Made by a program: the position numbers and the translations under genes
Part shown: piece by piece, positions 1 to 64,000 of the stretch
How the letters are laid out: each line of letters starts with the position of its first letter
How positions within the stretch are numbered: the stretch's first letter is position 1
From: an uncultured Clostridia bacterium
GTDB lineage: Bacteria > Bacillota > Clostridia > TANB77 > CAG-508
Direction of reading: 5' to 3'
NCBI GenBank assembly: GCA_904419495.1
Contig: CAJFRV010000007.1
Coordinates: 21,763-85,762 of the forward strand
Length of the DNA: 64,000 bases
The notes under the pieces: generated by a model
The model's database searches: none
What the model was told of the DNA's origin: nothing
Seen by the model: only the letters and a program-made list of their open reading frames with translations

Positions 1-1
1 G

Positions 2-943
2 AATAATATAAAAATAGTAGCAAATAGTGCATATTTTCCTCAAAAAGAAGTGAAAAATAATGATTTAGAAAAATACTTGAATTTGGAAAATGGATATATA
101 GAAAAAAGAACAGGCATCAGAAATAGATATTATGCAATAAATGAAAAAATAGAAGATATGGCATTAAAAGCAGTTGAAAATATGATAAAACAATCTAAAC
201 AGCAAGATTGTATAAATAATGTAGATTTAATTATAGTCGCAACCACAAGTACAAATATACTAATGCCGGGAATTGCAAACTATATTCAAAAAATGTTAGA
301 AATGACTCCATGTATGTGTTTAGATATATTAGCTGGATGCAATGGATATATTAATGCTTTAGACATAGCTAAAACATATATAGACTCAGGAAGAATCAAT
401 AAAGCACTTATTATAGGAGTAGATAAACTTTCAGATGTAATAGATAAAGAAGACGTTGGAACAGCTATTGTTTTATCAGATGGCGCAGGTGCAACTTTAA
501 TTGAAAAAGATACAAATTGTCATTCTCCAAAAAAATATATCTCAAATATCCAATCTGAAGGAAAAAATAATGAAATATTAACTTATGAATATGGAAAAAA
601 ATTATATATGAATGGAAAAGAAATATATAAATATGCTGTTACAGAAACAGTAGATAATATTAAAGAACTATTACATAATGCGAAATTGACATTAGAAGAT
701 ATTACATATATTGTACCACATCAATCAAACCTAAAAATTATGAAAGCAATTGCATCAAGATTACATATAGATATGAATAAAATGTATACCAATATACAAA
801 CAAGGGGAAATACATTTTGTGCAAGTATACCAATTGCATTATATGATATGCAAAATGAACAACAGTTAAACAAAGGAGATAAGATTATTTTATTAGGATA
901 TGGTGGAGGATTAAATACAGGTAGCATTTTGCTAGAAATATAA
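2..943 (+). CDS. fabH: 3-oxoacyl-ACP synthase III (FabH); 5' end is upstream of the window; the listed GTG at 50 is internal
   Basis: The frame is open from nt 2. IKIVANSAYFPQKEV...RTGIRNRYY matches the FabH N-terminus. Catalytic Cys (ILAGCNGY), His (VPHQSN) and Asn (RGNTFCAS) are present. Confidence 0.85.
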   Translation, partial: NNIKIVANSAYFPQKEVKNNDLEKYLNLENGYIEKRTGIRNRYYAINEKIEDMALKAVENMIKQSKQQDCINNVDLIIVATTSTNILMPGIANYIQKMLEMTPCMCLDILAGCNGYINALDIAKTYIDSGRINKALIIGVDKLSDVIDKEDVGTAIVLSDGAGATLIEKDTNCHSPKKYISNIQSEGKNNEILTYEYGKKLYMNGKEIYKYAVTETVDNIKELLHNAKLTLEDITYIVPHQSNLKIMKAIASRLHIDMNKMYTNIQTRGNTFCASIPIALYDMQNEQQLNKGDKIILLGYGGGLNTGSILLEI

Positions 944-951
944 GAAAAATG

Positions 952-1013
952 CCTTATTATATATGGGAAAATCTTATATAAGGTCAAAATAGAAGTCGAT
1001 TTTTCCTATACAA
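952..1013. repeat. Intergenic palindromic hairpin element (TATAGGAAA family), fabH-fabD spacer
   Basis: Arms ...tatatgggaaaatc / gatttttcctatacaa flank the loop tataaggtcaaaatagaagtc. It is near-identical to the element at 2821..2876. Confidence 0.55.
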
Positions 1014-1045
1014 TAAAAAAATATATATAGAAAGGAAGAAAAATA

Positions 1046-1981
1046 ATGAAAAGAGCATTTTTATTTCCGGGACAAGGAGCACAAGTTGTTGGAATGGGAA
1101 AAGATATCTATGAAAAATATGATGAAGCAAAAAGAATTTATGAGGAAGCTTCAAATATATCTGGAATAGATATTAAAAAACTTTGCTTTGAAGGTCCAGA
1201 AGAAGAACTTAATAAAACAGAAAACACACAAATAGCCATATTAACAACAAGCTTAGCAATATTAGAAGTATTGAAATCAAAAGGAATTGAGGCAGATATT
1301 GCAACAGGATTAAGTTTAGGAGAATATGGAGCATTAATTTATTCAGGAATGATTAGTTTTAAAGATGGAATCAAGCTAATTCAAAAAAGAGGCTACTATA
1401 TGGGAAATCTATTGCCAAATGAAACTTATGCTATGGCAGCAGTTATAGGATTAGACTCTGAAAAAATAGAAGAAGTTTGCAAAGAAATTTCAAAAGAAGA
1501 TAAATTTATTGTTATAGCTAACTATAATTGTAGTGTTCAAACAGTTATTTCTGGGGAAGAAGAAGCGATCGAAGAAGCAATGGAAAAACTAAAAGAAGTA
1601 GGTGCAAAAAGAGTATTAAGATTAAATACAAGCGGACCATTCCATACAATAAAACTAGAAAAAGCAAAAGAAACATATGAAAAGGAATTAGAAACAGTAA
1701 ATTTTCAAGTAAGTGACAAAGTAAAAGTTATCAAAAACATAGATGGAACTTATTATCATGTAAATGATAATATAAAAGAAATCTTAGCAAATCATATCAT
1801 AAGTCCAGTCAGATTTGATAAAGCAATCAAACTTATGGAAGAAGAACAGGTAGAAGAATATGTGGAAATCGGTCCGGGAAGGACATTAACAGGATTTGTA
1901 AAAAAAGAGAATAAAGAAGCAAACACCTATAATATTAATAGTTTGGAAACTTTAGAAAAATATTTAGAAATGTATAAATAG
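1046..1981 (+). CDS. fabD: Malonyl-CoA:ACP transacylase
   Basis: FLFPGQGAQ motif, GLSLGEYGAL active-site serine motif, ~311 aa, position in the fab operon. Confidence 0.9.
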   Translation: MKRAFLFPGQGAQVVGMGKDIYEKYDEAKRIYEEASNISGIDIKKLCFEGPEEELNKTENTQIAILTTSLAILEVLKSKGIEADIATGLSLGEYGALIYSGMISFKDGIKLIQKRGYYMGNLLPNETYAMAAVIGLDSEKIEEVCKEISKEDKFIVIANYNCSVQTVISGEEEAIEEAMEKLKEVGAKRVLRLNTSGPFHTIKLEKAKETYEKELETVNFQVSDKVKVIKNIDGTYYHVNDNIKEILANHIISPVRFDKAIKLMEEEQVEEYVEIGPGRTLTGFVKKENKEANTYNINSLETLEKYLEMYK

Positions 1982-1995
1982 AGATCATGTTTATT

Positions 1996-2028
1996 CTGTT
2001 ATAGGAAAATTCAATATTTCCTATAACA
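1996..2028. repeat. Intergenic hairpin of the TATAGGAAA family (fabD-fabG spacer)
   Basis: ctgttataggaaaattcaatatttcctataacat is a near-perfect palindrome. Confidence 0.5.
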
Positions 2029-2064
2029 TCAACTTAATAAAACCAAGGAAAGGATGAAAGAAAG

Positions 2065-2805
2065 ATGGAAGAAAATAAAACCGTATTTGTAACAGGAGCT
2101 TCAAGAGGAATAGGAAAGGAAGTAGCTTTAAAATTTGCAGATAATGGATATAATGTTGTTATAAATTATGTATCAAGTAAAACAAATGTCGAAGAATTAA
2201 AGGCAGAATTTGAAAGTAAAGGCGTAAAAGCCTTAATTATGCAAGCAGATGTAACAGATGTAGAAGCAATTGAGAAACTTGTAAAAACAGCAATAGAAGA
2301 ATTTGGAAGTATAGATGTTTTGGTAAATAATGCAGGCATCACAAGAGATAATTTATTAATGAGAATGAGTGAAGAAGAATTTGACAAAGTCATACAAGTT
2401 AATTTAAAAGGAACATACATTGTAACAAAAGCAGTTACAAAGTATATGATGAAAAAAAGAAAAGGAAGCATTATTAACTTAGCTTCTGTTGTTGGTGTTG
2501 CAGGAAATGCAGGACAATGTAATTATGCAGCTTCAAAAGCAGGAATTATTGGATTTACAAAAAGTATAGCAAAAGAATTAGCTTCTAGAAATATTCGTTC
2601 AAATGCGGTAGCACCGGGATTTATAGAAACAGATATGACAGCTGTTTTATCAGATGAAATAAAAGAAAATATACATAATCAAATTCCATTAAAACGAATG
2701 GGAACAGCGAAAGAAGTTGCAAATTTGATATACTTCTTAGGCTCTGATGAAAGTGCTTATATAACTGGTCAAGTGATTAATGTTGATGGTGGAATGGTCA
2801 TGTAA
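2065..2805 (+). CDS. fabG: 3-oxoacyl-ACP reductase (SDR family)
   Basis: TGASRGIGK cofactor motif, NNAG, YAASKAG catalytic YxxxK motif, 246 aa. Confidence 0.9.
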   Translation: MEENKTVFVTGASRGIGKEVALKFADNGYNVVINYVSSKTNVEELKAEFESKGVKALIMQADVTDVEAIEKLVKTAIEEFGSIDVLVNNAGITRDNLLMRMSEEEFDKVIQVNLKGTYIVTKAVTKYMMKKRKGSIINLASVVGVAGNAGQCNYAASKAGIIGFTKSIAKELASRNIRSNAVAPGFIETDMTAVLSDEIKENIHNQIPLKRMGTAKEVANLIYFLGSDESAYITGQVINVDGGMVM

Positions 2806-2820
2806 GAAGGCCTAACCTTG

Positions 2821-2876
2821 TTGTATACGAAAAAATCCATATAAGGTCAAGATAAAAGCCAATTTTTTCTATACAA
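2821..2876. repeat. Intergenic palindromic hairpin element (same family as 952..1013), fabG-fabF spacer, where acpP would normally sit
   Basis: Arms ttgtatacgaaaaaat / attttttctatacaa (14-15 bp) flank the loop ccatataaggtcaagataaaagcca. Confidence 0.55.
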
Positions 2877-2919
2877 TAAAAAATTGAAATAGAAATAGTA
2901 TGAAAGAGAAAGGAAGAGA

Positions 2920-4164
2920 ATGATGGAAAGAAGAGTTGTTATTACAGGATTGGGAGCATTAACACCAATAGGAAATACTGCAAAAGAATTTTGGGACGGA
3001 ATTAAGGCAGGAAAATGTGGAGTTGATGAAATAAAAAGTTTTGATGCTACAAATTTTAAAGTAAAGTTAGCAGCAGAATTAAAAAATTATAATCCAGAAG
3101 ATTATTTTGATAAAAGAGAGGCTAAAAGATTAGATAAATTTTCTCAATATGCTATGATAGCTGCTAGAGAAGCATGGAAAGATAGTGGATTAGATAAAGA
3201 AACTGAAAATATGGAAAGAGTAGGAATTGTTATTGGTTCTGGAATTGGAGGAATCAAAACAATTGAAGAAGAGAATGAAAAATGTATTACAAGAGGACCA
3301 GATAGAGTTTCTCCTATGTATATTCCTATGGGGATTTTAAATATGGCAACAGGAAATGTAGCAATTGATATAGGTGCAAAAGGTGAATCTATGGCTATGG
3401 TAACAGCATGTGCATCTGGAACACATTGTATTGGAGAAAGTTTCAGAATGGTAAAACATGGATATCAAGATGTTGTTTTAGCAGGAGGAACAGAAGCTGG
3501 AATTACACCTCTTGGTATAGCAGGATTTACCAATATTAAAGCTTTAACAAAATCAGAAGATAAAACAAGAGCAAGTATCCCGTTTGACAAAGAAAGAAGT
3601 GGATTTGTAATGGGAGAAGGTTCAGGTGTTATTGTATTAGAAGAATTAGAACATGCAAGAAAAAGAGGAGCAAAAATATATGCAGAAATAGTTGGGTATG
3701 GTGCTACATCTGATGCTTATCATATTACATCACCAGCTCCAGAAGGAGAAGGCGGTGCAAGAGCCATGAAACTTGCTATGGAAGATGGAAAAGTAAACCC
3801 AGAAGAAATTACATATATTAATGCACATGGTACATCAACACACTTAAATGATTCTTGTGAAACACAAGCAATTAAAACAGCTTTAGGTGAAGAAAACGCT
3901 AAGAAAGTAATGGTAAGTTCAACAAAAGGACATACAGGTCATTTATTAGGCGCAGCAGGTGGAGTAGAAGCAATTGTATGTGCAAAAGCTATTGAAGAAG
4001 GATTTGTTCCAGCTACAATCAATTACAAAGTTCCTGATGAAGAATGCGATTTAGATATTGTTCCAAATGAAGGAAGAAAAGTAGATATCAAATATGCAAT
4101 TTCTAACTCATTAGGATTTGGTGGACATAATAGTAGTATTTTATTGAAAAAATATGAAGGATAA
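2920..4164 (+). CDS. fabF: 3-oxoacyl-ACP synthase II
   Basis: RVVITGLGALTPIGN N-terminus, active-site Cys (ACASGTH), HGTST and GHLLGAAG motifs, 414 aa. Confidence 0.9.
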   Translation: MMERRVVITGLGALTPIGNTAKEFWDGIKAGKCGVDEIKSFDATNFKVKLAAELKNYNPEDYFDKREAKRLDKFSQYAMIAAREAWKDSGLDKETENMERVGIVIGSGIGGIKTIEEENEKCITRGPDRVSPMYIPMGILNMATGNVAIDIGAKGESMAMVTACASGTHCIGESFRMVKHGYQDVVLAGGTEAGITPLGIAGFTNIKALTKSEDKTRASIPFDKERSGFVMGEGSGVIVLEELEHARKRGAKIYAEIVGYGATSDAYHITSPAPEGEGGARAMKLAMEDGKVNPEEITYINAHGTSTHLNDSCETQAIKTALGEENAKKVMVSSTKGHTGHLLGAAGGVEAIVCAKAIEEGFVPATINYKVPDEECDLDIVPNEGRKVDIKYAISNSLGFGGHNSSILLKKYEG

Positions 4165-4253
4165 TAAAATAAACATTTTCAAATTAGAAAAAATAGTGTA
4201 AAATAAAGAAGAAGTCATATTTGCTTTTAAATAATCAAAATGGAGGGAGAATT

Positions 4254-4718
4254 ATGGATTATAAAGAAATTAAAAAGTTAATGGATGATATGGGAAATTC
4301 TAAATTAGAAGAATTAGAAATTGAATTTCCAGATGGTGTCAAAATTAGTATGAAAAAAAGCGAAAAAAGAGAAGTAATTGTAGAACCACATGTTATAGAA
4401 GCAAGCGCACCAATGTCTGTTCCTGTAGTAAAACCACAAGAAGAAAAGGGAATGGTTACAGTACCAGAAAAGAAAGAAGAAAATTATAAAGTAATCAAAT
4501 CACCAATGGTAGGAACTTTTTATGCTAGCTCATCTCCAGATAAAGATCCATATGTTAAAGTAGGAGATAGAATTTCAAAAGGGCAAGTTGTATGTATCGT
4601 AGAAGCTATGAAATTAATGAATGAAATCGAATCAGAATTTGATGGCGAAATTGTAGAAATCTGCGTAAAAAATGAAGATGTTGTAGAATATGGCACACCT
4701 TTATTTAAAATCAAATAA
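4254..4718 (+). CDS. accB: Biotin carboxyl carrier protein of acetyl-CoA carboxylase (start trimmed to the ATG behind the GGAGGGAGA RBS)
   Basis: C-terminal biotinyl domain with EAMKLMNEIE (the biotinylated Lys lies in AMKLM). Confidence 0.85.
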   Translation: MDYKEIKKLMDDMGNSKLEELEIEFPDGVKISMKKSEKREVIVEPHVIEASAPMSVPVVKPQEEKGMVTVPEKKEENYKVIKSPMVGTFYASSSPDKDPYVKVGDRISKGQVVCIVEAMKLMNEIESEFDGEIVEICVKNEDVVEYGTPLFKIK

Positions 4719-4753
4719 TGTCCATTGGGGACGTTTCCTTTTGGGACATTTTT
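4719..4753. repeat. Solo REP-like element (family 1, TTGGGGACG core)
   Basis: tgtccattggggacgtttccttttgggacattttt has the same sequence as the arms of the inverted pairs at 24599 and 44447. Confidence 0.6.
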
Positions 4754-4805
4754 AGTTCTTATATTAAAATAAATAATAAAAATAGGAAGGAAAAAGGTAG
4801 TAGAA

Positions 4806-5228
4806 ATGTTAAATAAAGAGCAAATTAAAGAGATTATTCCTCAAAGAGATCCATTTTTAATGATTGATGAAGTAGAGGCTTATATTCCGGGAGAAAGTGC
4901 AGTAGCATATAAGAATGTAAGTGAAGATGAATATTACTTTAAAGGACACTTTCCGGGAAATCCAATTATGCCGGGGGTTTTAATTGTAGAATCATTAGCA
5001 CAAACTGGTGCAGTTGCTATTCTTTCTATGGAAGAAAATAAAGGAAAAAATGCACTTTTCGGAGGTATTGATAAATTAAGATTTAAAAAACAAGTAGTTC
5101 CGGGCGATAGATTAAAATTAGAGGTAAAAATAATTAAAAGAAAAGGTCCTATTGGAATTGGAGAAGCTATTGCAACAGTGGATGGAAAAGTAGCAGCAAA
5201 AGGAGAATTAACTTTTGCAGTTGTTTAA
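4806..5228 (+). CDS. fabZ: 3-hydroxyacyl-ACP dehydratase
   Basis: [11 protein letters not shown] and [15 protein letters not shown] hotdog motifs, 140 aa. Confidence 0.9.
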
Positions 5229-5322
5229 AAATAAATATTTGAAAACTGAAATCCAGTTGTAGTAACGATACAATAGACAAAAAAAGATTATAGTATAATT
5301 AAATTTTATGCTATAATCTTTT

Positions 5323-5583
5323 TTATGCTTCATAATATTGATCAGTATTACTATATAAATCTTCTAAGGAAATTCCTAAAACTTTACAGAAAGCTAGAGC
5401 TTCAAAATCTTTTACTGTTTTTTTACCATATTCGATTTCATAAATGTCACAAATATACATGGTAACACCTAATAAATCTAATTTTTTACAAATTTCTGGT
5501 TGTGATATTTTTTTCAATTTTCTATATTTCCTTAAATTTTTACCAATAATATTTAAATTTCCATTTAAGGTTTTTACTTTCAT
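5323..5583 (-). CDS. XRE-family helix-turn-helix transcriptional regulator (Cro/cI-like)
   Basis: 86 aa; the N-terminal region LRKYRKLKKISQPEICKKLDL resembles XRE-type HTH regulators; divergent to the giant DGR target gene. Confidence 0.55.
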   Translation of the reverse strand: MKVKTLNGNLNIIGKNLRKYRKLKKISQPEICKKLDLLGVTMYICDIYEIEYGKKTVKDFEALAFCKVLGISLEDLYSNTDQYYEA

Positions 5584-5650
5584 GAAATACCTCCTATAAA
5601 TTTAAAACTAGTTAATTTAAATTATATTCTATAGTAAAATTCGCCATCGC

Positions 5651-5800
5651 TTTACAGGATGAAACTGTAAATATTACAAAAATATTTCTAAAAAGTTACA
5701 AATAAGATACATTTCATAAAAAAGATTGAAAGTAATCTACAGGATGTGGTATATTAAAAATAAGAAAACTACAGGATGTAGCATAAGTTTTGTAGTTTTT
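5651..5800. promoter_or_regulatory. Divergent promoter region with three related palindromic operator-like sites (TTTACAGgatgaaaCTGTAAA; CTACAGGATGTGG; CTACAGGATGTAG nested in AAACTACA..TGTAGTTT)
   Basis: The ACAGGATG core occurs three times (5653, 5737, 5771), each within an inverted repeat. It lies between the XRE gene and the giant ORF. Confidence 0.45.
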
Positions 5801-5886
5801 AGAAAATAGAATAAGTGAGAATTAGGAGCTTGTGAGATGTTTTTTAAAAGTAAATATATAAAATCAAAAGAGGAGGTATTTATAAA

Positions 5887-8800
5887 ATGAAATTTTCAAA
5901 GGGGAGAATGTTATTAGCAAAAGATGGAACACATGGTATCACTTTAATTGCACTGGTTATTACCATTATTGTTTTGTTAATTTTAGCAGGTATTAGTATA
6001 GCAACTTTATCAGGAGATAATGGTGTACTTACAAAAGCGGTAGAAGCTAAAAAACAGACTAAAATAGCAGAAGATACAGAAAATCTACAACTTTTATATG
6101 TACAAAAAGCAGGAGAAACAAAATACGGGGATCCATCAATAGATGAATACTTAGACTATGTAGAAGAAAAAGGATATCCGACTAAAGTAGACAACGGAGT
6201 CAGTTATGTAGAAGCAGATGGAAGTATCTATGAAGTTAGTATTGAAGATGGAGAATTGAAAGTAGATTATGTAGAAGAAGGTACAATTACTGATCCAAGA
6301 ATACAAAGAATAGAAATTGTAGAAAAAACTATGAATAGTATTAAGATATCTGTTATAGCATCAAGATTAGATGGCGGAACTTTCTATTATTATATAGGAA
6401 CAAGCGAAGATCAATTAGAAGAACAAGGAAGCGGTAAAGAAACAGAGTTCACATTTGAAAATTTAAGTCCGGGACAAACATATTATATTAAAGTAAAAGG
6501 TGTTACTACAGATGGAAGAGAAACAGAAAAAAATATAACAGCACAGATAGATTCTATACCAGATGCGGAAGGAAATATAACTTATGACATAAGATGGAAT
6601 AATGGAACAGCAACTGTTACTTTTAGAAGTACAAGTGGTTATACAATTGAAACAAGTAGAGATGGTTTAACATATACAAAAAGTTCTGTTGTAAGTGGTG
6701 TAGAAAATGGAGGAATTGTACGAGCAAGATTAACAAATGGAAACTTTGCAGGAAAAGAAATTACTGTAACAGTAATAGACTCTGAAAAACCAAAATTAAC
6801 ACTAAAAACAGGAAAAGTAACAAGTAAATCAATAGAATTAATTGCAACGGCAACAGATAATGAAAGTGGTGTTACGGGACAGTCATATAATTATTATATA
6901 GGAAAAGGTGGAGAAAGTAGCACGTTATCTGGAAATAATACAACAGGAAAATATACTTTTGAAAACTTAGATCAAAATACAACCTATGAAATTAAGGTAG
7001 AAATAGAAGATAGAGCAGGAAATAAAGCAACACAAACAATGGAAGCAAAAACAGAATTAATACCATCAGCTTCAAGTGCAATTCGTAGGAATGTTGTATG
7101 GAATGCAGATGGAACTGCACAAGTAACATTATCAACAGATACAAGTTACAACATTTTATATAATATAGATGGCGGTCAATGGGAATTATATTCAAATGCA
7201 TTATCTGTGACGAATGGACAAACAATTTATATGTGCTTAACAGACGGAAGAAATAGAGGAGAAGAATATGGATTACAGGTAATAGATAGAGATGGTCCAG
7301 AAATCACAGTGACAAGAGGAAAAATTACAACAAATTCTATAACGGTAAATGTAGAGGCAGAGGATAAAGGATCAGGATTACCACAAGGAAATACATACAA
7401 ATATTATATTAAATCAAGCAATGAATCAGATTATAGGTTAATAAAAGAAGGTGAAAGTAATACAACATTCACATTTACAGGATTGACTGCTCAAACAACA
7501 TATAATATTAGAGTAACAACAACAGACTTAGTGGGAAATGAAGGAAAAGGAGAAATAGATGCTACTACAAATGAATTTACTTATGTAACTGGTAATATTG
7601 AATTTAGTGAAATTCGTTGGGAAAACAAATTAGCAAATGTTACACTAACAAACAATACAGCAAATGCAATGGAATATAAAATCATTCCAAAGGGAACAGA
7701 AGTAGACTTAGGGGGAACATGGCAAACAGCATCTAATAAAACACAAACAGTAGGAAATTTAAAAGCTGGAGATATCATTCTTGCAAGATTGAATGATGGG
7801 GTTAATACAACAGGTTATGCAACATTAACTATCCAAGACACGATAAATCCAAGTATAGAAGTAAAAATTAGTAATGAACAATGGACCAATACATCTGTTA
7901 CCATAACTATTAATGCAACAGATAACGAAAGTGGATTACAAGAACAAGCTTATAGTTTTGACGGTGGTACAAATTGGCAAGCAGAAAATACAAAAACATA
8001 TGAACAAAATACTGCCGGAATTGTTATAAAAGTAAGAGACGAAGCTGGAAATGTGACAACATATAATACAATCAACATTACAAATATAGATAAAGACGGT
8101 CCAACAATGAATGTAGAAACAGATACAACATCAAATTCATTAACAGTAAATATTACATCTGTAACAGATGCTGGAATAGGACTAGAAGATACACCAACTT
8201 TTGTATATTATATAGCGACAAGTAGTGAAGCATTAGAAACCACAATAGGAGCTACAAGTACAGAAAAAACAAAACAATATACAGATTTAACGCAAAATAC
8301 AACCTATTATTTAAAAGTAGAAGTACAAGATAAATTAGGAAATGTAACAACTGTGTATAAAACAGTATCAACAGGATCATTAGATGCAAGTTCAGGAGAT
8401 GTTAATATAACAGATCCAGAATGGACAAATGGAAAAGCAAGTGTTAGAATTACGAATCAATCAGAATATGATTTACAATATCAAATCGTAGAAAATGGTG
8501 AGAGTTTTAATGAAAACGGAAACTGGACAAATGAAACGAATAAAGAAATGAATATTGGAGAATTAAAACATGGAGATGTTATATATGTAAGATTAACAGA
8601 TGGAAGCAATGTTAGTGGAACAATTATTAAAGAAATAAAAGATGTAGTAAATCCAACAATCACATCTGTAACAGGAAATCGTGAAGAATGGACCAATACA
8701 CCAATTACTTTAACGATTAATGCAACAGATAATGAAAGTGGATTACAAGAACAAGCATATAGTTTTGATGGTGGAAAAACTTGGCAAAAGGAAAATACAA

Positions 8801-11800
8801 AAATATATGAACAAAATACTGCTGGAATTGTTATACAAGTAAGAGATATAGCAGGTAATATAACAACATATGACACGATCGACATTACAAAGATTGATAA
8901 AACAGGACCAAGTATAACCATTGAAGAACAAGAAACAACAACCAATCAAAGTACAATCAATGTAAAGGCTACAGATAGTGGCGTAGGTATGGAGGAAACT
9001 CCAACCTACACCTATTACACAAAACAAGGAGAAGCAGAAAACTATACCAAAATAGAGGAAAATCAGAATACAACATATACATTTAAAAACTTAAAAGCAG
9101 GAACAACATATACCATAAAAGTCGAAGCAAAAGATACATTAGGAAATATAGGTGAGAAAACACTAGAAATTACAACAAGAAATTTATTATATTCAGTTGG
9201 AGATATTACGTTTACAGATATTATATGGAACAACGGAAAGGCAACAGTAACTGCAAATAATAAAATAGAAGAATATGATATGCAATATCAAATTGGGAAA
9301 GATGGAGCAAACATTAATTTAAATGGAGTATGGACAACAGTAAAAGAAAAATCAATACCAATTACCAATTTAGAAGATGATGATATTATTTATGCAAGAC
9401 TAACTGATGGTGTGAATGTAACTAGTGGGTATGCAACCTGTAATATTAGTAATATATCAAAAGAAACATACACAGAGGAAGAATTAGCAAAAGAAACAAC
9501 AAGAGCAGATTATGAAATATTAGGCATATCTGTAAATAATAATGAAATACGTGTACAAATTGATGGAAAAGAAGAGAATGGAGCATTATATAATTATTAT
9601 TACAAAACAGTTAATGATGATAAATATACATTAATTAGTACAAATACAAATTATAATGAGCCAGCAGTCATAACAGATATACAAGAAGGAACATTATATA
9701 AAATTAAAGCAACCATTATTGATACAGATGGAAATGTATCAAGAAGTGCGAATACAGCAACTACAATAGCACTGGGACAAGCAACTCAAAATACAACCTA
9801 TAATGACAATAGAACTTACATTGATAATAGTAAAGAAGTAGAAAATGCAGAAGGAAGTAAAGTAGTAGCTGGATATACAGTTAGTGTACCAGCAGGATTT
9901 AAAGTTTCAGAAACAGAAGGACAAAATAAACAAGAGGATGGGGTTGTATTAAAAGATAACAACGGAAACGAATATGTATGGATACCTGTTTATGATGCCA
10001 TATATGATGGTGTAACCAGTATGCCAACAAGTACAGGTACAGCAACTAGAACATATAAACCTATGGCAACTAAACAAACAGGAAAAGCGGGATATTACGA
10101 AAGTTTAATTTACACTTTTAATGGAACATTATCATATAGAAATTCAAGTAATACAGGAATCGGAAAAACAAGTTACAGAGAACCAAGTTTGATAACAAAT
10201 AATGCAAATGATGGATATACTTGGGATGTAACACAAACAGTAGGTGTAAACTATGATGCAGCAGAAGATTATTATAAAACAGTCTTAGGATTTGAAAGCG
10301 CAAAAGCTTTTGGAGAATATATGGCAAGTAGCTATAATGATATGATTATGTCAGTTGATTCTTATGGAGGTTTTTATATAGGAAGATATGAAACAACAGC
10401 AGAAGAAACAGGAGACGGTGTTGTTGTTGGATCACAAGCCAATAAAACGGTATTAGCTAACAAAAATTGGTATCAAATGTTGTTATATCAAGATAGTGAA
10501 AAATATACGAAAAATCCATACAACACAATTGCAAGTGCAAGAACAAGTATGGTTTGGGGAAACCAATGGGATGCTATGTTAAATTATGTTTTAAAAGGAA
10601 TGGATAGTACAAAAGTAACTGGAAAAACCGGACAACAGAAAAATACACCAAGCAATTCTGGACAAGATGCATCAGATGTCATGAATAATATATATGATTT
10701 AGGATCAAATCTATATGAATGGACACAAGAAGCAAATGCAACTAACTATAGAATTTATAGAGGAGGAAGCTATGATACAGCATCTTCAGGAAGAGCATAT
10801 ACAAGAAATAATGTTGTACCAATAGACCAAGGACCAGCATTTGGAACAAGACTAGGTTTATATGTTAAGAGTACAAATGATGTAACAGGACCGGTTGTAA
10901 CAATTAACCATACAACAGCAACCTCAAATACGATTACAGTAGATGTAACAGCAACTGACAAGGAAACAGGTGTAAGTAGTTATCGATATTCTATTAGTGA
11001 AAATGGTATGAATTGGACACAAGTTGCAGAAACAACAACAAATACCTATACTTATACAGGCTTAAAACAAAATACAAATTATTATATAAGAATTATAGCC
11101 GTTGACGGACAAGAAAATGTTGGAGAAGCAGTAGAAACACAAGTAAAAACACAAACATTAGGAAACATTTCAGCAACAGCCATTACCTTATCACAAAAAT
11201 ATGGACCAGATGGACAAGGAATTGTACAATTGAACTTAGAAGATACCTACAAGAATTCAGGATATCATATAGAAACACAAGTTGTAAAACCGGGTGGAAA
11301 CTTCACAGAAGATCAAGGATGGACATCAGGAGATACGGTATATAATTTATCAAATGGAGATAAAATTTATGCAACTGTATATGATGGAAAGAATCGTTCA
11401 GGGGATTATTTCGAATTAGTAGTAGACGGTTTAGAAGAATATGCTTATATAGATGAAGAAGGAAATACCTATACAGAAGAGGAAGCACAAAAAGAAGAAA
11501 ATAAAAATCAAACTACTTACGATACAACTATGAATTATACAGATGAAGAAGGAAATACTGCAACCATTCCAGCAGGATTTAAAGTAGGAATATCTGATTC
11601 TGTAAAAAGTATTAACAATGGACTAGTTATTCAAGATAACAAAGGAAACGAATATGTTTGGGTACCAGTAGAAGAAGCTATTGAAACAGATACAACAACA
11701 GATTCAGCCCAAAAAGCAATGGCGAGATATCAAGCAGGATATAGTAGTGGTTCAGCAAAGGAATTTTTTGAAGGAATTTTATATAACTTTACAGGAACAG

Positions 11801-14337
11801 CATCAACCAAGAGAAGTAATAAAGCAGTTTTAGGAACAAATGTATATAGAGAACCAACTTTAATTTCAGGTGGTGCAGACTATACATGGAATATTGCAAA
11901 TAATAGTTCTAAGGGACAAGGATATGACTTATTAGAACAATATTATAAAAATATGGGATTTGGAACAACAAGTGGTGTTAGTGCATTTAATAGTTATACA
12001 GAATTTGGACAATATATGAATGAAGAATATAGTAATATGTTAAAAAGTGTAGACAAACATGGAGGGTTCTATGTTGGTAGATATGAAGTGAGTACAGAAG
12101 GAAATTTAGTTACAAAGGATGCAGTTATACAATCACAAATTGCTAAAAATCCAATAGCTAATCAAAACTGGTATAAAGAATATTATTATCAAGACAGTAA
12201 TCTAAATCCAAAAAATCCATATTATCAATCATCAAGTGTAACAACTTCTATGATATGGGGAAGTCAATGGGATGCTATGTTAAATTGGATGTTAGATGAT
12301 GATAAGACAAGAGAGTTTGTAACATCTATTACAGGAAATCATACAGAAACAGTTGCACAGACAGGTTCATATTCAACAGACTTATCAAAAAATATCTTCG
12401 ACTTGAGTTCAAATGTAGGTGAATGGACACAAGAAGGACAAGGAACAACATATAGAATGGCAAGAGGAGGTTATTGTGTATTAACAACGGATAAATACAT
12501 TTTCAATGCAAGTAGTAGATATAATACATGGCAACCACCAACAATGACATCAGTATATTCAAATCCAACTTCTATAGGAACAGATACAAGTAAAAACTAT
12601 TTAGGATCAAGAACAGCAATGTATATCAAAGATACGACAGATACAACAGCACCAGAAATTTCAATAAATAGTAAAACAGCAGGTACAAACAATATAGAAG
12701 TAAATGTAACAGCAGTAGATAAAGAATCGGGAATTAATAAATACATATATGCAATTAGCTTAAAGAATTTTGAGGATACAGGATTTAACGAAGAAACAGA
12801 TATTTTACAAAAAGTTGAAACACATGGAAATACATATATATTTAATGAACTAACACAAAATCAAAGTTATTATATAAGAATACAAGCAGTTAATGGTGTA
12901 GGCGGAATAGCAACTGCCTATACCGGGCTTATAAAAACAGAAGTCTTGAATGTACAAGAAGGAGCTATTATTCAAGAAAAAGTATATGGAAAAAATGGGC
13001 AAGGAACGGCATATTATGAGATTAGTGGTGAAACGAACTTTGAAAATGAAGGATATTATATAGAATATCAAATAGATAAAGGTGGAACAACAGGATATCA
13101 GCCAAGTGGTAGTTGGACAAAAGGAAATACAGTTAATGGTTTATCAGTTGGAGATGTTGTATATACTAGAATTTATGATGGTGTTAACGATTCTGGATAT
13201 TATATGACTACTAACATTACAGAATTGGAAACTTTTTCAGAGGTTTATAAAGAAACAAAAATATATGAAGATATAGAAACAAATCCAGTAGAAGGTGGAG
13301 AGTCAGAGACAGAAGTTGTCGGAAGAGCATATATTCCAGCAGGTTTTAAAGTATCAACATCAAGTCTAACAAATAAAATTGCAAACGGATTGGTTATAGA
13401 AGATGAGGCAGGAAATCAATATGTTTGGATACCAGTAGAAAATGCTATATATGATGGAAAAACGACAATTTCAGCTAATTATAAACCAATGGCAAGATAT
13501 CAGTCAGGATATAATGAAAGTACGGCAGAGCAGTATTTTGAAGCAATTTTATACACATTTAGTGGTACAAGTTCAAGCAATTATTCATTAACTGGTTATG
13601 GATTAGGAAAAAGTTCATTTAGAGAGCCAAGTTTAGTAACAAATAGTACAGCAAATTATTCATGGGTATTTACTGCTGGAAATAATTATGATGCTACAAA
13701 TTACAATCAGTTAAGTCCATTAGGAATTAATAGTGCGACAGCAATGGGAACATATTTAAATGATAAATATACAGAAATGGTAGAAAGCATTGCAAAATAT
13801 GGAGGATTTTATGTAGGAAGATATGAAACAAGTTCTTGGGAAACAGATAACTGGGAAGCAGGAGGAACTAACAAAGATAATACAGGAGAAATTATAAAAT
13901 CTGTGCCAAATGCAACAACAATGGCATCAACAAACTGGTATAAGATGTATTTAAAACAAGATAGTAATTATACTTCAAATCCATATCATACAAGCTCAAG
14001 TGTAACAAGTTCTATGATTTGGGGAGCACAATGGGATACCATGTTAAATTATATATTAACAGGTTCAGATAAAGAGAAGGTAACAGCAGTAACAGGAAAT
14101 CACTCGGGAACTAGGGCTAAGACAGGACAATATGGAAGTGACATAATGAATAATATTTTTGATTTAAGCTCTAATGTAAGAGAGTGGACAAGCGAGGCTT
14201 CTGGAGCAACCAACCGTGTCTTTCGTGGAGGCTATTACGATACGGATGATCTCTATGCTTCAAGCATTCGCTATTGCTACAATCCTACGAATAGCTTCTA
14301 CCATATCGGTTCGCGTCTCTCACTTTATTTAAAGTAG
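5887..14337 (+). CDS. Giant (2816 aa) surface protein and DGR target. It has a prepilin-like N-terminal anchor, >10 Ig/Fn3-like modules and three FGE-sulfatase/C-type-lectin-fold domains; the last one carries the VR.
   Basis: The 8451-nt ORF is uninterrupted. The N-terminus KDGTHG|ITLIALVITIIVLLILAGISIATL resembles a class III (prepilin) leader but has Ala at +5. Modules recur with the motifs YY[IY]..., TTY.I.V and ATDNESG. The three CLec-type domains carry GGFY[IV]GRYE ... WG.QWD.MLN ... EWT ... R[IVM].RGG[SY]Y motifs. The C-terminal 134 nt pair with the TR. Confidence 0.85.
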   Translation: MKFSKGRMLLAKDGTHGITLIALVITIIVLLILAGISIATLSGDNGVLTKAVEAKKQTKIAEDTENLQLLYVQKAGETKYGDPSIDEYLDYVEEKGYPTKVDNGVSYVEADGSIYEVSIEDGELKVDYVEEGTITDPRIQRIEIVEKTMNSIKISVIASRLDGGTFYYYIGTSEDQLEEQGSGKETEFTFENLSPGQTYYIKVKGVTTDGRETEKNITAQIDSIPDAEGNITYDIRWNNGTATVTFRSTSGYTIETSRDGLTYTKSSVVSGVENGGIVRARLTNGNFAGKEITVTVIDSEKPKLTLKTGKVTSKSIELIATATDNESGVTGQSYNYYIGKGGESSTLSGNNTTGKYTFENLDQNTTYEIKVEIEDRAGNKATQTMEAKTELIPSASSAIRRNVVWNADGTAQVTLSTDTSYNILYNIDGGQWELYSNALSVTNGQTIYMCLTDGRNRGEEYGLQVIDRDGPEITVTRGKITTNSITVNVEAEDKGSGLPQGNTYKYYIKSSNESDYRLIKEGESNTTFTFTGLTAQTTYNIRVTTTDLVGNEGKGEIDATTNEFTYVTGNIEFSEIRWENKLANVTLTNNTANAMEYKIIPKGTEVDLGGTWQTASNKTQTVGNLKAGDIILARLNDGVNTTGYATLTIQDTINPSIEVKISNEQWTNTSVTITINATDNESGLQEQAYSFDGGTNWQAENTKTYEQNTAGIVIKVRDEAGNVTTYNTINITNIDKDGPTMNVETDTTSNSLTVNITSVTDAGIGLEDTPTFVYYIATSSEALETTIGATSTEKTKQYTDLTQNTTYYLKVEVQDKLGNVTTVYKTVSTGSLDASSGDVNITDPEWTNGKASVRITNQSEYDLQYQIVENGESFNENGNWTNETNKEMNIGELKHGDVIYVRLTDGSNVSGTIIKEIKDVVNPTITSVTGNREEWTNTPITLTINATDNESGLQEQAYSFDGGKTWQKENTKIYEQNTAGIVIQVRDIAGNITTYDTIDITKIDKTGPSITIEEQETTTNQSTINVKATDSGVGMEETPTYTYYTKQGEAENYTKIEENQNTTYTFKNLKAGTTYTIKVEAKDTLGNIGEKTLEITTRNLLYSVGDITFTDIIWNNGKATVTANNKIEEYDMQYQIGKDGANINLNGVWTTVKEKSIPITNLEDDDIIYARLTDGVNVTSGYATCNISNISKETYTEEELAKETTRADYEILGISVNNNEIRVQIDGKEENGALYNYYYKTVNDDKYTLISTNTNYNEPAVITDIQEGTLYKIKATIIDTDGNVSRSANTATTIALGQATQNTTYNDNRTYIDNSKEVENAEGSKVVAGYTVSVPAGFKVSETEGQNKQEDGVVLKDNNGNEYVWIPVYDAIYDGVTSMPTSTGTATRTYKPMATKQTGKAGYYESLIYTFNGTLSYRNSSNTGIGKTSYREPSLITNNANDGYTWDVTQTVGVNYDAAEDYYKTVLGFESAKAFGEYMASSYNDMIMSVDSYGGFYIGRYETTAEETGDGVVVGSQANKTVLANKNWYQMLLYQDSEKYTKNPYNTIASARTSMVWGNQWDAMLNYVLKGMDSTKVTGKTGQQKNTPSNSGQDASDVMNNIYDLGSNLYEWTQEANATNYRIYRGGSYDTASSGRAYTRNNVVPIDQGPAFGTRLGLYVKSTNDVTGPVVTINHTTATSNTITVDVTATDKETGVSSYRYSISENGMNWTQVAETTTNTYTYTGLKQNTNYYIRIIAVDGQENVGEAVETQVKTQTLGNISATAITLSQKYGPDGQGIVQLNLEDTYKNSGYHIETQVVKPGGNFTEDQGWTSGDTVYNLSNGDKIYATVYDGKNRSGDYFELVVDGLEEYAYIDEEGNTYTEEEAQKEENKNQTTYDTTMNYTDEEGNTATIPAGFKVGISDSVKSINNGLVIQDNKGNEYVWVPVEEAIETDTTTDSAQKAMARYQAGYSSGSAKEFFEGILYNFTGTASTKRSNKAVLGTNVYREPTLISGGADYTWNIANNSSKGQGYDLLEQYYKNMGFGTTSGVSAFNSYTEFGQYMNEEYSNMLKSVDKHGGFYVGRYEVSTEGNLVTKDAVIQSQIAKNPIANQNWYKEYYYQDSNLNPKNPYYQSSSVTTSMIWGSQWDAMLNWMLDDDKTREFVTSITGNHTETVAQTGSYSTDLSKNIFDLSSNVGEWTQEGQGTTYRMARGGYCVLTTDKYIFNASSRYNTWQPPTMTSVYSNPTSIGTDTSKNYLGSRTAMYIKDTTDTTAPEISINSKTAGTNNIEVNVTAVDKESGINKYIYAISLKNFEDTGFNEETDILQKVETHGNTYIFNELTQNQSYYIRIQAVNGVGGIATAYTGLIKTEVLNVQEGAIIQEKVYGKNGQGTAYYEISGETNFENEGYYIEYQIDKGGTTGYQPSGSWTKGNTVNGLSVGDVVYTRIYDGVNDSGYYMTTNITELETFSEVYKETKIYEDIETNPVEGGESETEVVGRAYIPAGFKVSTSSLTNKIANGLVIEDEAGNQYVWIPVENAIYDGKTTISANYKPMARYQSGYNESTAEQYFEAILYTFSGTSSSNYSLTGYGLGKSSFREPSLVTNSTANYSWVFTAGNNYDATNYNQLSPLGINSATAMGTYLNDKYTEMVESIAKYGGFYVGRYETSSWETDNWEAGGTNKDNTGEIIKSVPNATTMASTNWYKMYLKQDSNYTSNPYHTSSSVTSSMIWGAQWDTMLNYILTGSDKEKVTAVTGNHSGTRAKTGQYGSDIMNNIFDLSSNVREWTSEASGATNRVFRGGYYDTDDLYASSIRYCYNPTNSFYHIGSRLSLYLK
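14191..14324 (+). repeat. DGR variable repeat (VR) at the 3' end of the target gene
   Basis: It aligns base-for-base with 16324..16454. There are 16 differences, and 15 of them are at positions where the TR has A. It is GC-rich (cgt/ggc/tcg codons) compared with the host background. Confidence 0.85.
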
Positions 14338-14344
14338 CACTGGA

Positions 14345-14358
14345 CACGAAAGCCGTGA
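14345..14358 (+). promoter_or_regulatory. Short GC-rich hairpin immediately 3' of the VR (cacg-aaagc-cgtg), a candidate DGR target-recognition hairpin
   Basis: GC-rich inverted repeat 8 nt after the stop codon in an AT-rich context. The analogy is to the hairpin downstream of the Bordetella phage mtd VR. Confidence 0.25.
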
Positions 14359-14511
14359 ACTTGAACATATAAATGAATTAGTGGACATAACAAATTTTGA
14401 TAAGTAGAAATTAAAATGCTTCCTTAGAGTTGCTATATAATCCTAAGGAGGCATGTCCTGATAAAAATAGAACAATTGCATTAGAAAATAGATAAATAAC
14501 CCTTTCCTAAA

Positions 14512-14850
14512 TTTTCGAAGCAATTGTTCATATATAGGAAATTCATTTCCCATATATGAAAAGTCGCTTGCGACTAACAGTTGTACACAATTTTACGTAA
14601 GTAAAATTGATACAGGAACAAATACGCGACATGTAAGTAATTAAAAAACAAAAAAATTTTAATCATGTCGCTATTGTTCTTGTATAGGAAAAATCGAGTT
14701 TTTCCTATACAAGAACGTTGCTTCGCTCTAACAATTGCACACAAATTTTACTAACGTAAAATTTGGCGCCGAACAATGACGCAGGCTTTGAAATGTTATA
14801 AATAGAAAATCTTTAAAAAAGCCCGCTATTGTTCTTAAATAGGAATAGGG
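14512..14850. repeat. Tandem ~150-nt repeat (2.2 copies) in the VR-avd spacer; each unit carries a TATAGGAAA-family hairpin and a second hairpin caa(a)tttta-N6-taaaa(t)ttg
   Basis: Units start at ~14512, ~14666 and ~14820. The first ~95 nt of units 1 and 2 are ~70% identical. The perfect palindrome cttgtataggaaaaatcgagtttttcctatacaag lies at 14679..14713. Confidence 0.6.
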
Positions 14851-14900
14851 ACAGAGACGAAAATAACAATTGAAATAAAAAAGAAAAACAAAGGAAAATT

Positions 14901-15269
14901 ATGAAACAAGATAATGAATTAAAGCTCATACCAGCTTATGAGCAGTATATGGAATATATGATACAATTACTTATAAAATTGCCCAGAACAGAGAAATTTA
15001 GTATAGGTACAGAATTTAAACAAGTGATGTATAGTACATTAGAAGATATTATGTTTATAACAAAGTTAGATATGAATAAAAGATTAAGTTATTTAAATCG
15101 AATAGATGCAAAATTAAATGCACAAAGAATCATGCTAAGAGTTATGAAAAAATTTGCATGGATAGACATAAAGAAATTTGATATTGCAATGGGAAAAATA
15201 TATGAAATTGGTAAAATATTAGGAGGGCTTATTAAATATTATGCCAAAAACAATCAGAAATCAATTTGA
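14901..15269 (+). CDS. avd: DGR accessory variability determinant (Avd-like four-helix-bundle protein)
   Basis: 122 aa, basic, predicted helical, immediately upstream of the RT and overlapping it by 29 nt. This is the typical DGR position for avd. The assignment rests on context and size rather than strong sequence similarity. Confidence 0.55.
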   Translation: MKQDNELKLIPAYEQYMEYMIQLLIKLPRTEKFSIGTEFKQVMYSTLEDIMFITKLDMNKRLSYLNRIDAKLNAQRIMLRVMKKFAWIDIKKFDIAMGKIYEIGKILGGLIKYYAKNNQKSI

Positions 15270-16287
15270 TAAATATTTGACTTATGAAAAATTGTTAGAA
15301 GCACACAACAAATCTAAAAAAGGAAAATGTCGAAAAACAGAATTAATTCGATTTAATTTAAAACAAGAAGAATATATTATGTATTTATATCATCAGTTGA
15401 AGAATGGAACTTATAAACATGGTGGCTATACAGAATTTTACGTAACAGAACCTAAGTTAAGAAAAATAGAAAAGTCCAGATATATTGATAGAATCGTTCA
15501 TAGATGGCTTGTAGATAATTTTTTATTAAAAGGGTTTGCTAGTCAATTCATCAATACTTCTTATGCTTGCATAAAAAACAAAGGTATGCATAGAGCAGCA
15601 TTTAAAGTACAAGAATATATGAGAAAGGCAAAGGTAAATTGGGGAGAAAATTATTATGTTTTAAAAACAGATATTGCAAAATATTTTAATAGCATTGATA
15701 AAGAAATTTTAATAAAAATCTTAAAGAGAAAGATAAAAGATGAAAAATTGCTATGGCTAATAAATGAAATATTGTATGCCCAGAAAAGGAAAAAAGGAAT
15801 TGAAATAGGAAATTATACAAGTCAAATATTTGCCAATATTTATTTAAATGAAGTCGATCAATATATTAAACATGAATTAAAAGTAAAATATTATGTTCGA
15901 TATTTAGATGACAGTATATTACTTTTAGAAACAAAAAAAGAGGCTAAAGAAGTTTTATTTAAAATACAGGTATTTTTAAAAGAAAAATTGGAATTGGAAC
16001 TGAATAAAAAAACACAAGTTTTTAAAGGAAAACAAGGAATTAATTTTTGTGGATATAAAATTAATGAATATAGACTAAAATTAAGGGATAAGGGAAAAAG
16101 AAAACTAAAAAATAAAATTAAGAAAATGAAAAGTTATGTAAAAAAAGGAAAAATAAGTAGTCATGAGGCCAAAAGATATTTAGCAGGTCATATAGGTTAT
16201 GTGAGATGGGCAAACGTATATAATTTAATGAATAAATTATTTTATATAGAAGATAATCAGTTTACAAATAAGAAAAGCATACATTAA
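15241..16287 (+). CDS. DGR-type reverse transcriptase
   Basis: RT motifs are present: KTDIAKYFNSID (motif 2), IGNYTSQIFANIYL (SQ motif 4, diagnostic of DGR RTs versus QG in group II introns), YVRYLDDSILL (catalytic YxDD). 348 aa, no maturase or endonuclease domain. Confidence 0.9.
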   Translation: MPKTIRNQFDKYLTYEKLLEAHNKSKKGKCRKTELIRFNLKQEEYIMYLYHQLKNGTYKHGGYTEFYVTEPKLRKIEKSRYIDRIVHRWLVDNFLLKGFASQFINTSYACIKNKGMHRAAFKVQEYMRKAKVNWGENYYVLKTDIAKYFNSIDKEILIKILKRKIKDEKLLWLINEILYAQKRKKGIEIGNYTSQIFANIYLNEVDQYIKHELKVKYYVRYLDDSILLLETKKEAKEVLFKIQVFLKEKLELELNKKTQVFKGKQGINFCGYKINEYRLKLRDKGKRKLKNKIKKMKSYVKKGKISSHEAKRYLAGHIGYVRWANVYNLMNKLFYIEDNQFTNKKSIH

Positions 16288-16323
16288 CAAAATTCAAGAT
16301 TTAGATATAGGGATAAATCGAAG

Positions 16324-16454
16324 AGGCTAATGGAGCTACCAACCGTGTCAATCGTGGAGGCAATTACAATACGGATGATCTCAATGCTTCAAGCAATCGC
16401 AATAGCAACAATCCTACGAATAGCAACAACAATATCGGTTCGCGTCTCTCACTC
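16324..16454 (+). repeat. DGR template repeat (TR), downstream of the RT
   Basis: Non-coding copy of the VR with AAT/AAC at every diversified codon (it would read GATNRVNRGGNYNTDDLNASSNRNSNNPTNSNNNIGSRLSL). It shares the GC-rich 3' block atcggttcgcgtctctcact with the VR, a candidate IMH*. Confidence 0.85.
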
Positions 16455-16686
16455 TAATACTATTTCAGATTATATATTTTACGGAATATATACAGTAAAG
16501 TATTAGTAATAAAGAGATTTATTCCTTCCTGATAATTTGTGATATCATTTGTTTTTATATATAAAATTTAGAAAACGTAAATGGTGTTATAAGTAAGATG
16601 GTAAAAAATGATAAGAACAATATATGTTAGTAAATATATCGAATTGAAAATATATCATTGTTCGTAAAAAAATAAAGGATTGTAAT

Positions 16687-16953
16687 ATGAATAAATGTTT
16701 TTTTATGGGAAGAATTATAACAGATGTAGATTTTAAGTTTATGTTAGATAATAAAAATGATTCCATATCCACATTTAATATAGAATTGTCAAATACATCT
16801 ATTATAAAAGCAATTACTTTTAATGAACGAGCTGATTATAGCTATCGCAAATTGGAAAAAGAAGATATTGTACTTATAGAGGGAAGATTGGATTCAATGT
16901 TGAATGTTATTGTACAGGAAGTAGAAAAGCTAGATGTGATAAAAAATAAATAA
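16687..16953 (+). CDS. Small OB-fold SSB-like protein (truncated single-stranded-DNA-binding-like)
   Basis: 88 aa. The MNKCFFMGRI..D.DF.....ISTFNIEL...IKAITFNERA....KLEKEDIVLIEGRL pattern parallels the SSB N-terminal OB fold (MNRVILVGRL....F.LAV..R....DFI.CV.W...AE....L.KGS.V.VEGRL). The similarity is weak. Confidence 0.3.
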   Translation: MNKCFFMGRIITDVDFKFMLDNKNDSISTFNIELSNTSIIKAITFNERADYSYRKLEKEDIVLIEGRLDSMLNVIVQEVEKLDVIKNK

Positions 16954-16972
16954 TGCAAAGGAGAAATGAAAA

Positions 16973-17488
16973 ATGGAAGAAAGAAATACCAAAAAGGTAA
17001 AACCAAAAAATACAAATAAGAAAAAAACGAGGTCTATGAATGTATGGATGCTTATATTATTAGTAGCGATTATAGTGGTAGTAATTGTCATTGTGATAAA
17101 CAATAAAAAATCTAAAAAAGAAAGTGCAAATACTGCAAATGGAGAAAATACATCTAATAGTTATGTTGAAGAAATTGAAGATGGTGTAAAGATTAATAAG
17201 AGTACAAGATTAAATGAAGCAAAAGAAATAGATGGTCTAACAGTTGCCAATATTCAATTAACAACAGAAAGTGGAATGACAACACTTTTAGCAGATGTTA
17301 CAAATAATTCAGGAGCAAGAACAGAAGTAAAATCAATAGAGATTACATTATTAAGTGAGGATGGAGCAGAATTAACAAAGGTAACAGGAATTATAAATGC
17401 ACTAGAAGCAGGAGAAACAACACAATTAAATATAGCAATGACTTCTGACTATGTAAATGCATATGATTTTAATATTAATATAAAATAA
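16973..17488 (+). CDS. Hypothetical membrane-anchored protein (Lys-rich N-terminus, one TM helix, Thr-rich beta-type extracellular domain)
   Basis: ORF with TM segment WMLILLVAIIVVVIVIVI; no recognisable catalytic motifs. Confidence 0.45.
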   Translation: MEERNTKKVKPKNTNKKKTRSMNVWMLILLVAIIVVVIVIVINNKKSKKESANTANGENTSNSYVEEIEDGVKINKSTRLNEAKEIDGLTVANIQLTTESGMTTLLADVTNNSGARTEVKSIEITLLSEDGAELTKVTGIINALEAGETTQLNIAMTSDYVNAYDFNINIK

Positions 17489-18105
17489 TTATTGTTTTGT
17501 TAATTTTAGCAGGAGTAACAATTGCAACATTAACAGGAGACAATGGGATATTAACAAGAGCAAATAATGCAAAAGAACAAACAGAAAATGCAGAGGAAAA
17601 GGAAAAAGTAAAATTATCATCAACAGCAGCACTAACAAAAGCAACTGGAGAAGAAATTAATCAAGAAGACTTAGAAGAAGAACTTGGAGAGTATTTTGAA
17701 ACAGGGAAATACGCAGTAGAAGAAGGAACAAATGAAGATGGAATAGAAGGATATGTAGTAACAATAACAGAAAAAGATCCAAATGGAAGAGAATATTTTG
17801 TAGACAAAAATGGAGCAATGTCAGAAACAGCAGATAAGGAGGATTCACGAACAATCACATTTTATATAAACGATATAAGTTTTGAATGCCTAGAGGGAGA
17901 AGTATGGGGAGACTGGATTACATCAAATGAAGAATTATTAAGTCAAAATGGATTTGCTGATTTAGCAACATTACCTATGTGGGGGAGCGTAATAGGAATT
18001 TATTGTGGTGGTGGTTTATTGGAACCATATCTTTCAAATGAAACAGGTAGTAATGTATTTGTAGACGAACAAATTCAACATTTGCATAAATATAGATGGG
18101 AGTAA
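17488..18105 (+). pseudogene. Promoterless 5'-truncated paralog of the DGR target gene. It starts exactly at the conserved TM-coding segment (IIVLLILAGVTIATLTGDNGILT) and has no ATG or leader.
   Basis: nt 17488..17513 are identical to 5975..6000 of the giant gene (attattgttttgttaattttagcagg). The frame opens only 4 codons upstream, after a stop. The downstream 200 aa are unrelated to the giant protein body. Confidence 0.5.
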
Positions 18106-18147
18106 TACATCTGTTATTTGGATATAATACTTCCATAAACATAATTG

Positions 18148-18420
18148 TGTTGTTAATTTTAGCAGGAGTAACAATTGCGACATTAACAGGAGAACTTAAG
18201 TAAAGCACAAGAGGCAAGTGAAAATACAAAGAAAATAAATGCATAAAAACAAGTAGAAATAGCAATAACAATAACAAGAAGCATAGGAACAAATGGAAAT
18301 ATAAATAATGCAGATTTAGAAAAAATTAAATCAAATAGAAAAAATAACAGGAACACCAAGTCCAATAGAAGATAGAGATTATACATTTATGGTAACAGTC
18401 AATGTAGTCATGTATTCTAT
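18148..18420 (+). pseudogene. Second truncated, decayed paralog fragment of the same N-terminal cassette
   Basis: attgtgttgttaattttagcaggagtaacaattgcgacattaacaggaga matches 17491..17540 (~50 nt). An in-frame stop follows 20 codons later, and frameshifted pilin-like remnants continue downstream. Confidence 0.45.
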
Positions 18421-18640
18421 TCGTCTTGTAATTTCTCTAGGATCTGATATCGAAATTATAACATGTAAAGGAGAAAACAACAGTACAAATATGCACCAAA
18501 TCAGTAAATAGGAGCTTGTCAAGTCTGGTGTGTAAAGAAAGTTTGATATTAAATAAAAAAATCCTCCCAAAAACTTGTAATTTTCAATATTATTGATATA
18601 ATAATAATTGGACATAAACAAGAGAAAGGGAGGATTTTTT

Positions 18641-19783
18641 ATGTTAAAGAAGGTAGCAATACTAGCAAATGGTGGAGATGTATCAGGATTTAATGCGGTA
18701 ATCAGAGCAATCAAGAAAACATGTGAAACAAATGGAATAGAATGCTATGGTTATATTGACGGATACAGAGGATTAGTAAAAAATAATTATGTTAGATTAG
18801 ATGGAAATGAATTAGCTTCAGGAATTTTGCCAAAAGGTGGTTCTATTATTGGATCATCAACAAATGCTATTGTGTTCCATTATAAAGTAGAACATGAAGA
18901 TGGAACAGTGACATATGAAGACTTATCAGACCAATGTGTAAAAAATGTAAAAGAAGCAGGATTTGATTGTGTATTTACATTAGGAGGAGACAGTACACAA
19001 AAATCAGCTAGAGACTTATACTTAAAAGGAATTAACACAATTGGTGTGCCAAAAACAATAGATAATGATGTTGCATGTACAGATATTACATTTGGATATA
19101 ATACAGCTGTTCATGTAGCGACTGAAGCTTTAGATAGATTACACACAACTGCAGAAACACATGATAGAATTATGGTATTAGAAGTAATGGGAAGGTTTGC
19201 AGGGTGGATAGCATTAGAATCTGCTATTTCTGGAGGAGCAGATGTGGCTTTAATACCAGAAATACCATACGATATTAATAAAGCAGCAGAAGCTATCAAT
19301 AAAAGAAAAGAAAATGGAAAAAGATTTAGTGTTGTGGTTGTTTCAGAAGGAGCACATCCAAAGGATGAAGAAGGAACAACACATTCAGCAGAAGGAATTG
19401 ACAATAAAGCAGGGATTAGTGTTAAATTCGGAGGAGAAGGCAATAGAGTTGCAAAAAAACTTCAAGAATTAACAGGATTAGAATCAAGATGTACAATTTT
19501 AGGATATATGCAAAGAGGAGGAACTCCAACAGCATATGATAGAGTATTATCTACAAAATATGGTGCAAAAGCAGTAGAACTTGCTATGGAAGGACAGTTT
19601 GGAGTATTAACAGTTATAAAGAACGGGAAATTAGATTGTGTACCATTAGAAGTTGTAGTCGGAGAAAACAAAGAAATAGGAGCTGTTCAAGGTGGTACAG
19701 CAGAAAGTAATGTTAGATACGTAACAATGGATGATGACTTAGTAAAAACAGCAAGAGATATAGGAATATGTTTAGGAGATTAG
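18641..19783 (+). CDS. pfk: 6-phosphofructokinase (PfkA family, long ~380 aa form)
   Basis: LGGDST (GGDGS-type) motif, PKTIDND motif, MGR motif (MGRFAGW), RBS AAGGGAGGA before the ATG at 18641. Confidence 0.85.
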   Translation: MLKKVAILANGGDVSGFNAVIRAIKKTCETNGIECYGYIDGYRGLVKNNYVRLDGNELASGILPKGGSIIGSSTNAIVFHYKVEHEDGTVTYEDLSDQCVKNVKEAGFDCVFTLGGDSTQKSARDLYLKGINTIGVPKTIDNDVACTDITFGYNTAVHVATEALDRLHTTAETHDRIMVLEVMGRFAGWIALESAISGGADVALIPEIPYDINKAAEAINKRKENGKRFSVVVVSEGAHPKDEEGTTHSAEGIDNKAGISVKFGGEGNRVAKKLQELTGLESRCTILGYMQRGGTPTAYDRVLSTKYGAKAVELAMEGQFGVLTVIKNGKLDCVPLEVVVGENKEIGAVQGGTAESNVRYVTMDDDLVKTARDIGICLGD

Positions 19784-19885
19784 TTTATTTTAAAAAGTAA
19801 AAAATCAAAAAAATAGTAAATAAGCTTATATACATAAGTTTATTACTATTTTTTTATAAAGATAATAATATTAGGGGAAAAAATA

Positions 19886-21205
19886 ATGAATATATTAATG
19901 TATTATATTAAATATTTAAAGGAAAGAAAACAAAAAATGAATTTTTTTCTTACAAATTCTTTTTATCACACAAATGGGCAATGGCCCCCTAAGAGTGATG
20001 AAGATTATAAGAATGATTTAATCAGAAAATTTATAAGTGAATTTAGAAAAAAAGTAAAAAGAAAACTAAAAGTTAGAATTTTCAGTTGTGTACCTGAATT
20101 ATCTATGGATGGAAGTTTTTTTTATTCTGATGAAAAAGGTGAATTTTTAACTTTTACAATTTATTTGGAAAATGTACCTCCAGAAAGAATTGGACTAAAA
20201 AAAGGAGTGTATATTGATAATAATCATGATATTGTAAAAATTTTTTATAAGACATTAAAAAGATATAGATTACCGGGAATTGATAAAAGTACAAGAATAA
20301 AATTTTTCATAACAAACTATCAAGATTGTTATGAAGGAAAAATATGTTTTAGTGTAGAAGAAGAGCTAAAAAAATCAGCAAGAACACATAAAGAGTTATC
20401 TGTAACAACAACAAATGATGGTTTTGTACTTGGATTGGAAGATGAAGTATATAATCAATATATAAATGATGAAAAGTATTTGAAAAAATATAGAAACATG
20501 ATCATAAAAAGAGTAAAAAAACTAGATACAGAAAATAGAATTGATTTAAATAAAATTGTAGTTTATATAGAACCATTATCTGTATGGCATGAAAAGGCAT
20601 GGAATCAAAGTCGATCAGGAATACTTTTAGAAAATGTAAAAAAAATCGAGCCTACAACAGATGAAAATGAAGGGAGAACCATGATAGACTATAATCCAGT
20701 AAATGAAAAAGGCTTTTACAAAAGCTATATGTTTTTATCAAAAGCAATGGTTATACTTTTAATTATAAGTCTAGTGATGGACAGTTTGGTAAAATTACTT
20801 TTCTTTGGATTACTATTACCAATTTATGTTATTATTTCTATAATATTCTTCTTTGGATATCTTAAATCATCAAAAATCTTTTCTATTGTTCTAGTAGCCT
20901 TATTACTATTATTTTCTATTAGCAATTATAAATATATATTAGATACAAAGATATTTTTTGAAGGAGGAGGCGTTACTGAGATAGGTACATGGGAAGAATT
21001 ATCAAATGATTCTTATGATTATATTATGATAAAAAGTAAACCAGTTCGAAATTATTATACAATAGGAAAAATAAATGATAAGGTATTTAAGATTAAAGAA
21101 AAACTAATTAGTGGAAAAAAATATAAAATAAGATATTTACCAAATACGAATATAATATTAGGAGTAACGCTCTTAAATGATCAAAATATGAACGATAATG
21201 AATGA
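19886..21205 (+). CDS. Hypothetical protein with a C-terminal cluster of TM helices (the start may be the internal ATG at 19937)
   Basis: ORF only; three hydrophobic helices (aa ~285-345); no conserved motifs recognised. Confidence 0.4.
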   Translation: MNILMYYIKYLKERKQKMNFFLTNSFYHTNGQWPPKSDEDYKNDLIRKFISEFRKKVKRKLKVRIFSCVPELSMDGSFFYSDEKGEFLTFTIYLENVPPERIGLKKGVYIDNNHDIVKIFYKTLKRYRLPGIDKSTRIKFFITNYQDCYEGKICFSVEEELKKSARTHKELSVTTTNDGFVLGLEDEVYNQYINDEKYLKKYRNMIIKRVKKLDTENRIDLNKIVVYIEPLSVWHEKAWNQSRSGILLENVKKIEPTTDENEGRTMIDYNPVNEKGFYKSYMFLSKAMVILLIISLVMDSLVKLLFFGLLLPIYVIISIIFFFGYLKSSKIFSIVLVALLLLFSISNYKYILDTKIFFEGGGVTEIGTWEELSNDSYDYIMIKSKPVRNYYTIGKINDKVFKIKEKLISGKKYKIRYLPNTNIILGVTLLNDQNMNDNE

Positions 21206-21325
21206 GTTTTATAGTTTTTATTTCTCAAATTTGACTAAAAGAGAAAAAGATGTTAACATAAATGTAAGAGGGAAGCAGCATATTTTAAAGTTTAATTAAA
21301 CATTAAAGATAAGGGGGCATTTTCT

Positions 21326-21712
21326 ATGTGGAGATATATACAACAGATAAAATGGTGGATAATTGGTTATGCAATAATTGTTTTAATCGTGTCAGTGGTA
21401 GGCAATTTTACATTACCAACAATGTTAATTTCATTAGTGGCATTACTATTATTACTTACCCTGTTTGACATGAATTGCTATCAAAAAGCCAATATGTTAT
21501 ACAATCGGTATGCAAGGTTACAGAATCGATTGAATACATTGCGGAAAAATGAGCAGGTGCCGGAAGAATATTGGAAAGACTTTAAAAAATTGGAAGTATA
21601 TATTAGAAATAATAGACAGCTACTTAAAAAATATGAAGATGTATATCTCATAGAAAGGCAAGCTGTCAAAAGAATTTTAAAAGAAAAAAGAAAAATGCTA
21701 ACCACTAAGTAA
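21326..21712 (+). CDS. Hypothetical small membrane protein
   Basis: ORF with two TM helices and a basic C-terminus. Confidence 0.4.
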   Translation: MWRYIQQIKWWIIGYAIIVLIVSVVGNFTLPTMLISLVALLLLLTLFDMNCYQKANMLYNRYARLQNRLNTLRKNEQVPEEYWKDFKKLEVYIRNNRQLLKKYEDVYLIERQAVKRILKEKRKMLTTK

Positions 21713-21731
21713 TACAAAGTGGTTTCCCTCT

Positions 21732-21770
21732 AAGAGGATGTTTTGGAAAAACCAAGACATCCTCTTTATT
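21732..21770 (+). terminator. Stem-loop terminator candidate (aagaggatgt...acatcctctt)
   Basis: 10-bp inverted repeat followed by TATT; it is preceded by a second short hairpin, accact...agtggt. Confidence 0.45.
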
Positions 21771-21861
21771 ACATTTATATTACATTTTAATGATTTTAGT
21801 TGTGATAAAAAAATATTATTGGTATAATTTGGGTATAATAAAATACGAAGGAGGAATCGTT

Positions 21862-23028
21862 ATGTTAAAATCAAATGTAGCATGGAGTACAAATGAAGAT
21901 AGTTATACGCAAGGAAAAGAAGCAGCAGAGAAAGCAGTTGTAGACTTAGTACAAACAAAAGTCGCATTTTTATATACATCAGTAGACTGTGATGTCAAAA
22001 AAGTATTAGAAGGAGCAAAATCTGAATTAGGAACAGCACCAATTATAGGATGTACATCAAGTGCAGGTATCATTGTACCAGATGGTTTTATTTCATCAGA
22101 TAATGGATTTACAGGAATATTAGCATTAGGTGATCCAGATACAGAAGTTGGTGTGGCAAGTTCTGAAAGAGGTAGAGATCCAAGAGAAACAGGAAGAAAA
22201 GTAGCAATGGAAGCTATGAAAATGGCAGGTAGAACAGATGCACCTCAATATTTCTATATGGTAGCTTCTCCAGCAGAAGAAGAATTCTATATTAAAGGAA
22301 TTGAAGATGTTATAGGAAGAGTTCCTGTATTTGGTGGAAGTGCAGCAGATAATACAGTAGAAGGAAAATGGAGCATTTATACAAATGATAAAATATTTGC
22401 AGATGGTGTTGCAGTTGCATTTTTCTATACAGATAAAGAAATGAAAAATGTATATACAGGAGAATATCATGAAACAACAAATTCAGGAGTTATTACAAAA
22501 ATAAAGGGAAATAGAACATTAGTAGAAATTGATGGAACACCAGCAATTAAAAAATATGCTTCTTGGACAGGAAAAAAACTAAAAGATTTAGAAGCAGATA
22601 ACTTATTAGTTTCAACAATTACAGCGCCTTTAGGTGTAAAAGATAGACTAGGAGATTTAATTGCTATACGCCATCCAATGTATGGAAATGAAGATGGATC
22701 TATGAATATAGGTGCAAATTTAGCAGTAAATACAGCTGTTATTCAAATGGAGGCATCTGTTGATGAATTAATCAATTCTACAGGAAAAACAATGAAAGAA
22801 TTAAATAAAGAAATGAATGGAGATGTAGGTGCATATTTATTAGTTCATTGTGGAGGAAGAAGACTAGGAATTGGTGATAGAATTGATGAAGTTGCAAAAC
22901 AACTAAAGAAAGAAGCAAAAGGTGTACCATTTATTACTATATTTACATTTGGAGAATATGGAGTAAAAGATCATGGTGCTAATACAACAGGAGGTTTAAT
23001 GCTATCATTTACGGCATTTGGTAAATGA
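21862..23028 (+). CDS. FIST-domain (FIST N/C) sensory protein (tentative)
   Basis: ~390 aa soluble protein. Its two-domain layout ends in a FTFGEYG-type motif, as in FIST C domains. RBS GGAGGAATCG before the ATG at 21862. Confidence 0.4.
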   Translation: MLKSNVAWSTNEDSYTQGKEAAEKAVVDLVQTKVAFLYTSVDCDVKKVLEGAKSELGTAPIIGCTSSAGIIVPDGFISSDNGFTGILALGDPDTEVGVASSERGRDPRETGRKVAMEAMKMAGRTDAPQYFYMVASPAEEEFYIKGIEDVIGRVPVFGGSAADNTVEGKWSIYTNDKIFADGVAVAFFYTDKEMKNVYTGEYHETTNSGVITKIKGNRTLVEIDGTPAIKKYASWTGKKLKDLEADNLLVSTITAPLGVKDRLGDLIAIRHPMYGNEDGSMNIGANLAVNTAVIQMEASVDELINSTGKTMKELNKEMNGDVGAYLLVHCGGRRLGIGDRIDEVAKQLKKEAKGVPFITIFTFGEYGVKDHGANTTGGLMLSFTAFGK

Positions 23029-23160
23029 AGAGCAGGGAAAAAACCACAATCCAAAGAAAATTATGAATGTACAATTGAAAATTATACAACAAAAGAAGGA
23101 CACAACATAGAAATAGCAGTTTGTAAAAATAAAAATCTTGATATAAAGGAGGAAACAACA

Positions 23161-24594
23161 GTGAAAAATTTAATAGGATATGAATGGAAAGAAGCTTCAA
23201 ATGAAGCAAAAATAGAGGTTGTTAATCCTGCAACACAAGAACTAATTGATACAGTACCAAATGTAACAGAAGAAGACGTGGATACTGCAGTAAAAGTAGC
23301 AATGGTAGAGCAAAAGAAATGGGAAAAAGTATCTATTTATGAAAGAGCAGATATTTTATATAAATTTGTAGATCTAGTAGAAGAAAATAAAGAAAGATTA
23401 GCAATTCTTTTATCAAATGAGACAGGTAAACCAATCAGAGAGGCAAGAGGCGAAATTGCAAATGTCAGAATTGGTACAAGAGGATTTATTGAAAGAGCAA
23501 AACATTTATATGGTGAAAGCATTCCAGCAGGTACAGAAGCAGGACAAGAAACAACAATGCAAATTACAAAAAGATATCCAATTGGTGTTATTGCAGCAAT
23601 TATCCCATTTAATTTCCCAAGTGACTTATTCTGTCAAAAAGTACCACCAGCATTAATGATGGGAAATAGTATCATTGTAAAACCATCAAACTATAATCCA
23701 TTAACATTAATAGAATATGTAAAATTAATGATACAGGCAGGAGTACCAGCAGGTTGTATTCAAATATTAACAGGTGATGGACCAACAGCAGGACAAGCGC
23801 TAGCAAGACATCCGGGAGTTCATTTAGTATCTCTAACAGGAGGTACAGCAGCTGGAATACAAACGATGGGAACAGCATCAAAAAATCTAACGCATGTTAT
23901 GTTAGAATTAGGCGGAAATGATGCATTTATTTTCTTAGAAGATGGAGACATGGACTTAGCAGTAAAAGAAACGATCTGGGGAAGATTATATAATGGCGGA
24001 CAAGTTTGCTGTGCAAGTAAAAGATTTTTAATTCATAATTCTAGAAAACAAGAATTTATAGACAGGATGAAAGAAGTTATCTCTAATCTGAAAGTTGGAG
24101 ATCCAATGCAAGAAGATACAGATATGGGACCAATGATTAATATAAATGCAGCAAAAAGAATTGAAGAACAAGTAAATCAAATGGTAGCAGAAGGTGCAAC
24201 AATCGTTTGTGGAGGAAAAAGGGAAGATGCTTATTATTATCCAACTATCTTAGATAATGTGACCAAAGATATGGAAGTTGCAAAAGATATGGAAATCTTT
24301 GGACCAGTTATTTCTGTTATTGGATTTGACGATGTGGAAGAAGCGATCGAAATCGCAAATCAATCTTCATATGGATTATGTGGATGTGTCATCTCAAAAG
24401 ATTATTCAAGAGCAATGAAAATAGCTGATAAACTAGAATGTGGAGGAGCAGTTGTAAATGGTGCAAGTTTCTATCGTTCATTCGAAATGCCATTTGGTGG
24501 ATGGAAACATTCTGGAATTGGAAATGAAGGAGTTCTAACAACACTACAAGAAATGTCAAGAGTCAAAACAATTGTATTGAAAAATATATTATAG
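23161..24594 (+). CDS. NAD(P)+-dependent aldehyde dehydrogenase
   Basis: ELGGNDAF (ELGGK-type) motif, catalytic Cys in GQVCCAS, GxxxxG NAD-binding region (LTGGTAAG), GTG start behind AAAGGAGGA. Confidence 0.85.
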   Translation: MKNLIGYEWKEASNEAKIEVVNPATQELIDTVPNVTEEDVDTAVKVAMVEQKKWEKVSIYERADILYKFVDLVEENKERLAILLSNETGKPIREARGEIANVRIGTRGFIERAKHLYGESIPAGTEAGQETTMQITKRYPIGVIAAIIPFNFPSDLFCQKVPPALMMGNSIIVKPSNYNPLTLIEYVKLMIQAGVPAGCIQILTGDGPTAGQALARHPGVHLVSLTGGTAAGIQTMGTASKNLTHVMLELGGNDAFIFLEDGDMDLAVKETIWGRLYNGGQVCCASKRFLIHNSRKQEFIDRMKEVISNLKVGDPMQEDTDMGPMININAAKRIEEQVNQMVAEGATIVCGGKREDAYYYPTILDNVTKDMEVAKDMEIFGPVISVIGFDDVEEAIEIANQSSYGLCGCVISKDYSRAMKIADKLECGGAVVNGASFYRSFEMPFGGWKHSGIGNEGVLTTLQEMSRVKTIVLKNIL

Positions 24595-24598
24595 CATT

Positions 24599-24704
24599 TG
24601 TCCAATTGGGGACGTTTCTGTTTGGGACATTTTTACGTAAACTAGAAAATGACTCAAATAGTAAACATAAAAATGTCCCAAACAGAAACGTCCCCAATTG
24701 GACA
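24599..24704. repeat. REPIN-like element, family 1: two 36-bp REP arms in inverted orientation around a 35-bp spacer
   Basis: tgtccaattggggacgtttctgtttgggacattttt ... aaaatgtcccaaacagaaacgtccccaattggaca is a perfect reverse-complement pair. Each arm holds two direct TTGGGGAC / TTTGGGAC half-sites. Confidence 0.65.
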
Positions 24705-24735
24705 CTTGATTGAACAAGGAATAGGTGAGAATAAA

Positions 24736-25377
24736 ATGAGTAAAAAGAAAATCATAATTATTTCAATATGTGTAATAGTTGTATTAATTATATTGGGAGT
24801 AGCTATATATTTTATAAGCAAAAATATAGAAGCAAGTGCAAATGAAAATAAATTATCAAAAATGTATAATAAAATGATGGAAAATAAGACTTATACAATT
24901 TCATTCAAATTAGATGATAATAATCAAAATACTATTTCAAGGAATGGAAATATGGCCAATATAGATACTTATAGTAATGGAAAGCATACCACTACAATTA
25001 TACGTGATGGAAATACACACTTGTTACTATATGATACCAAAAAATTTTACACGTATCAGAATAATGATATAGAGCTAGAAGAATTACCTAATAGCCTAAA
25101 TAAAATTTTACAAAGCCAAGAACCAACCAAAGGCGAGGAAGAAGTAAACGGAACAATGTACAAGTATGAAGAGTATAAAGGTGTAAATAGTTTTTTAATG
25201 AATGCCGATGATGAAACTTCAGAAGGAAATATTTCTACAAAATTTTACTTTAAAGGTGATAATTTAAAATATATAAAAACGATTATGGGAGATACATCTG
25301 AATTGTTAGAAATAAATTTATCTTATGGAACAGATAATAAGGCATTTGAAATACCTACTGATTTCCAAGAAGGATAA
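24736..25377 (+). CDS. Hypothetical exported/membrane-anchored protein (start trimmed so that it lies outside the REPIN)
   Basis: MSKKKIIIISICVIVVLIILGVAIYF signal-anchor; RBS AGGTGAG. Confidence 0.45.
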   Translation: MSKKKIIIISICVIVVLIILGVAIYFISKNIEASANENKLSKMYNKMMENKTYTISFKLDDNNQNTISRNGNMANIDTYSNGKHTTTIIRDGNTHLLLYDTKKFYTYQNNDIELEELPNSLNKILQSQEPTKGEEEVNGTMYKYEEYKGVNSFLMNADDETSEGNISTKFYFKGDNLKYIKTIMGDTSELLEINLSYGTDNKAFEIPTDFQEG

Positions 25378-25484
25378 TTCTTAGAGTTTTTAGGGAAATA
25401 ATGTTTTATAGTAAAAGAAAAATGACGGACAAAATTTAGTCCGCATTTTCTCTGTGTAAATTAATATTTGAGGAGGAATAAAAA

Positions 25485-26639
25485 ATGTCAATGAAATTTG
25501 TTTTAAATGAAACATCATATTTTGGGAAAGGAGCAAGAGAAGAACTTGCAGGAGAAATTCAAAAAAGAGGTTTTAAAAAAGTATTTTTGGTAAGTGATAA
25601 ATCTTTAGTAGAAGCTGGAGTAACAGCTAAAGTAGAAGAAGTATTAAATAAAGCAGGAATTCCATATGATCTATATGATGAAATTAAACCAAATCCAACA
25701 ATAAAGAATGTAACAGATGGTGTGGAAGCTTGTAAACAATCAGGAGCAGATATCATTGTTGCTGTAGGTGGTGGATCAAGTATTGATACATCAAAAGGAA
25801 TTTCAATTGTTATGACAAATCCAGATAGAGCAGATATCAAATCATTGAACGGAGCTTCAAATACAGTTAATAGAGGAATGCCAATTATTGCACTTCCAAC
25901 AACAGCTGGAACGGCAGCAGAAGTTACAATAAATTATGTAATAACAGATGAAGATGCTGAAATTAAAATGGTTTGTGTAGATCCAAATGATATTCCAATT
26001 TTAGCAATAGTAGATTCAGAATTAATGGCATCAATGCCTAAAAGTTTAGCAGCAGCAACAGGTATGGATGCATTGACACATGCAGTTGAAGGATATATTA
26101 CATTAGCACATAATGAAATGTCAGATATGTTTCATATGAAGGCTATTAAAATGATATTTAAATATTTAGCAGCAGCTGTTAATGACAAAGATGAGGAAGC
26201 AATTGAGATGATGGGAATGGCACAATATATTGCTGGAATGGGATTTTCAAATGTAGGACTTGGAATTGTTCATTCTATGGCACATCAATTAGGTGCTGTA
26301 TATGATACACCACATGGTATTGCTAATGCTATGTTACTTCCAACAGTTATGGAATTTAATGGAGAAGTATGTTATGAAAGATTTAGAGATATCTTAAAAG
26401 AATTAGGATATCCAGCTGATAAATATACAAAAGAAGAAGTTATAAAAACTTTTGTAAATAGAATTAAAGACTTATCAGAAGAAGTAGGAATTACTACAAA
26501 AATAACAGATTATGGTGCTAAAGAAGAAGATTTTGAAATGCTTGCAGATAAAGCTATGAATGATCCATGTAAACCGGGAAATCCAAGAGAAGTAGACAAA
26601 GAGACTTTTGTAGAATTATATAGAAAAGCAGCAGAATAA
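25485..26639 (+). CDS. Iron-containing (group III) alcohol dehydrogenase
   Basis: GGGSSIDTSKG NAD motif and metal-binding His cluster (GMDALTHAVE, VHSMAHQLG), 384 aa. Confidence 0.85.
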   Translation: MSMKFVLNETSYFGKGAREELAGEIQKRGFKKVFLVSDKSLVEAGVTAKVEEVLNKAGIPYDLYDEIKPNPTIKNVTDGVEACKQSGADIIVAVGGGSSIDTSKGISIVMTNPDRADIKSLNGASNTVNRGMPIIALPTTAGTAAEVTINYVITDEDAEIKMVCVDPNDIPILAIVDSELMASMPKSLAAATGMDALTHAVEGYITLAHNEMSDMFHMKAIKMIFKYLAAAVNDKDEEAIEMMGMAQYIAGMGFSNVGLGIVHSMAHQLGAVYDTPHGIANAMLLPTVMEFNGEVCYERFRDILKELGYPADKYTKEEVIKTFVNRIKDLSEEVGITTKITDYGAKEEDFEMLADKAMNDPCKPGNPREVDKETFVELYRKAAE

Positions 26640-26739
26640 AATAAATCATAAATTTAAAAGAAAGTAATTCTATATAAATATTTATAAAAACACTTGTAAA
26701 ATCTAGAAAAATGTGCAATAATATTAACATAAAAGAAAA

Positions 26740-27045
26740 AGACAATAAAAAAGAGGAGTACATTTACACATATTTTTAGAGAATAGAAGTCATTGGCTGA
26801 AAGCTTCTTAAATCATGATAAATGGAAGGTAGCTTTTTTGTTGATATTCTGAAATAGTAGTAAGAATATCCGTTTAAGCAACGTTAAATGCTAAATGAGA
26901 TGTATAGTTATTTGCAAATGCAAAATAAATTTAAATCTTAATGAATTTTAAAAGGCGAAAATAAAAGCAAATAATTATATAAGTAAGGTGGTACCGTGAA
27001 TATCATTCGCCCTTATGTTTTATACATAAGGGCTTTTTTGAATTT
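26740..27045 (+). ncRNA. T-box riboswitch leader of valS (candidate GUC valine specifier)
   Basis: T-box core aaggtggtaccgtg (26985..26999) overlaps the 5' arm of an intrinsic terminator cgcccttatgttttatacataagggcttttttg (27009..27041). AGAGA and a candidate GUC specifier lie at 26778..26791. A sigma-A-like promoter TTGTAA-18-TGcAATAAT sits at ~26693. Confidence 0.6.
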
Positions 27046-27061
27046 TTATAAAAGGAGGAAG

Positions 27062-29730
27062 ATGAATATGCAGGATAAGTATAATCCAAAAGATTTTGAA
27101 GAAAAATTATATCAAGAATGGGAGGCAAAAGGCTATTTTAAACCAAGTATGGATAAAACCAAAGAAAGTTATTGCATTATGATGCCACCTCCAAATGTAA
27201 CTGGAAAATTACACATGGGGCATGCATTAGATGATACTATTCAAGATATTTTAATTCGTTTTAAAAGAATGCAAGGATATAATACTTTATGGCTTCCCGG
27301 AAGTGATCATGCTTCTATTTCAACAGAAATGAAAGTAGTTGAGAAATTAAAAAATGAAGGAAAAACAAAGCAAGAACTAGGTCGAGAAAAATTTTTAGAG
27401 GAAGCATGGGAATGGACAAGAATTTATGGAGGTACAATTCAAGAACAACAAAAGAAATTGGGATGTTCTTGTGATTGGGACAGAAGGAGATTTACCTTAG
27501 ATGAAGGATTATCAGATGCCGTTTTAGAACAATTCGTTGATTTATATAATAAGGGGTTAATTTATAAAGGAAAAAGAATGATTAACTATTGTCCAAGTTG
27601 TAAGACATCTATATCAGATGCAGAAGTAGAATACAAAGAAGAAGCTTCTCATCTATGGCATATTCGTTATCAGATAACAGGTGAAAAAGATAGATATATT
27701 ATTGTTGCTACAACAAGACCTGAAACCATGTTAGGAGATACAGCAGTTGCAGTTCACCCAGATGATGAAAGATATAAGGATTTAGTTGGAAAAACATGTA
27801 TTTTACCAATTATGAATAAAGAAATCCCAATTATTGCAGATGAATTTGTTGATAAAGAATTTGGAACAGGATGTGTTAAAATTACACCAGCACATGATAT
27901 GAATGATTATCAAGCAGGTTTAAGACATAACCTAGAGATTGTAGAAGTATTTGATGAAGATTATAAAATGGGTGATTTAGTTCCAGAATATAAAGGAATG
28001 GACTTATTAGAGGCTAGAAAAGCAATTGTGAAAAAACTAGAAGAAATTGGAGCATTAGTAAAAACAGAAGATTATACGCATAATGTAGCAAAATGTGAAA
28101 GATGTAAAACGACGATAGAGCCAAAAATATCTGAGCAATGGTTTGTTTCTATGAAAGAATTAGCAAAAAGAGCAGCAGACTCTGTTAGAAATCATGAGGC
28201 TAGATTTATTCCTAAAAAATATGAAAAACAATATTTTAATTGGCTAGATAATATACAAGATTGGTGTATTTCAAGACAATTATGGTGGGGACATCAAATA
28301 CCAGCATATTATTGCGAAGAATGTGGACATATTAATGTTGCAAAAACGGCACCTACAAAATGTGAAAAATGTGGAAGTACAAAATTACATCAAGATGAAG
28401 ATACATTAGATACATGGTTTAGTTCTGCATTATGGCCATTCTCAACTTTAGGTTGGCCAAACATGAAACAGAAGATTATAAAACATTCTATCCAACAAAT
28501 GTATTGGTTACAGGATTTGATATTATTACTTTCTGGGTATCTAGAATGATGTCACAGGGCCTAGAATTTACTGGTCAAGCACCATTTAAAGATATTTTAA
28601 TCCACGGAATGGTTCGTGATAGTCAAGGAAGAAAAATGTCTAAAACATTAGGAAATGGTATAGATCCAATTGAAATCATTGATGAATATGGAGCAGATAG
28701 TTTAAGATTTGCTGTCATATCAGGAACGACAATGGGAAATGACATTCGATACATGCCAGAAAAATTGGAACAAGCATCAAACTTTGCCAATAAAATATGG
28801 AATGCAACAAAATTTATTAGAAACAATGAAGTGAACGATGAAGATATTATTGATTTCCATACAAAAGTATTTGACAAAGAAACAGGTAAATACAAGAAAG
28901 AATTATTAAACTTAGAAGATAAATGGATTATTAATAAACTAGAAACATTAATCACAGAAGTAACCAATAATATGGAAAATTATGACTTAGGTGTTGCGTT
29001 AGATAAAGTATATAACTTTATATGGAATGAATTTTGTGATTGGTATATTGAAATGGTAAAACCAAGACTATATAGTGATGATTATAATGAAAAAGTAAAA
29101 GTTTGTTATGTATTAGATTATGTATTTGGTATTTCAATGAAACTATTACACCCATTTATGCCATTTGTTACAACAGAAATTTATAGAAATTTAGTACAAT
29201 ATAATGACAAAGAATTGATGGTATCAAAATGGCCTTATGCAAAAAATGAGAATACATTTAAAGAGGAAGAAGCGTTTGTAGAAAGACTAAAATCGATTAT
29301 TACAGAAATTAGAAATACAAGAGCAAACATGAATGTACATCCATCTAAAAAAGCAGAGTTAATCTTTGTTACTGAGAAATATGAGGAAGAAATTCAAGAA
29401 GCTAAAGAATTCTTGCTAAAATTAGGATTTGGAAATAATATTAGAATTCAAAAAGATAAAGTGGGAATCAAAGACAATGCAATTAGTATACTAGAAGAAG
29501 GAATTGCATTATATATGCCATTTGAAGGCTTAGTGGATATGGAACAAGAAAGAAAACGATTAGAAGAAGAGAAAAAAAGACTAGAAGGAGAAGTTGCTAG
29601 ATGTGAAAAGATGCTTTCTAATCCGGGATTTATGAATAAAGCCCCACAAAGTAAGATTGATGAAGAAAAAGCAAAGCTAGAGAAATATAAAGAAATGTTA
29701 GAAAAAGTAAAAGAAAATTTGAAAAATTAA
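27062..29730 (+). CDS. valS: Valyl-tRNA synthetase, split by a 1-nt frameshift at ~28457..28462 (ccaaac, probably ccaaaac)
   Basis: HIGH motif (KLHMGHAL), KMSKS motif (KMSKTLGN), ValS-specific editing and anticodon-binding regions. The two ORFs (26996..28549, 28432..29730) rejoin if one A is added to the A-run, giving [15 protein letters not shown]. Confidence 0.85.
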
Positions 29731-29805
29731 TTATATAGAGCAGATACTTCTGATAGAATAAATATATTAGATTATAGATAAACAAAAAATATACTATCAA
29801 AATAA

Positions 29806-29848
29806 AAAGATACCTCATTCCATGAAAATATAAGGTATCTTTTTATTT
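29806..29848. terminator. Bidirectional intrinsic terminator between convergent valS and the deacetylase gene
   Basis: aagatacct...aggtatctt stem with T-tracts on both sides. Confidence 0.55.
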
Positions 29849-30640
29849 TGCAATTTTTAAATCATAAAAATTTTTAAAAACATAGCCCTGTTCTTTTAGA
29901 TACTTGATAGAATCCTTTAAAACAAGATGAGTATCATTAACATCAGAAGTATCATGCATTAAAATGACTAGAGTACCTTTATTTTTTGAAGAATCTTTTA
30001 AATTATTTAATAATTCTACATTACTATATTTTTTTTCAGAATCTTTATTCAAAGTATTCCAATCTATATAGGTATAACCTATAGAAGGAAGCAATTTAAC
30101 ATATTCTTTTTTTCTAGATTTGTAACTTGAAGCCATATATCCATTTGGAAATCGAAAAATATAGGAATGGTAATTTTCTATGCCAATTGCTTTACTAATT
30201 TCTATATCAGTAGATAAAATTTCATTGATAAAACTATCAGCATTTGTATATAGTTTATCATTGTTATGAGTATAACTGTGATTTGCAATATAGTGTCCTT
30301 CGTCATATGCACGTTTAACAAGTTCGGGATATTCTTTAACATGTTTTCCAATAACAAAAAAAGTTGCTTTTACATTTTCTTCAGATAATATGTCAAGAAT
30401 TTTAGGTGTAGATTTTAAAGTAGGACCATCATCAAATGTTAAATAGGCAATTTTTTCTTTTTGATTGAAAAGATTAGATATTTTATCTTGAAAGATTGTT
30501 TTTTCAAATTCATCTGTAGATAAGGCGAAAGAATTTGAAGAAATAAAATAAATATAGCCATTGCAAATGAATATAGAGAAAATTACCAATATAAGTAATA
30601 CAAGTATAATATATTTTTTATGAATGATAACAAATTTCAT
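29843..30640 (-). CDS. Polysaccharide deacetylase (NodB-homology, PdaA/PgdA-like), membrane-anchored
   Basis: LTFDDGP (TFDDG), KATFFVIG and HSYTH NodB motifs; N-terminal TM anchor. Confidence 0.8.
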   Translation of the reverse strand: MKFVIIHKKYIILVLLILVIFSIFICNGYIYFISSNSFALSTDEFEKTIFQDKISNLFNQKEKIAYLTFDDGPTLKSTPKILDILSEENVKATFFVIGKHVKEYPELVKRAYDEGHYIANHSYTHNNDKLYTNADSFINEILSTDIEISKAIGIENYHSYIFRFPNGYMASSYKSRKKEYVKLLPSIGYTYIDWNTLNKDSEKKYSNVELLNNLKDSSKNKGTLVILMHDTSDVNDTHLVLKDSIKYLKEQGYVFKNFYDLKIAK

Positions 30641-30653
30641 AGATTTTCCTTAA

Positions 30654-32042
30654 TTATCTTAATAAATTAAACCAAGTAGAAAATACTTTGGTACTCATAG
30701 TTGCTATATCCATCTTATTAACAGAAACTTGTGAAACCAAATTAACGGTGCTAAGTACTTCGCCATCTAAAGAAAAAGAAATTTCACCTACTTTTTGGCC
30801 GTTAGAAATAGGAGCAGAAATATTTTCATCAATAGTCACAGTTTGTTCTATATTCTTTTCACTACCTTTAGCTAATAATATACCGGCATCATTTTCTAAT
30901 ACAACAGGAATTGTAGCTTGAACACCTTTATCAATACTAACTGTTTGGATTAAATCTCCTATTTTTCCAAAACTTTGATAAGAAAAATTATTGAATCCAT
31001 AATCTAATAACTTTTGAGCTTCAGCAAATCTAACCTTTGTGGAAGGTGCTTTCATAATAACTGCAATTAAAGATAAGCCATCACGTGTAGCACTAGCAGA
31101 TAAATTGTATAAAGCAAGAGACGTAGAACCAGTTTTTAACCCAGTAGCACCATTATAATTTTTGATTAATTTGTTTGTATTAGAAAGTTGTGTTTCGCCA
31201 TTTCTTAATGTATCCATCCAAATTGTTGTATAGTTTGTAATTTCAGGATATTTATTTAATAATTCTCTAGACATAATGGCAATATCATAACTAGAAGATA
31301 CATGACCATCTTCATCTAAACCATGACAATTTTTAAAAGTTGTATCACTCATTCCAAGCTCATAGGCTTTGTCGTTCATCATTTGAACAAAAGCCTCTTC
31401 TGAACCAGCAATATATTCGGCCATTGCGACAACGCAGTCATTTGCAGAATTCACACAAATTGCTTTTAGCATTTCATCAACTGTTAAAGTTTCTTTAGTA
31501 TCTAACCATATTTGTGAACCACCCATAGAAGCAGCATTTTCACTACAAGGTACAGAATCGGTTAAAGCTATTTTTCCAGAATCAATTGCTTCCATAATCA
31601 ATAAAATACTCATAACCTTTGTAACAGAAGCAGGTCTCAATTGCTCATGAATATTATGTGCATATAAGACTCTACCAGAAGATTGCTCAATTAAGATTCC
31701 AGATGCAGATTCTAAATTCAAAGAATTATCATCTGTAACTTCACTAGTAGCATTTGTTAGCAAAGAGCTTTCATCATCAGAAACATTATTGGAACTTGGA
31801 ACAGTATTAGAATTAGAATTTACATCTGTAGTATTATTAGAAGTTGTATTTGTAGTAGTATTCATACTATTAGAATTTGTGTTAGAAGGGCGTATATTAT
31901 CATCTAAAATATTTAGTGTATTGGCATTACTAGACCAAACATACAAAGAATCATCTGAAGCAAATACAAAAGAAGAATAAGAAATGAAAATGCAAAATAT
32001 AAGAAGAATACTAAAGAAATGCTTAATATTTGTTTTATTCAT
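30654..32042 (-). CDS. D-alanyl-D-alanine carboxypeptidase (PBP5/6-like serine peptidase) with an N/S/T-rich linker
   Basis: SxxK motif (ASVTK), signal peptide, SGN motif; low-complexity N/T/S region of ~60 aa. Confidence 0.75.
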   Translation of the reverse strand: MNKTNIKHFFSILLIFCIFISYSSFVFASDDSLYVWSSNANTLNILDDNIRPSNTNSNSMNTTTNTTSNNTTDVNSNSNTVPSSNNVSDDESSLLTNATSEVTDDNSLNLESASGILIEQSSGRVLYAHNIHEQLRPASVTKVMSILLIMEAIDSGKIALTDSVPCSENAASMGGSQIWLDTKETLTVDEMLKAICVNSANDCVVAMAEYIAGSEEAFVQMMNDKAYELGMSDTTFKNCHGLDEDGHVSSSYDIAIMSRELLNKYPEITNYTTIWMDTLRNGETQLSNTNKLIKNYNGATGLKTGSTSLALYNLSASATRDGLSLIAVIMKAPSTKVRFAEAQKLLDYGFNNFSYQSFGKIGDLIQTVSIDKGVQATIPVVLENDAGILLAKGSEKNIEQTVTIDENISAPISNGQKVGEISFSLDGEVLSTVNLVSQVSVNKMDIATMSTKVFSTWFNLLR

Positions 32043-32236
32043 ATATTTATAACCTCCAAAGTAGCAGATAACTGCCAGAAATATAGTGAAAATATTTTAT
32101 TTAAATATATGATAGAAAAAATAAAAAAGAACTGATAAAGAAAGTAAAACTTGAAAACAACTGATTTTTTCCTCCTTTTTTTCTTGACAACAAATAGGAA
32201 TAAAGATAAGATAAAAGAAATAAGGAGGAGAAAAAT

Positions 32237-32962
32237 ATGCCAACATGGGCAATACACTTAGCAACATCAAAAAAAGTGAGTGAAAAAATTTGTATAGATA
32301 AAAATATATTTGCATTTGGCAATTTGTTACCAGATATACCAAATAGATATGTTATAAAAGGTATAGAGCATTATATATCACATGCCAGAACACATTTTGA
32401 GACAGAAATATTAGTGGTAGAGCATATAGAAAAAAGATATGACTTAAAAAACTTTGCACAAAAATACAAAGATAAGTTTTCTAATCCATTAATGCTAGGC
32501 TATTACGTCCATTTATTAACAGATTACTATTGGAATGATAAGACATATGGTGAGCATGGAATATACGATGAAGAAAAAAATAGAATAGGCCTAATATTAA
32601 ATAACCAAGAAAAAGTTTTATGCAGTAAGGAAAAAGCAAGACAAATAAAGGCACAAGATTTTAAGATTTTTTCAGAATATATTTATGAAAATAAATTGGC
32701 AGGTAAATTAGAATATGATAACAAAATAGAGACATATTTAAAAGAAATCGATTGGATAAAACTAAATAAAGAAGAAATTCAAAAGACAATCGAATATGTG
32801 ATGGATAAATATACAGGAAAAAGCAAAGTACTACAAAAAGACGAAGATAGAGAATATAAAATTTATAGTGAAAAAGAGATGATATTATCAATAGAAGAAT
32901 CTGTTAACTTCATCCTCAAAATGATACATAAACATGCTCCATATTTATTAAATAAAACATAA
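32237..32962 (+). CDS. Hypothetical protein (possible metal-dependent hydrolase)
   Basis: ORF with His-rich N-terminus (WAIHLAT...HYISHARTHFE); no confident family assignment. Confidence 0.35.
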   Translation: MPTWAIHLATSKKVSEKICIDKNIFAFGNLLPDIPNRYVIKGIEHYISHARTHFETEILVVEHIEKRYDLKNFAQKYKDKFSNPLMLGYYVHLLTDYYWNDKTYGEHGIYDEEKNRIGLILNNQEKVLCSKEKARQIKAQDFKIFSEYIYENKLAGKLEYDNKIETYLKEIDWIKLNKEEIQKTIEYVMDKYTGKSKVLQKDEDREYKIYSEKEMILSIEESVNFILKMIHKHAPYLLNKT

Positions 32963-32979
32963 AGATAGGAGTTAAAGAC

Positions 32980-33664
32980 ATGATACATATATTATTAGTA
33001 GAAGATGACCCTAATATATCAAATACGATTTCATATTATTTACAAGCAAACGGATTTACAATTCAAACAACTAAAACAGTAAAAGAGGGGATTGAGAAGA
33101 TTAAGAATAATAATTATGAGTTAATGCTATTAGACATCAATTTGCCAGATGGCACAGGATATGAACTATATAAAAAAATGAGAGATATACAAAAAATTCC
33201 AACAATATTTTTAACAGCATTAGATGAAGAAAAAGATATTGTAAAAGGATTTGATTTAGGAGCAGATGATTATATAACAAAACCATTTCATGCTGGCGAA
33301 TTGCTATCAAGAATCAAAAATGTGCTAAGACATACATCATCATCTAAAGAAAAATTAGAAGATAAAATAAAAATCCAAAATGTAGAATTAAATTATACTA
33401 CACGGAAAAGTAAAAAAGAATGACAAAGAAATAGAACTAACAGCATTAGAATATAAAATCTTGGTTATGCTATTTGAGAATAAAGGCAAAATGATAACAA
33501 GAGAGCAGATATTATCCTATATTTGGGATAATGAAGAAAATTTTGTAAATGACAATACATTAACAGTGTATATAAAAAGAATTAGAGAAAAAATAGAAGA
33601 CAATCCCACTAAACCAGAGATCATAAAAACAGTTAGAGGTTTGGGATATAAAATTGAACAATAG
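32980..33664 (+). CDS. OmpR-family response regulator, split by a 1-nt frameshift in an A-rich stretch near 33400..33420
   Basis: Receiver domain (LLVEDD, D in MLLDINLPD, KP in ITKPF) in 32980..33423. Winged-helix domain (LTALEYKILVMLFEN...VRGLGYKI) in the +1 frame through 33664. Confidence 0.8.
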
Positions 33665-33711
33665 CTATGTACTAGATTGACGTTTTAAGAACAAATTAAA
33701 AAAGGAGAGAT

Positions 33712-34929
33712 ATGAACACAAAGCAAAAAAGAAAATTAAGTATCTATATAGGTATCATATTAATAGCTACTATATTGCTAATTATATTTACTATCTATTA
33801 TATACAAAAAAATTATAGAGAAAGTTTATATTTATATACCAATAAAGTAATTTCAGAAATAACAAAAGAACATCCAGAACAAGAAGAAAAGATTATAGAA
33901 GAAGTATTTTTAAATAATTCTATAGAAGAGGAGAATATAGAGGATATATTAAGTAAATATGGATTTAATGAAGAAAATATTGATATAGTAAATGATAATT
34001 TTAAAAGTATTGATAAACTTATTTTTATGTTTTCATTAATTTTCATTATAGGTATTTTAGGAATTATTGGATTATATACAATTTATATTAGAAAACAAAA
34101 TCAAAAGCTGAAAAAATTAGATGACTATTGTAAAGAAATCTTAAAAGGGAATTATCTTTTAGATTTAAAAGAACAAGATGAAAGTGATTTTAGTAAATTA
34201 AAAAATGACATATATGACATGACAATTATGCTAAAGGAAAAGAACAGTTTATTAGAAAAAAATAATAAAGATATAGAAAAATTAATTGCTGATATCTCTC
34301 ATCAATTAAAAACTCCACTCACATCTCTGAATTTAATTAATGATATTTTATATACAGATTTACCAGAAGAAAAGAAAAAAGAATTTTTAGATAGCAGTCA
34401 AAAAGAATTAGAAAAAATTAATTGGCTAATAAAAACGGTATTAAATATAGCCAAATTAGACTCGAAAACACTGATTTTAGACAAAAAGAATGAAAACGCA
34501 TATCATTTATGCTTAGAAGTGAAAAACAACTTTAAAGCTATGTGTGAGATAAATCAAGCGGATATAGAAATTATATCTAATAAAAACGAAACCATTAATT
34601 GTGATAAAAAATGGACAATAGAAGCTATGAATAATATTGTAAAAAATGCAATCGAACATGGAGCAAAAACAATAACTATAAAACTAGAAGAAAATACGAT
34701 GTATACAAAAATTACAATAAGAGACAATGGGGAAGGAATTGACAAAGAAGATTTGGGACATATTTTTGATAGATTTTATAAAGCTAAAAATAGCAAAGAA
34801 AATAGTTTAGGTATTGGACTTGCTTTTTGTAAAAGTATTATTAGAAACCAAGATGGAGATATCCGTGTAAAAAGTTCTAAAAAGGAAGAAGATAGTTGGA
34901 CAGAATTCATGATAAAATTATATAAATAA
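33712..34929 (+). CDS. Sensor histidine kinase (two TM helices, small extracellular loop)
   Basis: H-box ISHQLKTPLTSL, N-box NAIEHG, G-boxes DNGEGI and GIGLAFC. Confidence 0.85.
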   Translation: MNTKQKRKLSIYIGIILIATILLIIFTIYYIQKNYRESLYLYTNKVISEITKEHPEQEEKIIEEVFLNNSIEEENIEDILSKYGFNEENIDIVNDNFKSIDKLIFMFSLIFIIGILGIIGLYTIYIRKQNQKLKKLDDYCKEILKGNYLLDLKEQDESDFSKLKNDIYDMTIMLKEKNSLLEKNNKDIEKLIADISHQLKTPLTSLNLINDILYTDLPEEKKKEFLDSSQKELEKINWLIKTVLNIAKLDSKTLILDKKNENAYHLCLEVKNNFKAMCEINQADIEIISNKNETINCDKKWTIEAMNNIVKNAIEHGAKTITIKLEENTMYTKITIRDNGEGIDKEDLGHIFDRFYKAKNSKENSLGIGLAFCKSIIRNQDGDIRVKSSKKEEDSWTEFMIKLYK

Positions 34930-34947
34930 AAGAAAAATAAAGAATTA

Positions 34948-35334
34948 TTGAGGAAAAAAATGAAAAAATATAAAATCATATATATTGTATTAATCTTAAT
35001 ATGTATTGTCATGATATTAACAAAAGGAATTACAGTTGGAACAACAATTAAGGAAGTTGGAAGTCAAGAAATTGCAAATATTGATGGAGACTATGGATAT
35101 ATAGACATATTAATTTTTAATATTGGCATTTTACTAGCAATCCTTATAGTTAGTGTATATGTCACTTTTAATAAGAAGAACATTATAAAACTTAAATATG
35201 TTATTTTACTATGTGTTTTTATATTGTTGTTATGGATTCCAATTGGAATGCAACATAATATGGGTGGAAGTCAAATAACATTAGGAAGAGAAACTTATAT
35301 ATCATTGATAAATATGTATTTATTTTTTAGATAA
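34948..35334 (+). CDS. Hypothetical small membrane protein
   Basis: Three or four predicted TM helices; no motifs. Confidence 0.4.
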   Translation: MRKKMKKYKIIYIVLILICIVMILTKGITVGTTIKEVGSQEIANIDGDYGYIDILIFNIGILLAILIVSVYVTFNKKNIIKLKYVILLCVFILLLWIPIGMQHNMGGSQITLGRETYISLINMYLFFR

Positions 35335-35407
35335 TGTAGACATGTATTATTTGTAAAAAATAAAATTAGAAATAAAAAATAGAAAAAATTAAATAAGTCA
35401 TTTTAGA

Positions 35408-35449
35408 GTCACTTTTATGTAGTAATATAATACTAACAATAAAAGTGAC
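35408..35449. promoter_or_regulatory. Inverted repeat upstream of the ABC transporter genes (gtcactttta-N22-taaaagtgac), a candidate response-regulator operator
   Basis: 10-bp perfect inverted repeat ~115 nt upstream of the ATPase start and downstream of the TCS genes. Confidence 0.3.
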
Positions 35450-35562
35450 ATTTTTAATACGTTTCTTTCTAGGTCCTAAATACGCATATAATAAAGGATA
35501 AAACGTATAGAAAAATAATTAGCAAAATTACAGTCATTTAAACACAAGAAAGGAGAATCTTT

Positions 35563-36243
35563 ATGGAGATATTAAAAGTCGAGAATTTAAGTAAAAAATA
35601 TGGCAAAAAGGATACAGAAGTTGTTGCATTAGACAATGTATCTTTTAGTGTAAACAAAGGAGAATTTGTAGCCATTGTAGGTGCATCTGGAAGTGGAAAA
35701 TCCACATTGCTACATCTAATTGGAGGTGTAGATAAACCAACAAGTGGAAAAGTATATATCAATGGAACAGACATTTATTCTTTAAATAATGATAACTTAG
35801 CAATTTTTAGAAGAAGACAAGTGGGGTTAATTTATCAATTCTATAATTTAATTCCTATTTTAAATGTAAAGGAAAATATTACATTACCATGTGATTTAGA
35901 TGGACAAAAAGTAGATGAAAAAAGATTAAAAGAATTGTTATATATTTTAGGTTTAGAAAAAAGAGTAAATCATTTACCAAATGAGTTATCAGGTGGACAG
36001 CAACAGAGAGTTTCTATCGGAAGAGCTATGATTAATACTCCAAGTATTGTCTTAGCAGATGAACCAACAGGAAATTTGGACAGTAAAGCTTCAAGAGAGA
36101 TTATTGATTTATTAAAAGTATCTAATCAGAAATATAATCAAACAATAATTGTCATTACACATGATGAAAATATAGCCTTAGAAGCAGATAGAATTATTAT
36201 GATACAAGATGGAAAATTGATTAGTGATGAGAAAGTAAAGTAA
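35563..36243 (+). CDS. ABC transporter ATP-binding protein (MacB/BceA-like)
   Basis: Walker A GASGSGKST, signature LSGGQQQR, Walker B IVLADEPT, H-loop ITHD. Confidence 0.9.
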   Translation: MEILKVENLSKKYGKKDTEVVALDNVSFSVNKGEFVAIVGASGSGKSTLLHLIGGVDKPTSGKVYINGTDIYSLNNDNLAIFRRRQVGLIYQFYNLIPILNVKENITLPCDLDGQKVDEKRLKELLYILGLEKRVNHLPNELSGGQQQRVSIGRAMINTPSIVLADEPTGNLDSKASREIIDLLKVSNQKYNQTIIVITHDENIALEADRIIMIQDGKLISDEKVK

Positions 36244-36298
36244 AGAGATGCTTGAAAAATAATTACAACATATACTTGAGAAGGGAATGAGATAAAAG

Positions 36299-38890
36299 AT
36301 GAAAATTTTAAATACATTGACACTGAAAAATCTAAAGTTAAATAGAAAAAGAACGATTGTAACCATTATTGGAATTTCTCTTTCTGTTGCCTTAATATGT
36401 GCAATCACTACATTTGCTGTTAGCTTTCAAAATTCCATGATTGAAAGGGAAACTAAGACAAATGGGAATTATCATATCCATGTGCAAAATGTATCAAAAG
36501 AAAACAAAAAATACTTAGAAAATAATGCAAAGATAGAAAAATTAGAAATATCACAAGAAATAGGGTATGCAGTTTTGGATGATTCTAAAAATGAGAATAA
36601 ACCATATGCCTATATTGAAGGATATGATGATGCACTTTTACAAAATGGAGGAATTATTTTAATAGAAGGAAGATTGCCAGAAAATGAGAATGAAATTGTC
36701 ATACCAGAACATGTTATCCAAAATGGAAAAATAAACTTAGATGTTGGTGAAACAATAGAACTTAATATTGGTAATCGATACAAAGGGGAATATATCTTAA
36801 ATCAATCAAATCCATATTACACAGAACAAGATAGGTTAGATAGAAAAGAAAGTGGAATTGAAGATGATTTAGAACAAGAAAATTTTGTTGGTAATATGAA
36901 AAGAACATATACCATTGTGGGAATTATGGAAAGGTTAAATAGTGAAAGCTATTCTGCTCCGGGTTATACCATGATAACAAAATTAGAGCAGATTGATGAA
37001 ACGAAAAATATAAATGCATCTATCGTATTAAAAGATCCAGCAGAAACATATAATTTTGAAAAATATTTAAAAAATGATTTAAAAATTAATGAAACTAATA
37101 TTTCAGAAAATGAACAATTGTTATACTATATAGGAGTTTTCAAAAGTAGCAGAGTAGAAAACTTTGTTATAACTATATTAGCAATAGTAATTGCTATTAT
37201 TGTTTTTACATCTGCTTTTGTTATCAAAAATAGTTTTAATATATCCCTTACTGAGAAAACAAGAGAATTAGGAATGATTGCAAGTGTAGGAGCAACAACA
37301 AAACAAATTAGAAAAAGTATCTTTTTTGAAGGTGCTATACTAGGAATTATTTCTATACCATTAGGAATTATACTAGGAATTGTAGCAATTGGTATTGTGT
37401 TAGCAATTGTAAATGGAATTATTCATTCAGGAAGTAGTCCATTAATTGATAATTTTGAATTACACTTAACAATATCAGTTTTTGCAATTATAATAGCTGT
37501 TATCATATCTGTTATTATGATTATTATTTCTTTAATAAAACCAAGTTATCGAGCAGGAAAAATTTCACCAATTGATGCTATAAGAGAAAGTTCAGATATA
37601 AAAGTGAAAAAAAATAAACATAAAAATAAGCCGTATACATTAACAAAAAAACTATTTGGAATAGAAGGTGTCATTGCCAGAAAGAATTTCAGAAGGAGTA
37701 AGAAAAAGTATAGAACAACCATATTTTCTATATTTTTAAGCATTGTTTTATTTATCTCTATGAATGCATTTGCAGAAAGTGTATTTGGAATATCTTCGTT
37801 AAAATATCAAGATTCTAGAATTAATTTAACCGTATATACTGGCTATGACAAGGAAGAAACAGAAAAAGAGAACTATTTTAACCAGATTAAAAACTTGGAG
37901 GGGATTAAAGAATATGCTATCTTAAAAAATGCACACGTCTATATCGACAACCAAAAATTATTTACTGAAAAAGCACTTGACTATTATTCAGAAATGAATT
38001 CTTTAATCATATATTCAATTGGAGATGAAGCCTATAAAAATTATGTAAAAGAATTAGGACTGAATTATGATGATGTAAAAGACGAAGCCATTTTATGTGA
38101 TACCAGACTTTTATATGAATACGAAGATGGAAAAGATGGAGTAAAAAGGGTAGAAACAAATTTATTAAATTTAAATGCAGGTGATACACTAGAATATTAT
38201 AACACGATGGATGAAGAAGGAAATTTATTAGAAAAAGGAAATATTAAAATTGCTAAAAGAGCTGATAAATATCCATTAGGATCATTATTTAGTAATGATA
38301 CAAATCCTATTATTATCATTTCTGATGAAATGATGCAAAATTTTGATAATAGTTTGGTTTCTATAAATATAAATGCAGAAGATCCATATAAAGTGCAAGA
38401 AGAAATTATCAAGATAGATAAGACTAATAAAGATAATATTTATAATGTTGAAGAGGACGTAAGAGCAGCTAAAAATATGAATTTAATTGTATCTATATTT
38501 GTATATGGATTTATAGCCGTTATTTCTATTATTGGTGTAACCAACATATTTAATACGATAACAACTAATATGGCACTAAGAAACAGAGAATTTGCAATAT
38601 TAAAATCTATAGGTATGACCAATAAAGAATTTAAGAAGATGATTCATTATGAAAGTTTTATATATGGACTAAAAGCGCTTATATTTGGACTGCCAGTAGG
38701 AGTCGCATTATCTTATCTAATCTATACTGTTACAGCAGATGTCTATACAACAAGTTATGAACTTCCTATAATACCAATTTTCATTTCTATTATATTTGTA
38801 TTTGCTATTATCTTTATGACAATGCGATATGCTGTTAAGAAAACCAAAAATCAAAATATTATCGAAACAATTAGAAAGGAAAATATTTAA
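36299..38890 (+). CDS. ABC transporter permease with two FtsX-type domains (BceB/MacB-like)
   Basis: 863 aa. It has two 4-TM FtsX modules (aa ~280-420 and ~730-855), each preceded by a large extracellular domain. It is adjacent to the ATPase and TCS genes. Confidence 0.8.
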   Translation: MKILNTLTLKNLKLNRKRTIVTIIGISLSVALICAITTFAVSFQNSMIERETKTNGNYHIHVQNVSKENKKYLENNAKIEKLEISQEIGYAVLDDSKNENKPYAYIEGYDDALLQNGGIILIEGRLPENENEIVIPEHVIQNGKINLDVGETIELNIGNRYKGEYILNQSNPYYTEQDRLDRKESGIEDDLEQENFVGNMKRTYTIVGIMERLNSESYSAPGYTMITKLEQIDETKNINASIVLKDPAETYNFEKYLKNDLKINETNISENEQLLYYIGVFKSSRVENFVITILAIVIAIIVFTSAFVIKNSFNISLTEKTRELGMIASVGATTKQIRKSIFFEGAILGIISIPLGIILGIVAIGIVLAIVNGIIHSGSSPLIDNFELHLTISVFAIIIAVIISVIMIIISLIKPSYRAGKISPIDAIRESSDIKVKKNKHKNKPYTLTKKLFGIEGVIARKNFRRSKKKYRTTIFSIFLSIVLFISMNAFAESVFGISSLKYQDSRINLTVYTGYDKEETEKENYFNQIKNLEGIKEYAILKNAHVYIDNQKLFTEKALDYYSEMNSLIIYSIGDEAYKNYVKELGLNYDDVKDEAILCDTRLLYEYEDGKDGVKRVETNLLNLNAGDTLEYYNTMDEEGNLLEKGNIKIAKRADKYPLGSLFSNDTNPIIIISDEMMQNFDNSLVSININAEDPYKVQEEIIKIDKTNKDNIYNVEEDVRAAKNMNLIVSIFVYGFIAVISIIGVTNIFNTITTNMALRNREFAILKSIGMTNKEFKKMIHYESFIYGLKALIFGLPVGVALSYLIYTVTADVYTTSYELPIIPIFISIIFVFAIIFMTMRYAVKKTKNQNIIETIRKENI

Positions 38891-38893
38891 AAA

Positions 38894-38938
38894 TTAAGAT
38901 AACTCCAGTAATTAAAAAAAATACTGGAGTTATCTTAA
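38894..38938. terminator. Bidirectional intrinsic terminator
   Basis: ttaagataactccagta-N9-tactggagttatcttaa, a 17-bp stem with A/T tracts. Confidence 0.6.
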
Positions 38939-38956
38939 TTTACTCGACATCAATGT

Positions 38957-39403
38957 TTAGTTTATTTTCACATACACATCGAAAAAGTCGCAGTCATAAT
39001 CAATGTATTCGTCTTGATATAGCCACTGACGACTTACACATTTTGAAAAGTCCAATTCAAAGTCATCGCCCATATCTGAAGTTGATATCCATCTATTAAT
39101 TTTCTTAGTAAAGCAATCATATCCACAAATATTATGGATTTCGTCTTCATATGGATAATGCAATTTTTTAAATACGCGAATAATACAATTTGCATCGCTT
39201 GGTGACACTCGTTCGACATTGAATCCCTTATCTGAAAGTTTTTGAAAAGCCATTTTCTGAAGCTCTTCAATGGTAGGAAAAATCATTTCTTTTCCGTCAT
39301 TGTCAATGGGAATCCCTTTCTTTTCATTAAAACATATCTTATAAAAAGATATATTCCGAACTTTTTCAGCTTCTTTCTTAGAAAGTATAATTTTTGCAAG
39401 CAT
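38957..39403 (-). CDS. Hypothetical protein, Cys/Asp-rich, last gene of the radical-SAM/DNA-metabolism cluster
   Basis: ORF only; co-oriented with 39583..41619. Confidence 0.35.
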   Translation of the reverse strand: MLAKIILSKKEAEKVRNISFYKICFNEKKGIPIDNDGKEMIFPTIEELQKMAFQKLSDKGFNVERVSPSDANCIIRVFKKLHYPYEDEIHNICGYDCFTKKINRWISTSDMGDDFELDFSKCVSRQWLYQDEYIDYDCDFFDVYVKIN

Positions 39404-39582
39404 AATGTCCTCCTATTAATGTGTATAATATTTATAATCATAAAACTAAAAAGCCAGAGCAATGTTTCTCTCTTACTAATTAGTAATATAAAGAAAATAA
39501 GTATATATATAATAAGACCATGTCTTATAACATGTAATAATATAACATGTTTTTAGAGAAAAGAAAATAGGAATAATAAAAT

Positions 39583-40341
39583 TTATGGCTCTTCAATTAA
39601 ATCCTGCCAATACTTCTTAGGCATGAATTGCATTTGACATCTAGTATTTTTTCTTTCTTGTATAGCAATAGTTTTAAAAAATAATTTCCAAAGTTCTTGA
39701 TATTTTTGTTCTTCTTCAGTAATATCAGGTATTTTTAAATTAGTGCTATCAATGATTTTGTATTCTTGTGAATTGTATAAAAAACAAATATTTCTATTTT
39801 TATCATGAATAATAAAGTTTTGTGTAGGTAGTCTTCTAATAAAATGATGTCCTAATGGTTCTATAATATTATTATCAGGGTGAATAGAAGCATAATATAG
39901 ATTTTCGCCAATTTCCATGAATCGAAGTAATCCTTTTAATTTATGACATTCTGATAAAGCTCTTTTTCTCATGTTAATAACAGAAAAAACATAAGAAATT
40001 GTAAGCATAGTATTGATTTTAGGACCAAGATCAAACCCATCACATAAATACTTTAAAATATTGATTTCTTTATTTTTACCATCTGATAAAAACGCATAAA
40101 AACTATTGTATAAAGCTTCATAACAAATGTTTTTATTGATACCATCAAATACTCTTTTTGACTTTTCATAATTGGTATCAATATACTGTGTTTTATCTAA
40201 AAAATTTTCTATATATTTTTCTTCTGGAACAATTTTTTGTGGTAGTGTTTTGTAAGAATAACTATCAAATACAATTGTTAATAAACCATCAAATGTACCA
40301 TCATATAAATAGGTCGTGTTTATAAGCTTCCAGTTAGACAT
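39583..40341 (-). CDS. Probable DNA metabolism protein (partner of the DNA modification/repair radical SAM protein; TIGR03915-like)
   Basis: ~250 aa; overlaps the radical SAM gene by 22 nt; this conserved gene pairing is known from many genomes. Confidence 0.55.
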   Translation of the reverse strand: MSNWKLINTTYLYDGTFDGLLTIVFDSYSYKTLPQKIVPEEKYIENFLDKTQYIDTNYEKSKRVFDGINKNICYEALYNSFYAFLSDGKNKEINILKYLCDGFDLGPKINTMLTISYVFSVINMRKRALSECHKLKGLLRFMEIGENLYYASIHPDNNIIEPLGHHFIRRLPTQNFIIHDKNRNICFLYNSQEYKIIDSTNLKIPDITEEEQKYQELWKLFFKTIAIQERKNTRCQMQFMPKKYWQDLIEEP

Positions 40342-41619
40342 TTTATTTTATCCTCCTTTGTAGGCAACAATGTATCAAACATTGATAATTGTTCATATTT
40401 CTTTTGTGGAATTGTATTTCTTTCTGCATATAATAAATTGGTTTCAATAAAATTCTTGTTAAATTTGTTGACTTCGTAAAAATATTTTCCTTTGCAAGTA
40501 ATAAAATATTGAGCTCTTTTTAAGACAACACCCAATTTTTTTAGACTTTCAAAATCTAGTAAGAATTCTCTTCTAGCAGTAATAATCTTTTTAGCACTAA
40601 TAACTCCAATACCGGGAATTCTTAATAAAGTAGAATAATCAGCTGTATTAATTTCTATTGGAAATTTGTCTAAATTTCTTAAAGCCCAATCACACTTAGG
40701 GTCTAATAAAGTGTTGAAATTGGGATGCTCTTCATTTAACAATTCGTCTGCTTGAAAGCCATAAAAGCGAAGCAGCCAATCTGCTTGATATAGTCGGTTT
40801 TCTCGTAAAAGTGGAGGCTTCTCTAAAGTAGGCAAGTTTTTATCATTATTAATAGAAACATAAGCAGAATAATAGACACGTTTTAATTTCAAAGATTTAT
40901 ACATTCCTTCAGAAAGTTTTAATATCTTTAGATCTGTTTCAGGTGTAGCACCAACCATTAATTGTGTGGTTTGACCTGCTGGGACAAATTTCTTTTTATA
41001 TTTAGATTTATCTATCTTATTGATTTTAATTGTATTTGAGATATATGTCATTGGTTTTAAAATACCATCCTTTTCTTTTTGAGGAGCTAGTAATTTCAAA
41101 CTATCATTTGAAGGAAGTTCTATATTAATACTTAATCTATCTACTAAAACACCTAAACTGTCAATTAATTCTTGACTACAACCGAGGAATTGTTTTGCAG
41201 TGTATATATCCATTAAAATGATATTCATTCCTTAAAATAGAAGTTGTTTCAATCAATCTTTCCATAGTGTAGTTAGGGGATTTGATAACTGCTGAACTTA
41301 AAAATAAACCTTCTATATAATTTCGTTTATAAAAATGAACAGTTAAATCTGCAACTTCACGTGGGGTAAAGGTAGCTCTAGATACAGAATTTGAAGAACG
41401 ATTAATACAATATTTACAATCATAGATACAGGCATTTGTAAATAAAATTTTTAAAAGAGAGATACATCTACCATCTGCACCCCAACTATGACAAATACCA
41501 GAAACATGACCATTTCCAATCCCATTGTTTGTATTTTTTCGATTACTTCCACTAGAACTGCAAGAAGCGTCATATTTAGCAGAATCAGCAAGTATTTTTA
41601 ATTTATCAAAAATTTCCAT
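40320..41619 (-). CDS. Putative DNA modification/repair radical SAM protein (TIGR03916-like), split by an indel in an A-run at ~41191..41195
   Basis: CxxxCxxC radical-SAM cluster motif (ACIYDCKYC) in the N-terminal ORF (41176..41619). The C-terminal HhH-like region (LLRIPGIGVISAKKI) is in ORF 40320..41228. The frames rejoin as HCKQFLGCSQELI if aaaa becomes aaa. Confidence 0.65.
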
Positions 41620-41854
41620 AATGCACCTCCAAACATATGTACGATTATATCATTTAAAAAATTAAACTGCAATACTTTTAGAACAAATTTTTGAGAGTAA
41701 ACAAATTTAATGAATTTATGTGTCGCAATTTTAAATTTTTTTATAAAAATTGACAAAATATAAAAAATTTTATAGAAATATTGAAAAAAAATAAAGGAAA
41801 CTATATAATACTAAACGATACATACAAAAGTAAATAAAAAAGGATGGTATAAAA

Positions 41855-42844
41855 ATGATACAAATAGAAAGTAAATATGGAAACAATTATGGAAATATAT
41901 ATGGGGAAATAAAAACATCTATTCCAAAAATAAAAGTCATTGGAATAGGTGGAGGTGGCAATAATGCTGTCAGACAAATGGTAGAAGACAAAGTAAAAGA
42001 TGTCGAATTTTATTTTATCAATACAGAACTTGCTATGTTAAATAAAACAAGAATGGAAAATATTTTACAAATTGGAAAAGAAACCACAAAAGGATTAGGA
42101 GCTGGTGCTAATCCAGATATGGGAGAAAAGGCTGCCATTGAAAGCAAAGAAGATATTAAAAAATTATTAGAAGGTACGCAATTATTATTCTTAACTGCAG
42201 GAATGGGTGGCGGAACTGGAACAGGTGCAATTCCAGTAGTTGCAGAAATTGCACAAGAAATGGGGATTCAAACAATTGCCATTGTGACAAAACCATTTTT
42301 ATTTGAAGGAAGATTGAGATCAAGTAGGGCAGATAGCGGAATAGAAAAATTAAAACAATATGTTAATAGTTTAATATTGATTTCAAATGATAAATTGTTA
42401 AAAATAGCTGGTAATCAAAAAATGAGTGTTATCAATGCTTTCAAAATGGCAGATAATGTATTAGAACAAGGAATTAAAAGTATTACAGATCTAATTACAT
42501 CAGTAGGAGATATTAATGTTGACTTTGCAGATATTACAACTATGCTAACATATAAAGGAATGGCATATATGGGAATTGGAGAAGCAGAGGGAGAAGGCAG
42601 AATGGTAGATGCGGTTAATCAAGCAATCGATAATGCACTTACAGAAAACAAAATTAATAATGCTAAAGGTGTTATCTTTAATGTTAGAGGAAATTCAGAA
42701 TTGGCATTAAGTGAAATTAATGATGGTATTGGTAAAATTAATGATTTAATTAGTGAAGATGCCAATGTCGTATTTGGAACAATTACAGATAATTCATTAC
42801 AAGATAAAGTTGTTGTTACAGTTATTGCTACAGGAGTAGAGTAA
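41855..42844 (+). CDS. FtsZ/tubulin-family GTPase, core only (no C-terminal linker or conserved tail)
   Basis: [10 protein letters not shown] (tubulin signature, G-box), [17 protein letters not shown]7 loop NVDFAD. It ends right after the VTVIATG core at 329 aa. Confidence 0.8.
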
Positions 42845-42896
42845 AAGAAAAAAGGCAGAAATTTTATAAAATTTCTGCCTAAATACATTTTAAATT

Positions 42897-44406
42897 CTAA
42901 AAACTTTTCATTTTCATATAAACACGTTTTCTATCAAATACTATCATAAAACTTAAATAAGATAGAACAAACAAAGAAATTTGCATAATCGTATTTAATG
43001 AAAAATTTGAAAAAGTGATAGGTAATAGTTTAATTACCAAATAAGATGCCAGACAAGCAAAAATAGGTCTTATAATAAATTTTTTAAAATTCACTGAATA
43101 ATTAATTTTTTTCTTTAGTTGAATACTACTAATTGTAAAATTTAAAAGTTCACTTACAAAAATACTCAAAATATATCCATACATTCCCATCAGAGGGACA
43201 ACAAAAAAGATAATAGATATGGTAACCAATAAATCAATAATATTACAGACCATAACACTAACTTGTTCATTAATACCTTTTAGCATGTTATCTATGATAT
43301 TATCTATATACATGAAAAAAATAAGAGGAGAAAGTATTCTGATCCATTTTCCAGCTTCTATAGATTGATAGACCATTAAACTAATTTCATTAGAGAATAT
43401 AACAAAAATACCTGTAACACCAATAGAAAAAATAAATGTAACTTTAAAAATGGTATCACAAACGGTTTTTAATCTGTTATAATTTTCACCAGCCAGTAAT
43501 CTGGAGAATTCTGGAACTAATAAGCTACTAAAAGAACCAATCAAGACATTAGCAAACATGATAACTGGCATAACCATTCCGACTAATTAAACCATAGTTA
43601 GAGACAGCTAAGGAATAAGAAATGCCTGATAATTCTAAGCGAATTGGAATTAAGAATTGTTTTAAAGAGGAAAGTCCTGAACGTATACAAGAAGTGATAC
43701 TAATCGGAAAAGCAATGGAAAAGATTTTTTTCTTCATTTGTATAGGTAAACTTCTCTTGGATATGTATTTTTTTCTATCAAATAGATAAAAAATGATGTT
43801 TAAACTAAAAGAAAATATTTCAGATATTACATCAGCTAAAATAAGAGAAATACAAATAGATTCTACATCTTTTGAAGGATTTAGATAAAGTAAAAATACA
43901 GTAGCAATTATTTTTACACTTGTTTCTAGAATTTGCGAAATAGCACTTTTATATGGTTTTTCAACAGATGAAAAATATCCTCCAATTACAGAAGAAACAG
44001 AAATAAGAGGTAATCCAAGAGAAATTAGATAAATGGGGATTTCAGATACAGCATGTTTCAACCATGCAGATGAGATTACTGGTGCAAATAAAATAATAAA
44101 AAGGGAACTGGTTATACCTAATAATAAAGCAAAAAGTATAGACGTTTTAACAGCTTTTAAACCATTAATATAATTTCCTTTTGCAAACTCTTCAGATACA
44201 ATGCAAGTACAGGCAATCCCAATACCAGATGTAGCAACTGTTATAGCAAAACTATAAACAGACATTAATAAACTGAAAACTCCAATGGCTTCTGATCCAA
44301 CTTTATTAGCTACATAGATATTAAAAATTAGTCCAATTCCTCTCATGGCTAAGGAAGTACTTGTTAAAATAATTCCATTAATAAAAAATAATTTTGTTTT
44401 TCTCAA
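42897..44406 (-). CDS. MOP-superfamily flippase (SpoVB/MurJ-like polysaccharide biosynthesis protein), split by a frameshift near 43549..43600
   Basis: The N-terminal ORF (43549..44406) resembles SpoVB (LTSTSLAMRGIGLIFNIYVANKVGSEAIG). Together the two ORFs give ~12-14 TM helices and ~510 aa. Confidence 0.65.
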
Positions 44407-44446
44407 AATATCACCTTATAAATGATATTAGGAAAAATCAATTTTA

Positions 44447-44732
44447 TGTCCATTTGGGGACGTTTCTTTTTGGACATTTTCAAGACATTGTAATAAAAAA
44501 TAAAAGTATATAAAAATTTATGAAATGACGAATGTGAATGAAATCATGTTAGAAAAAATTAAAGTATCTAATAGGAGAATCTCAAATTTTGCTTTGAGAG
44601 GTGCCTATTAGATACTTTTAGTTTTTCTCATGATGTAATGTTAGCCGAGGAATAAAATAAATTTTTATATACTTTTCTTTTTTATATAACTATTTTAAAA
44701 AATGTCCAAAAAGAAACGTCCCCAAATGGACA
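44447..44732. repeat. REPIN/MITE-like element, family 1: 34-bp inverted REP arms around a 217-bp interior that contains a long hairpin (44564..44615)
   Basis: tgtccatttggggacgtttctttttggacatttt ... aaaatgtccaaaaagaaacgtccccaaatggaca. Interior hairpin: gtatctaatagg-N28-cctattagatac. Confidence 0.6.
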
Positions 44733-44734
44733 TA

Positions 44735-45475
44735 TTATGTTTTTAAGGACATTAAAGTAACATTTACTAATCCTTCAGTAACAGAAGATAATATTTTTAT
44801 ATCATTTCCAGTATCATTTTTAAATTTAAAATCATAACTACCATAAGCAACTGCTGCATCCTTTCCTTCTGGTACATAAGGTACATGATTGCTATGAGGA
44901 TGTCTTTCTACAACAGTTAAACCTGATGTTGCTAATACAGCATTATATAATGTACTACTAACTTGACAATTACCACCACCATATCCTTTTTTCTTATTTC
45001 CATTATGATCATATATATCCGCTTCTAGATAACCTTTACTACTTGTAGCAGGTCCAACTGTATTACAAAAAGAAAACGTGTCACCACTTTTTACAATAGT
45101 ATCATTCAAGGTAGAAGTAGTAATTTCCATATTTTTTGTTCTATTAGAATCATTAGAATAAATTTTAGTAGAGAATGCTGATAATTGTTCTTCAGTTGTT
45201 TGAGAAGTAGTATTTGTAGTGTTTTCTGTAGTAGAAGAATTTTCAGATGTTGTATTATCTGAAGTGTTATTTGTAGTATTCTCATTGTGAGAAGTATTTT
45301 CTTCAGGAGCTGTATTTTCATTATGTGCTATAGTATTTTCACTTGAAGTTCTATTAGCTTCATAATTTGCATTTTTACTATTATCAGAGGAAGTATTTCT
45401 TACATAAAAAAATATACCAATTCCAATTAACGCAAGTAGTCCAATAATGATAAAAATTCCTAATTTTTTATTCAT
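44735..45475 (-). CDS. VanW-domain protein (membrane-anchored, N/T/S-rich linker)
   Basis: C-terminal VanW-like motifs GYGGGNCQVSSTLYNAV and VAYGSYDFKFKN. Start set at MNKKLG, which sits behind a GGTGA RBS. Confidence 0.7.
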   Translation of the reverse strand: MNKKLGIFIIIGLLALIGIGIFFYVRNTSSDNSKNANYEANRTSSENTIAHNENTAPEENTSHNENTTNNTSDNTTSENSSTTENTTNTTSQTTEEQLSAFSTKIYSNDSNRTKNMEITTSTLNDTIVKSGDTFSFCNTVGPATSSKGYLEADIYDHNGNKKKGYGGGNCQVSSTLYNAVLATSGLTVVERHPHSNHVPYVPEGKDAAVAYGSYDFKFKNDTGNDIKILSSVTEGLVNVTLMSLKT

Positions 45476-45579
45476 ATAAATCACCAGATTTATTATAACC
45501 AAAACTTTAAAAATTATTGACAATTAGCTAAAAAAAATATATAATTATATATGTATATTAAAGAAAAGAGGAGAAAAAT

Positions 45580-45756
45580 ATGCTTGCTAAATATTGGAAA
45601 AAAATTGGAATGCTTATTTTAATTATAGCTTGTGTGTTTAATGTTATGAATAAATTGGTACATAAACTTTCGCTTAACAGTGAAATGTTGTCTTCTGCAC
45701 AATATGTATATGATCAACAACAAAATGAAGAAAATAATGAAAATAACACAAATTAG
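45580..45756 (+). CDS. Small hypothetical membrane peptide (58 aa) that the >=60-aa ORF track missed
   Basis: ATG behind the strong RBS AAGAGGAG. It has a hydrophobic segment (IGMLILIIACVF) and an acidic Asn-rich tail. Confidence 0.3.
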   Translation: MLAKYWKKIGMLILIIACVFNVMNKLVHKLSLNSEMLSSAQYVYDQQQNEENNENNTN

Positions 45757-45833
45757 GACTTGAAAAATATAAAAAAATGTGTTATGATGAAAAACAGTCG
45801 AGTTATTTCAATTTAAGAAAGAGGTGAACAATA

Positions 45834-46034
45834 ATGAAAGAAGGAATACATCCAAATTACAACCAAACAACAATCACATGTGCATGTGGTAATGTTTTAG
45901 AAGTTGGTTCAACAAAAAAAGATATTAAAGTAGATATATGCTCTAAATGTCATCCATTTTGGACAGGAAATTTAAGACAAGAAACAGCCGGAGGTAGAGC
46001 AGATAAATTCAAGAAAAAATATGGTCTTGCATAA
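45834..46034 (+). CDS. rpmE: 50S ribosomal protein L31
   Basis: [10 protein letters not shown]-terminus, CxxC...CxxC zinc ribbon, 66 aa. Confidence 0.95.
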
Positions 46035-46037
46035 AAA

Positions 46038-46070
46038 TAAAAGTAGAAAAAACTCTACTTTTATTTTTTT
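46038..46070. terminator. Intrinsic terminator after rpmE (bidirectional)
   Basis: aagtagag-aaaaa-ctctactt stem followed by the T-tract TTTATTTTTTT. Confidence 0.6.
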
Positions 46071-46076
46071 ATTTCG

Positions 46077-46757
46077 TTAACGCATATCTTTCTTATATAA
46101 TTTAAGTATTTCATGAAAAGTTAAAATATCAAAAACTTTTAGTTTTGCTTTTTTCCCAGACAAAGGAGAATGGATAGTTCCTTTTGGTGTTAGAAAAACC
46201 AAATAATTATATGAGGAAATAAATAATTCCACATTTCCATTGTCATTTGTATCATATCCATATCCAAATTCAACAAATTCGTTGTTATCATTTAAAGTCA
46301 AAAGTGTTACATAAGGCCTAAAATAGTTATGCTTGTCTAATATTTCATAAGTTACTAAAAATACATTATGAAAAGAAATCCCTTCTAATCGAAAAGATTT
46401 AATAAATTTTATATCAATTAAATTTAGTATTCTAGCTTCGTCTAATAGATTCATATAATCTGGTAAATCTTTTATAGGTAGTAATTTTTGATTTGTTAAA
46501 AAATAAGGATTTATTGTATTTCCACTTAAAGCATCAACATAAGATTTCATTTCTAACATTCCCCATAAATCAAGTAAATTAGTATCTATTTTATTTTTAC
46601 TATTTTTTTCTTCTAACTCTTTTATGTTTAATAACTGTAAATCTTCCAAAGATATATCCGCAGAAGAATTTTTTGCCTGTTTATAGACTTGTTCTACATG
46701 AGTATCATTTTTTCTTTTAGAATGTTTTGTTTTTAATAAAGAACTAAAATCTCCCAT
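46077..46757 (-). CDS. Hypothetical protein
   Basis: 226-aa ORF; no recognisable motifs. Confidence 0.4.
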   Translation of the reverse strand: MGDFSSLLKTKHSKRKNDTHVEQVYKQAKNSSADISLEDLQLLNIKELEEKNSKNKIDTNLLDLWGMLEMKSYVDALSGNTINPYFLTNQKLLPIKDLPDYMNLLDEARILNLIDIKFIKSFRLEGISFHNVFLVTYEILDKHNYFRPYVTLLTLNDNNEFVEFGYGYDTNDNGNVELFISSYNYLVFLTPKGTIHSPLSGKKAKLKVFDILTFHEILKLYKKDMR

Positions 46758-46889
46758 AACACATAATCCTCCTTATATTCTAGTACTTATATTATATCAT
46801 CAAAAATGAATTTTAAAAAGATTTGCTTATAAATTTCTTGCAAAAATCGTGAAAATATAATAAAATATGCAGATGATGGAGGTATAAGT

Positions 46890-48302
46890 GTGGATACAAT
46901 AAATGAAGTAAAAAAACAAGAAACTTATATAGAAAAAGTAAAAGAATTAAATCATAAAAAGAATTTAAAATATCATATTTTAACAATGGGATGCCAGCTA
47001 AATGAAAACGATTCTGAGAAACTTTGTGGTATGCTAGAAAAAATGGGATATATAAAGACAGATAATTTTCAAGAAGCAGATTTAAACTTATTTAATACTT
47101 GTTGTGTAAGGGAAAATGCAGAGGATAAATTATTTGGAAAATTAGGTGAACTAAAAAGAATAAAAGAAGAAAAAGGAACTGTTATTGCAATTGGTGGCTG
47201 TATGATGCAAGAAAAACACATAACAGATAAAATAAAAGAAAGTTATCCTTTTGTCGATATCTTATTTGGAACACATACTTTGTATCGTTTTCCAGAAGAT
47301 TTATACAAAGCATTAATTGAAAAGAAAAAACAAGAAGATATTTTAGATATTGATGGAGAAATCTATGAAGGGCTTCCTATAAAAAGAGATAGCAATATAA
47401 AAGCGTCTGTTACGATTATGAATGGATGTAATAATTTTTGTACATATTGTATTGTACCATATGTAAGGGGAAGAGAGAGAAGTAGAGAACCTAGAGAAAT
47501 TGTAAGAGAAGTAGAAGAATTAGCAAAACAAGGATATAAAGAAATTACTTTATTAGGACAAAATGTAAATTCATATTTACGAGTAGAAAAAGAAAAAGGA
47601 AAAGCATTCGAAGCATATGAAGGTATTAATTCCTTTGCAACATTGCTAAGGGCAATCAATAAAATAGAAGGAATTGAAAGAATTCGATTTGTTTCACCAC
47701 ATCCAAAGGATTTTACAGATGATGTAATAGATGCGATTAGAGACTGCAATAAAGTATGTAAATTGATACATTTACCATTACAATCTGGAAACACAAAAGT
47801 ATTAAAAGAAATGAATCGAAGATATACAAAAGAGCAATATTTAAATCTAGTTGAAAAAATGAAAACAAAGATACCAAATTTAACTTTATCTACAGATATT
47901 ATTGTCGGATTCCCGGGAGAAACAGAGGAAGAATTTGAAGATACCTTAGATGTAGTAAGAAAAGTAAGATTTGAACAAGTATATATGTTTATCTATTCTA
48001 GAAGAGTAGGTACACCCGGAGATAAAATGGAAAATCAAGTTCTAGAAGAGACAAAACATAAACGTTTTGATAGATTAAAAGCATTGGTAGAAAGTCAGAT
48101 AGAAGAAAATAATCAAAAATATGTAGGAACTGTTCAAAAAGTATTGGTTGAAGGAACAAGTAAGAATAATGAAAATATGCTAACAGGAAGAACAGATAGT
48201 AATAAAGTCGTTATTTTCGAAGGAAAAAAGGATTTAATTGGTAAAATAATTGATTTGAACATTGTTTCTGAACATATGTGGTATTTGAAAGGAAAATGTT
48301 AA
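46890..48302 (+). CDS. miaB: tRNA-2-methylthio-N6-dimethylallyladenosine synthase (radical-SAM methylthiotransferase)
   Basis: MTTase N-domain (TMGCQLNENDSE), radical SAM CNNFCTYCIVPYVRG, C-terminal TRAM domain. Confidence 0.85.
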   Translation: MDTINEVKKQETYIEKVKELNHKKNLKYHILTMGCQLNENDSEKLCGMLEKMGYIKTDNFQEADLNLFNTCCVRENAEDKLFGKLGELKRIKEEKGTVIAIGGCMMQEKHITDKIKESYPFVDILFGTHTLYRFPEDLYKALIEKKKQEDILDIDGEIYEGLPIKRDSNIKASVTIMNGCNNFCTYCIVPYVRGRERSREPREIVREVEELAKQGYKEITLLGQNVNSYLRVEKEKGKAFEAYEGINSFATLLRAINKIEGIERIRFVSPHPKDFTDDVIDAIRDCNKVCKLIHLPLQSGNTKVLKEMNRRYTKEQYLNLVEKMKTKIPNLTLSTDIIVGFPGETEEEFEDTLDVVRKVRFEQVYMFIYSRRVGTPGDKMENQVLEETKHKRFDRLKALVESQIEENNQKYVGTVQKVLVEGTSKNNENMLTGRTDSNKVVIFEGKKDLIGKIIDLNIVSEHMWYLKGKC

Positions 48303-48306
48303 AGAA

Positions 48307-49119
48307 ATGAAAGGGCAAAAACAAATTCATGAAAAATTAGACTTAGGTGAAAATAAGAAATATGATGATGCAGTAGAAGAATTGACACTTAAATTTTCAC
48401 CTGAATTAGGAAAAAAAATAGGAAATTTATTTATGGAATTGCATTTACAAGATCAACATATGAATGTAGATACCTATATGGCATCCATGAGAGATATATT
48501 TATTTTACTAAGTCAAAGGAATAAAGGAATTTCTCAAAAAGATGATGCCTTTATTGACGAACAAGATATATTGGAACTTGTACAAAGATACCCTAGAATT
48601 TTAAGCCAAACTGTGTTGGAAAAAGTTAATCAGAATCTAACAGTATTAGATAATTTAAGCTGTATGGATACACAAAAAGTAAATCGATTGATTAAACTAT
48701 CGAAAGGATATATTTTTAGTATAGGGGTAAATAAGTTAAACGAAACTTGCTTATTTTTAGATAATATATTTGTTATAGATGAATTAGGTAGAAAAAGAAA
48801 TGCAGCAGAATATATGTTAAATGACTTGGGAGAAAAAAACTTACAAGTTAGTACGAAAAAGATATATGCAAGATTAATGCATATTTGTACAACAAGTCAG
48901 ACAAATGTACTTTTGAAAAAAGCATTTGATTTTTGCTATAAAAGAAATGAAGAAGAGTATGAAAACAAATATCATATTAGTCAAGAACAATTGGAGAATG
49001 AATATGTACTGCCAAGTACAGAAAATATAGAAATATATAAACAAAAAATTAAAGAAAGTATAGACAGGATAATTCATCCTATTTATGGAGAACAAAATGA
49101 AGGTAAAGGAGAACTATAA
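48307..49119 (+). CDS. Hypothetical protein between miaB and mutS
   Basis: 270-aa ORF, probably co-transcribed with its neighbours. Confidence 0.4.
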   Translation: MKGQKQIHEKLDLGENKKYDDAVEELTLKFSPELGKKIGNLFMELHLQDQHMNVDTYMASMRDIFILLSQRNKGISQKDDAFIDEQDILELVQRYPRILSQTVLEKVNQNLTVLDNLSCMDTQKVNRLIKLSKGYIFSIGVNKLNETCLFLDNIFVIDELGRKRNAAEYMLNDLGEKNLQVSTKKIYARLMHICTTSQTNVLLKKAFDFCYKRNEEEYENKYHISQEQLENEYVLPSTENIEIYKQKIKESIDRIIHPIYGEQNEGKGEL

Positions 49120-51728
49120 ATGTCAGAAAATAAAAACAAAGAATTTTCACCTATGATGCAACGATATCTTGAAACCAAAGAACAATACAAAGATTGTATC
49201 TTGTTTTATAGACTAGGTGACTTTTATGAAATGTTTTTTGATGATGCTATTACTGCAGCAAGAGAACTAGAAATAACATTAACAGGAAAAGATTGTGGGC
49301 AAGAAGAAAGAGCACCAATGGCAGGTGTACCACACCATGCTGCCGAAATGTATATTTCAAGATTAATTGCAAAAGGATATAAAGTTGCTATATGTGAACA
49401 ATTAGAAGATCCAAAAAATGCAAAAGGAATCGTAAAAAGAGGTGTTATCAGAGTTGTAACACCGGGAACAATCGTAGAAAGTAATATGCTTGAAGAAAGA
49501 AAAAATAATTATATCATGTCTATTTTTAAATCTGGCATCTATTTTGGAATTGGTGTATGTGATATATCAACAGGAGAGTTTTATGCAGCAGAAATTAAGG
49601 ATAACAATAATTTCCCACAATTACTAGATGAAATTGCAAGATATACACCGTCAGAATTAGTCATTAATTCCAATTTAGCAGATTGCACTGAAGAAATGAG
49701 TAAAATAAGAGAACGTTTTCAATGCTATATCACAAGATTTCAAGACAAATTTTATGATAGTAAACCAGATATCATTAAATTACGATTTAACTTAGTAGAT
49801 CCAAACCAAAAGCTAATTGAAAATATAGAAGAAAGAAGCTTTGCTGTAGCAAGTATTAATGCTTTAATTGAATACATAGAACAAACACAAATGACCAGTT
49901 TAGACCATATTAATAAAATTACAATTTATCAAATATCTAAATATATGTCATTAGATATTAATGCTAGAAGAAACTTAGAAATCACAGAAAAGATGAGAGA
50001 CAAATCAAAAAAAGGAACTTTGTTATGGGTATTAGATAAAACGTCAACTTCTATGGGAGGAAGACATTTAAGAAGATGGTTAAATGATCCATTAATTGAT
50101 ACCTTAGAAATTAATAGGAGATTAGAATCAGTAAAAGAATTAAAAGAAAATGTTATGCTTAGAGGTGATGTCATAGACAATCTAAAAAAGGTCTATGATA
50201 TTGAAAGATTAGCAGGTAAAATGGCTTATGGTAATGCCAATGCAAGAGATATGATTACATTAAAAAATTCTTTAGCAAGATTACCAGAAGTAGTGAATCT
50301 CCAATGTTAAAAGACATCTACGATAATTTAGACGAATTACAAGACATTTACGAATTAATTGAAAAATCGATTGTAGATGATCCACCAATGACTGTAAAAG
50401 ATGGTGGCATTATCAAATTAGGATATGATGAAGAAGTAGATAAACTAAAAACAGCAACAACAGAAGGGAAAAACTGGATTATTCAATTAGAAGCTGAAGA
50501 AAGAGAAAAAACAGGAATTAAAAATTTAAAAGTAGGGTTTAATAAAGTATTTGGTTATTTCATAGAAGTAACAAAATCAAACTTAGACCAAGTTCCTGAA
50601 AGATATGTAAGAAAGCAAACGTTAACAAATGCAGAAAGATATATTACAGAAGAATTGAAAAACTTAGAAAATCAAATATTGGGTGCAGAAGAAAAGGTCG
50701 TTAGTTTAGAATATGACTTATTTACAAAAATAAGGGAAGAAATTGCTAAAAATATTAGAAGATTACAAAAAACAGCAACAATGGTATCTACTCTAGATGT
50801 GTTAGCATCATTTGCACAGGTTGCAGAAGATATGAATTATTGTATGCCACAAGTAGACAATTCAGGAATTATTGATATAAAGGGAGGAAGACACCCTGTT
50901 ATAGAAAAAATGCTAGGTACGGGTGAATTTGTTGAAAATGATACCTATTTAGATGAAGATGAAAATAGATTGTCAATCATCACAGGACCGAATATGGCGG
51001 GTAAATCTACCTATATGAGACAAGTCGCTTTAATTACATTAATGGCACAAGTAGGAAGTTTTGTTCCAGCAGAAGAGGCAAAAATTGGTGTAGTTGATAA
51101 AATTTTTACAAGAGTTGGTGCATCTGATGATTTAAGTATGGGTCAGAGTACATTTATGGTAGAAATGATGGAAGTAGCAACCATTTTAAAAGAAGCCACA
51201 CAAAATAGTTTAGTTATCCTAGATGAGATTGGAAGAGGAACTTCTACCTATGATGGATTGTCTATTGCTTGGGCAGTAGCGGAATATATAGCAAATAAGG
51301 AAAAATGTGGTGCAAAAACATTATTTGCAACACATTACCATGAATTAACAGAATTAGAAGAGAAAATAGAAGGTGTTAAAAACTATTCTATTGCTGTTAA
51401 GGAAAAAGGAGAAGATATTGTCTTTTTAAGAAAGATTGTCAGAGGTGGAACAGATGAAAGTTATGGTATTCATGTAGCAAGATTAGCAGGTGTTCCAAAA
51501 TTAGTTACAGAAGAGGCAAATAAAATTCTAAAATCTTTGGAAAGAAAAAACATCTTAACAGGTAAAAAAGAAGAAAAGAAAGATAAAAAACAAGTGGAAG
51601 GGCAATTTGATATGTATAATTTCAAATTAGCAGAAATTGCCCATGAAATTGATAAAATTAATTTGAATGAATTAACACCAATTGATGCATTAAATACATT
51701 GGTAAGAATAAAAGAAAAGATGAAGTAA
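49120..51728 (+). CDS. mutS: DNA mismatch repair protein MutS, split by a 1-nt frameshift at ~50301..50306 (ccaatg, probably ccaaatg)
   Basis: N-terminal mismatch-binding domain (GDFYEMF). Walker A GPNMAGKST and the MutS signature (STFMVEM, DEIGRGTSTYDG) are in the second ORF. The frames rejoin as NLQMLKDIY if one A is added. Confidence 0.85.
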
Positions 51729-51734
51729 TTCGAT

Positions 51735-51762
51735 AATACCTATCCAAGTGCGGATAGGTATT
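51735..51762 (+). terminator. Hairpin after mutS (aatacctatcc-aagtgc-ggataggtatt) with no U-tract
   Basis: 11-bp perfect stem; weak as an intrinsic terminator. Confidence 0.35.
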
Positions 51763-51843
51763 ACTTATATGGTTACAAATTGACATAATGTTCATAAAAG
51801 TGATACAATAATATACGGAAAATTTTAATTAGAGGAGAAAATT

Positions 51844-53451
51844 TTGAAAGATAAGTTAGAAAAATGTAAAAGATTAATAATATACACACTAAAACTGCGC
51901 AAAAACGATAGCATATATTATCAAGAATTTCTTGAAATTTATAAAAAATCACAAGAAATATTAGGGCAAGAAGGGATTTTTTTAAATGAGAAAGATTTTG
52001 CAGAAAAAATATTAGAGCTTACTTTACTATCTTATAAAGCCATAAAATATGCAAAGGGTTCGGCAAAAATATTAAAAAACTATCAAGTCGATTCTCAAGA
52101 AATAGAAAATATAAGAAAAAAACTGATTTGTCAAGAAAGATTACATAAAGGCCAACAATTAACTTATGATATGATAAGGAAGTTTTTTGAAAATGAGCAA
52201 TATTTCTTACCTTTAGAAGAAAAGGAATATTTTGAAAAAATGCTAGATATTACAAATTTTAGACTTAGAAATATAAAATCTAAACCAGATAAAGCAAAGA
52301 CATCAATATTGGAAAATGAGGAAGTTAGTGATGAAGAAATTAGAAGTTTTAAAGAAAAACTTTTAAAAGAAGAAAAACTGCATTCAGGTGATACATTAAC
52401 ATATGAACAATGTAGAAATTTATTTGAAAAACATCATATCAGAATATCAGAAATAGATTTTATGGATAAAATATTAGATATAACAAATAAGGCCTACACA
52501 GAAATTAGGTATAATCCACAAAAAAGAGTAAGGATTTTAAAGAAAACAACTTTAAATAAAGAATTAATTTTGAAAATAAGAAGATATATCATTTGGAAAG
52601 AAAAGCTTTATAAAAAGCAGGAAAAGATTTATGATGAAATTAAAGCAATTTTTGATAAATATTATACTGTTCTATCAGAAATAGAATTTGCTGAAAAAAT
52701 GCTAGATATAACTGAGGCAAGTCTTAGAACGGTCAAAAGTAATGGAAATAAAGCAGTTATATTAAAAGACTTAGAAATAGATGAGAATACCATATCTAAG
52801 TTTAGAAAAAAACTTATCCAAAAAGAAAATCTGCACATAGGAGAAGGGATAACTTATTCACAATTTAAAAGAATATATAATGAGAATTATTTCCCATTAA
52901 ATGAAAAAGAATTTGCAGAGAAAATGTTAGATATTACATCAAAAGTATATGACAATCTGAAATCTACTAATAACACAAAAAAGAAAGCGATTATACTACA
53001 AAATGAAAAAATTTCTCCAGATGAAATTAAAGCCTTACAACAAGGAATATTAAAGGAATTACAAATAGGTGAATGGATAGATATAGATTGTTTGAGAGAA
53101 ATATATAAAAAATATCCTATTAGATTATTAGAAAGGGATTATGCAGAACAAATATTAGAAATTCCTAAAAGTAAATTGCATGATATGAGAGGAAAAAGAA
53201 AAATCAAAGCAAGAATTTTTTTAGGACTGTTAGAAAAATATGGTACAGAGATATCTAAATCTCTTGATAGTAATGGTTATTATTTAGGATATAGGATAGA
53301 CTTAGAAGAATTTGAAAAAATTTATGAAAAATTTGGTAAACAAGGAACCAGAAGAACTTTTGCTGAAGTAATCGGTGTTGATATACGGAATTTTACGAAA
53401 AGGCTTAAAACAACCAATTTTAAACAAAAGAATAAAAAAAGCAAAAGATAA
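51844..53451 (+). CDS. Hypothetical protein built from ~6 tandem ~75-aa repeats, each ending in an HTH-like segment (EFAEKMLDIT...)
   Basis: The unit [E]KL[HY].G..LTY......F......L.E.EFAEKMLDIT......L recurs at aa ~95, 175, 250, 330, 400 and 470. Confidence 0.45.
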   Translation: MKDKLEKCKRLIIYTLKLRKNDSIYYQEFLEIYKKSQEILGQEGIFLNEKDFAEKILELTLLSYKAIKYAKGSAKILKNYQVDSQEIENIRKKLICQERLHKGQQLTYDMIRKFFENEQYFLPLEEKEYFEKMLDITNFRLRNIKSKPDKAKTSILENEEVSDEEIRSFKEKLLKEEKLHSGDTLTYEQCRNLFEKHHIRISEIDFMDKILDITNKAYTEIRYNPQKRVRILKKTTLNKELILKIRRYIIWKEKLYKKQEKIYDEIKAIFDKYYTVLSEIEFAEKMLDITEASLRTVKSNGNKAVILKDLEIDENTISKFRKKLIQKENLHIGEGITYSQFKRIYNENYFPLNEKEFAEKMLDITSKVYDNLKSTNNTKKKAIILQNEKISPDEIKALQQGILKELQIGEWIDIDCLREIYKKYPIRLLERDYAEQILEIPKSKLHDMRGKRKIKARIFLGLLEKYGTEISKSLDSNGYYLGYRIDLEEFEKIYEKFGKQGTRRTFAEVIGVDIRNFTKRLKTTNFKQKNKKSKR

Positions 53452-54184
53452 TTTTAAAAATAGTATAAAAGATACAAGTGTAGAATTTCATTCAAAACAA
53501 GAAATAAAAACATTTGCAGAGGAAAATGATATTACATTTGAAGAGTGCTTAAAATATATATTGACAATATTTATTTATGATGTAAAGGAAATTAAAGAAA
53601 TATTAGAAAAACAAAATGGATGTTGGTATGGCAAGAAAAAAATAGGGTGTTCAACAGAATTTATACAGAAATATGTAAATAGAATTACAGATATTTCTAG
53701 AGCTATAGCAGTAAAATTGTGCAACAATTATAAAATTGCTTCAAAGATAGAAGATTATGCATCAGATGCATTTCTATATATTATAGAAAAATGTGGTGAT
53801 TTAGAAAAAAATTTTGAAGATGATGAAGACACACTTTTTAGAAAAATAACATTGAGAGCTAAATTGGCAATGAAAGGCAAAATAATATTGGATAATTTTG
53901 TGATTAAGAAAACTAGAACATGTTACAATACAGATAAATATGGAAATCTTGAAGTAAAAGATGATAAATCAGATGTAGAAAATGAAGCTTTAAAGAAAGT
54001 GTATGATGAAGATAAAGATATAGCACAAATAAAAATGGAGATTCTTAAGAGAATTGATATGGGAGAAGATGTAGATGATGTGTTAGAAGATTTATCCGAG
54101 AAACTAAGTTGTGATAAAAATGAACTAGTAATGAAAATTAGAGAATATTATATTGAAAATACAAATGAAGGTATTTCATATTAA
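53375..54184 (+). CDS. Hypothetical acidic protein with a sigma-70 region-2-like segment. It may be the frameshifted continuation of 51844..53451.
   Basis: GTG start in the +1 frame; overlaps the previous ORF by 77 nt across a 7-A run; YASDAFLYIIEKCGDLEKNF...TLFRKITLRAKLAM motif. Confidence 0.35.
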   Translation: MLIYGILRKGLKQPILNKRIKKAKDNFKNSIKDTSVEFHSKQEIKTFAEENDITFEECLKYILTIFIYDVKEIKEILEKQNGCWYGKKKIGCSTEFIQKYVNRITDISRAIAVKLCNNYKIASKIEDYASDAFLYIIEKCGDLEKNFEDDEDTLFRKITLRAKLAMKGKIILDNFVIKKTRTCYNTDKYGNLEVKDDKSDVENEALKKVYDEDKDIAQIKMEILKRIDMGEDVDDVLEDLSEKLSCDKNELVMKIREYYIENTNEGISY

Positions 54185-54315
54185 AGAATTAAAATGGGGT
54201 AGCTTAATCTAAGAAATAAAAGGATTGAGCTACTTCTTTGTAATTTTAAGAAAAATAATTGCTTAAAAAATGAATGACTGATATAATTAAAGAAAAAATA
54301 AAGGAAGAAAAAATA

Positions 54316-54846
54316 ATGAAAACATTAATTTTAAATGGTTCACCTCATAAAAATGGAGACACAGCATATATGGTAAGTAAGATAAAAGAAAAGTTAGATG
54401 GAGAATTTGAAGAAATCTATCTATATGATGAAAATATAAAACCATGTATAGATTGTAGATACTGTTGGAAACAGGAAGGATGTAGTATCAAAGATGGAAT
54501 GGAGAAAATTTATAAAGATAACTATGATGTTCTTATATTAGCTTCTCCTGTATATATGTATAATATGACACCACCTATGTTTAACATGGTAACAAGATTA
54601 AATTGGATATGGAGTAATCAATACTTTTTAAACAAAGAAATCGTTTTTAAGAAAAAAAGAGGTATTTTAGTTTTAGCCGGTGGGGGAAGTGGAGAACCAA
54701 GGCATGCACTAGATATGGCTAAATTAGTTTTTAAGTTTTTGAATGCAGATTTTGATATGGAAAAAGATTATATTTATTCATTACATACAAATGAAATACC
54801 CGCAAAAGAAGATAAACAAATAGAAGAAATGATAAAAAAATTATAG
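54316..54846 (+). CDS. Flavodoxin-like fold NAD(P)H-dependent FMN reductase / iron-sulfur flavoprotein family
   Basis: MKTLILNGSPHKNGDT FMN-binding N-terminus, a Cys cluster (CIDCRYCWKQEGC), LASPVYMYNMTP. Confidence 0.6.
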   Translation: MKTLILNGSPHKNGDTAYMVSKIKEKLDGEFEEIYLYDENIKPCIDCRYCWKQEGCSIKDGMEKIYKDNYDVLILASPVYMYNMTPPMFNMVTRLNWIWSNQYFLNKEIVFKKKRGILVLAGGGSGEPRHALDMAKLVFKFLNADFDMEKDYIYSLHTNEIPAKEDKQIEEMIKKL

Positions 54847-54859
54847 GAGGAATTTTTAT

Positions 54860-55984
54860 ATGAAAAAAATATCTATTTTTGGTTCAACAGGTTCTATTGG
54901 AACTACAACATTAAGAATTGTAGAGGAAAATCCTAATTTATTTCAAGCAATTACATTAGTGGCAGGAAGAAATATTACAAAATTGATTGAGCAAATTCAC
55001 AAATTTCAACCAAAACATGTGTATATTACAGCAAAAGAAAATGCAGATAGGTTAAAAAAAGAATTCCCTGATTTAGACATCTATTATGGAGAAAAAGGGT
55101 TAGAAGAAATTTCTAAATTAGAAGATGCGGATATTGCTGTATCAGCTTTAGTTGGGATTTCAGGATTAGAACCAACCTACAACATGATAAAACATACAAA
55201 ACAAGTTGCATTAGCCAATAAAGAAGTATTGGTAACAGGTGGTTCTCTCATTATGAATTTAGCAAAAGAATGTAAAACAGAGTTACTAACAGTAGATAGT
55301 GAACATAGTGCCATTATGCAATGTCTGAGAGGAGAAGAAACCAACCCTATTGATAAAATATTATTAACTGCATCAGGAGGACCATTTTTTGATAAACCAA
55401 TTACAGATGATATCACACCAGAACAAGCTTTAAATCATCCTACATGGAAAATGGGACCAAAAGTTACCATTGACTCATCTACTATGATGAATAAAGGATT
55501 TGAAGTTATAGAAGCTAAATGGTTGTTTGATGTAGATCCATCAAATATCCAAGTGGTTGTACATAGACAAAGTTTGGTACATTCTATGGTACAATTTAAA
55601 GATGGAACAATTATGGCAAATATTGGACCAAAAGATATGCAAATCCCAATTGCATATGCTTTAAATTATCCAACTAGGTTAGAAAATAACATTGAGAAAT
55701 TAGATTTATTTGAAGTGCAAACATTAAAATTTGAAAAGCCAGATTTAGAAAAATTTAAATGTTTAAAATTAGCTTTCCAAGCAATAGAAATGGGGCATAG
55801 TGCGCAAGTTGTCCTAAATGCTGCAAATGAGGTGGCAGTAAAGAAATTTTTGGATAAAAAAATTAAGTATACAGACATTCCTAAAATGATAGAAAAAGCG
55901 TTAAACAATCATAAAGTTAAATCTTTAACAACTGTAGAAGAGATTTTAGAACTGGATAAGAAAGTTAGAGAAGAACTTTTATAG
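54860..55984 (+). CDS. dxr: 1-deoxy-D-xylulose 5-phosphate reductoisomerase
   Basis: GSTGSIGTTTL NADPH motif, LANKE, conserved Dxr C-terminal domain, 374 aa. Confidence 0.9.
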   Translation: MKKISIFGSTGSIGTTTLRIVEENPNLFQAITLVAGRNITKLIEQIHKFQPKHVYITAKENADRLKKEFPDLDIYYGEKGLEEISKLEDADIAVSALVGISGLEPTYNMIKHTKQVALANKEVLVTGGSLIMNLAKECKTELLTVDSEHSAIMQCLRGEETNPIDKILLTASGGPFFDKPITDDITPEQALNHPTWKMGPKVTIDSSTMMNKGFEVIEAKWLFDVDPSNIQVVVHRQSLVHSMVQFKDGTIMANIGPKDMQIPIAYALNYPTRLENNIEKLDLFEVQTLKFEKPDLEKFKCLKLAFQAIEMGHSAQVVLNAANEVAVKKFLDKKIKYTDIPKMIEKALNNHKVKSLTTVEEILELDKKVREELL

Positions 55985-55997
55985 AATCAGCTAAATT

Positions 55998-56023
55998 AAA
56001 AAGATATCTTTCGATATCTTTTT
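55998..56023. terminator. Bidirectional terminator between dxr and guaA
   Basis: aaaagatatc-tttc-gatatcttttt. Confidence 0.55.
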
Positions 56024-56042
56024 AATTTTATAATATTTCAAA

Positions 56043-57581
56043 TTATTCCCATTCAATTGTTGCAGGTGGTTTTGAAGTAATATCATAAACTACTCTATTA
56101 ACATGTTTTACTTCGTTTACAATTCTAGATGAAACTTTTTCTAATATTTCGTATGGAATTTTACTCCAAACTCCTGTCATGAAATCTGTTGTTTCTACTG
56201 CACGTAATGCAATTGTATAATCATAAGTTCTTTCATCTCCCATAACACCAACAGATTTTAAATTTGTTAATACAGCAAAATATTGATTTATAGATTTATG
56301 TAGTCCAGCATTTGCAATTTCTTCTCTAAAAATACTGTCTGCTTCTTTTAATATATCTAATTTATCTTCTGTAATATCACCAATAACTCTAATTGCTAAT
56401 CCCGGTCCGGGGAATGGTTGTCTAAACACTAAGTTTTCTGGTATTCCCAATTCTAAACCAGTCTTTCTAACTTCATCTTTAAATAAATTTCTTAATGGCT
56501 CTACAATTTCTTTAAAATCTACATAATCTGGAAGTCCACCAACATTGTGATGACTTTTAATAACAGAACTTTTTCCTAAACCACTTTCGATAACGTCAGG
56601 GTAGATAGTACCTTGCACTAGAAAATCTACTGTACCAATTTTCTTTGCTTCTTCTTCAAAAACTCTAATAAATTCTTCTCCAATAATTTTTCTTTTTCTT
56701 TCTGGATCGGTAACACCAGCAAGTTTTGCTAAAAATCTATCTTTTGCATTTACTCTAATTAAGTTAATATCAAATTGATTTCTGAAAACTTCTTCAACTT
56801 CATCACCTTCATTTTTACGAAGTAGGCCATGGTCAACAAAAATACATGTTAAGTTTTTGCCAATTGCTTTATGTAATAATACAGCTGCAACAGATGAATC
56901 AACACCACCAGATAGGGCACATAAAGCCTTTTTATCTCCAATTTTCTCTTTTAAAGTTTTAATGCTATCTTCTACAAAAGAAGAAATTTGCCAATCTCCA
57001 GAACAACCACAAATGTTAAATAAGAAATTCTTAATGACTTGTGTTCCATTCACAGATAAGTTTACCTCTGGATGGAATTGAATACCATATAGTTTTTTCT
57101 CTGCATTTTCCATTGCAGCATTTGGGCAATGATTTGTTGAACCAATATTTTTAAAACCATTTGGTACTTCAGATACAAAGTCTGTATGACTCATTAAGAA
57201 ATCATTTGTTGTTTCAAATCCTTGAAATAGGGAAGAGGTGTTATCGATATTTACCTTAGTTGTTCCATATTCTCTTGTATTTGCTCTTGCTACATTTCCA
57301 CCTAAAGTATAGGTCATTAATTGCATACCATAACAAATTCCTAAAACAGGAATACCTAAATCAAAAATGCCTTCTGCACATTTAGGAGAATCTTCTCCAT
57401 AAACACTGGCAGGTCCACCTGTAAAGATAATTCCTTTTGGATTTTTTTCTTTGATTTTTTCGATAGAAATGTTGTATGGTACAACTTCAGAATATACATT
57501 ACATTCTCTAACTCTTCTTGCAATTAGTTGATTGTATTGTCCACCAAAGTCTAAAATTAAAATTAATTCATTTTCTTTCAT
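56043..57581 (-). CDS. guaA: GMP synthase (glutamine-hydrolysing)
   Basis: N-terminal GATase ([10 protein letters not shown], catalytic Cys in GICYGMQ), ATP-PPase SGGVDSS motif, C-terminal dimerisation domain ending in IEWE. Confidence 0.95.
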
Positions 57582-57759
57582 ATTTACCTCCGTTTTTCTA
57601 TATTATAAAATAGAAAACAATTTTATATCAAAAATTTTATCACATTTTGTAAAAAAAGTAAAGATTGCAAACTATGTATAAATTTGTTATAATTAATAGA
57701 GAAAAGATTGGTATTTCGGAGTTACTACATAAAAAAATCAATTAACCACCGAAAGGAGA

Positions 57760-59037
57760 TTGGTTATGGGATATATAGATGAAAAAGAAGTAATAAAAGA
57801 AAATGTAAAGCTTACGCAAAGATTCGACAATAAACTTCCATATGATATATATTATGTAGAATTTAAATTACTAGATGGAACATCTAAAAAAGTAAGAGTA
57901 TTTTCTGAAAAAGGCACAATTCCAGATATGCGTTCAAAAGAATACGAAGAATTAAAAAAATCCCATGGACATGAAATAAAAGAATTCTTTTTTACAAGAT
58001 TATTGGGAAAAAATGGACTAATGGCAAAAGAAGGTCGTGAAGACTACATATATTTAGGTGGTGGCTTTTTAGAAAGAGGATATCTAGCAAGTCGACATAT
58101 AGTATTAGAAAATGGAAAAACTGGACAAGAACAGTTTGACGATAATTTATTTAAATTAAAATTACAAGTTGAAACTATAGAGAAAGAAGAAACAGAAAAT
58201 AAAGAAAATACAGGTAAACATTATGCAATAAGTGATTTACATGGTCATTATGGAACATATACAGAGATTATGAAACGACTTACTTCAAAAGACCACTTAT
58301 ATATTTTAGGAGATGTGATTGATAGAACCCCCTATGGCATAAAGATTCTGCTAGATATCATAAGGCGTCAGCAACAACCAGAAAGAAATCCTCAAATAAC
58401 ATTTCTTTTAGGGAACCATGAAATGCAATTAATAAAAACATTAACCATACGAAAAGAATACAATAGAGCTCATCCAGAAAATTCATTATCTTTAGAAGAC
58501 ATACATAATGGACGTTATGCTATGAGCAGAATGTCTGAACATGATAAACATTATATAGATACTTGGTTAAATAGTAATGGTGGAGATCAAACTTATCCAT
58601 ATTTTGTAAATGCATCAGATGAAGAAAAAAAACAGATACTAGAGCTTTTCGATAAGGCTTATGTCATATTGCCACAAACAATTAATGGACAAGATTATCT
58701 ATTAGTACATGCTGAACCAACAACAGATATAGAAATATTAAAAGAAATGAAACAAACAGGAAAAGGGTATCGATATTCAGAATTATCGAATAGTGAAAGA
58801 AAACATATGCTAGAAAGTAGAGGCGTAGAGGGATATAGAGAAGCAAGAAATGTTGGATTTGTCACAACAATATGTGGACATACACCTTGGTCTGAAATTT
58901 ATATAAATGAAAAAAGAGGAGTTATTAGAATAGACACAGGAGCAAGTAATCGTATAGCCTTGTACTGCATAGACGATGGCTCTGTTCAATACATTCCCAA
59001 CAAGGAAAATGAGATTGACAACCTCCAATATAAATAA
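57760..59037 (+). CDS. Calcineurin-like metallophosphoesterase (PPP-family phosphatase-like) with an extra N-terminal ~150-aa domain
   Basis: DLHGH, GDVIDR and GNHE metal-binding motifs from aa ~160. Confidence 0.65.
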   Translation: MVMGYIDEKEVIKENVKLTQRFDNKLPYDIYYVEFKLLDGTSKKVRVFSEKGTIPDMRSKEYEELKKSHGHEIKEFFFTRLLGKNGLMAKEGREDYIYLGGGFLERGYLASRHIVLENGKTGQEQFDDNLFKLKLQVETIEKEETENKENTGKHYAISDLHGHYGTYTEIMKRLTSKDHLYILGDVIDRTPYGIKILLDIIRRQQQPERNPQITFLLGNHEMQLIKTLTIRKEYNRAHPENSLSLEDIHNGRYAMSRMSEHDKHYIDTWLNSNGGDQTYPYFVNASDEEKKQILELFDKAYVILPQTINGQDYLLVHAEPTTDIEILKEMKQTGKGYRYSELSNSERKHMLESRGVEGYREARNVGFVTTICGHTPWSEIYINEKRGVIRIDTGASNRIALYCIDDGSVQYIPNKENEIDNLQYK

Positions 59038-59052
59038 GGTAAAATTAGTGCA

Positions 59053-59108
59053 GAAAAAATCAGAAAGCCGTAAAATGTATACGAATTTTATGGATTTCTG
59101 ATTTTTTC
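59053..59108. terminator. Long hairpin between convergent genes
   Basis: gaaaaaatcagaaa-N28-tttctgattttttc, 14-bp stem. Confidence 0.45.
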
Positions 59109-59656
59109 TATAGCACGCCACTTGTAGGAATATAGGTATCATCTGGAGGATAAACATATTCTTCATTTGGTTTATCAACTGTTTTCATTTCTGTAACTTT
59201 AACAATTGGCATATCACCATGATAGTTGCCTTTGGTTATTTCACCAGCTAATTCTACCCATGTATTATCTTTAAAGTCTTGTGCTTTATCAAACTCACAT
59301 AGAAAACCTACAATCACATATTGAAAATCAGAAGAAATAATCATATCTCTTGCCAATATAAATTGGGTATCTGTTAAATCTAAGACACGATATACATACC
59401 CTGTAAATTGGATTTTTACTCCAACATAATTATCTATATTTTCATGAACTGCTTTCAAAACATTGGTATAGTTTTTTGTAGAAATAATAGAAACATCATC
59501 TTGAGGCATGCAACTAGAAATATTTCTATTATTTTTAGCACCAGTAAACAGTTTAATACTAACAAAAATTAAGATAACAATAATCAATAACACAATCCCT
59601 GTAAAGAAATATTTAAAAATTTTACTACCATTTACTTTAAAATTATATATAAACAT
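59108..59656 (-). CDS. Hypothetical membrane-anchored protein
   Basis: N-terminal TM helix (FFTGIVLLIIVILIFVSI); no motifs. Confidence 0.4.
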   Translation of the reverse strand: MFIYNFKVNGSKIFKYFFTGIVLLIIVILIFVSIKLFTGAKNNRNISSCMPQDDVSIISTKNYTNVLKAVHENIDNYVGVKIQFTGYVYRVLDLTDTQFILARDMIISSDFQYVIVGFLCEFDKAQDFKDNTWVELAGEITKGNYHGDMPIVKVTEMKTVDKPNEEYVYPPDDTYIPTSGVL

Positions 59657-59719
59657 AAAAAATCCTTTCTTTCATAAGTTTTGTTATTTAAATATATGTA
59701 TGAAAAAATCGATTATGCT

Positions 59720-59839
59720 AAAATTGTGATGATTTTGGGGACGGAGCAAAAAATCATCATTTATATAAAGACTTTTTATATGATTTTTCATAGAATAAAT
59801 GATGATTTTTTGCTCCGTCCCCAAAATCATCACAATTTT
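59720..59839. repeat. REPIN-like element, family 2: perfect 44-bp inverted repeats around a 32-bp spacer; each arm is itself a hairpin with GGGGACGGAGCA in the loop
   Basis: aaaattgtgatgattttggggacggagcaaaaaatcatcattta and its exact reverse complement at 59796..59839; it shares the TTGGGGACG core with family 1. Confidence 0.7.
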
Positions 59840-59927
59840 AATAAATGACTTTAAAACACTTGATAAAAAAAGATTTTAGTGATATAGTAACAAAGTGAAA
59901 AAATAAACTTAGGAGGACCGATTAACA

Positions 59928-62672
59928 ATGGGATTATTTAAAACATATAGTGAGAAAGAAGTAAAAAGAGTAAAGCCATTAGTTACTAAAATCAATGCAC
60001 TTGAAGAAGAAATGCAAAAATTAAGTGATAGTGAATTAAGAGGAAAAACAGACTATTTTAAAAAACAATTAGCAGATGGTAAAACATTAGATGATATATT
60101 ACCAGAAGCATTCGCAGTTGTTAGAGAAGCTTCTAAAAGAGTTTTAGGAATGAGACACTTTGATGTGCAATTAATTGGTGGTATTATCTTGCACCAAGGT
60201 AGAATCGCAGAAATGAAAACAGGTGAAGGAAAAACATTAGTTGCTACATTGCCAGTATACTTAAATGCACTTGAAGGAAAAGGTGTTCACGTTATTACAG
60301 TAAATGATTACCTAGCAAAAAGAGATAGTGAATGGATGGGAAAACTATATAAATTCTTAGGGCTATCTGTTGGATTAGTAATTAGCGGTATGGAGCCTAA
60401 AGCAAAACAAGAAGCATATAATGCAGATGTTACATATGGTACAAATAATGAATTTGGATTTGATTACTTAAGAGATAATATGGTTATTTATAAAGATCAA
60501 TTGGTACAAAGAGGATTACATTATGCCATTGTCGATGAGATCGATAGTATTTTAATTGATGAAGCTAGAACACCACTGATTATTTCAGGAAGAGCAAATC
60601 AATCATCTGATTTATATAAAAAAGCAGATAATTTTGTTAGAAGATTAACACCAAAAGTCATTGTAGAAGAAGATGTTAAGAATTATGAACAAGCAGAAGA
60701 CAATGAAAAATATGACTATATTGTAGACTTAAAAGCAAAATCTGCATCATTAACACAAAAAGGTATCAAAAAAGCAGAAGAAGCCTTTGGACTAGAAAAT
60801 TTCAACGACTTAGAAAATTCAACATTAGTTCATCATGTAAACCAAGCTTTAAGAGCACATGGTGTTATGAAAAAAGACATTGACTATATCGTAAAAGATG
60901 GAGAAGTATTAATTGTTGATGAATTTACAGGTCGTATCATGTATGGAAGAAGATATAACAATGGATTACATCAAGCAATAGAAGCAAAAGAGCATGTAAA
61001 AATTGCTGATGAATCAAAAACATTGGCAACCATTACATTCCAAAATTATTTTAGAATGTACGAAAAGTTATCTGGTATGACAGGTACAGCTATGACAGAA
61101 GAAGCAGAATTCGAAGAAATCTATAACTTAGATGTTGTTGAAATACCTACAAATAAGCCAATGATTCGTAAAGATGAAAATGATGTCATTTACAAAAATG
61201 AAAATGCCAAATTTAGAGCAATTGTAAGAAGTATTAAAGAAAGCCATGAAAAAGGTCAACCAGTTTTAGTAGGTACTGTTTCTATTGAAAAATCTGAAAA
61301 ATTAAGCAGATTGTTGAAACAAGAAGGTATTAAACATGAAGTATTAAATGCCAAATATCATGAAAAAGAAGCTGAAATTGTTGCACAAGCTGGTAAGTTT
61401 GGAGCAGTAACCATTGCAACAAACATGGCAGGACGTGGTACAGATATTATCTTAGGTGGAAATAGTGAATTTTTAGCTAAAGAAGAAATGAGAAGAAAGA
61501 AAATGTCTCATGAATTAATTGAAGAGGCGAACACTTATTATGAAACAGATAATGAAGATATCTTAAATGCTAGAAAAGAATTTAAAAAATTAGTTGATAA
61601 ATATGAAGAACAAATTGAAGAAGAAAAACAAAAAGTTATCGATGCTGGTGGATTAAAAATTATTGGAACAGAGAGACACGAATCAAGAAGAATTGACAAC
61701 CAGTTAAGAGGTCGTTCAGGACGTCAAGGAGATATTGGTGAATCTAAATTCTATATCGCATTAGATGACGACTTAATGAAAATCTTTGGTGGAGATGTCA
61801 TCACAAAAGTATACAATTCATTAGGTGCAGATGAAAATATGCCTATTGATTCTAAAATCATATCTAGAGCTGTTGAAAATGCTCAAAAGAAAGTAGAAGG
61901 AAGAAACTTTAGTATTCGTAAGAATGTATTAAAATATGATGATGTTATGAATGCACAAAGAGAAATTATTTATGCACAAAGACGTGAAGTTTTAGATGGT
62001 GAAAATATTCATGATAATATCATAGATATGGTAAATTCTGTTGCTGATGCTACAGTTAACATGTATGTAGAACCAGAAAATAATGAAGTAAATATCGAAG
62101 CTTTAAATCAAGATATTTTAAATACTTATGGAATAGATATGCTTACATATATTAAGGACCATAACTCTGAACCAGAGAAAATTTCTAAAGAACTAGTTAA
62201 ACAAGCAAATGCAAAATATGTAGAAAAAGAAACAGAAATTGGATCTGAGCAAATGAGAGAACTTGAAAGAATTGTTATGCTTAAGGTTGTTGATGAAAAA
62301 TGGATGAACCATATAGACAGTATGGATGAACTAAAAAATGGTATTGGACTTCGTGCTTATGGACAACAAGACCCTGTTGTTAAATACAGAATTGAAGGTA
62401 TGGACATGTTTGAAGAAATGGTTTCAGATATAAAAGTAGATGTAACAAAAATCTTAATGAATATTCGTGAGCAAGGTGAGGCAAAAAGACAAGAAACTGT
62501 TAAGATTACTGGAGCAGCATTAGAAGCAATCCATAGTGTTGATGGAGGAGCAAAAATTGGAACAGATGTTGATAGAACTATTAGAAATGAGGGACCAAAG
62601 GTAGGAAGAAATGACCCATGTCCATGCGGAAGTGGGAAGAAATATAAGAACTGTTGTGGAAAGAATGCATAA
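59928..62672 (+). CDS. secA: Preprotein translocase ATPase SecA
   Basis: DEAD motor motifs ([21 protein letters not shown]), C-terminal zinc-binding [14 protein letters not shown]. Confidence 0.95.
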
Positions 62673-62785
62673 TAGGAGTATTTCAATTAATAATAATGGG
62701 GGGAGGCTTAAAGTCTCCACTTTTGCATTTACTATTTATAGAAATATTATATAATAATACATATATAAGTTAGGAGTGTGATAAT

Positions 62786-63887
62786 ATGTTAGAATTAGAA
62801 GAAAATTCAAAACTTCTAAAAATATTAGAAGAAAAATTACAAGATTTAGGTGAGTCACTTTGACATTTCTGAATTAGAAAATGAATTAAAAGATTTAGAG
62901 GCTGAAACCTTAAAAGAAGATTTCTGGCAAGATACCAAACATTCTAATAAGGTATTAGCAAAAGTTAAAAGTATTAAAAATAAAGTAAATGAATATAGAA
63001 AGATAGAAAGTGAAATACAAAATCTAACTGAGTTAACCGATTTAACAAATATAGAACCTGATGAAGAAATTGCAAAAGATATTATCAAAAACACTAAAAT
63101 TTTGGAACAGGAAGTAGAAAAATTAGAAATTGCTACTTTATTATCTGGAAAATATGATAGTAACAATGCAATTGTAACCATTCATCCCGGAGCAGGAGGA
63201 ACAGAATCACAAGATTGGGCTGAAATGTTATATAGAATGTATACTAGATGGGCAGATAAGAATGGATATACTGTAACGGAACTAGACTATTTAGAAGGTG
63301 AAGAAGCTGGAATAAAAAGTGTAACTTTTGAAATTATTGGAGAATATGCCTATGGATATATGAAAGGGGAGATGGGGGTGCATAGATTGGTTCGAATTTC
63401 TCCATTTGATAGTGGTGGAAGGAGACATACCTCGTTTGCCTCAGTAGAAGTATTGCCTGAGATTACAGATGATATTGAAATTGAAATTAATCCAGATGAT
63501 TTAAGAATAGATACTTATAGAGCTTCAGGAGCAGGAGGACAACATATTAACAAAACATCTTCAGCAGTAAGAATTACGCATTTGCCAACCAATATTGTAG
63601 TTGCTTGTCAATCTGAACGTTCACAAATACAAAATAGAGAAACGGCTATGAAAATGTTAAAATCAAAATTATTTGACTTAAAGGAAAAAGAACATAAAGA
63701 AAAAATAGAAGATTTGAAAGGAGAACAACGAGAAATTGCTTGGGGAAGTCAAATTCGTTCTTATGTATTCTGTCCATATACTATGGTAAAAGATCATAGA
63801 ACAAATTATGAAGTAGGGAATGTAGAAGCCGTTATGGATGGAAAAATAGATGATTTTATGGAAAGTTATCTAAAATATTGTAAATAA
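62786..63887 (+). CDS. prfB: Peptide chain release factor 2, expressed through programmed +1 ribosomal frameshifting at CTT TGA C (62858..62864)
   Basis: ORF0 MLELEENSKLLKILEEKLQDLGESL stops at the in-frame TGA 62861..62863. The +1 frame continues DISELENELKDL... through the SPF and GGQ (GGQHINKT) motifs. An SD-like AGGTGA lies just upstream of the shift site. Confidence 0.9.
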
Positions 63888-63981
63888 TTTGACATATTTA
63901 AACATAATCGAATATAATGTAAAGAGTTAAATTTAAATAAATTTAACTTTTTATTATTATGAAATAAAGAAGGTGCTTAAT

Positions 63982-64000
63982 ATGGAAGACATAATTGTAT
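63982..64000 (+). CDS. Start of a downstream gene (partial; continues beyond the window)
   Basis: ATG behind AAGAAGGTG; only 6 codons are visible. Confidence 0.25.

Follow-up and report, generated by a model that had tools for sequence, protein, structure and literature searches.

The diversity-generating retroelement (DGR) of BPP-1, ordered mtd-avd-TR-brt, is the prototype of this kind of element. Wu et al. (2018, NAR 46:11, PMC5758913) described the order avd-RT-TR as architecture B2 and an architecture D that includes the MutS-like gene MSL. They recognized four classes of accessory gene (avd, HRDC, MSL and CH1) and one target with three FGE domains, all of which were diversified. An Avd-binding stem-loop and a cPRT Stop duplex have been described in 207 of 278 Avd-type DGRs (bioRxiv 10.1101/2023.10.23.563531).

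We analyzed a 64-kb window, meaning the whole stretch of DNA presented above, which is chromosomal DNA of a gut bacterium of the Clostridia with low GC content and almost certainly carries an active DGR in the order target(VR)-avd-RT-TR. All components of a complete DGR (target-VR, avd, RT and TR) were found. Like BPP-1, the locus has Avd and an RT with the active-site and template-contact residues of bRT, transfers information from TR to VR with adenine specificity, and has its VR at the C-terminus of a protein of predicted C-type-lectin fold. In both systems, TR and VR share an invariant G+C-rich 3' end, a tetraloop-capped 9-bp stem-loop lies just 3' of the TR, and the TR-flanking sequences pair as a duplex. 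The window differs from BPP-1 in its gene order (avd-RT-TR instead of avd-TR-RT), its chromosomal instead of phage-borne location, a target that is a 2816-aa anchored surface protein instead of a tail fibre, the absence of a VR-abutting hairpin, a TR-flanking RNA of Rfam family RT-14 instead of RT-10, and an additional SSB-like gene. The core order is that of B2 (PMC5758913), and the best 80 related loci include at least 49 with the RT-TR order and A-specific VR mismatches; the position of the TR downstream of the RT, which an earlier note on this DNA had considered novel, is therefore a published arrangement. The target belongs to category 'b' of Wu et al. (FGE-type CLec domain, C-terminal VR), and 310 species genomes encode a related RT. 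The DGR belongs to a familiar type and is unremarkable within it, save for the SSB-like gene and the structured RNA RT-14 carried by its lineage; we found no description in the literature that ties either to DGRs. The features of the locus are as follows.

5887..14337, + strand: target gene, 2816 aa (ORF translation, Pfam, internal repeats)
9889..10900, + strand: CLec-like module 1, undiversified (repeat families D2-D5, D10 and D13; module alignment)
11569..12640, + strand: CLec-like module 2, undiversified (internal repeats, module alignment)
13336..14334, + strand: predicted C-terminal FGE/C-type-lectin-fold domain, carrying the VR (AF2, Foldseek)
14194..14327, + strand: variable repeat, VR (repeat search, TR alignment, conspecific alleles)
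14338..14900, + strand: VR-avd spacer (alignment to sister locus L001, repeat copies, fold z-scores)
14901..15269, + strand: avd, accessory variability determinant, 122 aa, pI 9.7 (Pfam, PHROG, NCBIfam)
15241..16287, + strand: DGR reverse transcriptase, 348 aa (PDB profile match, PHROG, motifs)
16309..16319, + strand: 5' strand (AGGGAUAAAUC) of an 11-bp long-range RNA duplex bracketing the TR (MFE and centroid folds)
16323..16456, + strand: template repeat, TR, with 44 adenines and 14 in-frame AAY codons (repeat search, VR alignment)
16452..16663, + strand: RT-14 RNA motif, Rfam RF02921 (Rfam match, covariation)
16454-16460 with 16500-16506, + strand: outer stem (RT-14 element)
16471-16479 with 16484-16492, + strand: 9-bp stem capped by a UACG tetraloop (RT-14 element)
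16516-16526, + strand: 3' strand of the long-range duplex (RT-14 element)
~16615-16663, + strand: 3' hairpin (RT-14 element)
16687..16953, + strand: mini SSB-like OB-fold gene, 88 aa, pI 5.1, without C-terminal tail (tblastn, HMM, AF2, Foldseek)

The repeat search aligned VR and TR over 134 nt without gaps, at an offset of 2129 and 87% identity. The repeat reported earlier at 14191..14324 and 16324..16454 was real, with ends off by 1-3 nt. Fifteen of the 17 mismatches fell at TR adenines (hypergeometric P(>=15 of 17) = 6.8e-7, with 44 A among the 134 nt of the TR); the earlier figure of 15 at adenines was right, and its total of 16 was not. Both non-A mismatches (TR T16337/VR A14208 and TR C16454/VR T14325) were at synonymous third positions, and all 15 A-mismatches were at codon position 1 or 2. 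Of the 12 changed codons, the TR has AAT or AAC at 11 and AGC at the other (TR 16404); therefore, the statement that every diversified codon is AAT or AAC was nearly, but inexactly, right. The hypervariable part of the VR spans 14199-14305, and 14306-14327 forms the invariant, IMH-like G+C-rich 3' end, where T is fixed at 14325 and the TR has C. The VR ends 10 nt before the stop codon of the target. A search of both strands of the window found no second VR. No significant hairpin was found directly 3' of the VR (z=-0.1), the nearest being ~90 nt away at 14416-14454.

The RT-14 motif scored 71.2 bits, above the gathering score of 48.1, and begins in the last 5 nt of the TR. It adjoins the TR in 27 loci, and was at the equivalent position in 18/20 and 8/11 related loci. 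The 9-bp tetraloop stem was 98-99% paired with 7 compensatory pairs, and the 11-bp TR-flanking duplex was paired in 98.9% of cells across 16 loci with compensatory changes in 3 pairs. RT-14 and the duplex match the Avd-binding stem-loop and stop duplex of BPP-1, and the tetraloop stem and the duplex fit those found in the 207 Avd-type DGRs mentioned above. As in the RT-10 or 'Sp' RNA of BPP-1 (PMC5737381; PMC6182149), a structured RNA lies directly 3' of the TR, with an Avd-binding-type stem-loop inside a duplex involving the TR 3' end, although RT-14 is a separate Rfam family from RT-10 (Weinberg et al. 2017; Handa et al. 2018). The window copy of RT-14 includes a 70-nt insertion. The earlier reader had noticed neither the RT-14 RNA nor the duplex flanking the TR, nor the conserved SSB-like ORF.

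A tblastn search found homologues of the SSB-like protein downstream of the RT in 66 of 80 loci, an HMM search added 9 more, and 26 of 45 family members had a Pfam SSB match. The AF2 model (pLDDT 91.1) superposed on the OB domains of bacterial SSBs, such as Thermotoga TM0604 (1z9f) and B. subtilis SsbB (3vdy), with Foldseek TM-scores of 0.78-0.86. The family conserves the MN-start, G8, an aromatic residue at the position of E. coli F60, and the G-x-L strand. Unlike bacterial SSBs, family members are just 80-90 aa long and their L23 and L45 loops are shortened; the protein has neither disordered linker nor acidic tip, and the genes are always encoded in DGR cassettes. We regard the gene, which is absent from the four accessory classes of Wu et al. 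(PMC5758913), as a candidate for an undescribed accessory component in this DGR lineage. That the ORF is no part of the DGR, either as a passenger gene or as an open frame that conserved non-coding DNA contains by chance, is the less probable reading but keeps some weight: the protein is acidic overall (pI 5.1), true SSBs have long DNA-wrapping loops and a C-terminal tail that it does not have, its sequence matches to SSB fall short of threshold (Pfam 21.5 bits, cut-off 26; PDB profile E=0.036), and no SSB-like copy was detectable in the viral relative L090, which does have RT-14. Against this, the ORF was on the RT strand, 300-700 nt past the RT, in ~76 of 77 assessable loci, although the DNA downstream of it fell into 30 unrelated context groups. 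Furthermore, reverse look-ups placed 4/4 family members, starting from the protein side, within Avd+RT cassettes, a protein-like conservation pattern was kept at 25-50% identity, and the predicted fold points the same way.

Natural variation was examined in the window and 8 conspecific contigs from other samples. These 9 assemblies are consensus assemblies of different samples, neither reads nor a time series, and therefore show past activity in the species, not its rate. They carried 7 different VR alleles, and 36 of the 38 variable VR columns were at TR adenines; the other two, 14199 and 14208, were at TR thymines. The TR was the same in 9/9 assemblies, and the flanks 10687-14193 and 14328-16686 (~6 kb) had 0-2 differing sites. 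The polymorphism at A positions restricted to the VR, proposed in the earlier note as a population test, was thus found in public assemblies. The DGR is active in nature, and the VR alleles from natural samples are the decisive new evidence. The locus could instead be a fossil that has stopped diversifying, whose parts remain recognizable and whose TR/VR differences are old, given that the BPP-1-type hairpin beside the VR is absent, the MutS-like accessory gene of 47/80 relatives is missing and a repeat has been inserted in the VR-avd interval. However, seven alleles in nine otherwise near-identical assemblies with invariant flanks and TR, together with the intact state of all DGR ORFs, leave that account very little probability. 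The linked flanking divergence expected of an ancient balanced VR polymorphism was not seen in the conspecific assemblies.

The active DGR is flanked on either side by housekeeping genes (fab operon, pfk, valS, ftsZ, mutS, guaA and secA), with fab genes and pfk as its neighbours, and occupied the identical chromosomal position in 8 other samples. No phage genes were found among the ~46 of 64 listed ORFs scanned in the window. Many DGRs of gut Firmicutes are phage-encoded (Roux 2021), and Avd and RT both match PHROG families. Nevertheless, a phage- or prophage-borne element switching tail-fibre tropism as in BPP-1 is highly improbable here in view of this context, the occurrence of a related RT in only 4 viral contigs (identity <=54%), and a target with an N-terminal membrane anchor and FN3 repeats.

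The ORFs and translations agreed with the earlier description of an RT with YVRYLDD and the SQ motif (IGNYTSQIFANIYL) and of an Avd-like ORF overlapping its start. Avd matched Pfam bAvd (64.2 bits, cut-off 40) and the PHROG family 'Avd protein of DGR' (9e-20), and scored slightly under the cut-off of 80 for NCBIfam DivGenRetAVD (74.4). The RT matched PHROG 1423 (4e-100), and its best PDB match was Bordetella bRT (8ub7), over the full length (E=2.9e-47). The alignment with bRT retained K29, F66, R74, I76, D138, I181, G182, Q187 and YxDD, including the residues that contact template and dNTP. An RT of group II intron, retron or defence type beside an unrelated duplication can be dismissed for practical purposes: although the top NCBIfam match was a group II intron RT/maturase (119.7 bits), with weaker matches to retron and Drt families, all were well under the 200-450 bits set as their cut-offs, bRT was a far better match than the leading group II intron RT (E=6.2e-17), the Rfam search gave RT-14 and no intron or retron RNA, Avd adjoins the RT, and the TR/VR mismatches are A-specific. 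The claim of a complete DGR with adenine-specific mutagenesis was correct on every testable point.

The VR-avd spacer had been presented as a novel 560-nt structured repeat. It consists of an ancestral intergenic region (~14338-14545), the first ~225 nt of the spacer being homologous to the entire L001 spacer, and 2.3 copies of a ~155-nt dispersed repeat (~14515-14860, ~330 nt), each copy with one 18-bp and one 10-bp hairpin (fold z-scores -4.6 and -6.1). Copies also occur in L030, L001 and L064 and elsewhere in related genomes. The spacer is no DGR component and probably lies outside the mechanism. At this position, many relatives have a MutS_I-like gene; five of them (L002-L004, L008 and L019; Pfam 35.9 bits) have it between VR and avd and fit architecture D, whereas the window and L001 are without MSL and either lost the gene or never had one.

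The target begins with a hydrophobic anchor (GITLIALVITIIVLLILAG) and contains many FN3/Ig-like repeats (Pfam: fn3 and related domains), with internal repeats spaced ~1.7 kb. It is unusually long against the family norm of 415-490 aa, but the novelty claimed for its length is a clade trait: the L001 orthologue has 2814 aa, and 7 sister species (7/28 complete relatives) have the giant three-module target. Only the last of its three homologous FGE/CLec-like modules carries a VR, whereas all three are diversified in the example of Wu et al. Module 1 had no TR match in an A-tolerant search and was invariant among conspecific samples from 10687 onward; module 2 has insertions within its VR-equivalent segment and showed 0 differences across 8 conspecific contigs. 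The FGE/C-type-lectin fold claimed for the VR domain was supported by structure prediction but not by sequence, as Pfam found no FGE-sulfatase match in the target. The AF2 model (pLDDT 94.7) had FGE, CarF and the DGR variable proteins TvpA, TaqVP and Mtd as top Foldseek matches, with TM-scores of just 0.3-0.36. Treponema denticola TvpA (2y3c) and Thermus aquaticus TaqVP (5vf4), among its closest structural neighbours, share the VR on C-terminal strands and the motifs N(V/L)xEWT, R(V/I)xRGG and GxRL, but at ~10-19% identity and TM-scores of 0.23-0.36. In contrast to them, the domain lacks a Pfam FGE-sulfatase match, has a ~150-residue N-terminal extension and ends a giant multi-domain protein. 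We infer that the target probably serves as an adhesin or receptor-binding protein at the surface.

From the Bordetella phage model, we infer the following mechanism, including cis-priming, the cDNA initiation site and the integration route. The TR and its flanks would be transcribed together, with the flanks folding into RT-14 and the duplex around the TR. Reverse transcription of the TR by the RT-Avd complex would begin at a 3'-end site, predicted to lie immediately 5' of TR C16454, with misincorporation expected opposite adenines. The cDNA would then replace VR 14199-14305, which encodes the putative ligand-binding face of the C-terminal FGE/C-type-lectin-fold domain. In this way, the DGR would rewrite the tip of a 2816-residue, N-terminally anchored surface protein studded with FN3 repeats.

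A repeat search returned a direct repeat of 134 nt with 87% identity, formed by the variable repeat (VR, 14194-14327) and the template repeat (TR, 16323-16456), and MAFFT aligned the two copies without gaps. The cassette to which they belong and its surroundings are listed below.

Upstream of the cassette: fabH, fabD, fabG, fabF, accB and fabZ
5887-14337, forward strand: target ORF of 2816 aa, with its stop codon 10 nt past the VR end
14194-14327, forward strand: VR
14901-15269, forward strand: avd
15241-16287, forward strand: reverse transcriptase (RT)
16323-16456, forward strand: TR
16452-16663, forward strand: RT-14 RNA motif
16687-16953, forward strand: SSB-like ORF
Downstream of the cassette: pfk; further on, genes for an aldehyde dehydrogenase, valS, a PBP5-type carboxypeptidase, ftsZ, mutS, guaA and secA

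Position-by-position comparison of TR and VR gave 17 mismatches, of which 15 were at TR adenines; given 44 A among the 134 TR bases, the probability of at least 15 of 17 is 6.8e-7. The description in the earlier note of a complete diversity-generating retroelement (DGR) with adenine-specific mismatches is therefore well founded, although its repeat coordinates were off by 1-3 nt and its mismatch count was one too low. All 15 adenine mismatches fell on first or second codon positions in the target frame, and the remaining two (TR T16337/VR A14208 and TR C16454/VR T14325) were synonymous third positions. The changed TR codons were AAT or AAC except for one AGC, so that the claim of exclusively AAY codons held for all but one. 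Translation of the TR gave 14 in-frame AAY codons, from which alone, at 15 residues each, about 3e16 protein variants are arithmetically possible. The G+C-rich 3' end of the VR (14306-14324) was invariant, resembling an IMH element, and the TR-C/VR-T difference at 16454/14325 was fixed among conspecifics and recurred in nearly all relatives. A fold test revealed no significant BPP-1-type hairpin abutting the 3' side of the VR, and a scan of both strands of the window with TR adenines as wild cards revealed no second VR. Scanning for promoters and terminators gave fewer sites than in shuffled sequence and was not informative. At 45-46% G+C, TR and VR stood out as islands in a genome with 28.7%, and avd, RT, RT-14 and the SSB-like gene had 21-25%.

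The natural activity of the element was examined in conspecific contigs. The small ORF downstream of the TR recurs with unchanged sequence on many public contigs; nine such sites, from different samples, were retrieved, and eight of them span the VR. Seven VR alleles were present among the nine assemblies (the window and eight contigs). The VR differed from that of the window at 15-25 sites per contig, apart from one contig that was identical to the window throughout; the flanks (10687-14193 and 14328-16686) had only 0-2 differing sites per contig, and the TR had the same sequence in all nine assemblies. The 38 variable VR columns all lay within 14199-14305, 36 of them at TR adenines, and across the nine alleles 36 of the 39 positions differing from the TR were adenines. 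Modules 1 and 2 of the target showed no variation from 10687 onward, the part covered by the contigs. The population check proposed in the earlier note, for adenine-position polymorphism limited to the VR, was thus positive; the element is a genuine, active DGR, and that note had correctly identified it as a DGR. The two sample-variable columns at TR thymines, 14199 (T or A) and 14208 (A in the window and in contig L082, T elsewhere), are non-adenine changes within the mutagenised tract.

The RT (348 aa) carries the motifs IGNYTSQIFANIYL (motif 4 with SQ) and YVRYLDD. Its closest PDB chain was 8ub7_A (E=2.9e-47, residues 2-331), compared with 6e-17 for the best group II intron RT. The 8ub7 entry is labelled only 'Reverse transcriptase', and we take it to be Bordetella bRT from its sequence and from the known bRT-Avd-RNA structures. 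In an alignment to 8ub7, the RT keeps K29, F66, R74, I76, D138, I181, G182, Q187 and D215/D216. These residues contact the template base, the incoming dNTP or metal ions in the bRT-Avd-RNA structure preprint. The best NCBIfam score, from a collection without any DGR RT model, was that of the group II intron model TIGR04416, which reached only 119.7 bits against a cut-off of 300, and the retron model St85 scored 63 against 235; both assignments were rejected. Rfam revealed no intron or retron RNA in the window. By its motifs and PDB matches, the RT is assigned to the DGR clade, in agreement with the earlier call. The 122-aa ORF that overlaps the start of the RT ORF, which had been described as Avd-like, matched Pfam bAvd (PF22296) at 64.2 bits (cut-off 40) and PHROG 3206 ('Avd protein of DGR') at 9e-20; its NCBIfam score (NF033474, 74.4) was just under the equivalog cut-off of 80. 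Its pI is 9.67.

Pfam matched only FN3/Ig-like repeats in the target. Repeat analysis and protein alignment revealed three homologous modules, each with roughly 330 residues, whose starts lie near 9889, 11569 and 13336. None of the three matched Pfam at E<=1, PF03781 included; the target of one relative had a weak precomputed PF03781 match. The last module was modelled with AlphaFold2 from 61 homologues (mean pLDDT 94.7), and all top Foldseek matches of the model in the PDB were FGE, CarF, TvpA (2y3c), TaqVP (5vf4) and Mtd (1yu2), with probabilities of about 1 and TM-scores of only 0.3-0.36. On these structural grounds, we accept that the VR-bearing domain has a predicted FGE-type C-type-lectin fold whose C-terminal strands carry the VR. 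The domain named in the earlier note is thus supported by modelling, but not by a Pfam PF03781 match. The target was not assigned to the FGE-sulfatase family by sequence, the Pfam and NCBIfam results for the three CLec modules and the N-terminus being insignificant.

The N-terminus of the target (…HG-ITLIALVITIIVLLILAG…) resembles a prepilin leader, with G-ITLIA followed by a hydrophobic helix. Residue +5 is Ala, not the conserved Glu, in both the window target and the family consensus. Among pilin models, N_methyl (PF07963) matched the N-terminus at E=0.084 and NCBIfam models at E of about 0.01, far below their cut-offs, and no pilus assembly genes were present among the scanned window ORFs. 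Because the Pfam and NCBIfam matches were insignificant, the target was not filed as a pilin, and we call its N-terminus a membrane anchor of uncertain type. A 202-aa ORF (17497-18105) begins with the second half of this anchor (…LLILAGVTIATLTGDNGIL) and has no CLec domain; a DNA repeat of 72% identity (5965-6097/17488-17620) underlies the likeness. The first half of the anchor is missing because the preceding 171-aa ORF (16973-17488) ends at 17488. The 202-aa ORF, which may be a truncated paralogue, was predicted as a gene in every conspecific contig that spans it.

A search for the VR module yielded 459 homologues, none with a Pfam domain, which were mostly proteins of 400-600 aa with the same N-terminal anchor. 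Target lengths were bimodal among the 28 relatives with a complete target: most had 413-491 aa and one module, and seven (loci L001-L004, L008, L019 and L040) had 2293-2931 aa and three modules. The L001 target, of 2814 aa, is an orthologue. The giant target had been presented as a novelty, and these seven similar targets argue against that. Wu et al. 2018 (PMC5758913) describe one target in which all three FGE domains are diversified, whereas the window target diversifies only its last module.

The window is chromosomal. No phage-like genes were found among the unknown ORFs tested. The window has a G+C content of 28.7% and a GC skew of +0.20 on the forward strand, which suggests that replication and target transcription run in the same direction. 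When one genome per species was scanned, 310 genomes had a related RT, and the best 80 of these (60-89% RT identity) were all gut MAGs of 'uncultured Clostridia / Clostridium sp.'. Only four viral contigs carried a relative of the RT, at <=54% identity. In at least 49 of the 80 loci, the TR followed the RT stop codon and the VR lay 0.4-4.5 kb upstream of the RT start, with TR/VR mismatches almost all at adenines, usually plus one C. The order avd-RT-TR is the published architecture B2 (Wu et al. 2018, PMC5758913), so the position of the TR downstream of the RT, also put forward as novel, is a known arrangement.

Loci L042 and L043 have one TR (11024-11160) and two VRs, one upstream of the cassette (9031-9167) and one downstream of it (about 12907-13074); the lineage therefore also has multi-target members. 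In locus L094, RT-14 (2008-2152, minus strand) lies upstream of avd on the opposite strand, and the SSB-like gene directly follows the RT. The TR of L094 is presumably beside its RT-14, and thus also upstream of avd; this locus is an architectural variant within the lineage.

The third proposed novelty was a structured spacer between VR and avd. The first approximately 225 nt of this 563-nt spacer align with the entire spacer (about 230 nt) of the related locus L001. The rest consists of 2.3 copies of a unit of about 155 nt, each with a near-perfect 18-bp and 10-bp hairpin (fold z-scores -4.6 and -6.1). Copies of this unit (about 155-165 nt) were located by blastn in the window (14515-14860), L030 (8076-8242), L001 (20173-20241 and 12750-12799) and L064 (2827-2879); the L030 copy, from another species and far from the DGR of that locus, was 92% identical to the window unit. 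Tandem Repeats Finder did not report the unit, and Rfam had no match for this unclassified, MITE- or REP-like element of these genomes. The other copies and the alignment to the L001 spacer therefore indicate that a dispersed repeat landed between VR and avd, in an ancestral intergenic stretch. The novelties claimed in the earlier note are accordingly known or incidental.

At the position of the spacer, loci L002-L004, L008 and L019 (9261-9665) carry a 135-aa ORF that matched Pfam MutS_I at 35.9 bits (cut-off 20.6) and is the MutS-like (MSL) accessory gene of Wu et al. (PMC5758913). The MSL gene was found nearby in 47 of the 80 related loci, either in the VR-avd interval or past the TR on the opposite strand, and was absent from the window and L001. 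The spacer as a decayed MSL gene was considered and rejected: tblastn of the L002 MSL protein against the window was empty, and the DNA alignment to MSL-bearing relatives was essentially random, L001 pointing instead to the repeat insertion. Two chromosomal genes, valS (26996-29730) and mutS (49120-51728), each appeared as two overlapping ORFs in different frames. In valS the frame is lost in a brief stretch of A (GGCCAAACATG, near 28455-28465) and would be regained with a single additional A. Either assembly errors or true frameshifts could account for these breaks; a disrupted mutS, if real, would be notable, as the DGR of this genome has no MSL gene.

The sole Rfam match in the window was RT-14 (RF02921; 71.2 bits against a gathering score of 48.1). 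Of 20 related loci, 18 had RT-14, as did 8 of another 11; these 26 scored 67-129 bits. In 14 of the 15 loci with a mapped TR, it started 1-4 nt before the TR 3' end (an overlap of 2-5 nt); in the exception, L051, it began 8 nt past the TR end. In the window copy, a 70-nt insertion (16530-16600) separates the conserved linker from the 3' hairpin; the model allots 8 nt there, and the insertion brings the score down to 71 bits. L001 (189 nt) and a few further loci likewise had matches longer than the 144-nt model. RT-14 belongs to the orphan 'RT' motifs described by Weinberg et al. 2017 (PMC5737381), who linked RT-10 to the TR-brt spacer of BPP-1 and offered the speculation that further motifs of this set have a part in other DGRs. 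No paper assigning a role to RT-14 was found in the open-access literature.

Covariation was counted in a 16-locus alignment with a structure that we specified, for two elements.

16471-16492, forward strand: 9-bp stem with a UACG/UAAG tetraloop; 98.6% of cells paired, 7 pairs with compensatory changes
16309-16319 with 16516-16526, forward strand: 11-bp duplex bracketing the TR; 98.9% of cells paired, 3 pairs with compensatory changes

No shuffle reached the observed covariation, and pairing fell to 42-56% when the partners were slid by 1-3 columns. A preprint on Avd-type DGRs describes an Avd-binding stem-loop just downstream of the TR, commonly of 9 bp and capped by a tetraloop, and a cPRT Stop duplex in which sequences upstream and downstream of the TR pair; both elements were present in 207 of 278 Avd-type DGRs (Handa et al., bioRxiv 10.1101/2023.10.23.563531). 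The stem and the duplex observed here fit these two elements, respectively. In BPP-1, the template base is found immediately 5' of the strand that the TR contributes to the TR:Sp duplex (bRT-Avd-RNA preprint). By analogy, cDNA synthesis would begin near TR 16453, immediately 5' of the outer stem of RT-14 (16454-16460 paired with 16500-16506); such a start would account for the loss of TR/VR identity at C16454 in almost every relative.

The 88-aa product of the ORF following RT-14 matched Pfam SSB (PF00436) at 21.5 bits, short of the cut-off (26). In 66 of 80 loci, tblastn located same-strand homologues at a median of 375 nt past the RT stop codon, and a profile HMM located them in nine of the ten remaining loci with enough downstream sequence. 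The 2.5 kb beyond this gene fell into 30 unrelated groups among 57 loci, and pfk and fabZ were found in no related locus; the gene therefore moves with the cassette rather than with its chromosomal surroundings. Very probably, it is part of the cassette. A single-sequence search with the protein returned only itself, and a profile search returned 129 relatives, all of 49-117 aa and all without names. The four relatives that were looked up all lay in bAvd+RVT_1 cassettes with differing neighbours, three of them with a MutS_I gene. Loci L098 and L099 have a second, truncated SSB-like ORF of 63 aa upstream of the target (4001-4192), besides the full copy after the RT.

Pfam SSB was matched by 26 of 45 members of the SSB-like family at E<=0.01 (best 5e-7). 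The AlphaFold2 model of the 88-aa protein (pLDDT 91.1) had the OB topology beta1-3/alpha/beta4-5, and all 50 Foldseek matches listed were bacterial SSBs, with TM-scores up to 0.86 and an rmsd of 1.0 Å to 1z9f. The protein is thus predicted to adopt an SSB-type OB fold. Unlike true SSBs, it is acidic (pI 5.1), has short loops and lacks a C-terminal tail, ending soon after the last strand. ExoI binds the C-terminal tail of SSB. The protein could, for example, coat ssDNA without recruiting host SSB-tail partners such as ExoI. More generally, we speculate that it would act on single-stranded cDNA or on the exposed target strand in retrohoming, an idea prompted by the reported inhibition of a reconstituted DGR by the ssDNA exonuclease ExoI and by the preference of DGR homing for the lagging-strand template (PMC12875486).

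The accessory classes described by Wu et al. (PMC5758913) are avd, HRDC, MSL and CH1, plus four weak candidates ('PAG1-4'). A search of the open-access literature for an SSB or OB-fold with DGRs or mutagenic retrohoming returned nothing relevant. The SSB-like gene is not among the four named classes and is possibly an undescribed accessory class. Our joint reading, which we hold tentatively and with slightly less than even confidence, is that the tail-less SSB-fold protein is a dedicated, undescribed DGR accessory factor and that RT-14 serves this lineage as its RNA module for cis-priming and Avd binding.

The DGR alone is one more example beside roughly 31,000 known, and ordinary by itself. 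As a natural system, it offers diversification that is directly visible across public metagenomes, in an uncultured gut Clostridia lineage with a reduced genome and on a giant cell-surface target. The orphan Rfam family RT-14 would gain a concrete role, and the Avd-binding stem-loop and the TR-bracketing duplex, proposed from BPP-1 cryo-EM work, gain covariation support. The SSB-fold protein may be a handle for better engineered DGR mutagenesis. Integration of the cDNA is the least understood step of DGRs, and this protein, often accompanied by a MutS-domain-I protein, is a candidate factor there.

Follow-up and report, generated by a model that had tools for sequence, protein, structure and literature searches.

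A canonical DGR on the chromosome of an uncultured human-gut Clostridia bacterium diversifies only the last (D3) of the three paralogous lectin-like domains that end a single 2816-aa protein, the first two domains (D1 and D2) being fixed; the probability of this reading is estimated at about 90%. The analysis covered a 64-kb stretch of one genome (the window), to which searches of the host DNA were limited. The genes fabF, accB and fabZ upstream, and those for PFK and an aldehyde dehydrogenase downstream, place the element in a chromosomal context. That D3 is continually overwritten from a template repeat (TR), while D1 and D2 are not templated, had been proposed in a first-pass annotation of this DNA, and both the polymorphism among 11 assemblies of the species and a comparison of seven related loci support the proposal.

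The element is a canonical DGR, comprising a reverse transcriptase (RT) with the expected motifs, an avd gene, a TR rich in AAY codons and a TR/VR pair that differs in an adenine-specific manner (Table 1). The variable repeat (VR) and the TR are aligned over 134 nt with 15 A-to-N mismatches and two others; the mismatches at TR adenines all fall at codon positions 1 or 2, and the VR ends 10 nt short of the stop codon of the target gene. The match of the third domain tail to the TR had been recognised previously, although the VR had been placed at 14191..14324, 3 nt away from its true span. The GC-rich 19-mer shared by the two repeats occurs solely at the VR and the TR within the 64-kb window and is absent from the D1 and D2 tails. 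From position 14325 onward the repeats differ (VR CACTTTATTTAAAG, TR CACTCTAATAC). Homologous TRs are present in eight related loci, and the difference between the TR and VR ends is kept in eight related loci. Judged from the sequence, the 19-nt element and the diverging ends resemble an IMH/IMH* pair. Directly downstream of the VR, where a hairpin/cruciform is located in the Bordetella phage, the predicted fold is no better than that of shuffled sequence (z = -0.8). A local search for the RT-14 RNA motif returned positions 16452-16542 (69.5 bits). The motif begins within the final bases of the TR and presumably makes up the structured 3' portion of the DGR RNA. No second TR or VR was found within the window. 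Mutagenic retrohoming would copy the TR into D3 only, over its final 134 nt and with randomised adenines, and the 14 AAY codons alone would permit about 15^14 (about 3e16) variants of the binding face. The mechanism is canonical, ordinary targeted protein hypermutation.

Table 1. Features of the DGR and its target gene in the 64-kb window (nucleotide positions are those of the window).
Feature	Position	Strand	Basis and remarks
DGR target gene	5887..14337	+	ORF list, translation; 2816-aa protein
D1, first CLec/FGE-fold paralogue	9859..10869 (aa 1325-1661)	+	Protein alignment; tail 10729-10869, co-linear with VR
D2, second CLec/FGE-fold paralogue	11539..12630 (aa 1885-2248)	+	Protein alignment; tail 12433-12630
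D3, third C-terminal CLec/FGE-fold domain, VR-bearing	13306..14334 (aa 2474-2816)	+	Alignment, AlphaFold, Foldseek
Variable repeat (VR)	14194..14327	+	87% identical to TR; D3 tail; GC-rich, adenine-poor
IMH-like GC-rich element, 3' end of VR	14305..14323	+	19-mer identical in VR and TR
Spacer, target gene to avd	14500..14850	+	~2.5 copies of a ~150-nt hairpin-rich dispersed repeat
avd (accessory variability determinant)	14901..15269	+	Pfam PF22296 bAvd, 64 bits, E = 1.8e-17, cut-off 40 bits
DGR reverse transcriptase	15241..16287	+	Pfam RVT_1; IGNYTSQ (IGxxxSQ) and YLDD in translation
Template repeat (TR)	16323..16456	+	Pairing with VR; 14 AAY codons; downstream of RT
Rfam RT-14 RNA motif	16452..16663	+	cmscan, 71.2 bits (gathering score 48.1)

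The target gene (32% GC, 44% A) codes for a protein in which a hydrophobic, pilin-like N-terminal helix is followed by repeated Fn3 (Pfam fn3, 72 bits) and Ig-like domains and finally by the three lectin-like (CLec/FGE-fold) domains. The N-terminus bears a weak, sub-threshold resemblance to NCBIfam PilA (E = 0.049, 13.6 bits, cut-off 400), and the protein has no match to Pfam N_methyl. An N-terminal motif, GITLIxLVxTIIVLLILAG, is common to the single-domain homologues and is present in the consensus of 89 homologues. The target protein is probably surface-displayed, its pilin-like N-terminus falling below the family threshold. The three modules had been described as identical in layout, which holds for modules 2 and 3 (Fn3, Ig-like, lectin-like) but not for module 1, where the Fn3 domain directly adjoins the lectin-like domain and is itself preceded by the Ig-like domain.

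D1, D2 and D3 share 47-49% pairwise identity in a protein alignment and, as anticipated in the first-pass annotation, are paralogous, with RGG at aa 1625, 2193 and 2780 and ends of the form G(S/T)R..(L/M)Y(I/V/L)K; at 337-364 aa they are shorter than the ~370 aa given there. The D1 tail is equal in length to the VR, with 27 residues from RGG to GxRL in both, and the D2 tail contains an insertion of ~19 aa relative to the VR. Around 16 co-linear families of nucleotide repeats, detected in a repeat search, recur at a spacing of ~1700 nt, and the three domains group together as a clade in all 100 bootstraps of a neighbour-joining tree in which some nodes are weakly supported. They derive from one ancient triplication.

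The Pfam FGE-sulfatase/SUMF1 profile (PF03781) matches none of D1, D2 and D3, even at E <= 10, and searches of PDB sequences and NCBIfam with the three domains returned nothing. The original assignment to the FGE-sulfatase/CLec class thus finds no backing in the Pfam profile and is sustained by the predicted structures of D3 and D2. The AlphaFold model of D3 (pLDDT 95.2) has its best Foldseek matches in the PDB among FGE, CarF, TvpA (2y3c), TaqVP and Mtd, and its best 50 matches all belong to the FGE/DGR-variable-protein superfamily (E 2e-4 to 3e-2; probability 0.94-1.0 save for one), with modest TM-scores of 0.16-0.37. The D2 model (pLDDT 89.8, with lower confidence within the insertion) has its secondary-structure elements in the same order as D3 and finds TaqVP and FGE as its best matches. 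Both domains are accordingly modelled with the C-type-lectin/FGE fold of DGR variable proteins, at modest Foldseek TM-scores (0.23-0.37). The catalytic Cys pair of the formylglycine-generating enzyme was sought in the C-terminal segments of D1, D2 and D3 and is absent: the D1 tail has no Cys, the one in D2 is unconserved among orthologues and the sole Cys of D3 occupies a DGR-variable codon. A homologue search yielded 1463 matches, revealing a large lectin-like family in gut Clostridia that is invisible to Pfam and of which many members appear to be DGR targets.

Within this protein only D3 is templated. Identity to the TR is 40% in the D1 tail, whose mismatches involve all types of base, and the D2 tail is unalignable; pairwise nucleotide alignment to the TR thus yields adenine-specific mismatches in neither, as expected from the earlier claim that the third domain alone is served. 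The TR likewise pairs with D3 only in seven related loci that carry a cassette (L001, L010, L012-L015 and L021), and the TRs of all related loci have no match to any D1 or D2 tail. Eleven near-identical assemblies of the same species, each providing one consensus VR per sample, are essentially identical over 10.8 kb except at 39 polymorphic sites inside the 134-nt VR, 36 of which are at TR adenines. Outside the VR, each assembly shows 0-4 differences to the window, leaving aside artefacts located upstream and at contig ends in L087 and L088, and not one polymorphic site occurs in the D1 tail, D2 tail, D2 core, TR, avd or RT. There are eight distinct VR alleles, two of which were found repeatedly, in different samples. 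The other three VR polymorphisms are at TR thymines (14199, 14208 and 14241), indicating either that mutagenesis is not strictly adenine-only or that some drift has taken place. Eight VR alleles on a near-clonal background, as read from consensus assemblies, argue strongly that the element is active, and mutagenic retrohoming may be ongoing.

D1 and D2 are paralogous to the VR-bearing domain, and remote DGR targets are common (L011 has no cassette within 10 kb of its D3 tail, which matches a related TR), which would be in keeping with D1 and D2 being additional VRs, served at low efficiency by this TR or by another outside the window. Such a role is, however, next to inconceivable given the invariance of both tails across the 11 assemblies, the mismatches at all bases in D1 and the missing 19-mer. 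The conserved residues of the D1 and D2 scaffolds are furthermore encoded by A-rich host codons (AGA, GGA, ACA), so that adenine mutagenesis by a DGR would scramble them, and the divergence of the tails from L001, the closest relative of the window, is ordinary (dS 0.42-0.47; dN/dS 0.11 in D1 and 0.33 in D2).

The VR had been described as a GC-rich island within an AGA-using gene whose D1 and D2 regions retain host codons, and this description is accurate. Its GC content is 0.463, against 0.317±0.030 (maximum 0.396) in 134-nt windows of the remaining gene (z = 4.8), and the 60-nt GC profile rises near 14170 and drops after 14330, the elevation ending at the VR borders rather than extending well beyond them. 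Arginine is encoded by CGT or CGC in four out of four VR codons compared to 7/62 elsewhere in the gene, and the D1 and D2 tails use AGA. The first-pass annotation attributed the island to continual overwriting of D3. While D3 is indeed templated, overwriting alone is insufficient, and the cause lies in a recoding of the TR that avoids adenine. The TR is a GC island too, with flanks of 20-23% GC, and its scaffold codons contain 15 A, where 32.7±2.3 are expected from synonymous usage (P < 5e-5), and 60 GC, where 39.1±2.3 are expected; the D1 and D2 tails fit the expectation. The island at the VR exists because the scaffold codons of the TR have been synonymously recoded away from adenine, which in an A-rich genome reads as GC-rich. 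Selection has swapped A-containing synonymous codons at the TR scaffold for A-free ones (CGT, CTC, GTC, GCT and ACG), and the GC island of the VR is the imprint of the TR.

The synonymous A-depletion of the VR (z = -8.0) is the unique outlier along the gene, D1 and D2 having z-scores of +0.8 and +1.9, respectively. Across 10 species, D3 ranges from -8 to -13 and D1 and D2 lie about 0 (range -2.6 to +1.9), and the GC island is seen again in seven related loci. A horizontally acquired segment, or an effect of amino acid composition, could also raise the GC content irrespective of templating; the D3 tail is rich in Gly, Arg and Ser, and the D1 tail (GC 0.358) is slightly over a background of 0.316. 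Such an origin is highly improbable, as the excess remains once conditioned on the amino acid sequence, the island has the same borders as the TR/VR homology, the TR forms an island of its own and the pattern is present in every orthologue.

D1 and D2 are ordinary lectin-like domains that evolve slowly and have a fixed sequence. Orthologues of both are retained in at least 12 species-level MAGs, with the reading frame and all scaffold motifs intact. Of the two options raised in the first-pass annotation, domains of fixed specificity or former VRs that have decayed, the conservation in these MAGs, the dN/dS values and the confident fold of D2 favour fixed domains; given their host codons and purifying selection, they are not decayed. 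At larger distances, the D1 and D2 tails evolve faster than the cores, dN/dS reaching 0.95-0.98 in some pairs, which might be taken to mean that they are degenerating, functionless relics of the duplication. The loop faces of lectin domains normally evolve fast, and with the frame and motifs intact, dN/dS low in the closest pair and the fold of D2 unchanged in its model, degeneration is considered very unlikely.

The fixed state of D1 and D2 today is compatible with a past as VRs. Under such a history, the ancestral domain would already have been a DGR target, the internal copies would have escaped and their codon signature would have been erased toward host usage. Among single-domain relatives with complete C-termini, 24/32 tails show VR-type synonymous A-depletion (z < -4). 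They include essentially the whole sister clade of D1, D2 and D3, even though L069 alone has a cassette within 10 kb. By parsimony, the ancestor would thus have been a target. Loss of VRs within the family is suggested by L055 and L061, the tails of which are TR-related with many non-A mismatches to the TR of the same MAG, and the AT-drifted tails of L004 and L008 are consistent with it. The co-linearity of the D1 tail with the VR, and a published target in which each of three tandem FGE-sulfatase domains is a VR (PMC3521204, PMC5758913), point in the same direction. Against this, D1 and D2 retain no residual A-depletion in the 10 species, and their Arg codons are AGA, barring single CGT, CGA or AGG codons in five tails, in contrast to orphaned D3 tails, which retain CGT codons. 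DGR targeting may also be easy to gain, by homing or by recombination among paralogous tails, which would weaken the parsimony argument, and the neighbour-joining tree has its weakly supported nodes. A former role of D1 and D2 as VRs is therefore rated at slightly less than even odds. Grafting of the cassette and VR tail onto D3 from another family member was also considered, for which the gap between RT (68%) and lectin-like domain (28%) identity of L069 to the window is too small to decide.

A broader and more tentative proposal, again read from codon usage, is that synonymous A-depletion may constitute a fossil record of DGR targeting, in which most family members (24/32) would be current or recent targets served in trans and D1 and D2 would be VRs frozen after internal duplication. 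If true, a single polypeptide would gain two fixed specificities and keep one adaptive probe by a 'diversify, then fix' route.

Several described systems resemble the one reported here. In the TvpA-type DGR targets of Treponema denticola (category 'b'), a C-terminal VR forms part of a lectin-like domain that itself lies within an FGE-sulfatase-like domain (Wu et al. 2018, PMC5758913). As in that type, the VR of D3 makes up the last ~45 codons of an FGE-like lectin fold, the TR is AAY-rich, Avd and RT are encoded in a cellular rather than a phage context, and TvpA is among the best structural matches. D3 differs in escaping the Pfam FGE-sulfatase profile, in having an extra β-rich N-terminal part and in ending a 2816-aa multidomain protein after two non-diversified paralogous copies; its TR comes downstream of the RT and before the RT-14 RNA. 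MarpuDRAFT_1558 of Marichromatium purpuratum 984 also combines three tandem FGE-sulfatase paralogues in one ORF with one linked DGR (Schillinger et al. 2012, PMC3521204; Wu et al. 2018, PMC5758913), and a three-domain target with all domains diversified is thus already published. Unlike in that protein, where all three are VRs, D3 alone pairs with the TR in the window and the seven related loci, and D1 and D2 are without TR homology, polymorphism or codon signature. Non-VR paralogues are known to coexist with DGR targets as separate genes (Schillinger et al. 2012, PMC3521204); stable copies similarly persist beside the diversified one here, but are fused with it in one protein in at least 12 species-level MAGs. 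The DGRs of Bacteroides diversify type V pilus tip adhesins (bioRxiv 10.1101/2024.11.15.621889) and share with the present element a chromosomal location in a gut commensal, a probable surface fibre or adhesin as target and variation almost wholly at TR adenines in AAY codons, while the phylum and target family differ and the pilin-like N-terminus shows only a weak resemblance.

The target protein may bind ligands, and labour may be divided between its two fixed domains and the adaptive one. A single chain with three homologous binding domains, of which one is hypermutated by a DGR, provides a natural internal control and hence a clean system for several questions. These include what a DGR requires in cis before it will accept a domain as target, how lectin-like domains of the fixed and the adaptive kind work together in the surface fibre of a gut commensal and how long the codon imprint of a TR persists once templating ends.

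The spacer that separates the target gene from avd contains hairpin-rich repeats (fold z -4.7 and -6.3), which were considered as a DGR element and rejected, since copies are scattered over unrelated positions of L001, L046, L047 and L056 and the spacer of L001, the closest relative, lacks them and is only 214 nt long. The ~150-nt repeat probably lies outside the DGR.

The element in the window is a canonical diversity-generating retroelement (DGR) with a target of the TvpA/FGE-like class, situated in low-GC bacterial chromosomal DNA with fabF, accB and fabZ just upstream and, as seen in same-species contigs, PFK and aldehyde dehydrogenase genes downstream. The first residues of the target protein are basic and lead into a hydrophobic helix (GITLIALVITIIVLLILAG), a pilin-signal-like N-terminus which fell below every curated threshold in a search of curated family models, followed by repeated Fn3 and Ig-like domains. 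Its three paralogous lectin-like domains (D1, D2 and D3) share 47-49% pairwise identity, and a repeat search revealed ~16 co-linear nucleotide repeat families, ~1.7 kb apart, across them. The first-pass annotation described three modules of identical layout; this applies to modules 2 and 3 (Fn3, Ig-like, lectin-like domain), but in module 1 the Fn3 domain directly adjoins the lectin-like domain.

Features of the DGR and its target protein (window positions in nt, unless given as aa)
Feature	Position	Strand	Description
Target ORF	5887..14337	+	2816 aa, ORF translation
D1	aa 1325-1661		paralogous C-terminal domain
D2	aa 1885-2248		paralogous C-terminal domain
D3	aa 2474-2816		paralogous C-terminal domain
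Variable repeat (VR)	14194-14327		D3 tail, 134 nt
avd	14901-15269		bAvd match
Reverse transcriptase (RT)	15241-16287		IGNYTSQ and YLDD motifs
Template repeat (TR)	16323-16456		pairs with VR
Rfam RT-14 RNA motif	16452-16663		starts at last five bases of TR

D1 and D2 are not templated by the TR, in agreement with the initial reading that only the third domain matches it. The TR and VR are 87% identical, with 15 mismatches at TR adenines, every one at codon position 1 or 2, and two others: 14208 carries a synonymous T-to-A change, and the repeats start to diverge with a C-to-T at 14325. Both repeats share a GC-rich 19-nt element at their 3' ends that is found nowhere else in the window. The C-terminal end (tail) of D1 is exactly as long as the VR, yet is 40% identical to the TR and differs from it at all four kinds of base; the D2 tail contains a ~19-aa insertion and does not align with the TR. 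Pairwise alignment revealed no A-specific TR pairing in either tail, and no TR of a related locus matched any D1 or D2 tail. The RT-14 motif probably corresponds to the structured segment of the DGR RNA that serves in priming. The TR 3' end, CACTCTAATAC.ATTTCAG, is kept in nine loci, while VRs end instead with CACTTTATTTAAAG.

The strongest test, a comparison within the species, likewise shows variation almost entirely confined to the VR. An exact look-up of the Avd protein retrieved ten further assemblies from independent gut metagenomes, which over 10.8 kb (5887-16700) are essentially identical to the window, with 0-4 differing sites outside the VR when upstream and contig-end artefacts in two assemblies (L087 and L088) are excepted. 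Among the 11 assemblies, the VR varies at 39 of its 134 sites (291 per kb), of which 36 correspond to TR adenines, and eight distinct alleles result; no polymorphic site occurs in the D1 tail, D2 tail, D2 core, TR, avd or RT. The remaining three polymorphisms lie at TR thymines (14199, 14208 and 14241), all at codon position 3; two of them, T-to-A, turn GCT into GCA and directly precede a TR adenine, and that at 14199 is found in three different alleles. These may represent non-canonical misincorporation beside adenines. One allele is shared by assemblies L082 and L084 and another by the window, L079 (possibly the window's own assembly) and L081, from different samples or studies, suggesting that VR alleles can be stable enough for sharing or transmission.

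The VR is also a GC island (0.463, compared with 0.317±0.030 and a maximum of 0.396 in equal-size windows of the remaining gene), the rise and fall of which match the TR/VR borders, as had been proposed from the sequence. The TR forms an island too (0.448), its flanks having 20-23% GC. The island results from codon choice: arginine is coded by CGT or CGC in 4/4 VR codons against 7/62 elsewhere in the gene, leucine by CTC, which is used for 0/126 leucines elsewhere, and NNA codons of Thr, Ala, Pro and Val are replaced by A-free ones. For the given amino-acid sequence, the gene's own synonymous usage predicts 32.7±2.3 adenines in the 30 non-AAY TR codons, which contain 15 (P < 5e-5). The D1 and D2 tails have the adenine content expected from this usage, consistent with the host codons ascribed to them earlier, and the VR is the sole strong A-depletion outlier along the target gene. 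This statistic is sharply diagnostic across species, with z of -8 to -13 in D3 tails, -2.6 to +0.8 in D1 and -2.5 to +1.9 in D2. As DGR mutagenesis is adenine-specific, scaffold residues would survive only where coded without adenine, and homing would stamp the A-free recoding of the TR onto the VR. GC-rich constant flanks of TR and VR have been noted earlier (PMC5758913).

No match to D1-D3 was found in Pfam, NCBIfam or PDB sequence searches, and the FGE-sulfatase/CLec label first given to them holds for the fold, not at the level of Pfam sequence matches. The AlphaFold model of D3, built with an 89-sequence alignment (pLDDT 95.2), gave as best Foldseek PDB matches formylglycine-generating enzymes, CarF and TvpA, TaqVP and Mtd, to our knowledge the three solved DGR variable proteins (E 2e-4 to 3e-3, with modest TM-scores of 0.23-0.37). 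D2 (pLDDT 89.8) has the same secondary-structure order, with lower confidence in the tail insertion, and best matches TaqVP and FGE. The conserved cysteine pair is absent from D1-D3 and their aligned orthologues, suggesting that these are putative binding domains rather than FGE enzymes. The final five beta strands of the D3 model, with their connecting loops, carry the VR-encoded residues.

In a scan of species-representative genomes, at least 12 MAGs of uncultured gut Clostridia encoded this three-domain protein, with D1, D2 and D3 each orthologous to the corresponding domain (identities as low as 40-48%). D1, D2 and D3 form one clade against single-domain homologues in a neighbour-joining tree (100/100 bootstraps), whose orthologous subclades place the triplication before the split of these species. 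The TR pairs with D3 alone at every locus with the avd-RT-TR cassette on the contig (L001, L010, L012-L015 and L021). In some orthologues the cassette is lost or displaced: L011 has a D3 tail (10839-10977) that matches the TR of a related locus, L010 (20 A and 4 non-A mismatches), but neither avd nor RT lies within 10 kb of it, and mere fragments of avd or RT are left in L003 (8551-8682) and L017 (948-1152). In L014 (10869-11041), a 1-nt VR indel relative to its own TR shifts the frame (D3 C-terminus ...RLLLRSYVYLYVLRFTSCTLFE), reflecting either an assembly error or target inactivation by faulty homing. Several contigs ending in D2-D3 or D3 occur within single MAGs (L004, L005, L006 and L008 in CALXUX; L009, L017 and L018 in CALXJY), their tails ranging in GC from 0.34 to 0.46 and all containing CGT Arg codons; the contigs represent either several giant proteins that are paralogues or strain variants that break the assembly at the VR.

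D1 and D2 had been considered either fixed-specificity domains or decayed VRs, and by their coding patterns they appear to be fixed and functional, not decayed. Their reading frame and scaffold motifs are kept in every orthologue, and tail dN/dS between the window and its closest relative, L001, is 0.11 (D1) and 0.33 (D2), compared with 0.77 for D3, at an ordinary dS of 0.42-0.47 in the D1 and D2 tails. At larger distances these tails outpace their own cores, and fast evolution is common in lectin binding faces. Whether both were once VRs is a historical matter, to which we give slightly less than even odds. VR-type A-depletion (z < -4, last 47 codons) occurs in 24 of 32 single-domain members with complete C-termini, including nearly the whole sister clade, although L069 alone has a cassette within 10 kb, pointing to widespread targeting in trans or to orphaned VRs. 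The tails of L055 and L061 are TR-related with many non-A mismatches to the TR of their own MAG, suggesting repeated loss of templating in the family, and the AT-drifted tails of L004 and L008, which keep CGT codons, are consistent with such loss. However, the signature is wholly absent from D1 and D2 in every species, and targeting may be easy to gain, a possibility that weakens the parsimony case for their having been VRs.

A three-domain tandem target has been described in Marichromatium purpuratum (PMC3521204, PMC5758913), where all three domains are VRs, unlike the single diversified domain here, and stable non-VR paralogues are known as separate genes (PMC3521204). The fusion of two fixed paralogues and one diversified domain in a single conserved giant protein is new, as is a DGR target family invisible to annotation. 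The homologue search returned 1463 matches without Pfam annotation; the complete members among the loci examined (L024-L078) are single-domain proteins of about 400-600 aa, with a pilin-like N-terminus in the family consensus.

The 563-nt spacer between target and avd holds ~2.5 copies of a ~150-nt unit (14500-14850), with a pair of strong hairpins in each full unit (z of -4.7 and -6.3 for DNA folding). The unit also occurs at unrelated positions in L001, where the spacer is just 214 nt, L046, L047 and L056, and resembles a small palindromic element of the dispersed (MITE- or REP-like) kind that has inserted into the window's spacer. Three small ORFs (88, 171 and 202 aa; 16687-18105) lie directly 3' of the DGR and are kept in same-species contigs long enough to include them; the product of the 171-aa ORF carries an N-terminal membrane helix and weakly matches an FxLYD domain.

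Follow-up and report, generated by a model that had tools for sequence, protein, structure and literature searches.

The locus lies in a window of 64,000 nucleotides from an uncultured Clostridia bacterium, the window being the whole stretch of DNA that was analysed, and all features described below are read on its forward strand. It begins with a constant part, made of the best promoter-like site (5726..5755; TTGAAA-18-TATATT with extended TG, a consensus match only) and, at 5870..5964, an RBS (GAGGAGG, 5870-5876), an ATG at 5887 and the 26-codon leader MKFSKGRMLLAKDGTHGITLIALVIT. The leader opens a giant gene (5887..14337) whose 2816-aa product would be chimeric, the resident leader being joined to a body of FN3 and FGE-like repeats, and which carries a VR (14194-14327) at its 3' end. 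Downstream are found the genes for the DGR accessory protein Avd (14901..15269; Pfam bAvd, E = 1.8e-17) and the DGR reverse transcriptase (15241..16287; Pfam RVT_1, E = 1.4e-16), and the template repeat TR (16323..16456), which is 87% identical to the VR. The first-pass annotation had taken the giant gene for a DGR target, and this assignment is strengthened by the presence of Avd and RT and by 19 TR/VR mismatches that fall at TR adenines; with RT and Avd beside the TR/VR pair and a VR at the 3' end of the target, the sequence has what defines a DGR.

Two small genes complete the unit. The first encodes an 88-aa, weakly SSB/OB-like protein named p88 (16687..16953; sub-threshold SSB match), which is part of the conserved DGR unit and whose position is occupied by an 80-100-aa ORF in the related loci L133-L153 and L136-L143. 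The last gene encodes a 171-aa membrane protein, p171 (16973..17488), whose sole Pfam/NCBIfam match is a borderline one to the FxLYD domain. Since all of its 217 homologues (133-187 aa) end in ...AYDF.V..K, p171 is full length. In other species, the p171 gene is followed by a terminator or by unrelated DNA. Here, its TAA stop codon (17486-17488) is a hybrid of TA and the first A of a repeated block, with a 1-nt overlap.

This 26-nt block, ATTATTGTTTTGTTAATTTTAGCAGG, encodes IIVLLILAG in frame with the ORF 5887-14337. A pattern search of the window detects it exactly at 5965-5990 (copy 1) and 17488-17513 (copy 2), and with 2 mismatches at 18141-18166 (copy 3), against 0 matches expected in 100 shuffles; all three copies are in direct orientation and the window contains no further one. 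Between copies 2 and 3, 50/53 nt are identical (17488-17540 vs 18141-18193), while copies 1 and 2 retain recognisable homology over 133 nt at 72%. As identity in the 30 nt upstream of the block drops to chance level (8/30 and 11/30), its 5' boundary is abrupt. An abrupt-edged repeat within the N-terminal anchor coding region, and some 50 nt common to copies 2 and 3, had been noticed in the first-pass annotation and are recovered here; its coordinates were correct for copy 2 and about 10 nt off for copy 1 (5975-6000) and copy 3 (18150-18172). The layout it described, with a single expressed locus ahead of silent partial genes that are devoid of leader and promoter, is upheld as well. A weak tblastn match at 60957-61025, inside a 914-aa housekeeping ORF (probably SecA, identified by eye), is attributed to chance. 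When family blocks from other genomes are considered, 0/135 are identical to the 26-nt block of the window, identical pairs amount to 0.2% and the mean difference is 5.2 mismatches; the 26/26 identity of copies 1 and 2 is thereby higher than family membership alone would predict. Between these two copies, the segment 5991..17513 (equivalently 5965-17487), 11,523 nt in length, comprises the giant body, Avd, RT, TR, p88 and p171.

Copy 2 opens a leaderless body (17488..18105, hereafter orphan 2) of 205 open codons, with a pI of 4.2 and 41 D+E vs 14 K+R, in line with the acidic domain of about 200 aa proposed for it earlier. It is preceded by an in-frame stop (17476-17478), and no ATG, Shine-Dalgarno sequence or credible promoter was found for it. 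An independent promoter with an RBS-backed start, which would have argued against a silent cassette, was sought for 17488-18105, and the sole candidate start is a TTG at 17497 without RBS. Body 2 has no Pfam or NCBIfam match; apart from one residue, it is 100% identical over 205 aa to the corresponding part of two intact proteins, P0001 and P0373. P0001 was not found by a scan of species-representative genomes, its species representative being either absent from the scanned genomes or devoid of the gene. Compared with body 2 of the same-species strain L154, 7 nt differ (2 synonymous, 5 non-synonymous), too few for relaxed selection to be demonstrable. Copy 3 opens an older displaced body (18141..18400, orphan 3), whose reading frame is closed by a stop after 20 codons (18201-18203), with frameshifted remnants extending beyond it to ~18330-18400, in agreement with its previous description as decayed. 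It is preceded by a putative eroded right end of an IS91-family element (18121..18143, GATATAATACTTCCATAAACATA), whose last 8 nt match the end of that element exactly; this anchored 8-nt match occurs at 6/63,960 window positions, and the local alignment has a p of ~0.02. A comparable remnant was looked for before orphan 2, where the alignment score is typical of random window segments and none was retained.

We infer that the orphans are untranslated. That copy 2 would instead be an independently expressed gene, translated from TTG 17497 or ATT 17488 through re-initiation coupled to the stop codon of p171, is in our opinion extremely improbable. In its favour, the ORF is intact over 205 codons and starts 0-9 nt from the p171 stop; given that no terminator was found between RT, p171 and copy 2, the latter is probably co-transcribed, and the related locus L090 has a second junction in which a stop codon is directly followed by a block. 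Nevertheless, the RBS is missing, the product would be devoid of the leader and of half of a hydrophobic anchor that is invariant in 47 aligned family members, and the orphan of L090 is decayed, as is copy 3. The intactness of the ORF can besides be explained by recency, the sequence being 99.9% identical to expressed alleles.

As regards the anchor, pilins are recognised by a short basic leader ending in Gly, about 20 hydrophobic residues and a Glu at position +5. The leader of the window ends in ...THG|ITLIALVITIIVLLILAG, in which both the Gly and the hydrophobic helix can be recognised, with Ala instead of Glu at +5. The PF07963 (N_methyl) profile scores 14.7-16.0 bits (E = 0.009-0.02), below its curated cutoff of 21.2, and NCBIfam gives no match to the type IV pilin N-terminal domain (TIGR02532). 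The predicted structure of the 231-aa protein to which body 2 belongs comprises a long helix at the N-terminus and, after it, a small sheet; its quality is mediocre (mean pLDDT of 60, with residues 60-140 at 80-89) and it has no significant fold match, a Foldseek search against the PDB yielding nothing below E = 0.1.

The leader is common to at least 3 different bodies. Besides the giant body, it precedes the 231-aa body in P0373, P0366, P0002 and P0360, and a 468-aa body (P0276, locus L139), with 113/113 nt identical up to the Thr codon and a break at the block. No protein combining it with body 3 was found among the 376 proteins compared. The same-species strains L154 (20.5 kb) and L155, whose flanks match the window at 96-98% identity (6 kb of left flank, 10.6 kb of right flank), reveal an insertion/deletion polymorphism: the 11,523 nt between the first two blocks are absent, and the leader and block run directly into body 2, forming an intact 231-aa gene. 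The fusion of promoter and leader to copy 2 that had been predicted from the window therefore exists, in L154 and L155, in L003 and in P0373, which consists of the leader of the window and its copy-2 body. The putative promoter region is conserved in L154, L155 and L003, and orphan 3 is also present in all the empty-site relatives. L003 and L139 are short metagenome contigs that could be chimeric, and the conclusion is independent of them. In an outgroup species (L001/L002), an intact 231-aa gene occurs in the same synteny as here, FabF-AccB-FabZ-86aa(-)-gene-orphan 3-PFK. The tract 17497..18565 of the window is 99.9% identical (1 mismatch) to this outgroup allele, whereas the flanks are 85-91% identical (9-15% different), and its left edge falls inside the block, which documents, at the level of sequence, a recombination within the block. 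The window-type layout itself is found in 22 contigs from many samples; over 16900-19800, 0 mismatches were counted in 6/8 loci compared, 1 in the seventh, and 23, all in the PFK gene, in the eighth.

These alleles bear on the possibility of programmed switching raised by the first-pass annotation, in which frequent deletion between the direct 26-nt repeats would excise the DGR and produce phase variation. Exact fusion alleles do exist (L154, L155, P0373, P0366), the repeats are direct and identical, and copy 2 is still an intact ORF; in addition, P0169, a p171-family protein fused to a giant-type leader at the T|II point, resembles the result of a comparable deletion. However, the empty alleles are ~2% different from the window across 16 kb of flank, which makes them separate lineages rather than recent derivatives, and such alleles are also found in another species; the fusion part of the earlier claim is thus retained, while a switching origin is unsupported by alleles that the outgroup L001/L002 also carries. 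Across the junction, window-type contigs show no variation among the many samples, the ORFs scanned with Pfam, which cover part of the window, include no recombinase, the repeat is just 26 nt long, copy 3 is dead, and the 11.5-kb DGR unit would be lost irreversibly. Programmed switching is for these reasons considered distinctly unlikely, and the fusion alleles look ancestral, corresponding to the pre-insertion state, rather than switched.

In other species, the giant target, (MutS_I), Avd, RT, the 80-100-aa ORF and p172 form a conserved unit, from which the MutS_I-Avd-RT part is absent in some strains of one such species. In every other lineage sampled, this giant unit lies at other loci with other leaders and has other neighbours (rpsI/rplM; Band_7/NfeD; GT/ParE), and no orphan follows p172 in the giant units of other species. 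Orthology of the giant body with L146 and P0241 starts immediately downstream of the block, the leaders before it being unrelated, and the block of the giant orthologues differs from that of the window at 5-6/26 positions. When the N-terminal 450 aa of the giant protein served as query for homologues, the conserved leader swamped the search, and P0241 was the one true orthologue fragment recovered. Since L154 and L155 are without the segment and the orthologues have their own leaders at other loci, the DGR unit appears to have been spliced into the 231-aa gene.

The same data weigh against the earlier suggestion that the copies are remnants of a tandem paralog duplication: copy 2 would be the displaced body of the slot gene, and the giant orthologues lie elsewhere with other leaders. 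A related version supposes ancestral tandem paralogs with their own promoters and leaders, the second of which lost its 5' end, for example by IS insertion and then adjacent deletion, the empty alleles resulting from block-to-block deletion. Family genes do occur in tandem with an IS in the second gene (L199; L041, L052, L071, L080, L092), and IS-adjacent deletions are seen (L004, L086). This version nonetheless appears very improbable to us, as the bodies are not paralogous past the first ~45 codons, the promoter and leader of the window are, by position, the orthologues of those that precede the 231-aa gene in L001/L002 and L154, the giant unit is elsewhere under other leaders in every other sampled lineage, the 26/26 block identity would be a coincidence, and more events are needed.

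The 5' edge of the block points to a mobile element. In relatives, an IS of 2.38-2.39 kb with Phage_integrase, Zn_Tnp_IS91 and Y2_Tnp domains (in L086, Zn_Tnp_IS91 E = 5e-30 and Y2_Tnp E = 3e-37) belongs, by its predicted Y2 HUH transposase and N-terminal zinc domain, to the IS91 family. Its right end adjoins a family block in ~38 distinct copies; at its left end, 19 copies have the leader stub ...VIT-I and ~20 have other DNA. The ends are non-identical, each with a subterminal hairpin, of which the left-end one shows compensatory variants; at most a 3-nt ATH is repeated around the insertions, and in L197 a right end-ATA-left end junction is seen. This end structure, the target position and the variable left flank are consistent with what characterises IS91-family members. 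A group II intron was considered as the nature of the conserved upstream sequence and was ruled out, since the element carries genes for an integrase and an IS91 transposase and does not begin with GUGYG. L228 is an IS-disrupted allele of the 231-aa gene itself, with the IS at the block edge and 99.9% identity over 17488-18553, and L147 has the same insertion in an orthologue of the giant gene. The T-I|I-V site reads ...GTTATTACC|ATTATTGTTTTG..., and the orphan edge coincides, to the nucleotide, with the point at which the IS inserts; these junctions identify the 5' edge of the block as a family-wide insertion hot spot of a site-specific IS91-family element. In the window, BLAST detected nothing of the IS, the 8-23-nt right-end remnant at 18121-18143 being its only trace. 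Pfam reveals no recombinase or integrase either in 5887-21205 or in ten additional ORFs of the window, all of housekeeping type (PBP, FtsZ, FtsX and a histidine kinase among them). Erosion of the IS follows no regular pattern elsewhere, as seen in L086, in orphan 3 and in L169, where ~115 nt of the IS end stand before a block 98% identical to that of orphan 3.

In the light of these insertions, the DGR unit could have arrived by one-ended IS91 transposition: an IS to the right of p171 would have run through p171 and the giant gene up to the T-I|I-V site of the latter, and the resulting [block-giant...p171-IS] unit would have inserted at the T-I|I-V site of the 231-aa gene, the IS being later lost precisely. 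The biology of the family, with a target next to oriIS, no target duplication and mobilisation of DNA beyond terIS at 1-14% (PMC13181058), is compatible with such a route. So are the right (ori) end that is always against the block with a variable left flank, the match of the orphan edge to the insertion point, the junction of L197, the succession of body 2, IS remnant and orphan 3, and 8 contexts where the IS is immediately preceded by a different, intact gene of the family, no leader stub being left for the orphan. A ninth such context, L199, keeps its leader stub. Against this route, neither IS nor remnant is found between p171 and orphan 2 while the IS erodes irregularly elsewhere, and copy 1 should be the giant's own block, yet the orthologues differ at 5-6/26 positions and the window copies are identical. 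Precise excision, which is not known to occur with IS91, would moreover be required. One-ended transposition of the DGR unit is accordingly held to be unlikely.

Taken together, these data lead us to a history that we regard as probable, in which the promoterless copies are left-over surface-protein bodies, displaced by in-frame joining of DNA at the anchor hot spot, the latest newcomer being the 11.5-kb DGR unit. The expression slot, namely promoter, RBS and the 26-codon pilin-like leader ending in ...GITLIALVIT, would have been occupied successively by different bodies; each newcomer would join in frame at the block (IIVLLILAG) and push the previous body downstream, deprived of promoter, RBS, start codon and half of the anchor. 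In a first event, body 3 would have been cut off by insertion of the IS91-family element at the 5' edge of the block, a [block-body 2] unit would have arrived upstream of it, and the IS would have eroded to ~23 nt. In a second event, one lineage of the species would have gained the 11.5-kb unit between leader and body 2, the unit taking over the promoter and leader of the 231-aa gene and orphaning its body. Both the direction of this event, an insertion, and its route are what we infer. The direction is argued from parsimony, a window-like ancestor with repeated block-to-block deletions giving the same alleles. As for the route, the resident gene would have recombined, inside its 26-nt block, with incoming DNA bearing a near-identical block at its start and terminating immediately behind the stop codon of p171. 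Either a single crossover of a circular form or import from a strain already having the junction could account for it; the parts of the window that were inspected show no circular form. Recombination within the block would duplicate it exactly, which a simple cut at the hot spot would not predict, and the leaderless 5' edge of the cassettes, which pure homologous recombination would not predict, would originally have been defined by the site-specific IS91-family element. For RecA-type recombination, 26 nt is near the lower limit. It speaks against the proposal that the junction of p171 stop and block lies exactly at the IS insertion point and at a stop codon, without IS remnant. Once displaced, the orphans may constitute a passive reservoir: an expressed copy that is 99.9% identical exists in another species, which suggests that reverse deletion or post-transfer recombination can re-express them.

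A more elaborate reading, tentative and rather unlikely, makes the block the attachment site of a dedicated in-frame cassette-exchange system, in which the Y2 transposase of the IS91-family element, possibly with the tyrosine recombinase, would cut family genes at T-I|I-V and move leaderless bodies between leaders. Such an exchange would proceed by one-ended transposition or by integration of circles that start and end at T-I|I-V sites, and would handle bodies up to the 8.4-kb target with its DGR, in an integron-like manner but inside ORFs. If this reading were true, it would be a means by which the surface proteome of uncultured gut Clostridia is diversified.

According to the preferred history of successive in-frame joining, a complete DGR with its 8.4-kb target would be relocatable as a unit under a foreign promoter and export signal, and an in-frame join a few codons into a gene would offer hypermutation systems a way to spread among surface-protein loci. 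It would also provide a concrete and testable reason for the accumulation of leaderless gene fragments behind such loci. The hosts are abundant, uncultured, low-GC human-gut Clostridia. Pilin-like proteins of the TANB77 gut clade have been linked to immunotherapy response (PMC11680825), the published family not being equated with the present one. Exchange of surface proteins between strains could be of consequence both for interaction with the host and for the tracking of strains.

Several known systems share part of this arrangement. Integrons combine an IntI integrase and an attI site with attC-bounded cassettes downstream of Pc; the present junctions are inside coding sequence, no integrase was found in 5887-21205 and the ten further ORFs, and no attC-like inverted repeats are seen at the cassette ends. 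R64-type shufflons switch the C-terminus of PilV by inversion between inverted repeats, catalysed by the dedicated adjacent recombinase Rci; they have in common with the present locus a constant pilin N-terminus to which alternative C-terminal segments are attached at short intragenic repeats, whereas the repeats are here direct, the change is not reversible and no recombinase is found among the scanned ORFs. Integrative elements such as e14 or phage 21 in icd, or the islands that target tRNA genes, enter a gene and provide it with a new 3' end, thereby restoring the same protein, and encode their own integrase. As in such elements, an identical core is duplicated on either side of the insert, the 3' part of the resident gene is displaced as a fragment and the reading frame remains open across the left junction; unlike them, the inserted unit creates a different protein and has no integrase. 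In Neisseria, gene conversion operates between the homologous variable regions of pilE and pilS, which have homology on either side. The present locus similarly combines one expressed pilin-like gene with promoterless copies lacking the 5' coding region, but its bodies are unrelated past ~133 nt and share no 3' block; since homology is limited to the 5' block, only replacement or deletion would be possible.

The element of the related loci resembles IS91/ISCR elements (PMC13181058) by its predicted Y2 HUH transposase and IS91 zinc domain, its two different ends with subterminal hairpins, a fixed target beside the end downstream of tnpA, a duplication of at most 3 nt, a variable left flank and a right-to-left-end junction. 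Known members recognise a tetranucleotide (PMC13181058), whereas the present element occurs solely at a single codon position within one protein family, in DNA that is synonymously variable, and would thereby possess a codon-precise specificity for a protein-family motif, far narrower than such targets. It also differs in carrying a tyrosine recombinase gene, and the window itself has no copy of the element.

Finally, the orphan modules of rhs and cdiA, explained by a 'C-terminal displacement' model (PMC3150448, PMC7043789), share with this locus a promoter-bearing constant 5' part that precedes variable 3' bodies, and older bodies that are displaced downstream, start-less, keeping a short conserved piece. 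Orphans 2 and 3 correspond to such start-less modules, as they begin with a 26-53-nt conserved block and have neither start codon nor promoter. In both cases, orphans would be re-expressible through recombination with the main gene, and new bodies would come by horizontal transfer. Differences concern the bodies, which are here surface- or adhesin-like rather than toxins, the giant one being made of FN3 and FGE-like repeats, with no small immunity-like ORF after them. In rhs and cdiA, each toxin domain has a cognate immunity gene behind it, and the core is of the Rhs/YD or filamentous-haemagglutinin type. They also concern the constant part, which is here a 26-codon leader and a 9-codon block rather than a multi-kilobase delivery domain. 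In contrast with rhs and cdiA, all orphans of the present locus start at one exact nucleotide, which is the IS insertion site, and the newest body brings an entire DGR with it.

The 26-nt block ATTATTGTTTTGTTAATTTTAGCAGG was found by pattern search at three sites on the forward strand of the window, exactly at 5965-5990 (copy 1) and 17488-17513 (copy 2) and with two mismatches at 18141-18166 (copy 3), whereas shuffled sequence is expected to contain none. All three copies reported by the first-pass annotation are thus real and its position for copy 2 is right, although those of copies 1 and 3 were about 10 nt off; a six-frame search of the window revealed no further block-type copy. Copy 1 is in frame with the 2816-aa ORF of the giant DGR target (5887-14337, forward strand), in which it encodes IIVLLILAG immediately after the leader MKFSKGRMLLAKDGTHGITLIALVIT. 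Between copies 2 and 3, 50 of 53 nt agree, and copies 1 and 2 are 72% identical across 133 nt, while identity in the 30 nt located 5' of the block is at chance level (8/30 and 11/30). The genes from 5887 to 17488 form a DGR unit: the giant target, with FN3 repeats, three FGE-like repeats and the VR (14194-14327, forward strand), then Avd and RT, the TR (16323-16456, forward strand; 19 TR/VR differences at TR adenines), an 88-aa OB-like gene, and p171, encoding a 171-aa membrane protein and ending at 17488. Housekeeping genes flank the unit in the window, those of fatty-acid synthesis to the left and that of phosphofructokinase (PFK) to the right. Positions 14338-14900 contain no ORF; all that is seen there are inverted repeats, among them a perfect 18-nt hairpin (14676-14716). 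In other species, a 135-aa MutS_I-domain ORF lies between the giant target and Avd (L133, 5356-5763).

Copy 2 opens a stretch of 205 open codons with an acidic product (17488-18105, forward strand; pI 4.2) that has neither an ATG nor an RBS, is preceded by an in-frame stop at 17476 and is directly adjoined on its upstream side by the stop codon of p171. Promoter-like matches around it do not exceed the frequency in shuffles, and no terminator lies between it and the upstream genes. Copy 3 reaches a stop after 20 codons and is then frameshifted. The initial view of silent, leaderless cassettes behind one expressed locus is right on this point.

The top database matches to copy 2 are 231-aa proteins consisting of copy 2 plus a 26-residue leader. 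In loci L001 and L002, the gene order is that of the window (FabF-AccB-FabZ-86aa(-)-gene-copy 3 remnant-PFK), but with flanks only 85-91% identical to it they belong to another species. By contrast, L154 (20.5 kb) and L155 come from the same species, since they match the window at 96-98% identity across 6 kb of left flank and 10.6 kb of right flank; there, the promoter, RBS, leader and identical 26-nt block of the window run directly into body 2, without the 11,523 nt separating the first two blocks of the window. The protein P0373 likewise combines window leader and window body 2, with P0366, P0360 and P0362 as close variants in its cluster. The predicted fusion of promoter and leader to body 2 thus corresponds to real alleles, whereas the proposed remnants of tandem duplication proved wrong, since relatives carry, in intact form, the gene of which copy 2 is the body. 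The fusion alleles and the window appear to be distinct lineages, with the fusion probably ancestral rather than a product of programmed switching. A 439-aa ORF without Pfam match (19784-21222), a second indel beside PFK, is shared by the window and L154/L155 and absent from the other species (L001).

The window-type arrangement was seen in 22 contigs from many samples, and the stretch comprising p171, copy 2 and copy 3 is invariant in the eight loci compared, so that it is neither an assembly artefact nor rare. The downstream PFK gene is identical or differs by one base in seven of these eight; the other, L014, is identical in the DGR/orphan region but has a PFK allele with 23 differences (window 18635-19429), which would mark a recurrent recombination boundary just 5' of PFK, at about 18566-18635. 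Exchange is also visible in L001 (2049-3117) and L002, which share with window 17497-18565 a 1.07-kb tract that is 99.9% identical (one mismatch), covers body 2 and orphan 3, and lies between flanks that are 9-15% divergent; its left edge falls inside the block, following two L001-specific bases. Body 2, silent in the window, is therefore expressed in another species and the exchange is recent, which points to inter-species transfer of a surface-protein allele. L003 is a mosaic of window leader, about 235 nt of another allele, and then window body 2.

At other loci, the DGR unit has other neighbours. Three further lineages keep the order giant target, (MutS_I), Avd, RT, small ORF, p172, but beside rpsI/rplM, a 110-aa ORF followed by Band_7/NfeD, or a glycosyltransferase fragment followed by ParE, which differ from those of the window in all three; no block follows p172 in any of them, a terminator or unrelated DNA being found instead. 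In one lineage, the MutS_I-Avd-RT cassette is present in L146-L148 and L153 and missing from L144, L145 and L149-L152, where the giant gene is directly followed by a 78-aa ORF and p172. Each giant orthologue has a leader of its own, unrelated to that of the window (L146, ...KCKQTGITMVALVIT; P0241, MAKDNLKIDKINKKSKKGVTLVALVVT), and homology to the window protein starts just past the block, whereas in L001/L002 and L154 it is the 231-aa gene whose promoter and leader are the positional orthologues of those in the window. The window leader also stands before a third body, 468 aa long, with nucleotide identity of 113/113 up to the Thr codon and divergence from the block onward. A constant promoter and leader slot receives alternative bodies joined at the block, and displaced bodies lie downstream without expression signals. 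In the simplest history, the 231-aa gene received, in frame, the unit from block to p171 stop, which captured the promoter and leader of this gene and stranded its body; such a move of a whole DGR onto a foreign leader is unusual. p171 itself belongs, at full length, to a family of 133-187-aa proteins, and its homologues P0169, P0374, P0161 and P0166 have a pilin-like leader joined at ...GVTIVALVVT|IIIGIIL... The leader of P0169 resembles that of the giant orthologue P0241, and P0169-type genes have the appearance of a deletion that removed the whole giant/DGR segment, from the T|II site to the membrane helix of p171.

The junction ...GITLIALVIT|IIVLLILAG... characterizes a family with thousands of members and unrelated C-terminal parts, hosted by uncultured low-GC gut Clostridia MAGs (e.g., Clostridium sp. 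CAG:440, UBA3678). The term "prepilin" for its leader denotes resemblance only: Glu+5 is absent, and the N_methyl score stays under its threshold. For TANB77 gut Clostridia, a conserved Tad-like pilus cluster has been reported (PMC11680825). About 10% of the sampled blocks are leaderless, all starting at the same nucleotide and most being preceded by conserved sequence whose end reads ...GATAACATACTAAAC. Scanning metagenomes with the adjacent transposase yielded 80 loci (L156-L235), which define a 2.38-2.39-kb element that does not occur in the window and is also present at L004 (8054-10085) and L086 (4821-6745); it encodes a Phage_integrase protein (tyrosine recombinase) and an IS91-type Y2 transposase. 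The hairpin stem of its left end (GTACTAAATTGCTCG..CGCAATGG) co-varies among copies by compensatory changes. Its right end adjoins a family block in all of the roughly 38 distinct copies, these blocks belonging to different family genes and varying at synonymous sites, whereas what adjoins its left end varies: the leader stub ...VIT-I in 19 copies, other DNA in about 20. In eight contexts, the gene just 5' of the element is an intact but different member of the family, and the orphan has no stub. L197 (~452-470) shows right end, ATA and left end in succession, a junction of tandem or circle type. IS91-family members use a target beside oriIS, produce no target duplication and mobilise DNA beyond terIS in 1-14% of events (PMC13181058); as far as can be judged from sequence, the element matches these traits, but its choice of target is much more restricted than the known tetranucleotides, a codon-precise specificity that is unusual. 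Three findings link the element to the present locus. L228 is the 231-aa gene itself with the element at the block edge (99.9% identical to window 17488-18553), and in L147 a giant-gene orthologue is interrupted at the same position. Ahead of copy 3, the window retains the final 8 nt of the element's end unchanged (such a match occurs at 6 of 63,960 window positions), and in L169 about 115 nt of this end precede a block that is 98% identical to that of copy 3; the boundary of copy 3 is therefore an eroded IS junction. Other DNA occurs at the same insertion point: leader-only stubs (...GITLIALVIT-I) in L059 (7831-8000) and L093 (1748-2839) are joined to another conserved element, encoding a 183-aa protein without Pfam match, and a third conserved foreign end, ...ATAGTCATAACGGAATATTAGGACA, directly precedes orphan blocks in L049 and L099 (minus strand).

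The element thus cuts family genes exactly at the 5' edge of the orphans, and recombination tracts end in the block. At copy 2, the p171 stop codon is a hybrid TAA whose last A is the first of the block, so that this junction coincides exactly with both the IS insertion point and the stop codon, yet no IS remnant is found there. One-ended IS91-type transposition followed by precise loss of the element accounts for this orphan edge but leaves unexplained that the blocks on either side of the DGR unit are 26/26 identical, when none of 135 other family blocks compared is identical to them and those of the giant orthologues show 5-6 differences. Such identity is produced by a crossover within the block, like a duplicated attachment-site core; homologous recombination accounts for it, while failing to explain the leaderless edge. 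A simple cut at the 5' edge of the block, a hot spot throughout the family, would not yield such identity. The most likely course of events is as follows: body 3 would have been severed by the element, with [block-body 2] coming to lie upstream while the element eroded; later, incoming DNA with a near-identical block at its start and the p171 stop at its end would have recombined in the block, thereby duplicating it. This DNA may have been circular, or it may have come as a fragment from a strain already having the junction. An intact 233-aa family gene in L090 (1302-2060) is followed, with a 0-nt spacer after its stop, by a decayed orphan block, the same geometry as p171/copy 2; this second case hints at a regular process.

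Among known systems, a pilE/pilS-like one was ruled out because the bodies have no shared 3' homology, a shufflon in view of the direct orientation of the repeats and the absence of an Rci-type recombinase among the window ORFs scanned, and an integron reading was also rejected. While the lack of toxin and immunity genes and a constant part of only 35 codons place the locus outside the rhs/cdiA class, the orphan modules of that class, with their C-terminal displacement (PMC3150448, PMC7043789), are the closest to it in logic.

Follow-up and report, generated by a model that had tools for sequence, protein, structure and literature searches.

Two described kinds of repeat-transposase system resemble the locus discussed here. 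REP/REPIN sequences and their REP-associated tyrosine transposases (RAYTs) are known from Pseudomonas and E. coli (Bertels & Rainey 2011, PMC3116915). In the TIRtrons, or TIRYTs, a RAYT-like gene is flanked by long inverted repeats that contain GGGGWSAS, and the flanking repeats form moderately abundant dispersed families of singles, dimers, and groups; Clostridia are not mentioned in that description (Di Nocera et al. 2013, PMC3733652). Most TIRYTs belong to TnpA-Y1 subclass 2.1, whose members carry a C-terminal extension of the HTH type and for which no REP-like secondary structure was reported (Quentin et al. 2018, PMC6006769). Subclass 2.1 is RAYT Group 1, which has been reported in Clostridia (Bertels et al. 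2017, PMC5581495). We conclude that a 106-bp inverted doublet in an uncultured Clostridia bacterium, termed doublet B here, is probably a non-autonomous REPIN-like element, its repeat unit being the cognate site of a RAYT-class Y1 (HUH) transposase. Set against the published descriptions, the closest described type appears to be the TIRYT/TIRtron and not the canonical GTAG REPs.

A unit of about 35 nt, TGTCCA(W)TTGGGGACGTTTC..TTT(G)GGACATTTT, occurs five times in the window, the whole stretch of 64,000 nucleotides that we analyzed, as one singleton and two head-to-head doublets (Table 1). An earlier note made from the sequence alone had listed one singleton and two inverted pairs, all intergenic and adjacent to accB, ALDH, and spoVB-like/vanW genes; the sequence is as described there, all copies in the window are intergenic, and the gene neighbors agree. 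The 13-mer TTGGGGACGTTTC is present five times where 0.37 occurrences are expected, a count that none of 100 shuffles reaches, and all seven copies of the heptamer GGGGACG in the window (about 0.95 expected) fall inside repeats, five in family 1 and two in a sibling family, family 2. Exact matches to the full 35-nt pattern are the two units of doublet B. A search of Rfam returned no family matching the repeats.

Table 1. Coordinates of the repeat units and doublets within the window
Feature	Position	Strand	Remarks
Doublet B, left unit	24599..24633	+	TGTCCAATTGGGGACGTTTCTGTTTGGGACATTTT; predicted stem TGTCCAA (24599-24605) / TTGGGACA (24622-24629)
Doublet B, left unit, loop motif GGGGACG	24608-24614	+	in the predicted loop
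Doublet B, spacer	24634..24669		outer parts still complementary; spurious ATG at 24649
Doublet B, right unit	24670..24704	-	exact inverted copy; GGGGACG at 24689-24695, minus strand
Doublet B, entire (106 bp)	24599..24704		head-to-head, REPIN-like
Singleton A	4719..4753	+	directly after TAA stop of biotin-lipoyl (accB-type) gene, co-directional
Doublet C (286 bp)	44447..44732		units 44447-44480 (+) and 44699-44732 (-)
Family-2 sibling doublet	59719..59840		46-nt perfect arms, 30-nt spacer

The arms of doublet B extend beyond the units to 46 nt each (24599-24644 and 24659-24704); they are 93% complementary and stand 14 nt apart. The element begins 4 nt past the stop codon of an aldehyde dehydrogenase (Aldedh) gene and ends 32 nt ahead of the start of a 213-aa ORF. 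In several assemblies gene callers have taken the ATG within the doublet as the start of this ORF, giving 242 aa (24649-25377); the true start is likely to be 24736, which has AGGTGAG ahead of it, so that the repeat adds a false 5′ extension. Singleton A, whose downstream neighbor is a FabA-family (fabZ-like) gene, resembles a doublet B arm over 42 nt, and this likeness makes it plausible that the singleton is a decayed doublet, as the earlier note supposed. In doublet C, arms of 36 nt (44445-44480 and 44699-44734) are 100% complementary and enclose an interior of approximately 217-218 nt (44481-44698) that is itself partly palindromic. Both neighbors of this doublet are minus-strand genes: it has the stop codon of a VanW gene on one side and the start of a Polysacc_synt/MatE gene on the other. 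The latter, a flippase gene, is split into overlapping ORFs of 285 and 226 aa in different frames (42897-44406, minus strand); the split is identical in conspecific contigs and reflects either a real frameshift or recoding. The family-2 doublet lies between a divergent DUF1980_C gene and secA, and each of its arms is a hairpin in which TGATGATTTT pairs with AAAATCATCA and GGGGACGGAGC occupies the loop.

The window also holds a diversity-generating retroelement (14194-16663). A pair of 134-nt repeats with 87% identity (14194-14327 and 16323-16456), the first of which lies at the 3′ end of a 2816-aa ORF (5887-14337), looks like its variable and template repeats; the interval between them carries genes for bAvd (14901-15269) and for a reverse transcriptase (15241-16287), and a match to the RT-14 RNA lies at 16452-16663. 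A non-coding segment between the 2816-aa gene and bAvd (14668-14841), with short hairpins of its own, is 84-92% identical to unrelated loci (L072, L071, L078, L061, and L016). It is either another dispersed repeat or a conserved sequence associated with the retroelement.

The family-1 unit is predicted to fold around GGGGACG by pairing TGTCCAA with TTGGGACA. This modifies a detail of the earlier note, which had placed two direct half-sites in the loop: the first, TTGGGGAC, does lie there, but the second, TTTGGGACA, is the 3′ stem arm that pairs with TGTCCAA. When the region from 14 nt before to 28 nt after the heptamer was searched, a perfect stem of at least 5 bp was found around 85% of 215 GGGGACG sites in the loci listed, compared with 21% when the 3′ side was shuffled. 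At least eight stem variants surround the same loop, among them the sibling stems AGGGATTTT / AAAATCCCT, TTGCCA / TGGCAA, and GTGGAACG / CGTTCCAC; a flipped stem (GGGACA / TGTCCC) and a compensated one (TGTCG / CGACA) also occur. Since the stems covary around a conserved loop, a single-strand structure is indicated. A shorter alternative hairpin within the unit, GTCC/GGAC, was considered and set aside: the TGTCG variant disrupts it and the sibling families cannot form it at all, whereas the enclosing stem is kept. The predicted folding of a lone family-1 unit is weak (-2.5 to -3.7 kcal/mol, z = -0.65 to -2.4), that of a family-2 unit good (-6.8 kcal/mol, z = -4). Whole doublets give long hairpins that are nearly perfect (-45 and -53 kcal/mol, z = -16 and -18), a single strand of doublet B giving a 106-nt hairpin of -45 kcal/mol as DNA with z = -16.

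The earlier note proposed counting the unit genome-wide, and in related genomes it proves to be widely dispersed. When a single genome of each species was scanned for the exact pattern, at least 111 stretches were located, all but one in genomes of uncultured gut Clostridia, 'Clostridium sp.', Eubacteriales, or Bacillota; a looser search, carried out afterwards on the loci so obtained, yielded approximately 200 units. Among the loci listed, pairs within 800 bp of one another are head-to-head, with TGTCC at the outer ends, in 40 cases and tail-to-tail in four. The 40 head-to-head doublets fall into several size classes between 47 and 667 bp; these loci also hold 29 same-orientation neighbors and 108 unpaired units away from locus edges. 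As a lower bound on copy number, one genome carries at least 10 stretches, and the window has five family-1 and two family-2 units in its 64 kb. A longer arm (...GGGACATTTTTATGTAAAG) is common to many doublets, doublet B included, and the 286-bp element of doublet C has full-length relatives with a homologous interior in other species (L057, 89%; L049; L078). Directly at the element boundary, none of the 40 doublets has flanks that match over at least 3 nt, as a target-site duplication would produce, and one of 40 matches if the boundary is moved 1-2 nt outward. At four loci (L025, L049, L083, and L088) the complementarity of the doublet runs 8-10 nt past the TGTCC ends into the flanks, a hint that longer subfamilies exist or that the insertion went into a palindrome already present. 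The idea of a strict target motif for insertion was rejected: the outer flank of the units is enriched for TAA/AATAA but has no fixed word.

The 64-kb window contains no Y1 gene. In one of the at least 111 repeat-bearing loci listed (L091), two inverted units 1 kb apart enclose an ORF of 262 aa (6878-7666) that encodes a Y1_Tnp protein (PF01797, IS200-like; E = 1.5e-17). Its HUH (NHVHLVI) and Y---NP (RYIHQNP) motifs are invariant in 39 sequences. The best NCBIfam match is the RAYT model (RayT), at 68-78 bits just under the cut-off of 80, while the IS200 model NF033573 gives 17-20 bits against a cut-off of 55. An AlphaFold model of the protein (mean pLDDT 86) is closest in a fold search to 4ER8 (E = 6.9e-7, TM 0.71), which is E. 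coli TnpA-REP bound to a REP hairpin; the IS608, ISDra2, and IS200 transposases follow. A PDB sequence search with the single protein gave no match, and one with a Y1 profile gave a marginal match to 4ER8 (E = 0.024). The C-terminal part is a helical extension of approximately 120 aa, the model being all-helical over residues 152-258, and the only Pfam HTH match in the protein is to HTH_26 (E = 0.028), below the cut-off of that family.

The genomic setting of this gene is constant. Among 3610 homologues of the L091 protein at E <= 1e-10, six that are 54-84% identical to it share one gene order, which holds over proteins of 54-85% identity: mreB, a radical-SAM gene, a gene of approximately 100 aa, the Y1 gene, radA, and disA. 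A seventh (66% identical), on a 2-kb contig, has the ~100-aa gene ahead and a radA-like start behind. In all eight related lineages examined (L091, L119, L123, L126, L128, L132, L134, and L235), TGTCC..GGGGACG..GGACA units stand on both sides of the Y1 gene in inverted orientation. The inverted flanks measure about 35-55 nt; the upstream unit starts right after the TAA of the small gene, and the downstream unit abuts the radA ribosome-binding site. Many Y1 genes lie on contigs of about 1 kb that end inside units, as would be expected if the flanks are multi-copy. Judged from these sequences, the related lineages have a single copy of the Y1 gene, which is passed on vertically and keeps the same chromosomal locus. 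A single copy, a fixed locus, and flanks made of its own dispersed repeats identify the gene as a RAYT and not as an insertion sequence. The earlier note had read the doublets as RAYT substrates and proposed searching for a Y1 gene flanked by the same repeats, and the related genomes bear it out, the reading being further favored by the RAYT-like score and fold. The eight Y1 homologues that were looked up come from other lineages, and none shares a sample with the contigs conspecific with the window.

Several features of these loci deserve separate mention. Between the upstream unit and the Y1 gene, the close lineages all have a conserved hairpin with a T run after it (AAAAAGTATAGCACAT...ATGTGTTATACTTTTTTT), at 2888-2945 in L119 and at the same position in L091, L123, L126, L128, L134, and L235; this hairpin may serve the Y1 gene as a terminator or in its regulation. 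The radA gene beside the Y1 gene is called as two ORFs (~111-143 aa, then 257-310 aa) in L118-L121, L126, L128-L130, and L132, and of a single 454-aa ORF in L122-L125. Three loci with 'GAAAAATAA|TGTCC' flanks (L004, L023, and L078) were considered as RAYT loci that lack the gene and were rejected, as they have no homologue of the small gene or of radA.

The association between gene and hairpin extends to distant relatives. When metagenome contigs were scanned with the protein alignment, 80 homologues with identities of 34-54% were obtained; they come from sediments, bioreactors, and guts. Of the 61 with usable flanks, 43 have GGGAC[AG][GT] upstream on the gene strand together with a copy downstream on the opposite strand, compared with two of 61 in the reverse-orientation control; the upstream copy is typically some 60 nt ahead of the start codon. 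In an ungapped alignment of 42 upstream sites of these distant homologues, an 8-bp stem around the loop GGGACGGTTCT has 80.1% of its cells paired, against 51.4% after shuffling (0/500) and 36-50% in slid controls. Its covariation score is 0.73 versus 0.23, and in seven of the eight pairs both partners vary. The unit-flanked Y1 gene at a conserved locus, the flanks of the distant homologues, and the covariation of the stem together support the RAYT/REPIN reading of the repeats.

Comparison with the described systems places the family more precisely. As in canonical REPIN-RAYT systems, we find hairpin repeats that are short and extragenic, are for the most part paired as inverted doublets with one long hairpin as their fold, and are located downstream of genes, with singlets beside doublets; as there too, a single-copy, vertically inherited Y1/HUH transposase is flanked by its own repeats, here in related genomes. 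The predicted fold of the clostridial Y1 protein is closest to that of E. coli TnpA-REP (4ER8). Unlike canonical REPs, however, the family has no GT[AG]G tag at the 5′ foot of the hairpin and carries GGGGACG in the loop instead; doublet spacing is variable (47-667 bp) and not narrow and family specific; the protein falls slightly short of the NCBIfam RayT cut-off and bears the ~120-aa helical C-terminal extension; and the host belongs to a low-GC lineage of gut Clostridia, not to Pseudomonas or E. coli. The REP label used in the earlier note thus stands as far as the inverted doublets and the flanked RAYT-like gene are concerned, but there is no GTAG tag and the system is nearer to the TIRYT/TIRtron type. 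Membership among the CGTC-tagged REPs (Di Nocera 2013, PMC3733652) was considered and rejected, because the reverse-strand CGTCCCC sits in the loop and not at the foot of the palindrome.

With the TIRYTs the family shares a RAYT-like gene that has long inverted repeats and not GTAG REPs, the class-2 Y---NP and HUH motifs, and dispersed repeats present as singles, dimers, and groups. Motifs of the TIRYT type, GGGG(A/T)(C/G)A(C/G), occur beside the Y1 gene in L132 and L126 (GGGGACAC and GGGGACAT) and in distant loci (GGGGACAG), whereas the commonest core of the units, GGGGACG(T/G), departs from GGGGWSAS at positions 7-8. Unlike subclass 2.1 as published (PMC6006769), the motif is here enclosed by a covarying stem. 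The IS200/IS605 elements, together with their palindrome-associated derivatives, are similar in their Y1 HUH core, in single-strand hairpin recognition (putative here), and in leaving no target-site duplication. They differ in that our gene is single-copy at a fixed locus, that its flanking hairpins are inverted and on opposite strands, and that the IS200 model scores the clostridial protein below its cut-off.

Turnover of the repeats is visible between species. A related genome (L063) that is syntenic with positions 1-5991 of the window, at approximately 80-84% identity, lacks singleton A at the orthologous site; past the stop codon of its acyltransferase (fabD-type) gene it carries a doublet of 163 bp, where the window has none; intergenic divergence blurs the boundaries of the empty sites in this comparison. 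All eight conspecific contigs carry doublet B, in one orientation and with a few SNPs, some in the core; being fixed there, it gives no sign of recent movement at 24599-24704. The site orthologous to doublet C in related species holds the same doublet, one whose interior has diverged, a remnant (TGTCCAATTGGGGATGTTCCCCAATACC) that has collapsed so that the outer ~14 nt of both arms are joined at the GGGGA|C core, or a composite array with family-3 units, and the left boundary is always ...TTA|TGTCC. Doublet C looks like an old insertion, vertically inherited and rearranged in place. In the composite array (L238, ~880-1115), a single family-1 unit precedes two family-3 units in inverted arrangement (GGGAAATTGGGGACGGACTC...), so that different hairpin families accumulate at one spot. 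A separate difference among the conspecific contigs is an IS3-type insertion (HTH_28 and rve ORFs) between the 226-aa and L31 genes in one of them (L149, 3765-5125), absent from the window.

Unexpectedly, the orientation of spacers varies within the species. Two conspecific contigs (L147 and L242) carry the interior of doublet C as its reverse complement; L147 matches the window at 99.2-99.6% identity in the flanks and, after reversal, at 96% over the interior. Of nine conspecific contigs, four to five have the 30-nt spacer of the family-2 doublet in the opposite orientation. Since a spacer of 30 nt cannot invert by duplex looping, a route through a hairpin, a cruciform, or single-stranded DNA is more likely. 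Small hairpin-loop inversions between inverted repeats are familiar from the non-coding DNA of plastids, and the present case resembles them in having a short spacer between perfect inverted repeats and both orientations among close relatives. Unlike the plastid inverted repeats, those described here are members of a transposase-associated family.

These inversions raise the question of whether the doublets are invertons, segments flipped by a site-specific recombinase at inverted repeats so as to switch the expression of neighboring genes. The reversed interior of doublet C, an element directly upstream of the polysaccharide flippase gene, and the frequent reversal of the family-2 spacer are what such a system would display. 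We nevertheless consider it quite unlikely: doublet B keeps one orientation in all eight contigs, spacers of 14-36 nt are too short for duplex looping or for a promoter, no invertase gene was seen adjoining the elements, and promoter-like matches in a scan of 44300-44850, around doublet C, are not enriched (7 versus 4.8 +/- 2.6 expected). The inversions themselves could be simple hairpin-loop flips between perfect inverted repeats. The doublets might alternatively be MITEs, internally deleted derivatives of a DDE-type insertion sequence that move by cut and paste with the 35-nt units as terminal inverted repeats. The TIR-like doublet ends (TGT...ACA), the variable interiors, and the recurrence in several species of the 286-bp version with its conserved interior would all fit such an origin. 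Yet there is no target-site duplication at any length tested, no DDE gene lies between units in the at least 111 loci listed, where the sole gene found to be bounded by units is the Y1 gene, many units are solitary or tandem, and the covariation of the stems around a conserved loop points to single-strand structure. We regard this origin as very improbable.

Two further explanations would assign the units to the host from the outset. In the loci listed, 27% of units start 0-5 nt past the stop of a co-directional ORF, compared with 0.8% of random positions, and terminator-like matches (TGTCCAATTGGGGACG then TTTCTGTTTG) coincide with units where 0.0-0.1 would be expected; a terminator consensus scan matches the 5′ half of the unit, with 5-6 pairs, 3 GC, and then TTTCTGTTT. 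Host terminators or stabilizers of mRNA 3′ ends, similar to one another through function and not through mobility, would show such a distribution. This explanation is nonetheless an unlikely one, in that near-identical sequences of 35-46 nt occur at unrelated loci and in different species, their presence varies between related genomes, the stems are weak with loops of 11-16 nt, and identical units flank the Y1 gene in inverted orientation. The units may secondarily have been co-opted for a role at transcript ends. We give scarcely any credence to an operator through which a transcription factor would control a regulon. The two direct GGGAC-containing half-sites in the unit, and the helical, possibly HTH-like C-terminal part of the Y1 proteins, could be taken to suggest one, but the sites lie downstream of genes and not at promoters, the neighboring genes are functionally unrelated, the spacing between copies is highly variable, and sequence changes keep base-pairing and not a fixed duplex sequence.

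If, as we think, doublet B is a REPIN-like element served by a RAYT-class enzyme, its history can be sketched by analogy with E. coli TnpA-REP and IS608 TnpA. On single-stranded DNA, the Y1 enzyme would recognize the hairpin together with its loop motif and would then cut and rejoin at that place. Over long times, copies would be seeded mostly just downstream of stop codons, would be inherited vertically, and would rearrange in place by deletion of the center, inversion of the spacer, and growth of arrays. A transcribed doublet should form a very stable intercistronic stem-loop and may secondarily serve as a transcript-end or terminator-like element. Catalysis, the strand acted upon, the cleavage site, an effect on expression, and the presence of the Y1 gene in this particular genome are what we infer in drawing this picture. 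We have also entertained the idea that one Y1 enzyme reads the GGGGACG loop and not the stem, serves several hairpin families of unrelated stems within a genome, and drives the spacer flips, cutting two inverted hairpins on opposite strands and exchanging their ends. We find it doubtful; if it were true, REPIN-like doublets would constitute a new single-strand-based DNA inversion switch, and the doublet upstream of the polysaccharide flippase gene (doublet C) would be an example.

For those who work with these genomes the repeats have practical consequences, as they break metagenome assemblies, create false start codons, and mark small inversions between strains. REPIN-RAYT systems are the best-known case of vertically persisting mobile DNA and have been studied almost solely in Proteobacteria. 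What we describe is a known kind of element in a lineage for which none had been described, and an equivalent system can now be placed in abundant, uncultured gut Clostridia. It is also linked to a branch of the RAYTs (TIRYT, Group 1, subclass 2.1) that had no previously recognized structured repeat, and the conserved loop within covarying stems provides a concrete candidate for the DNA substrate of the enzyme.
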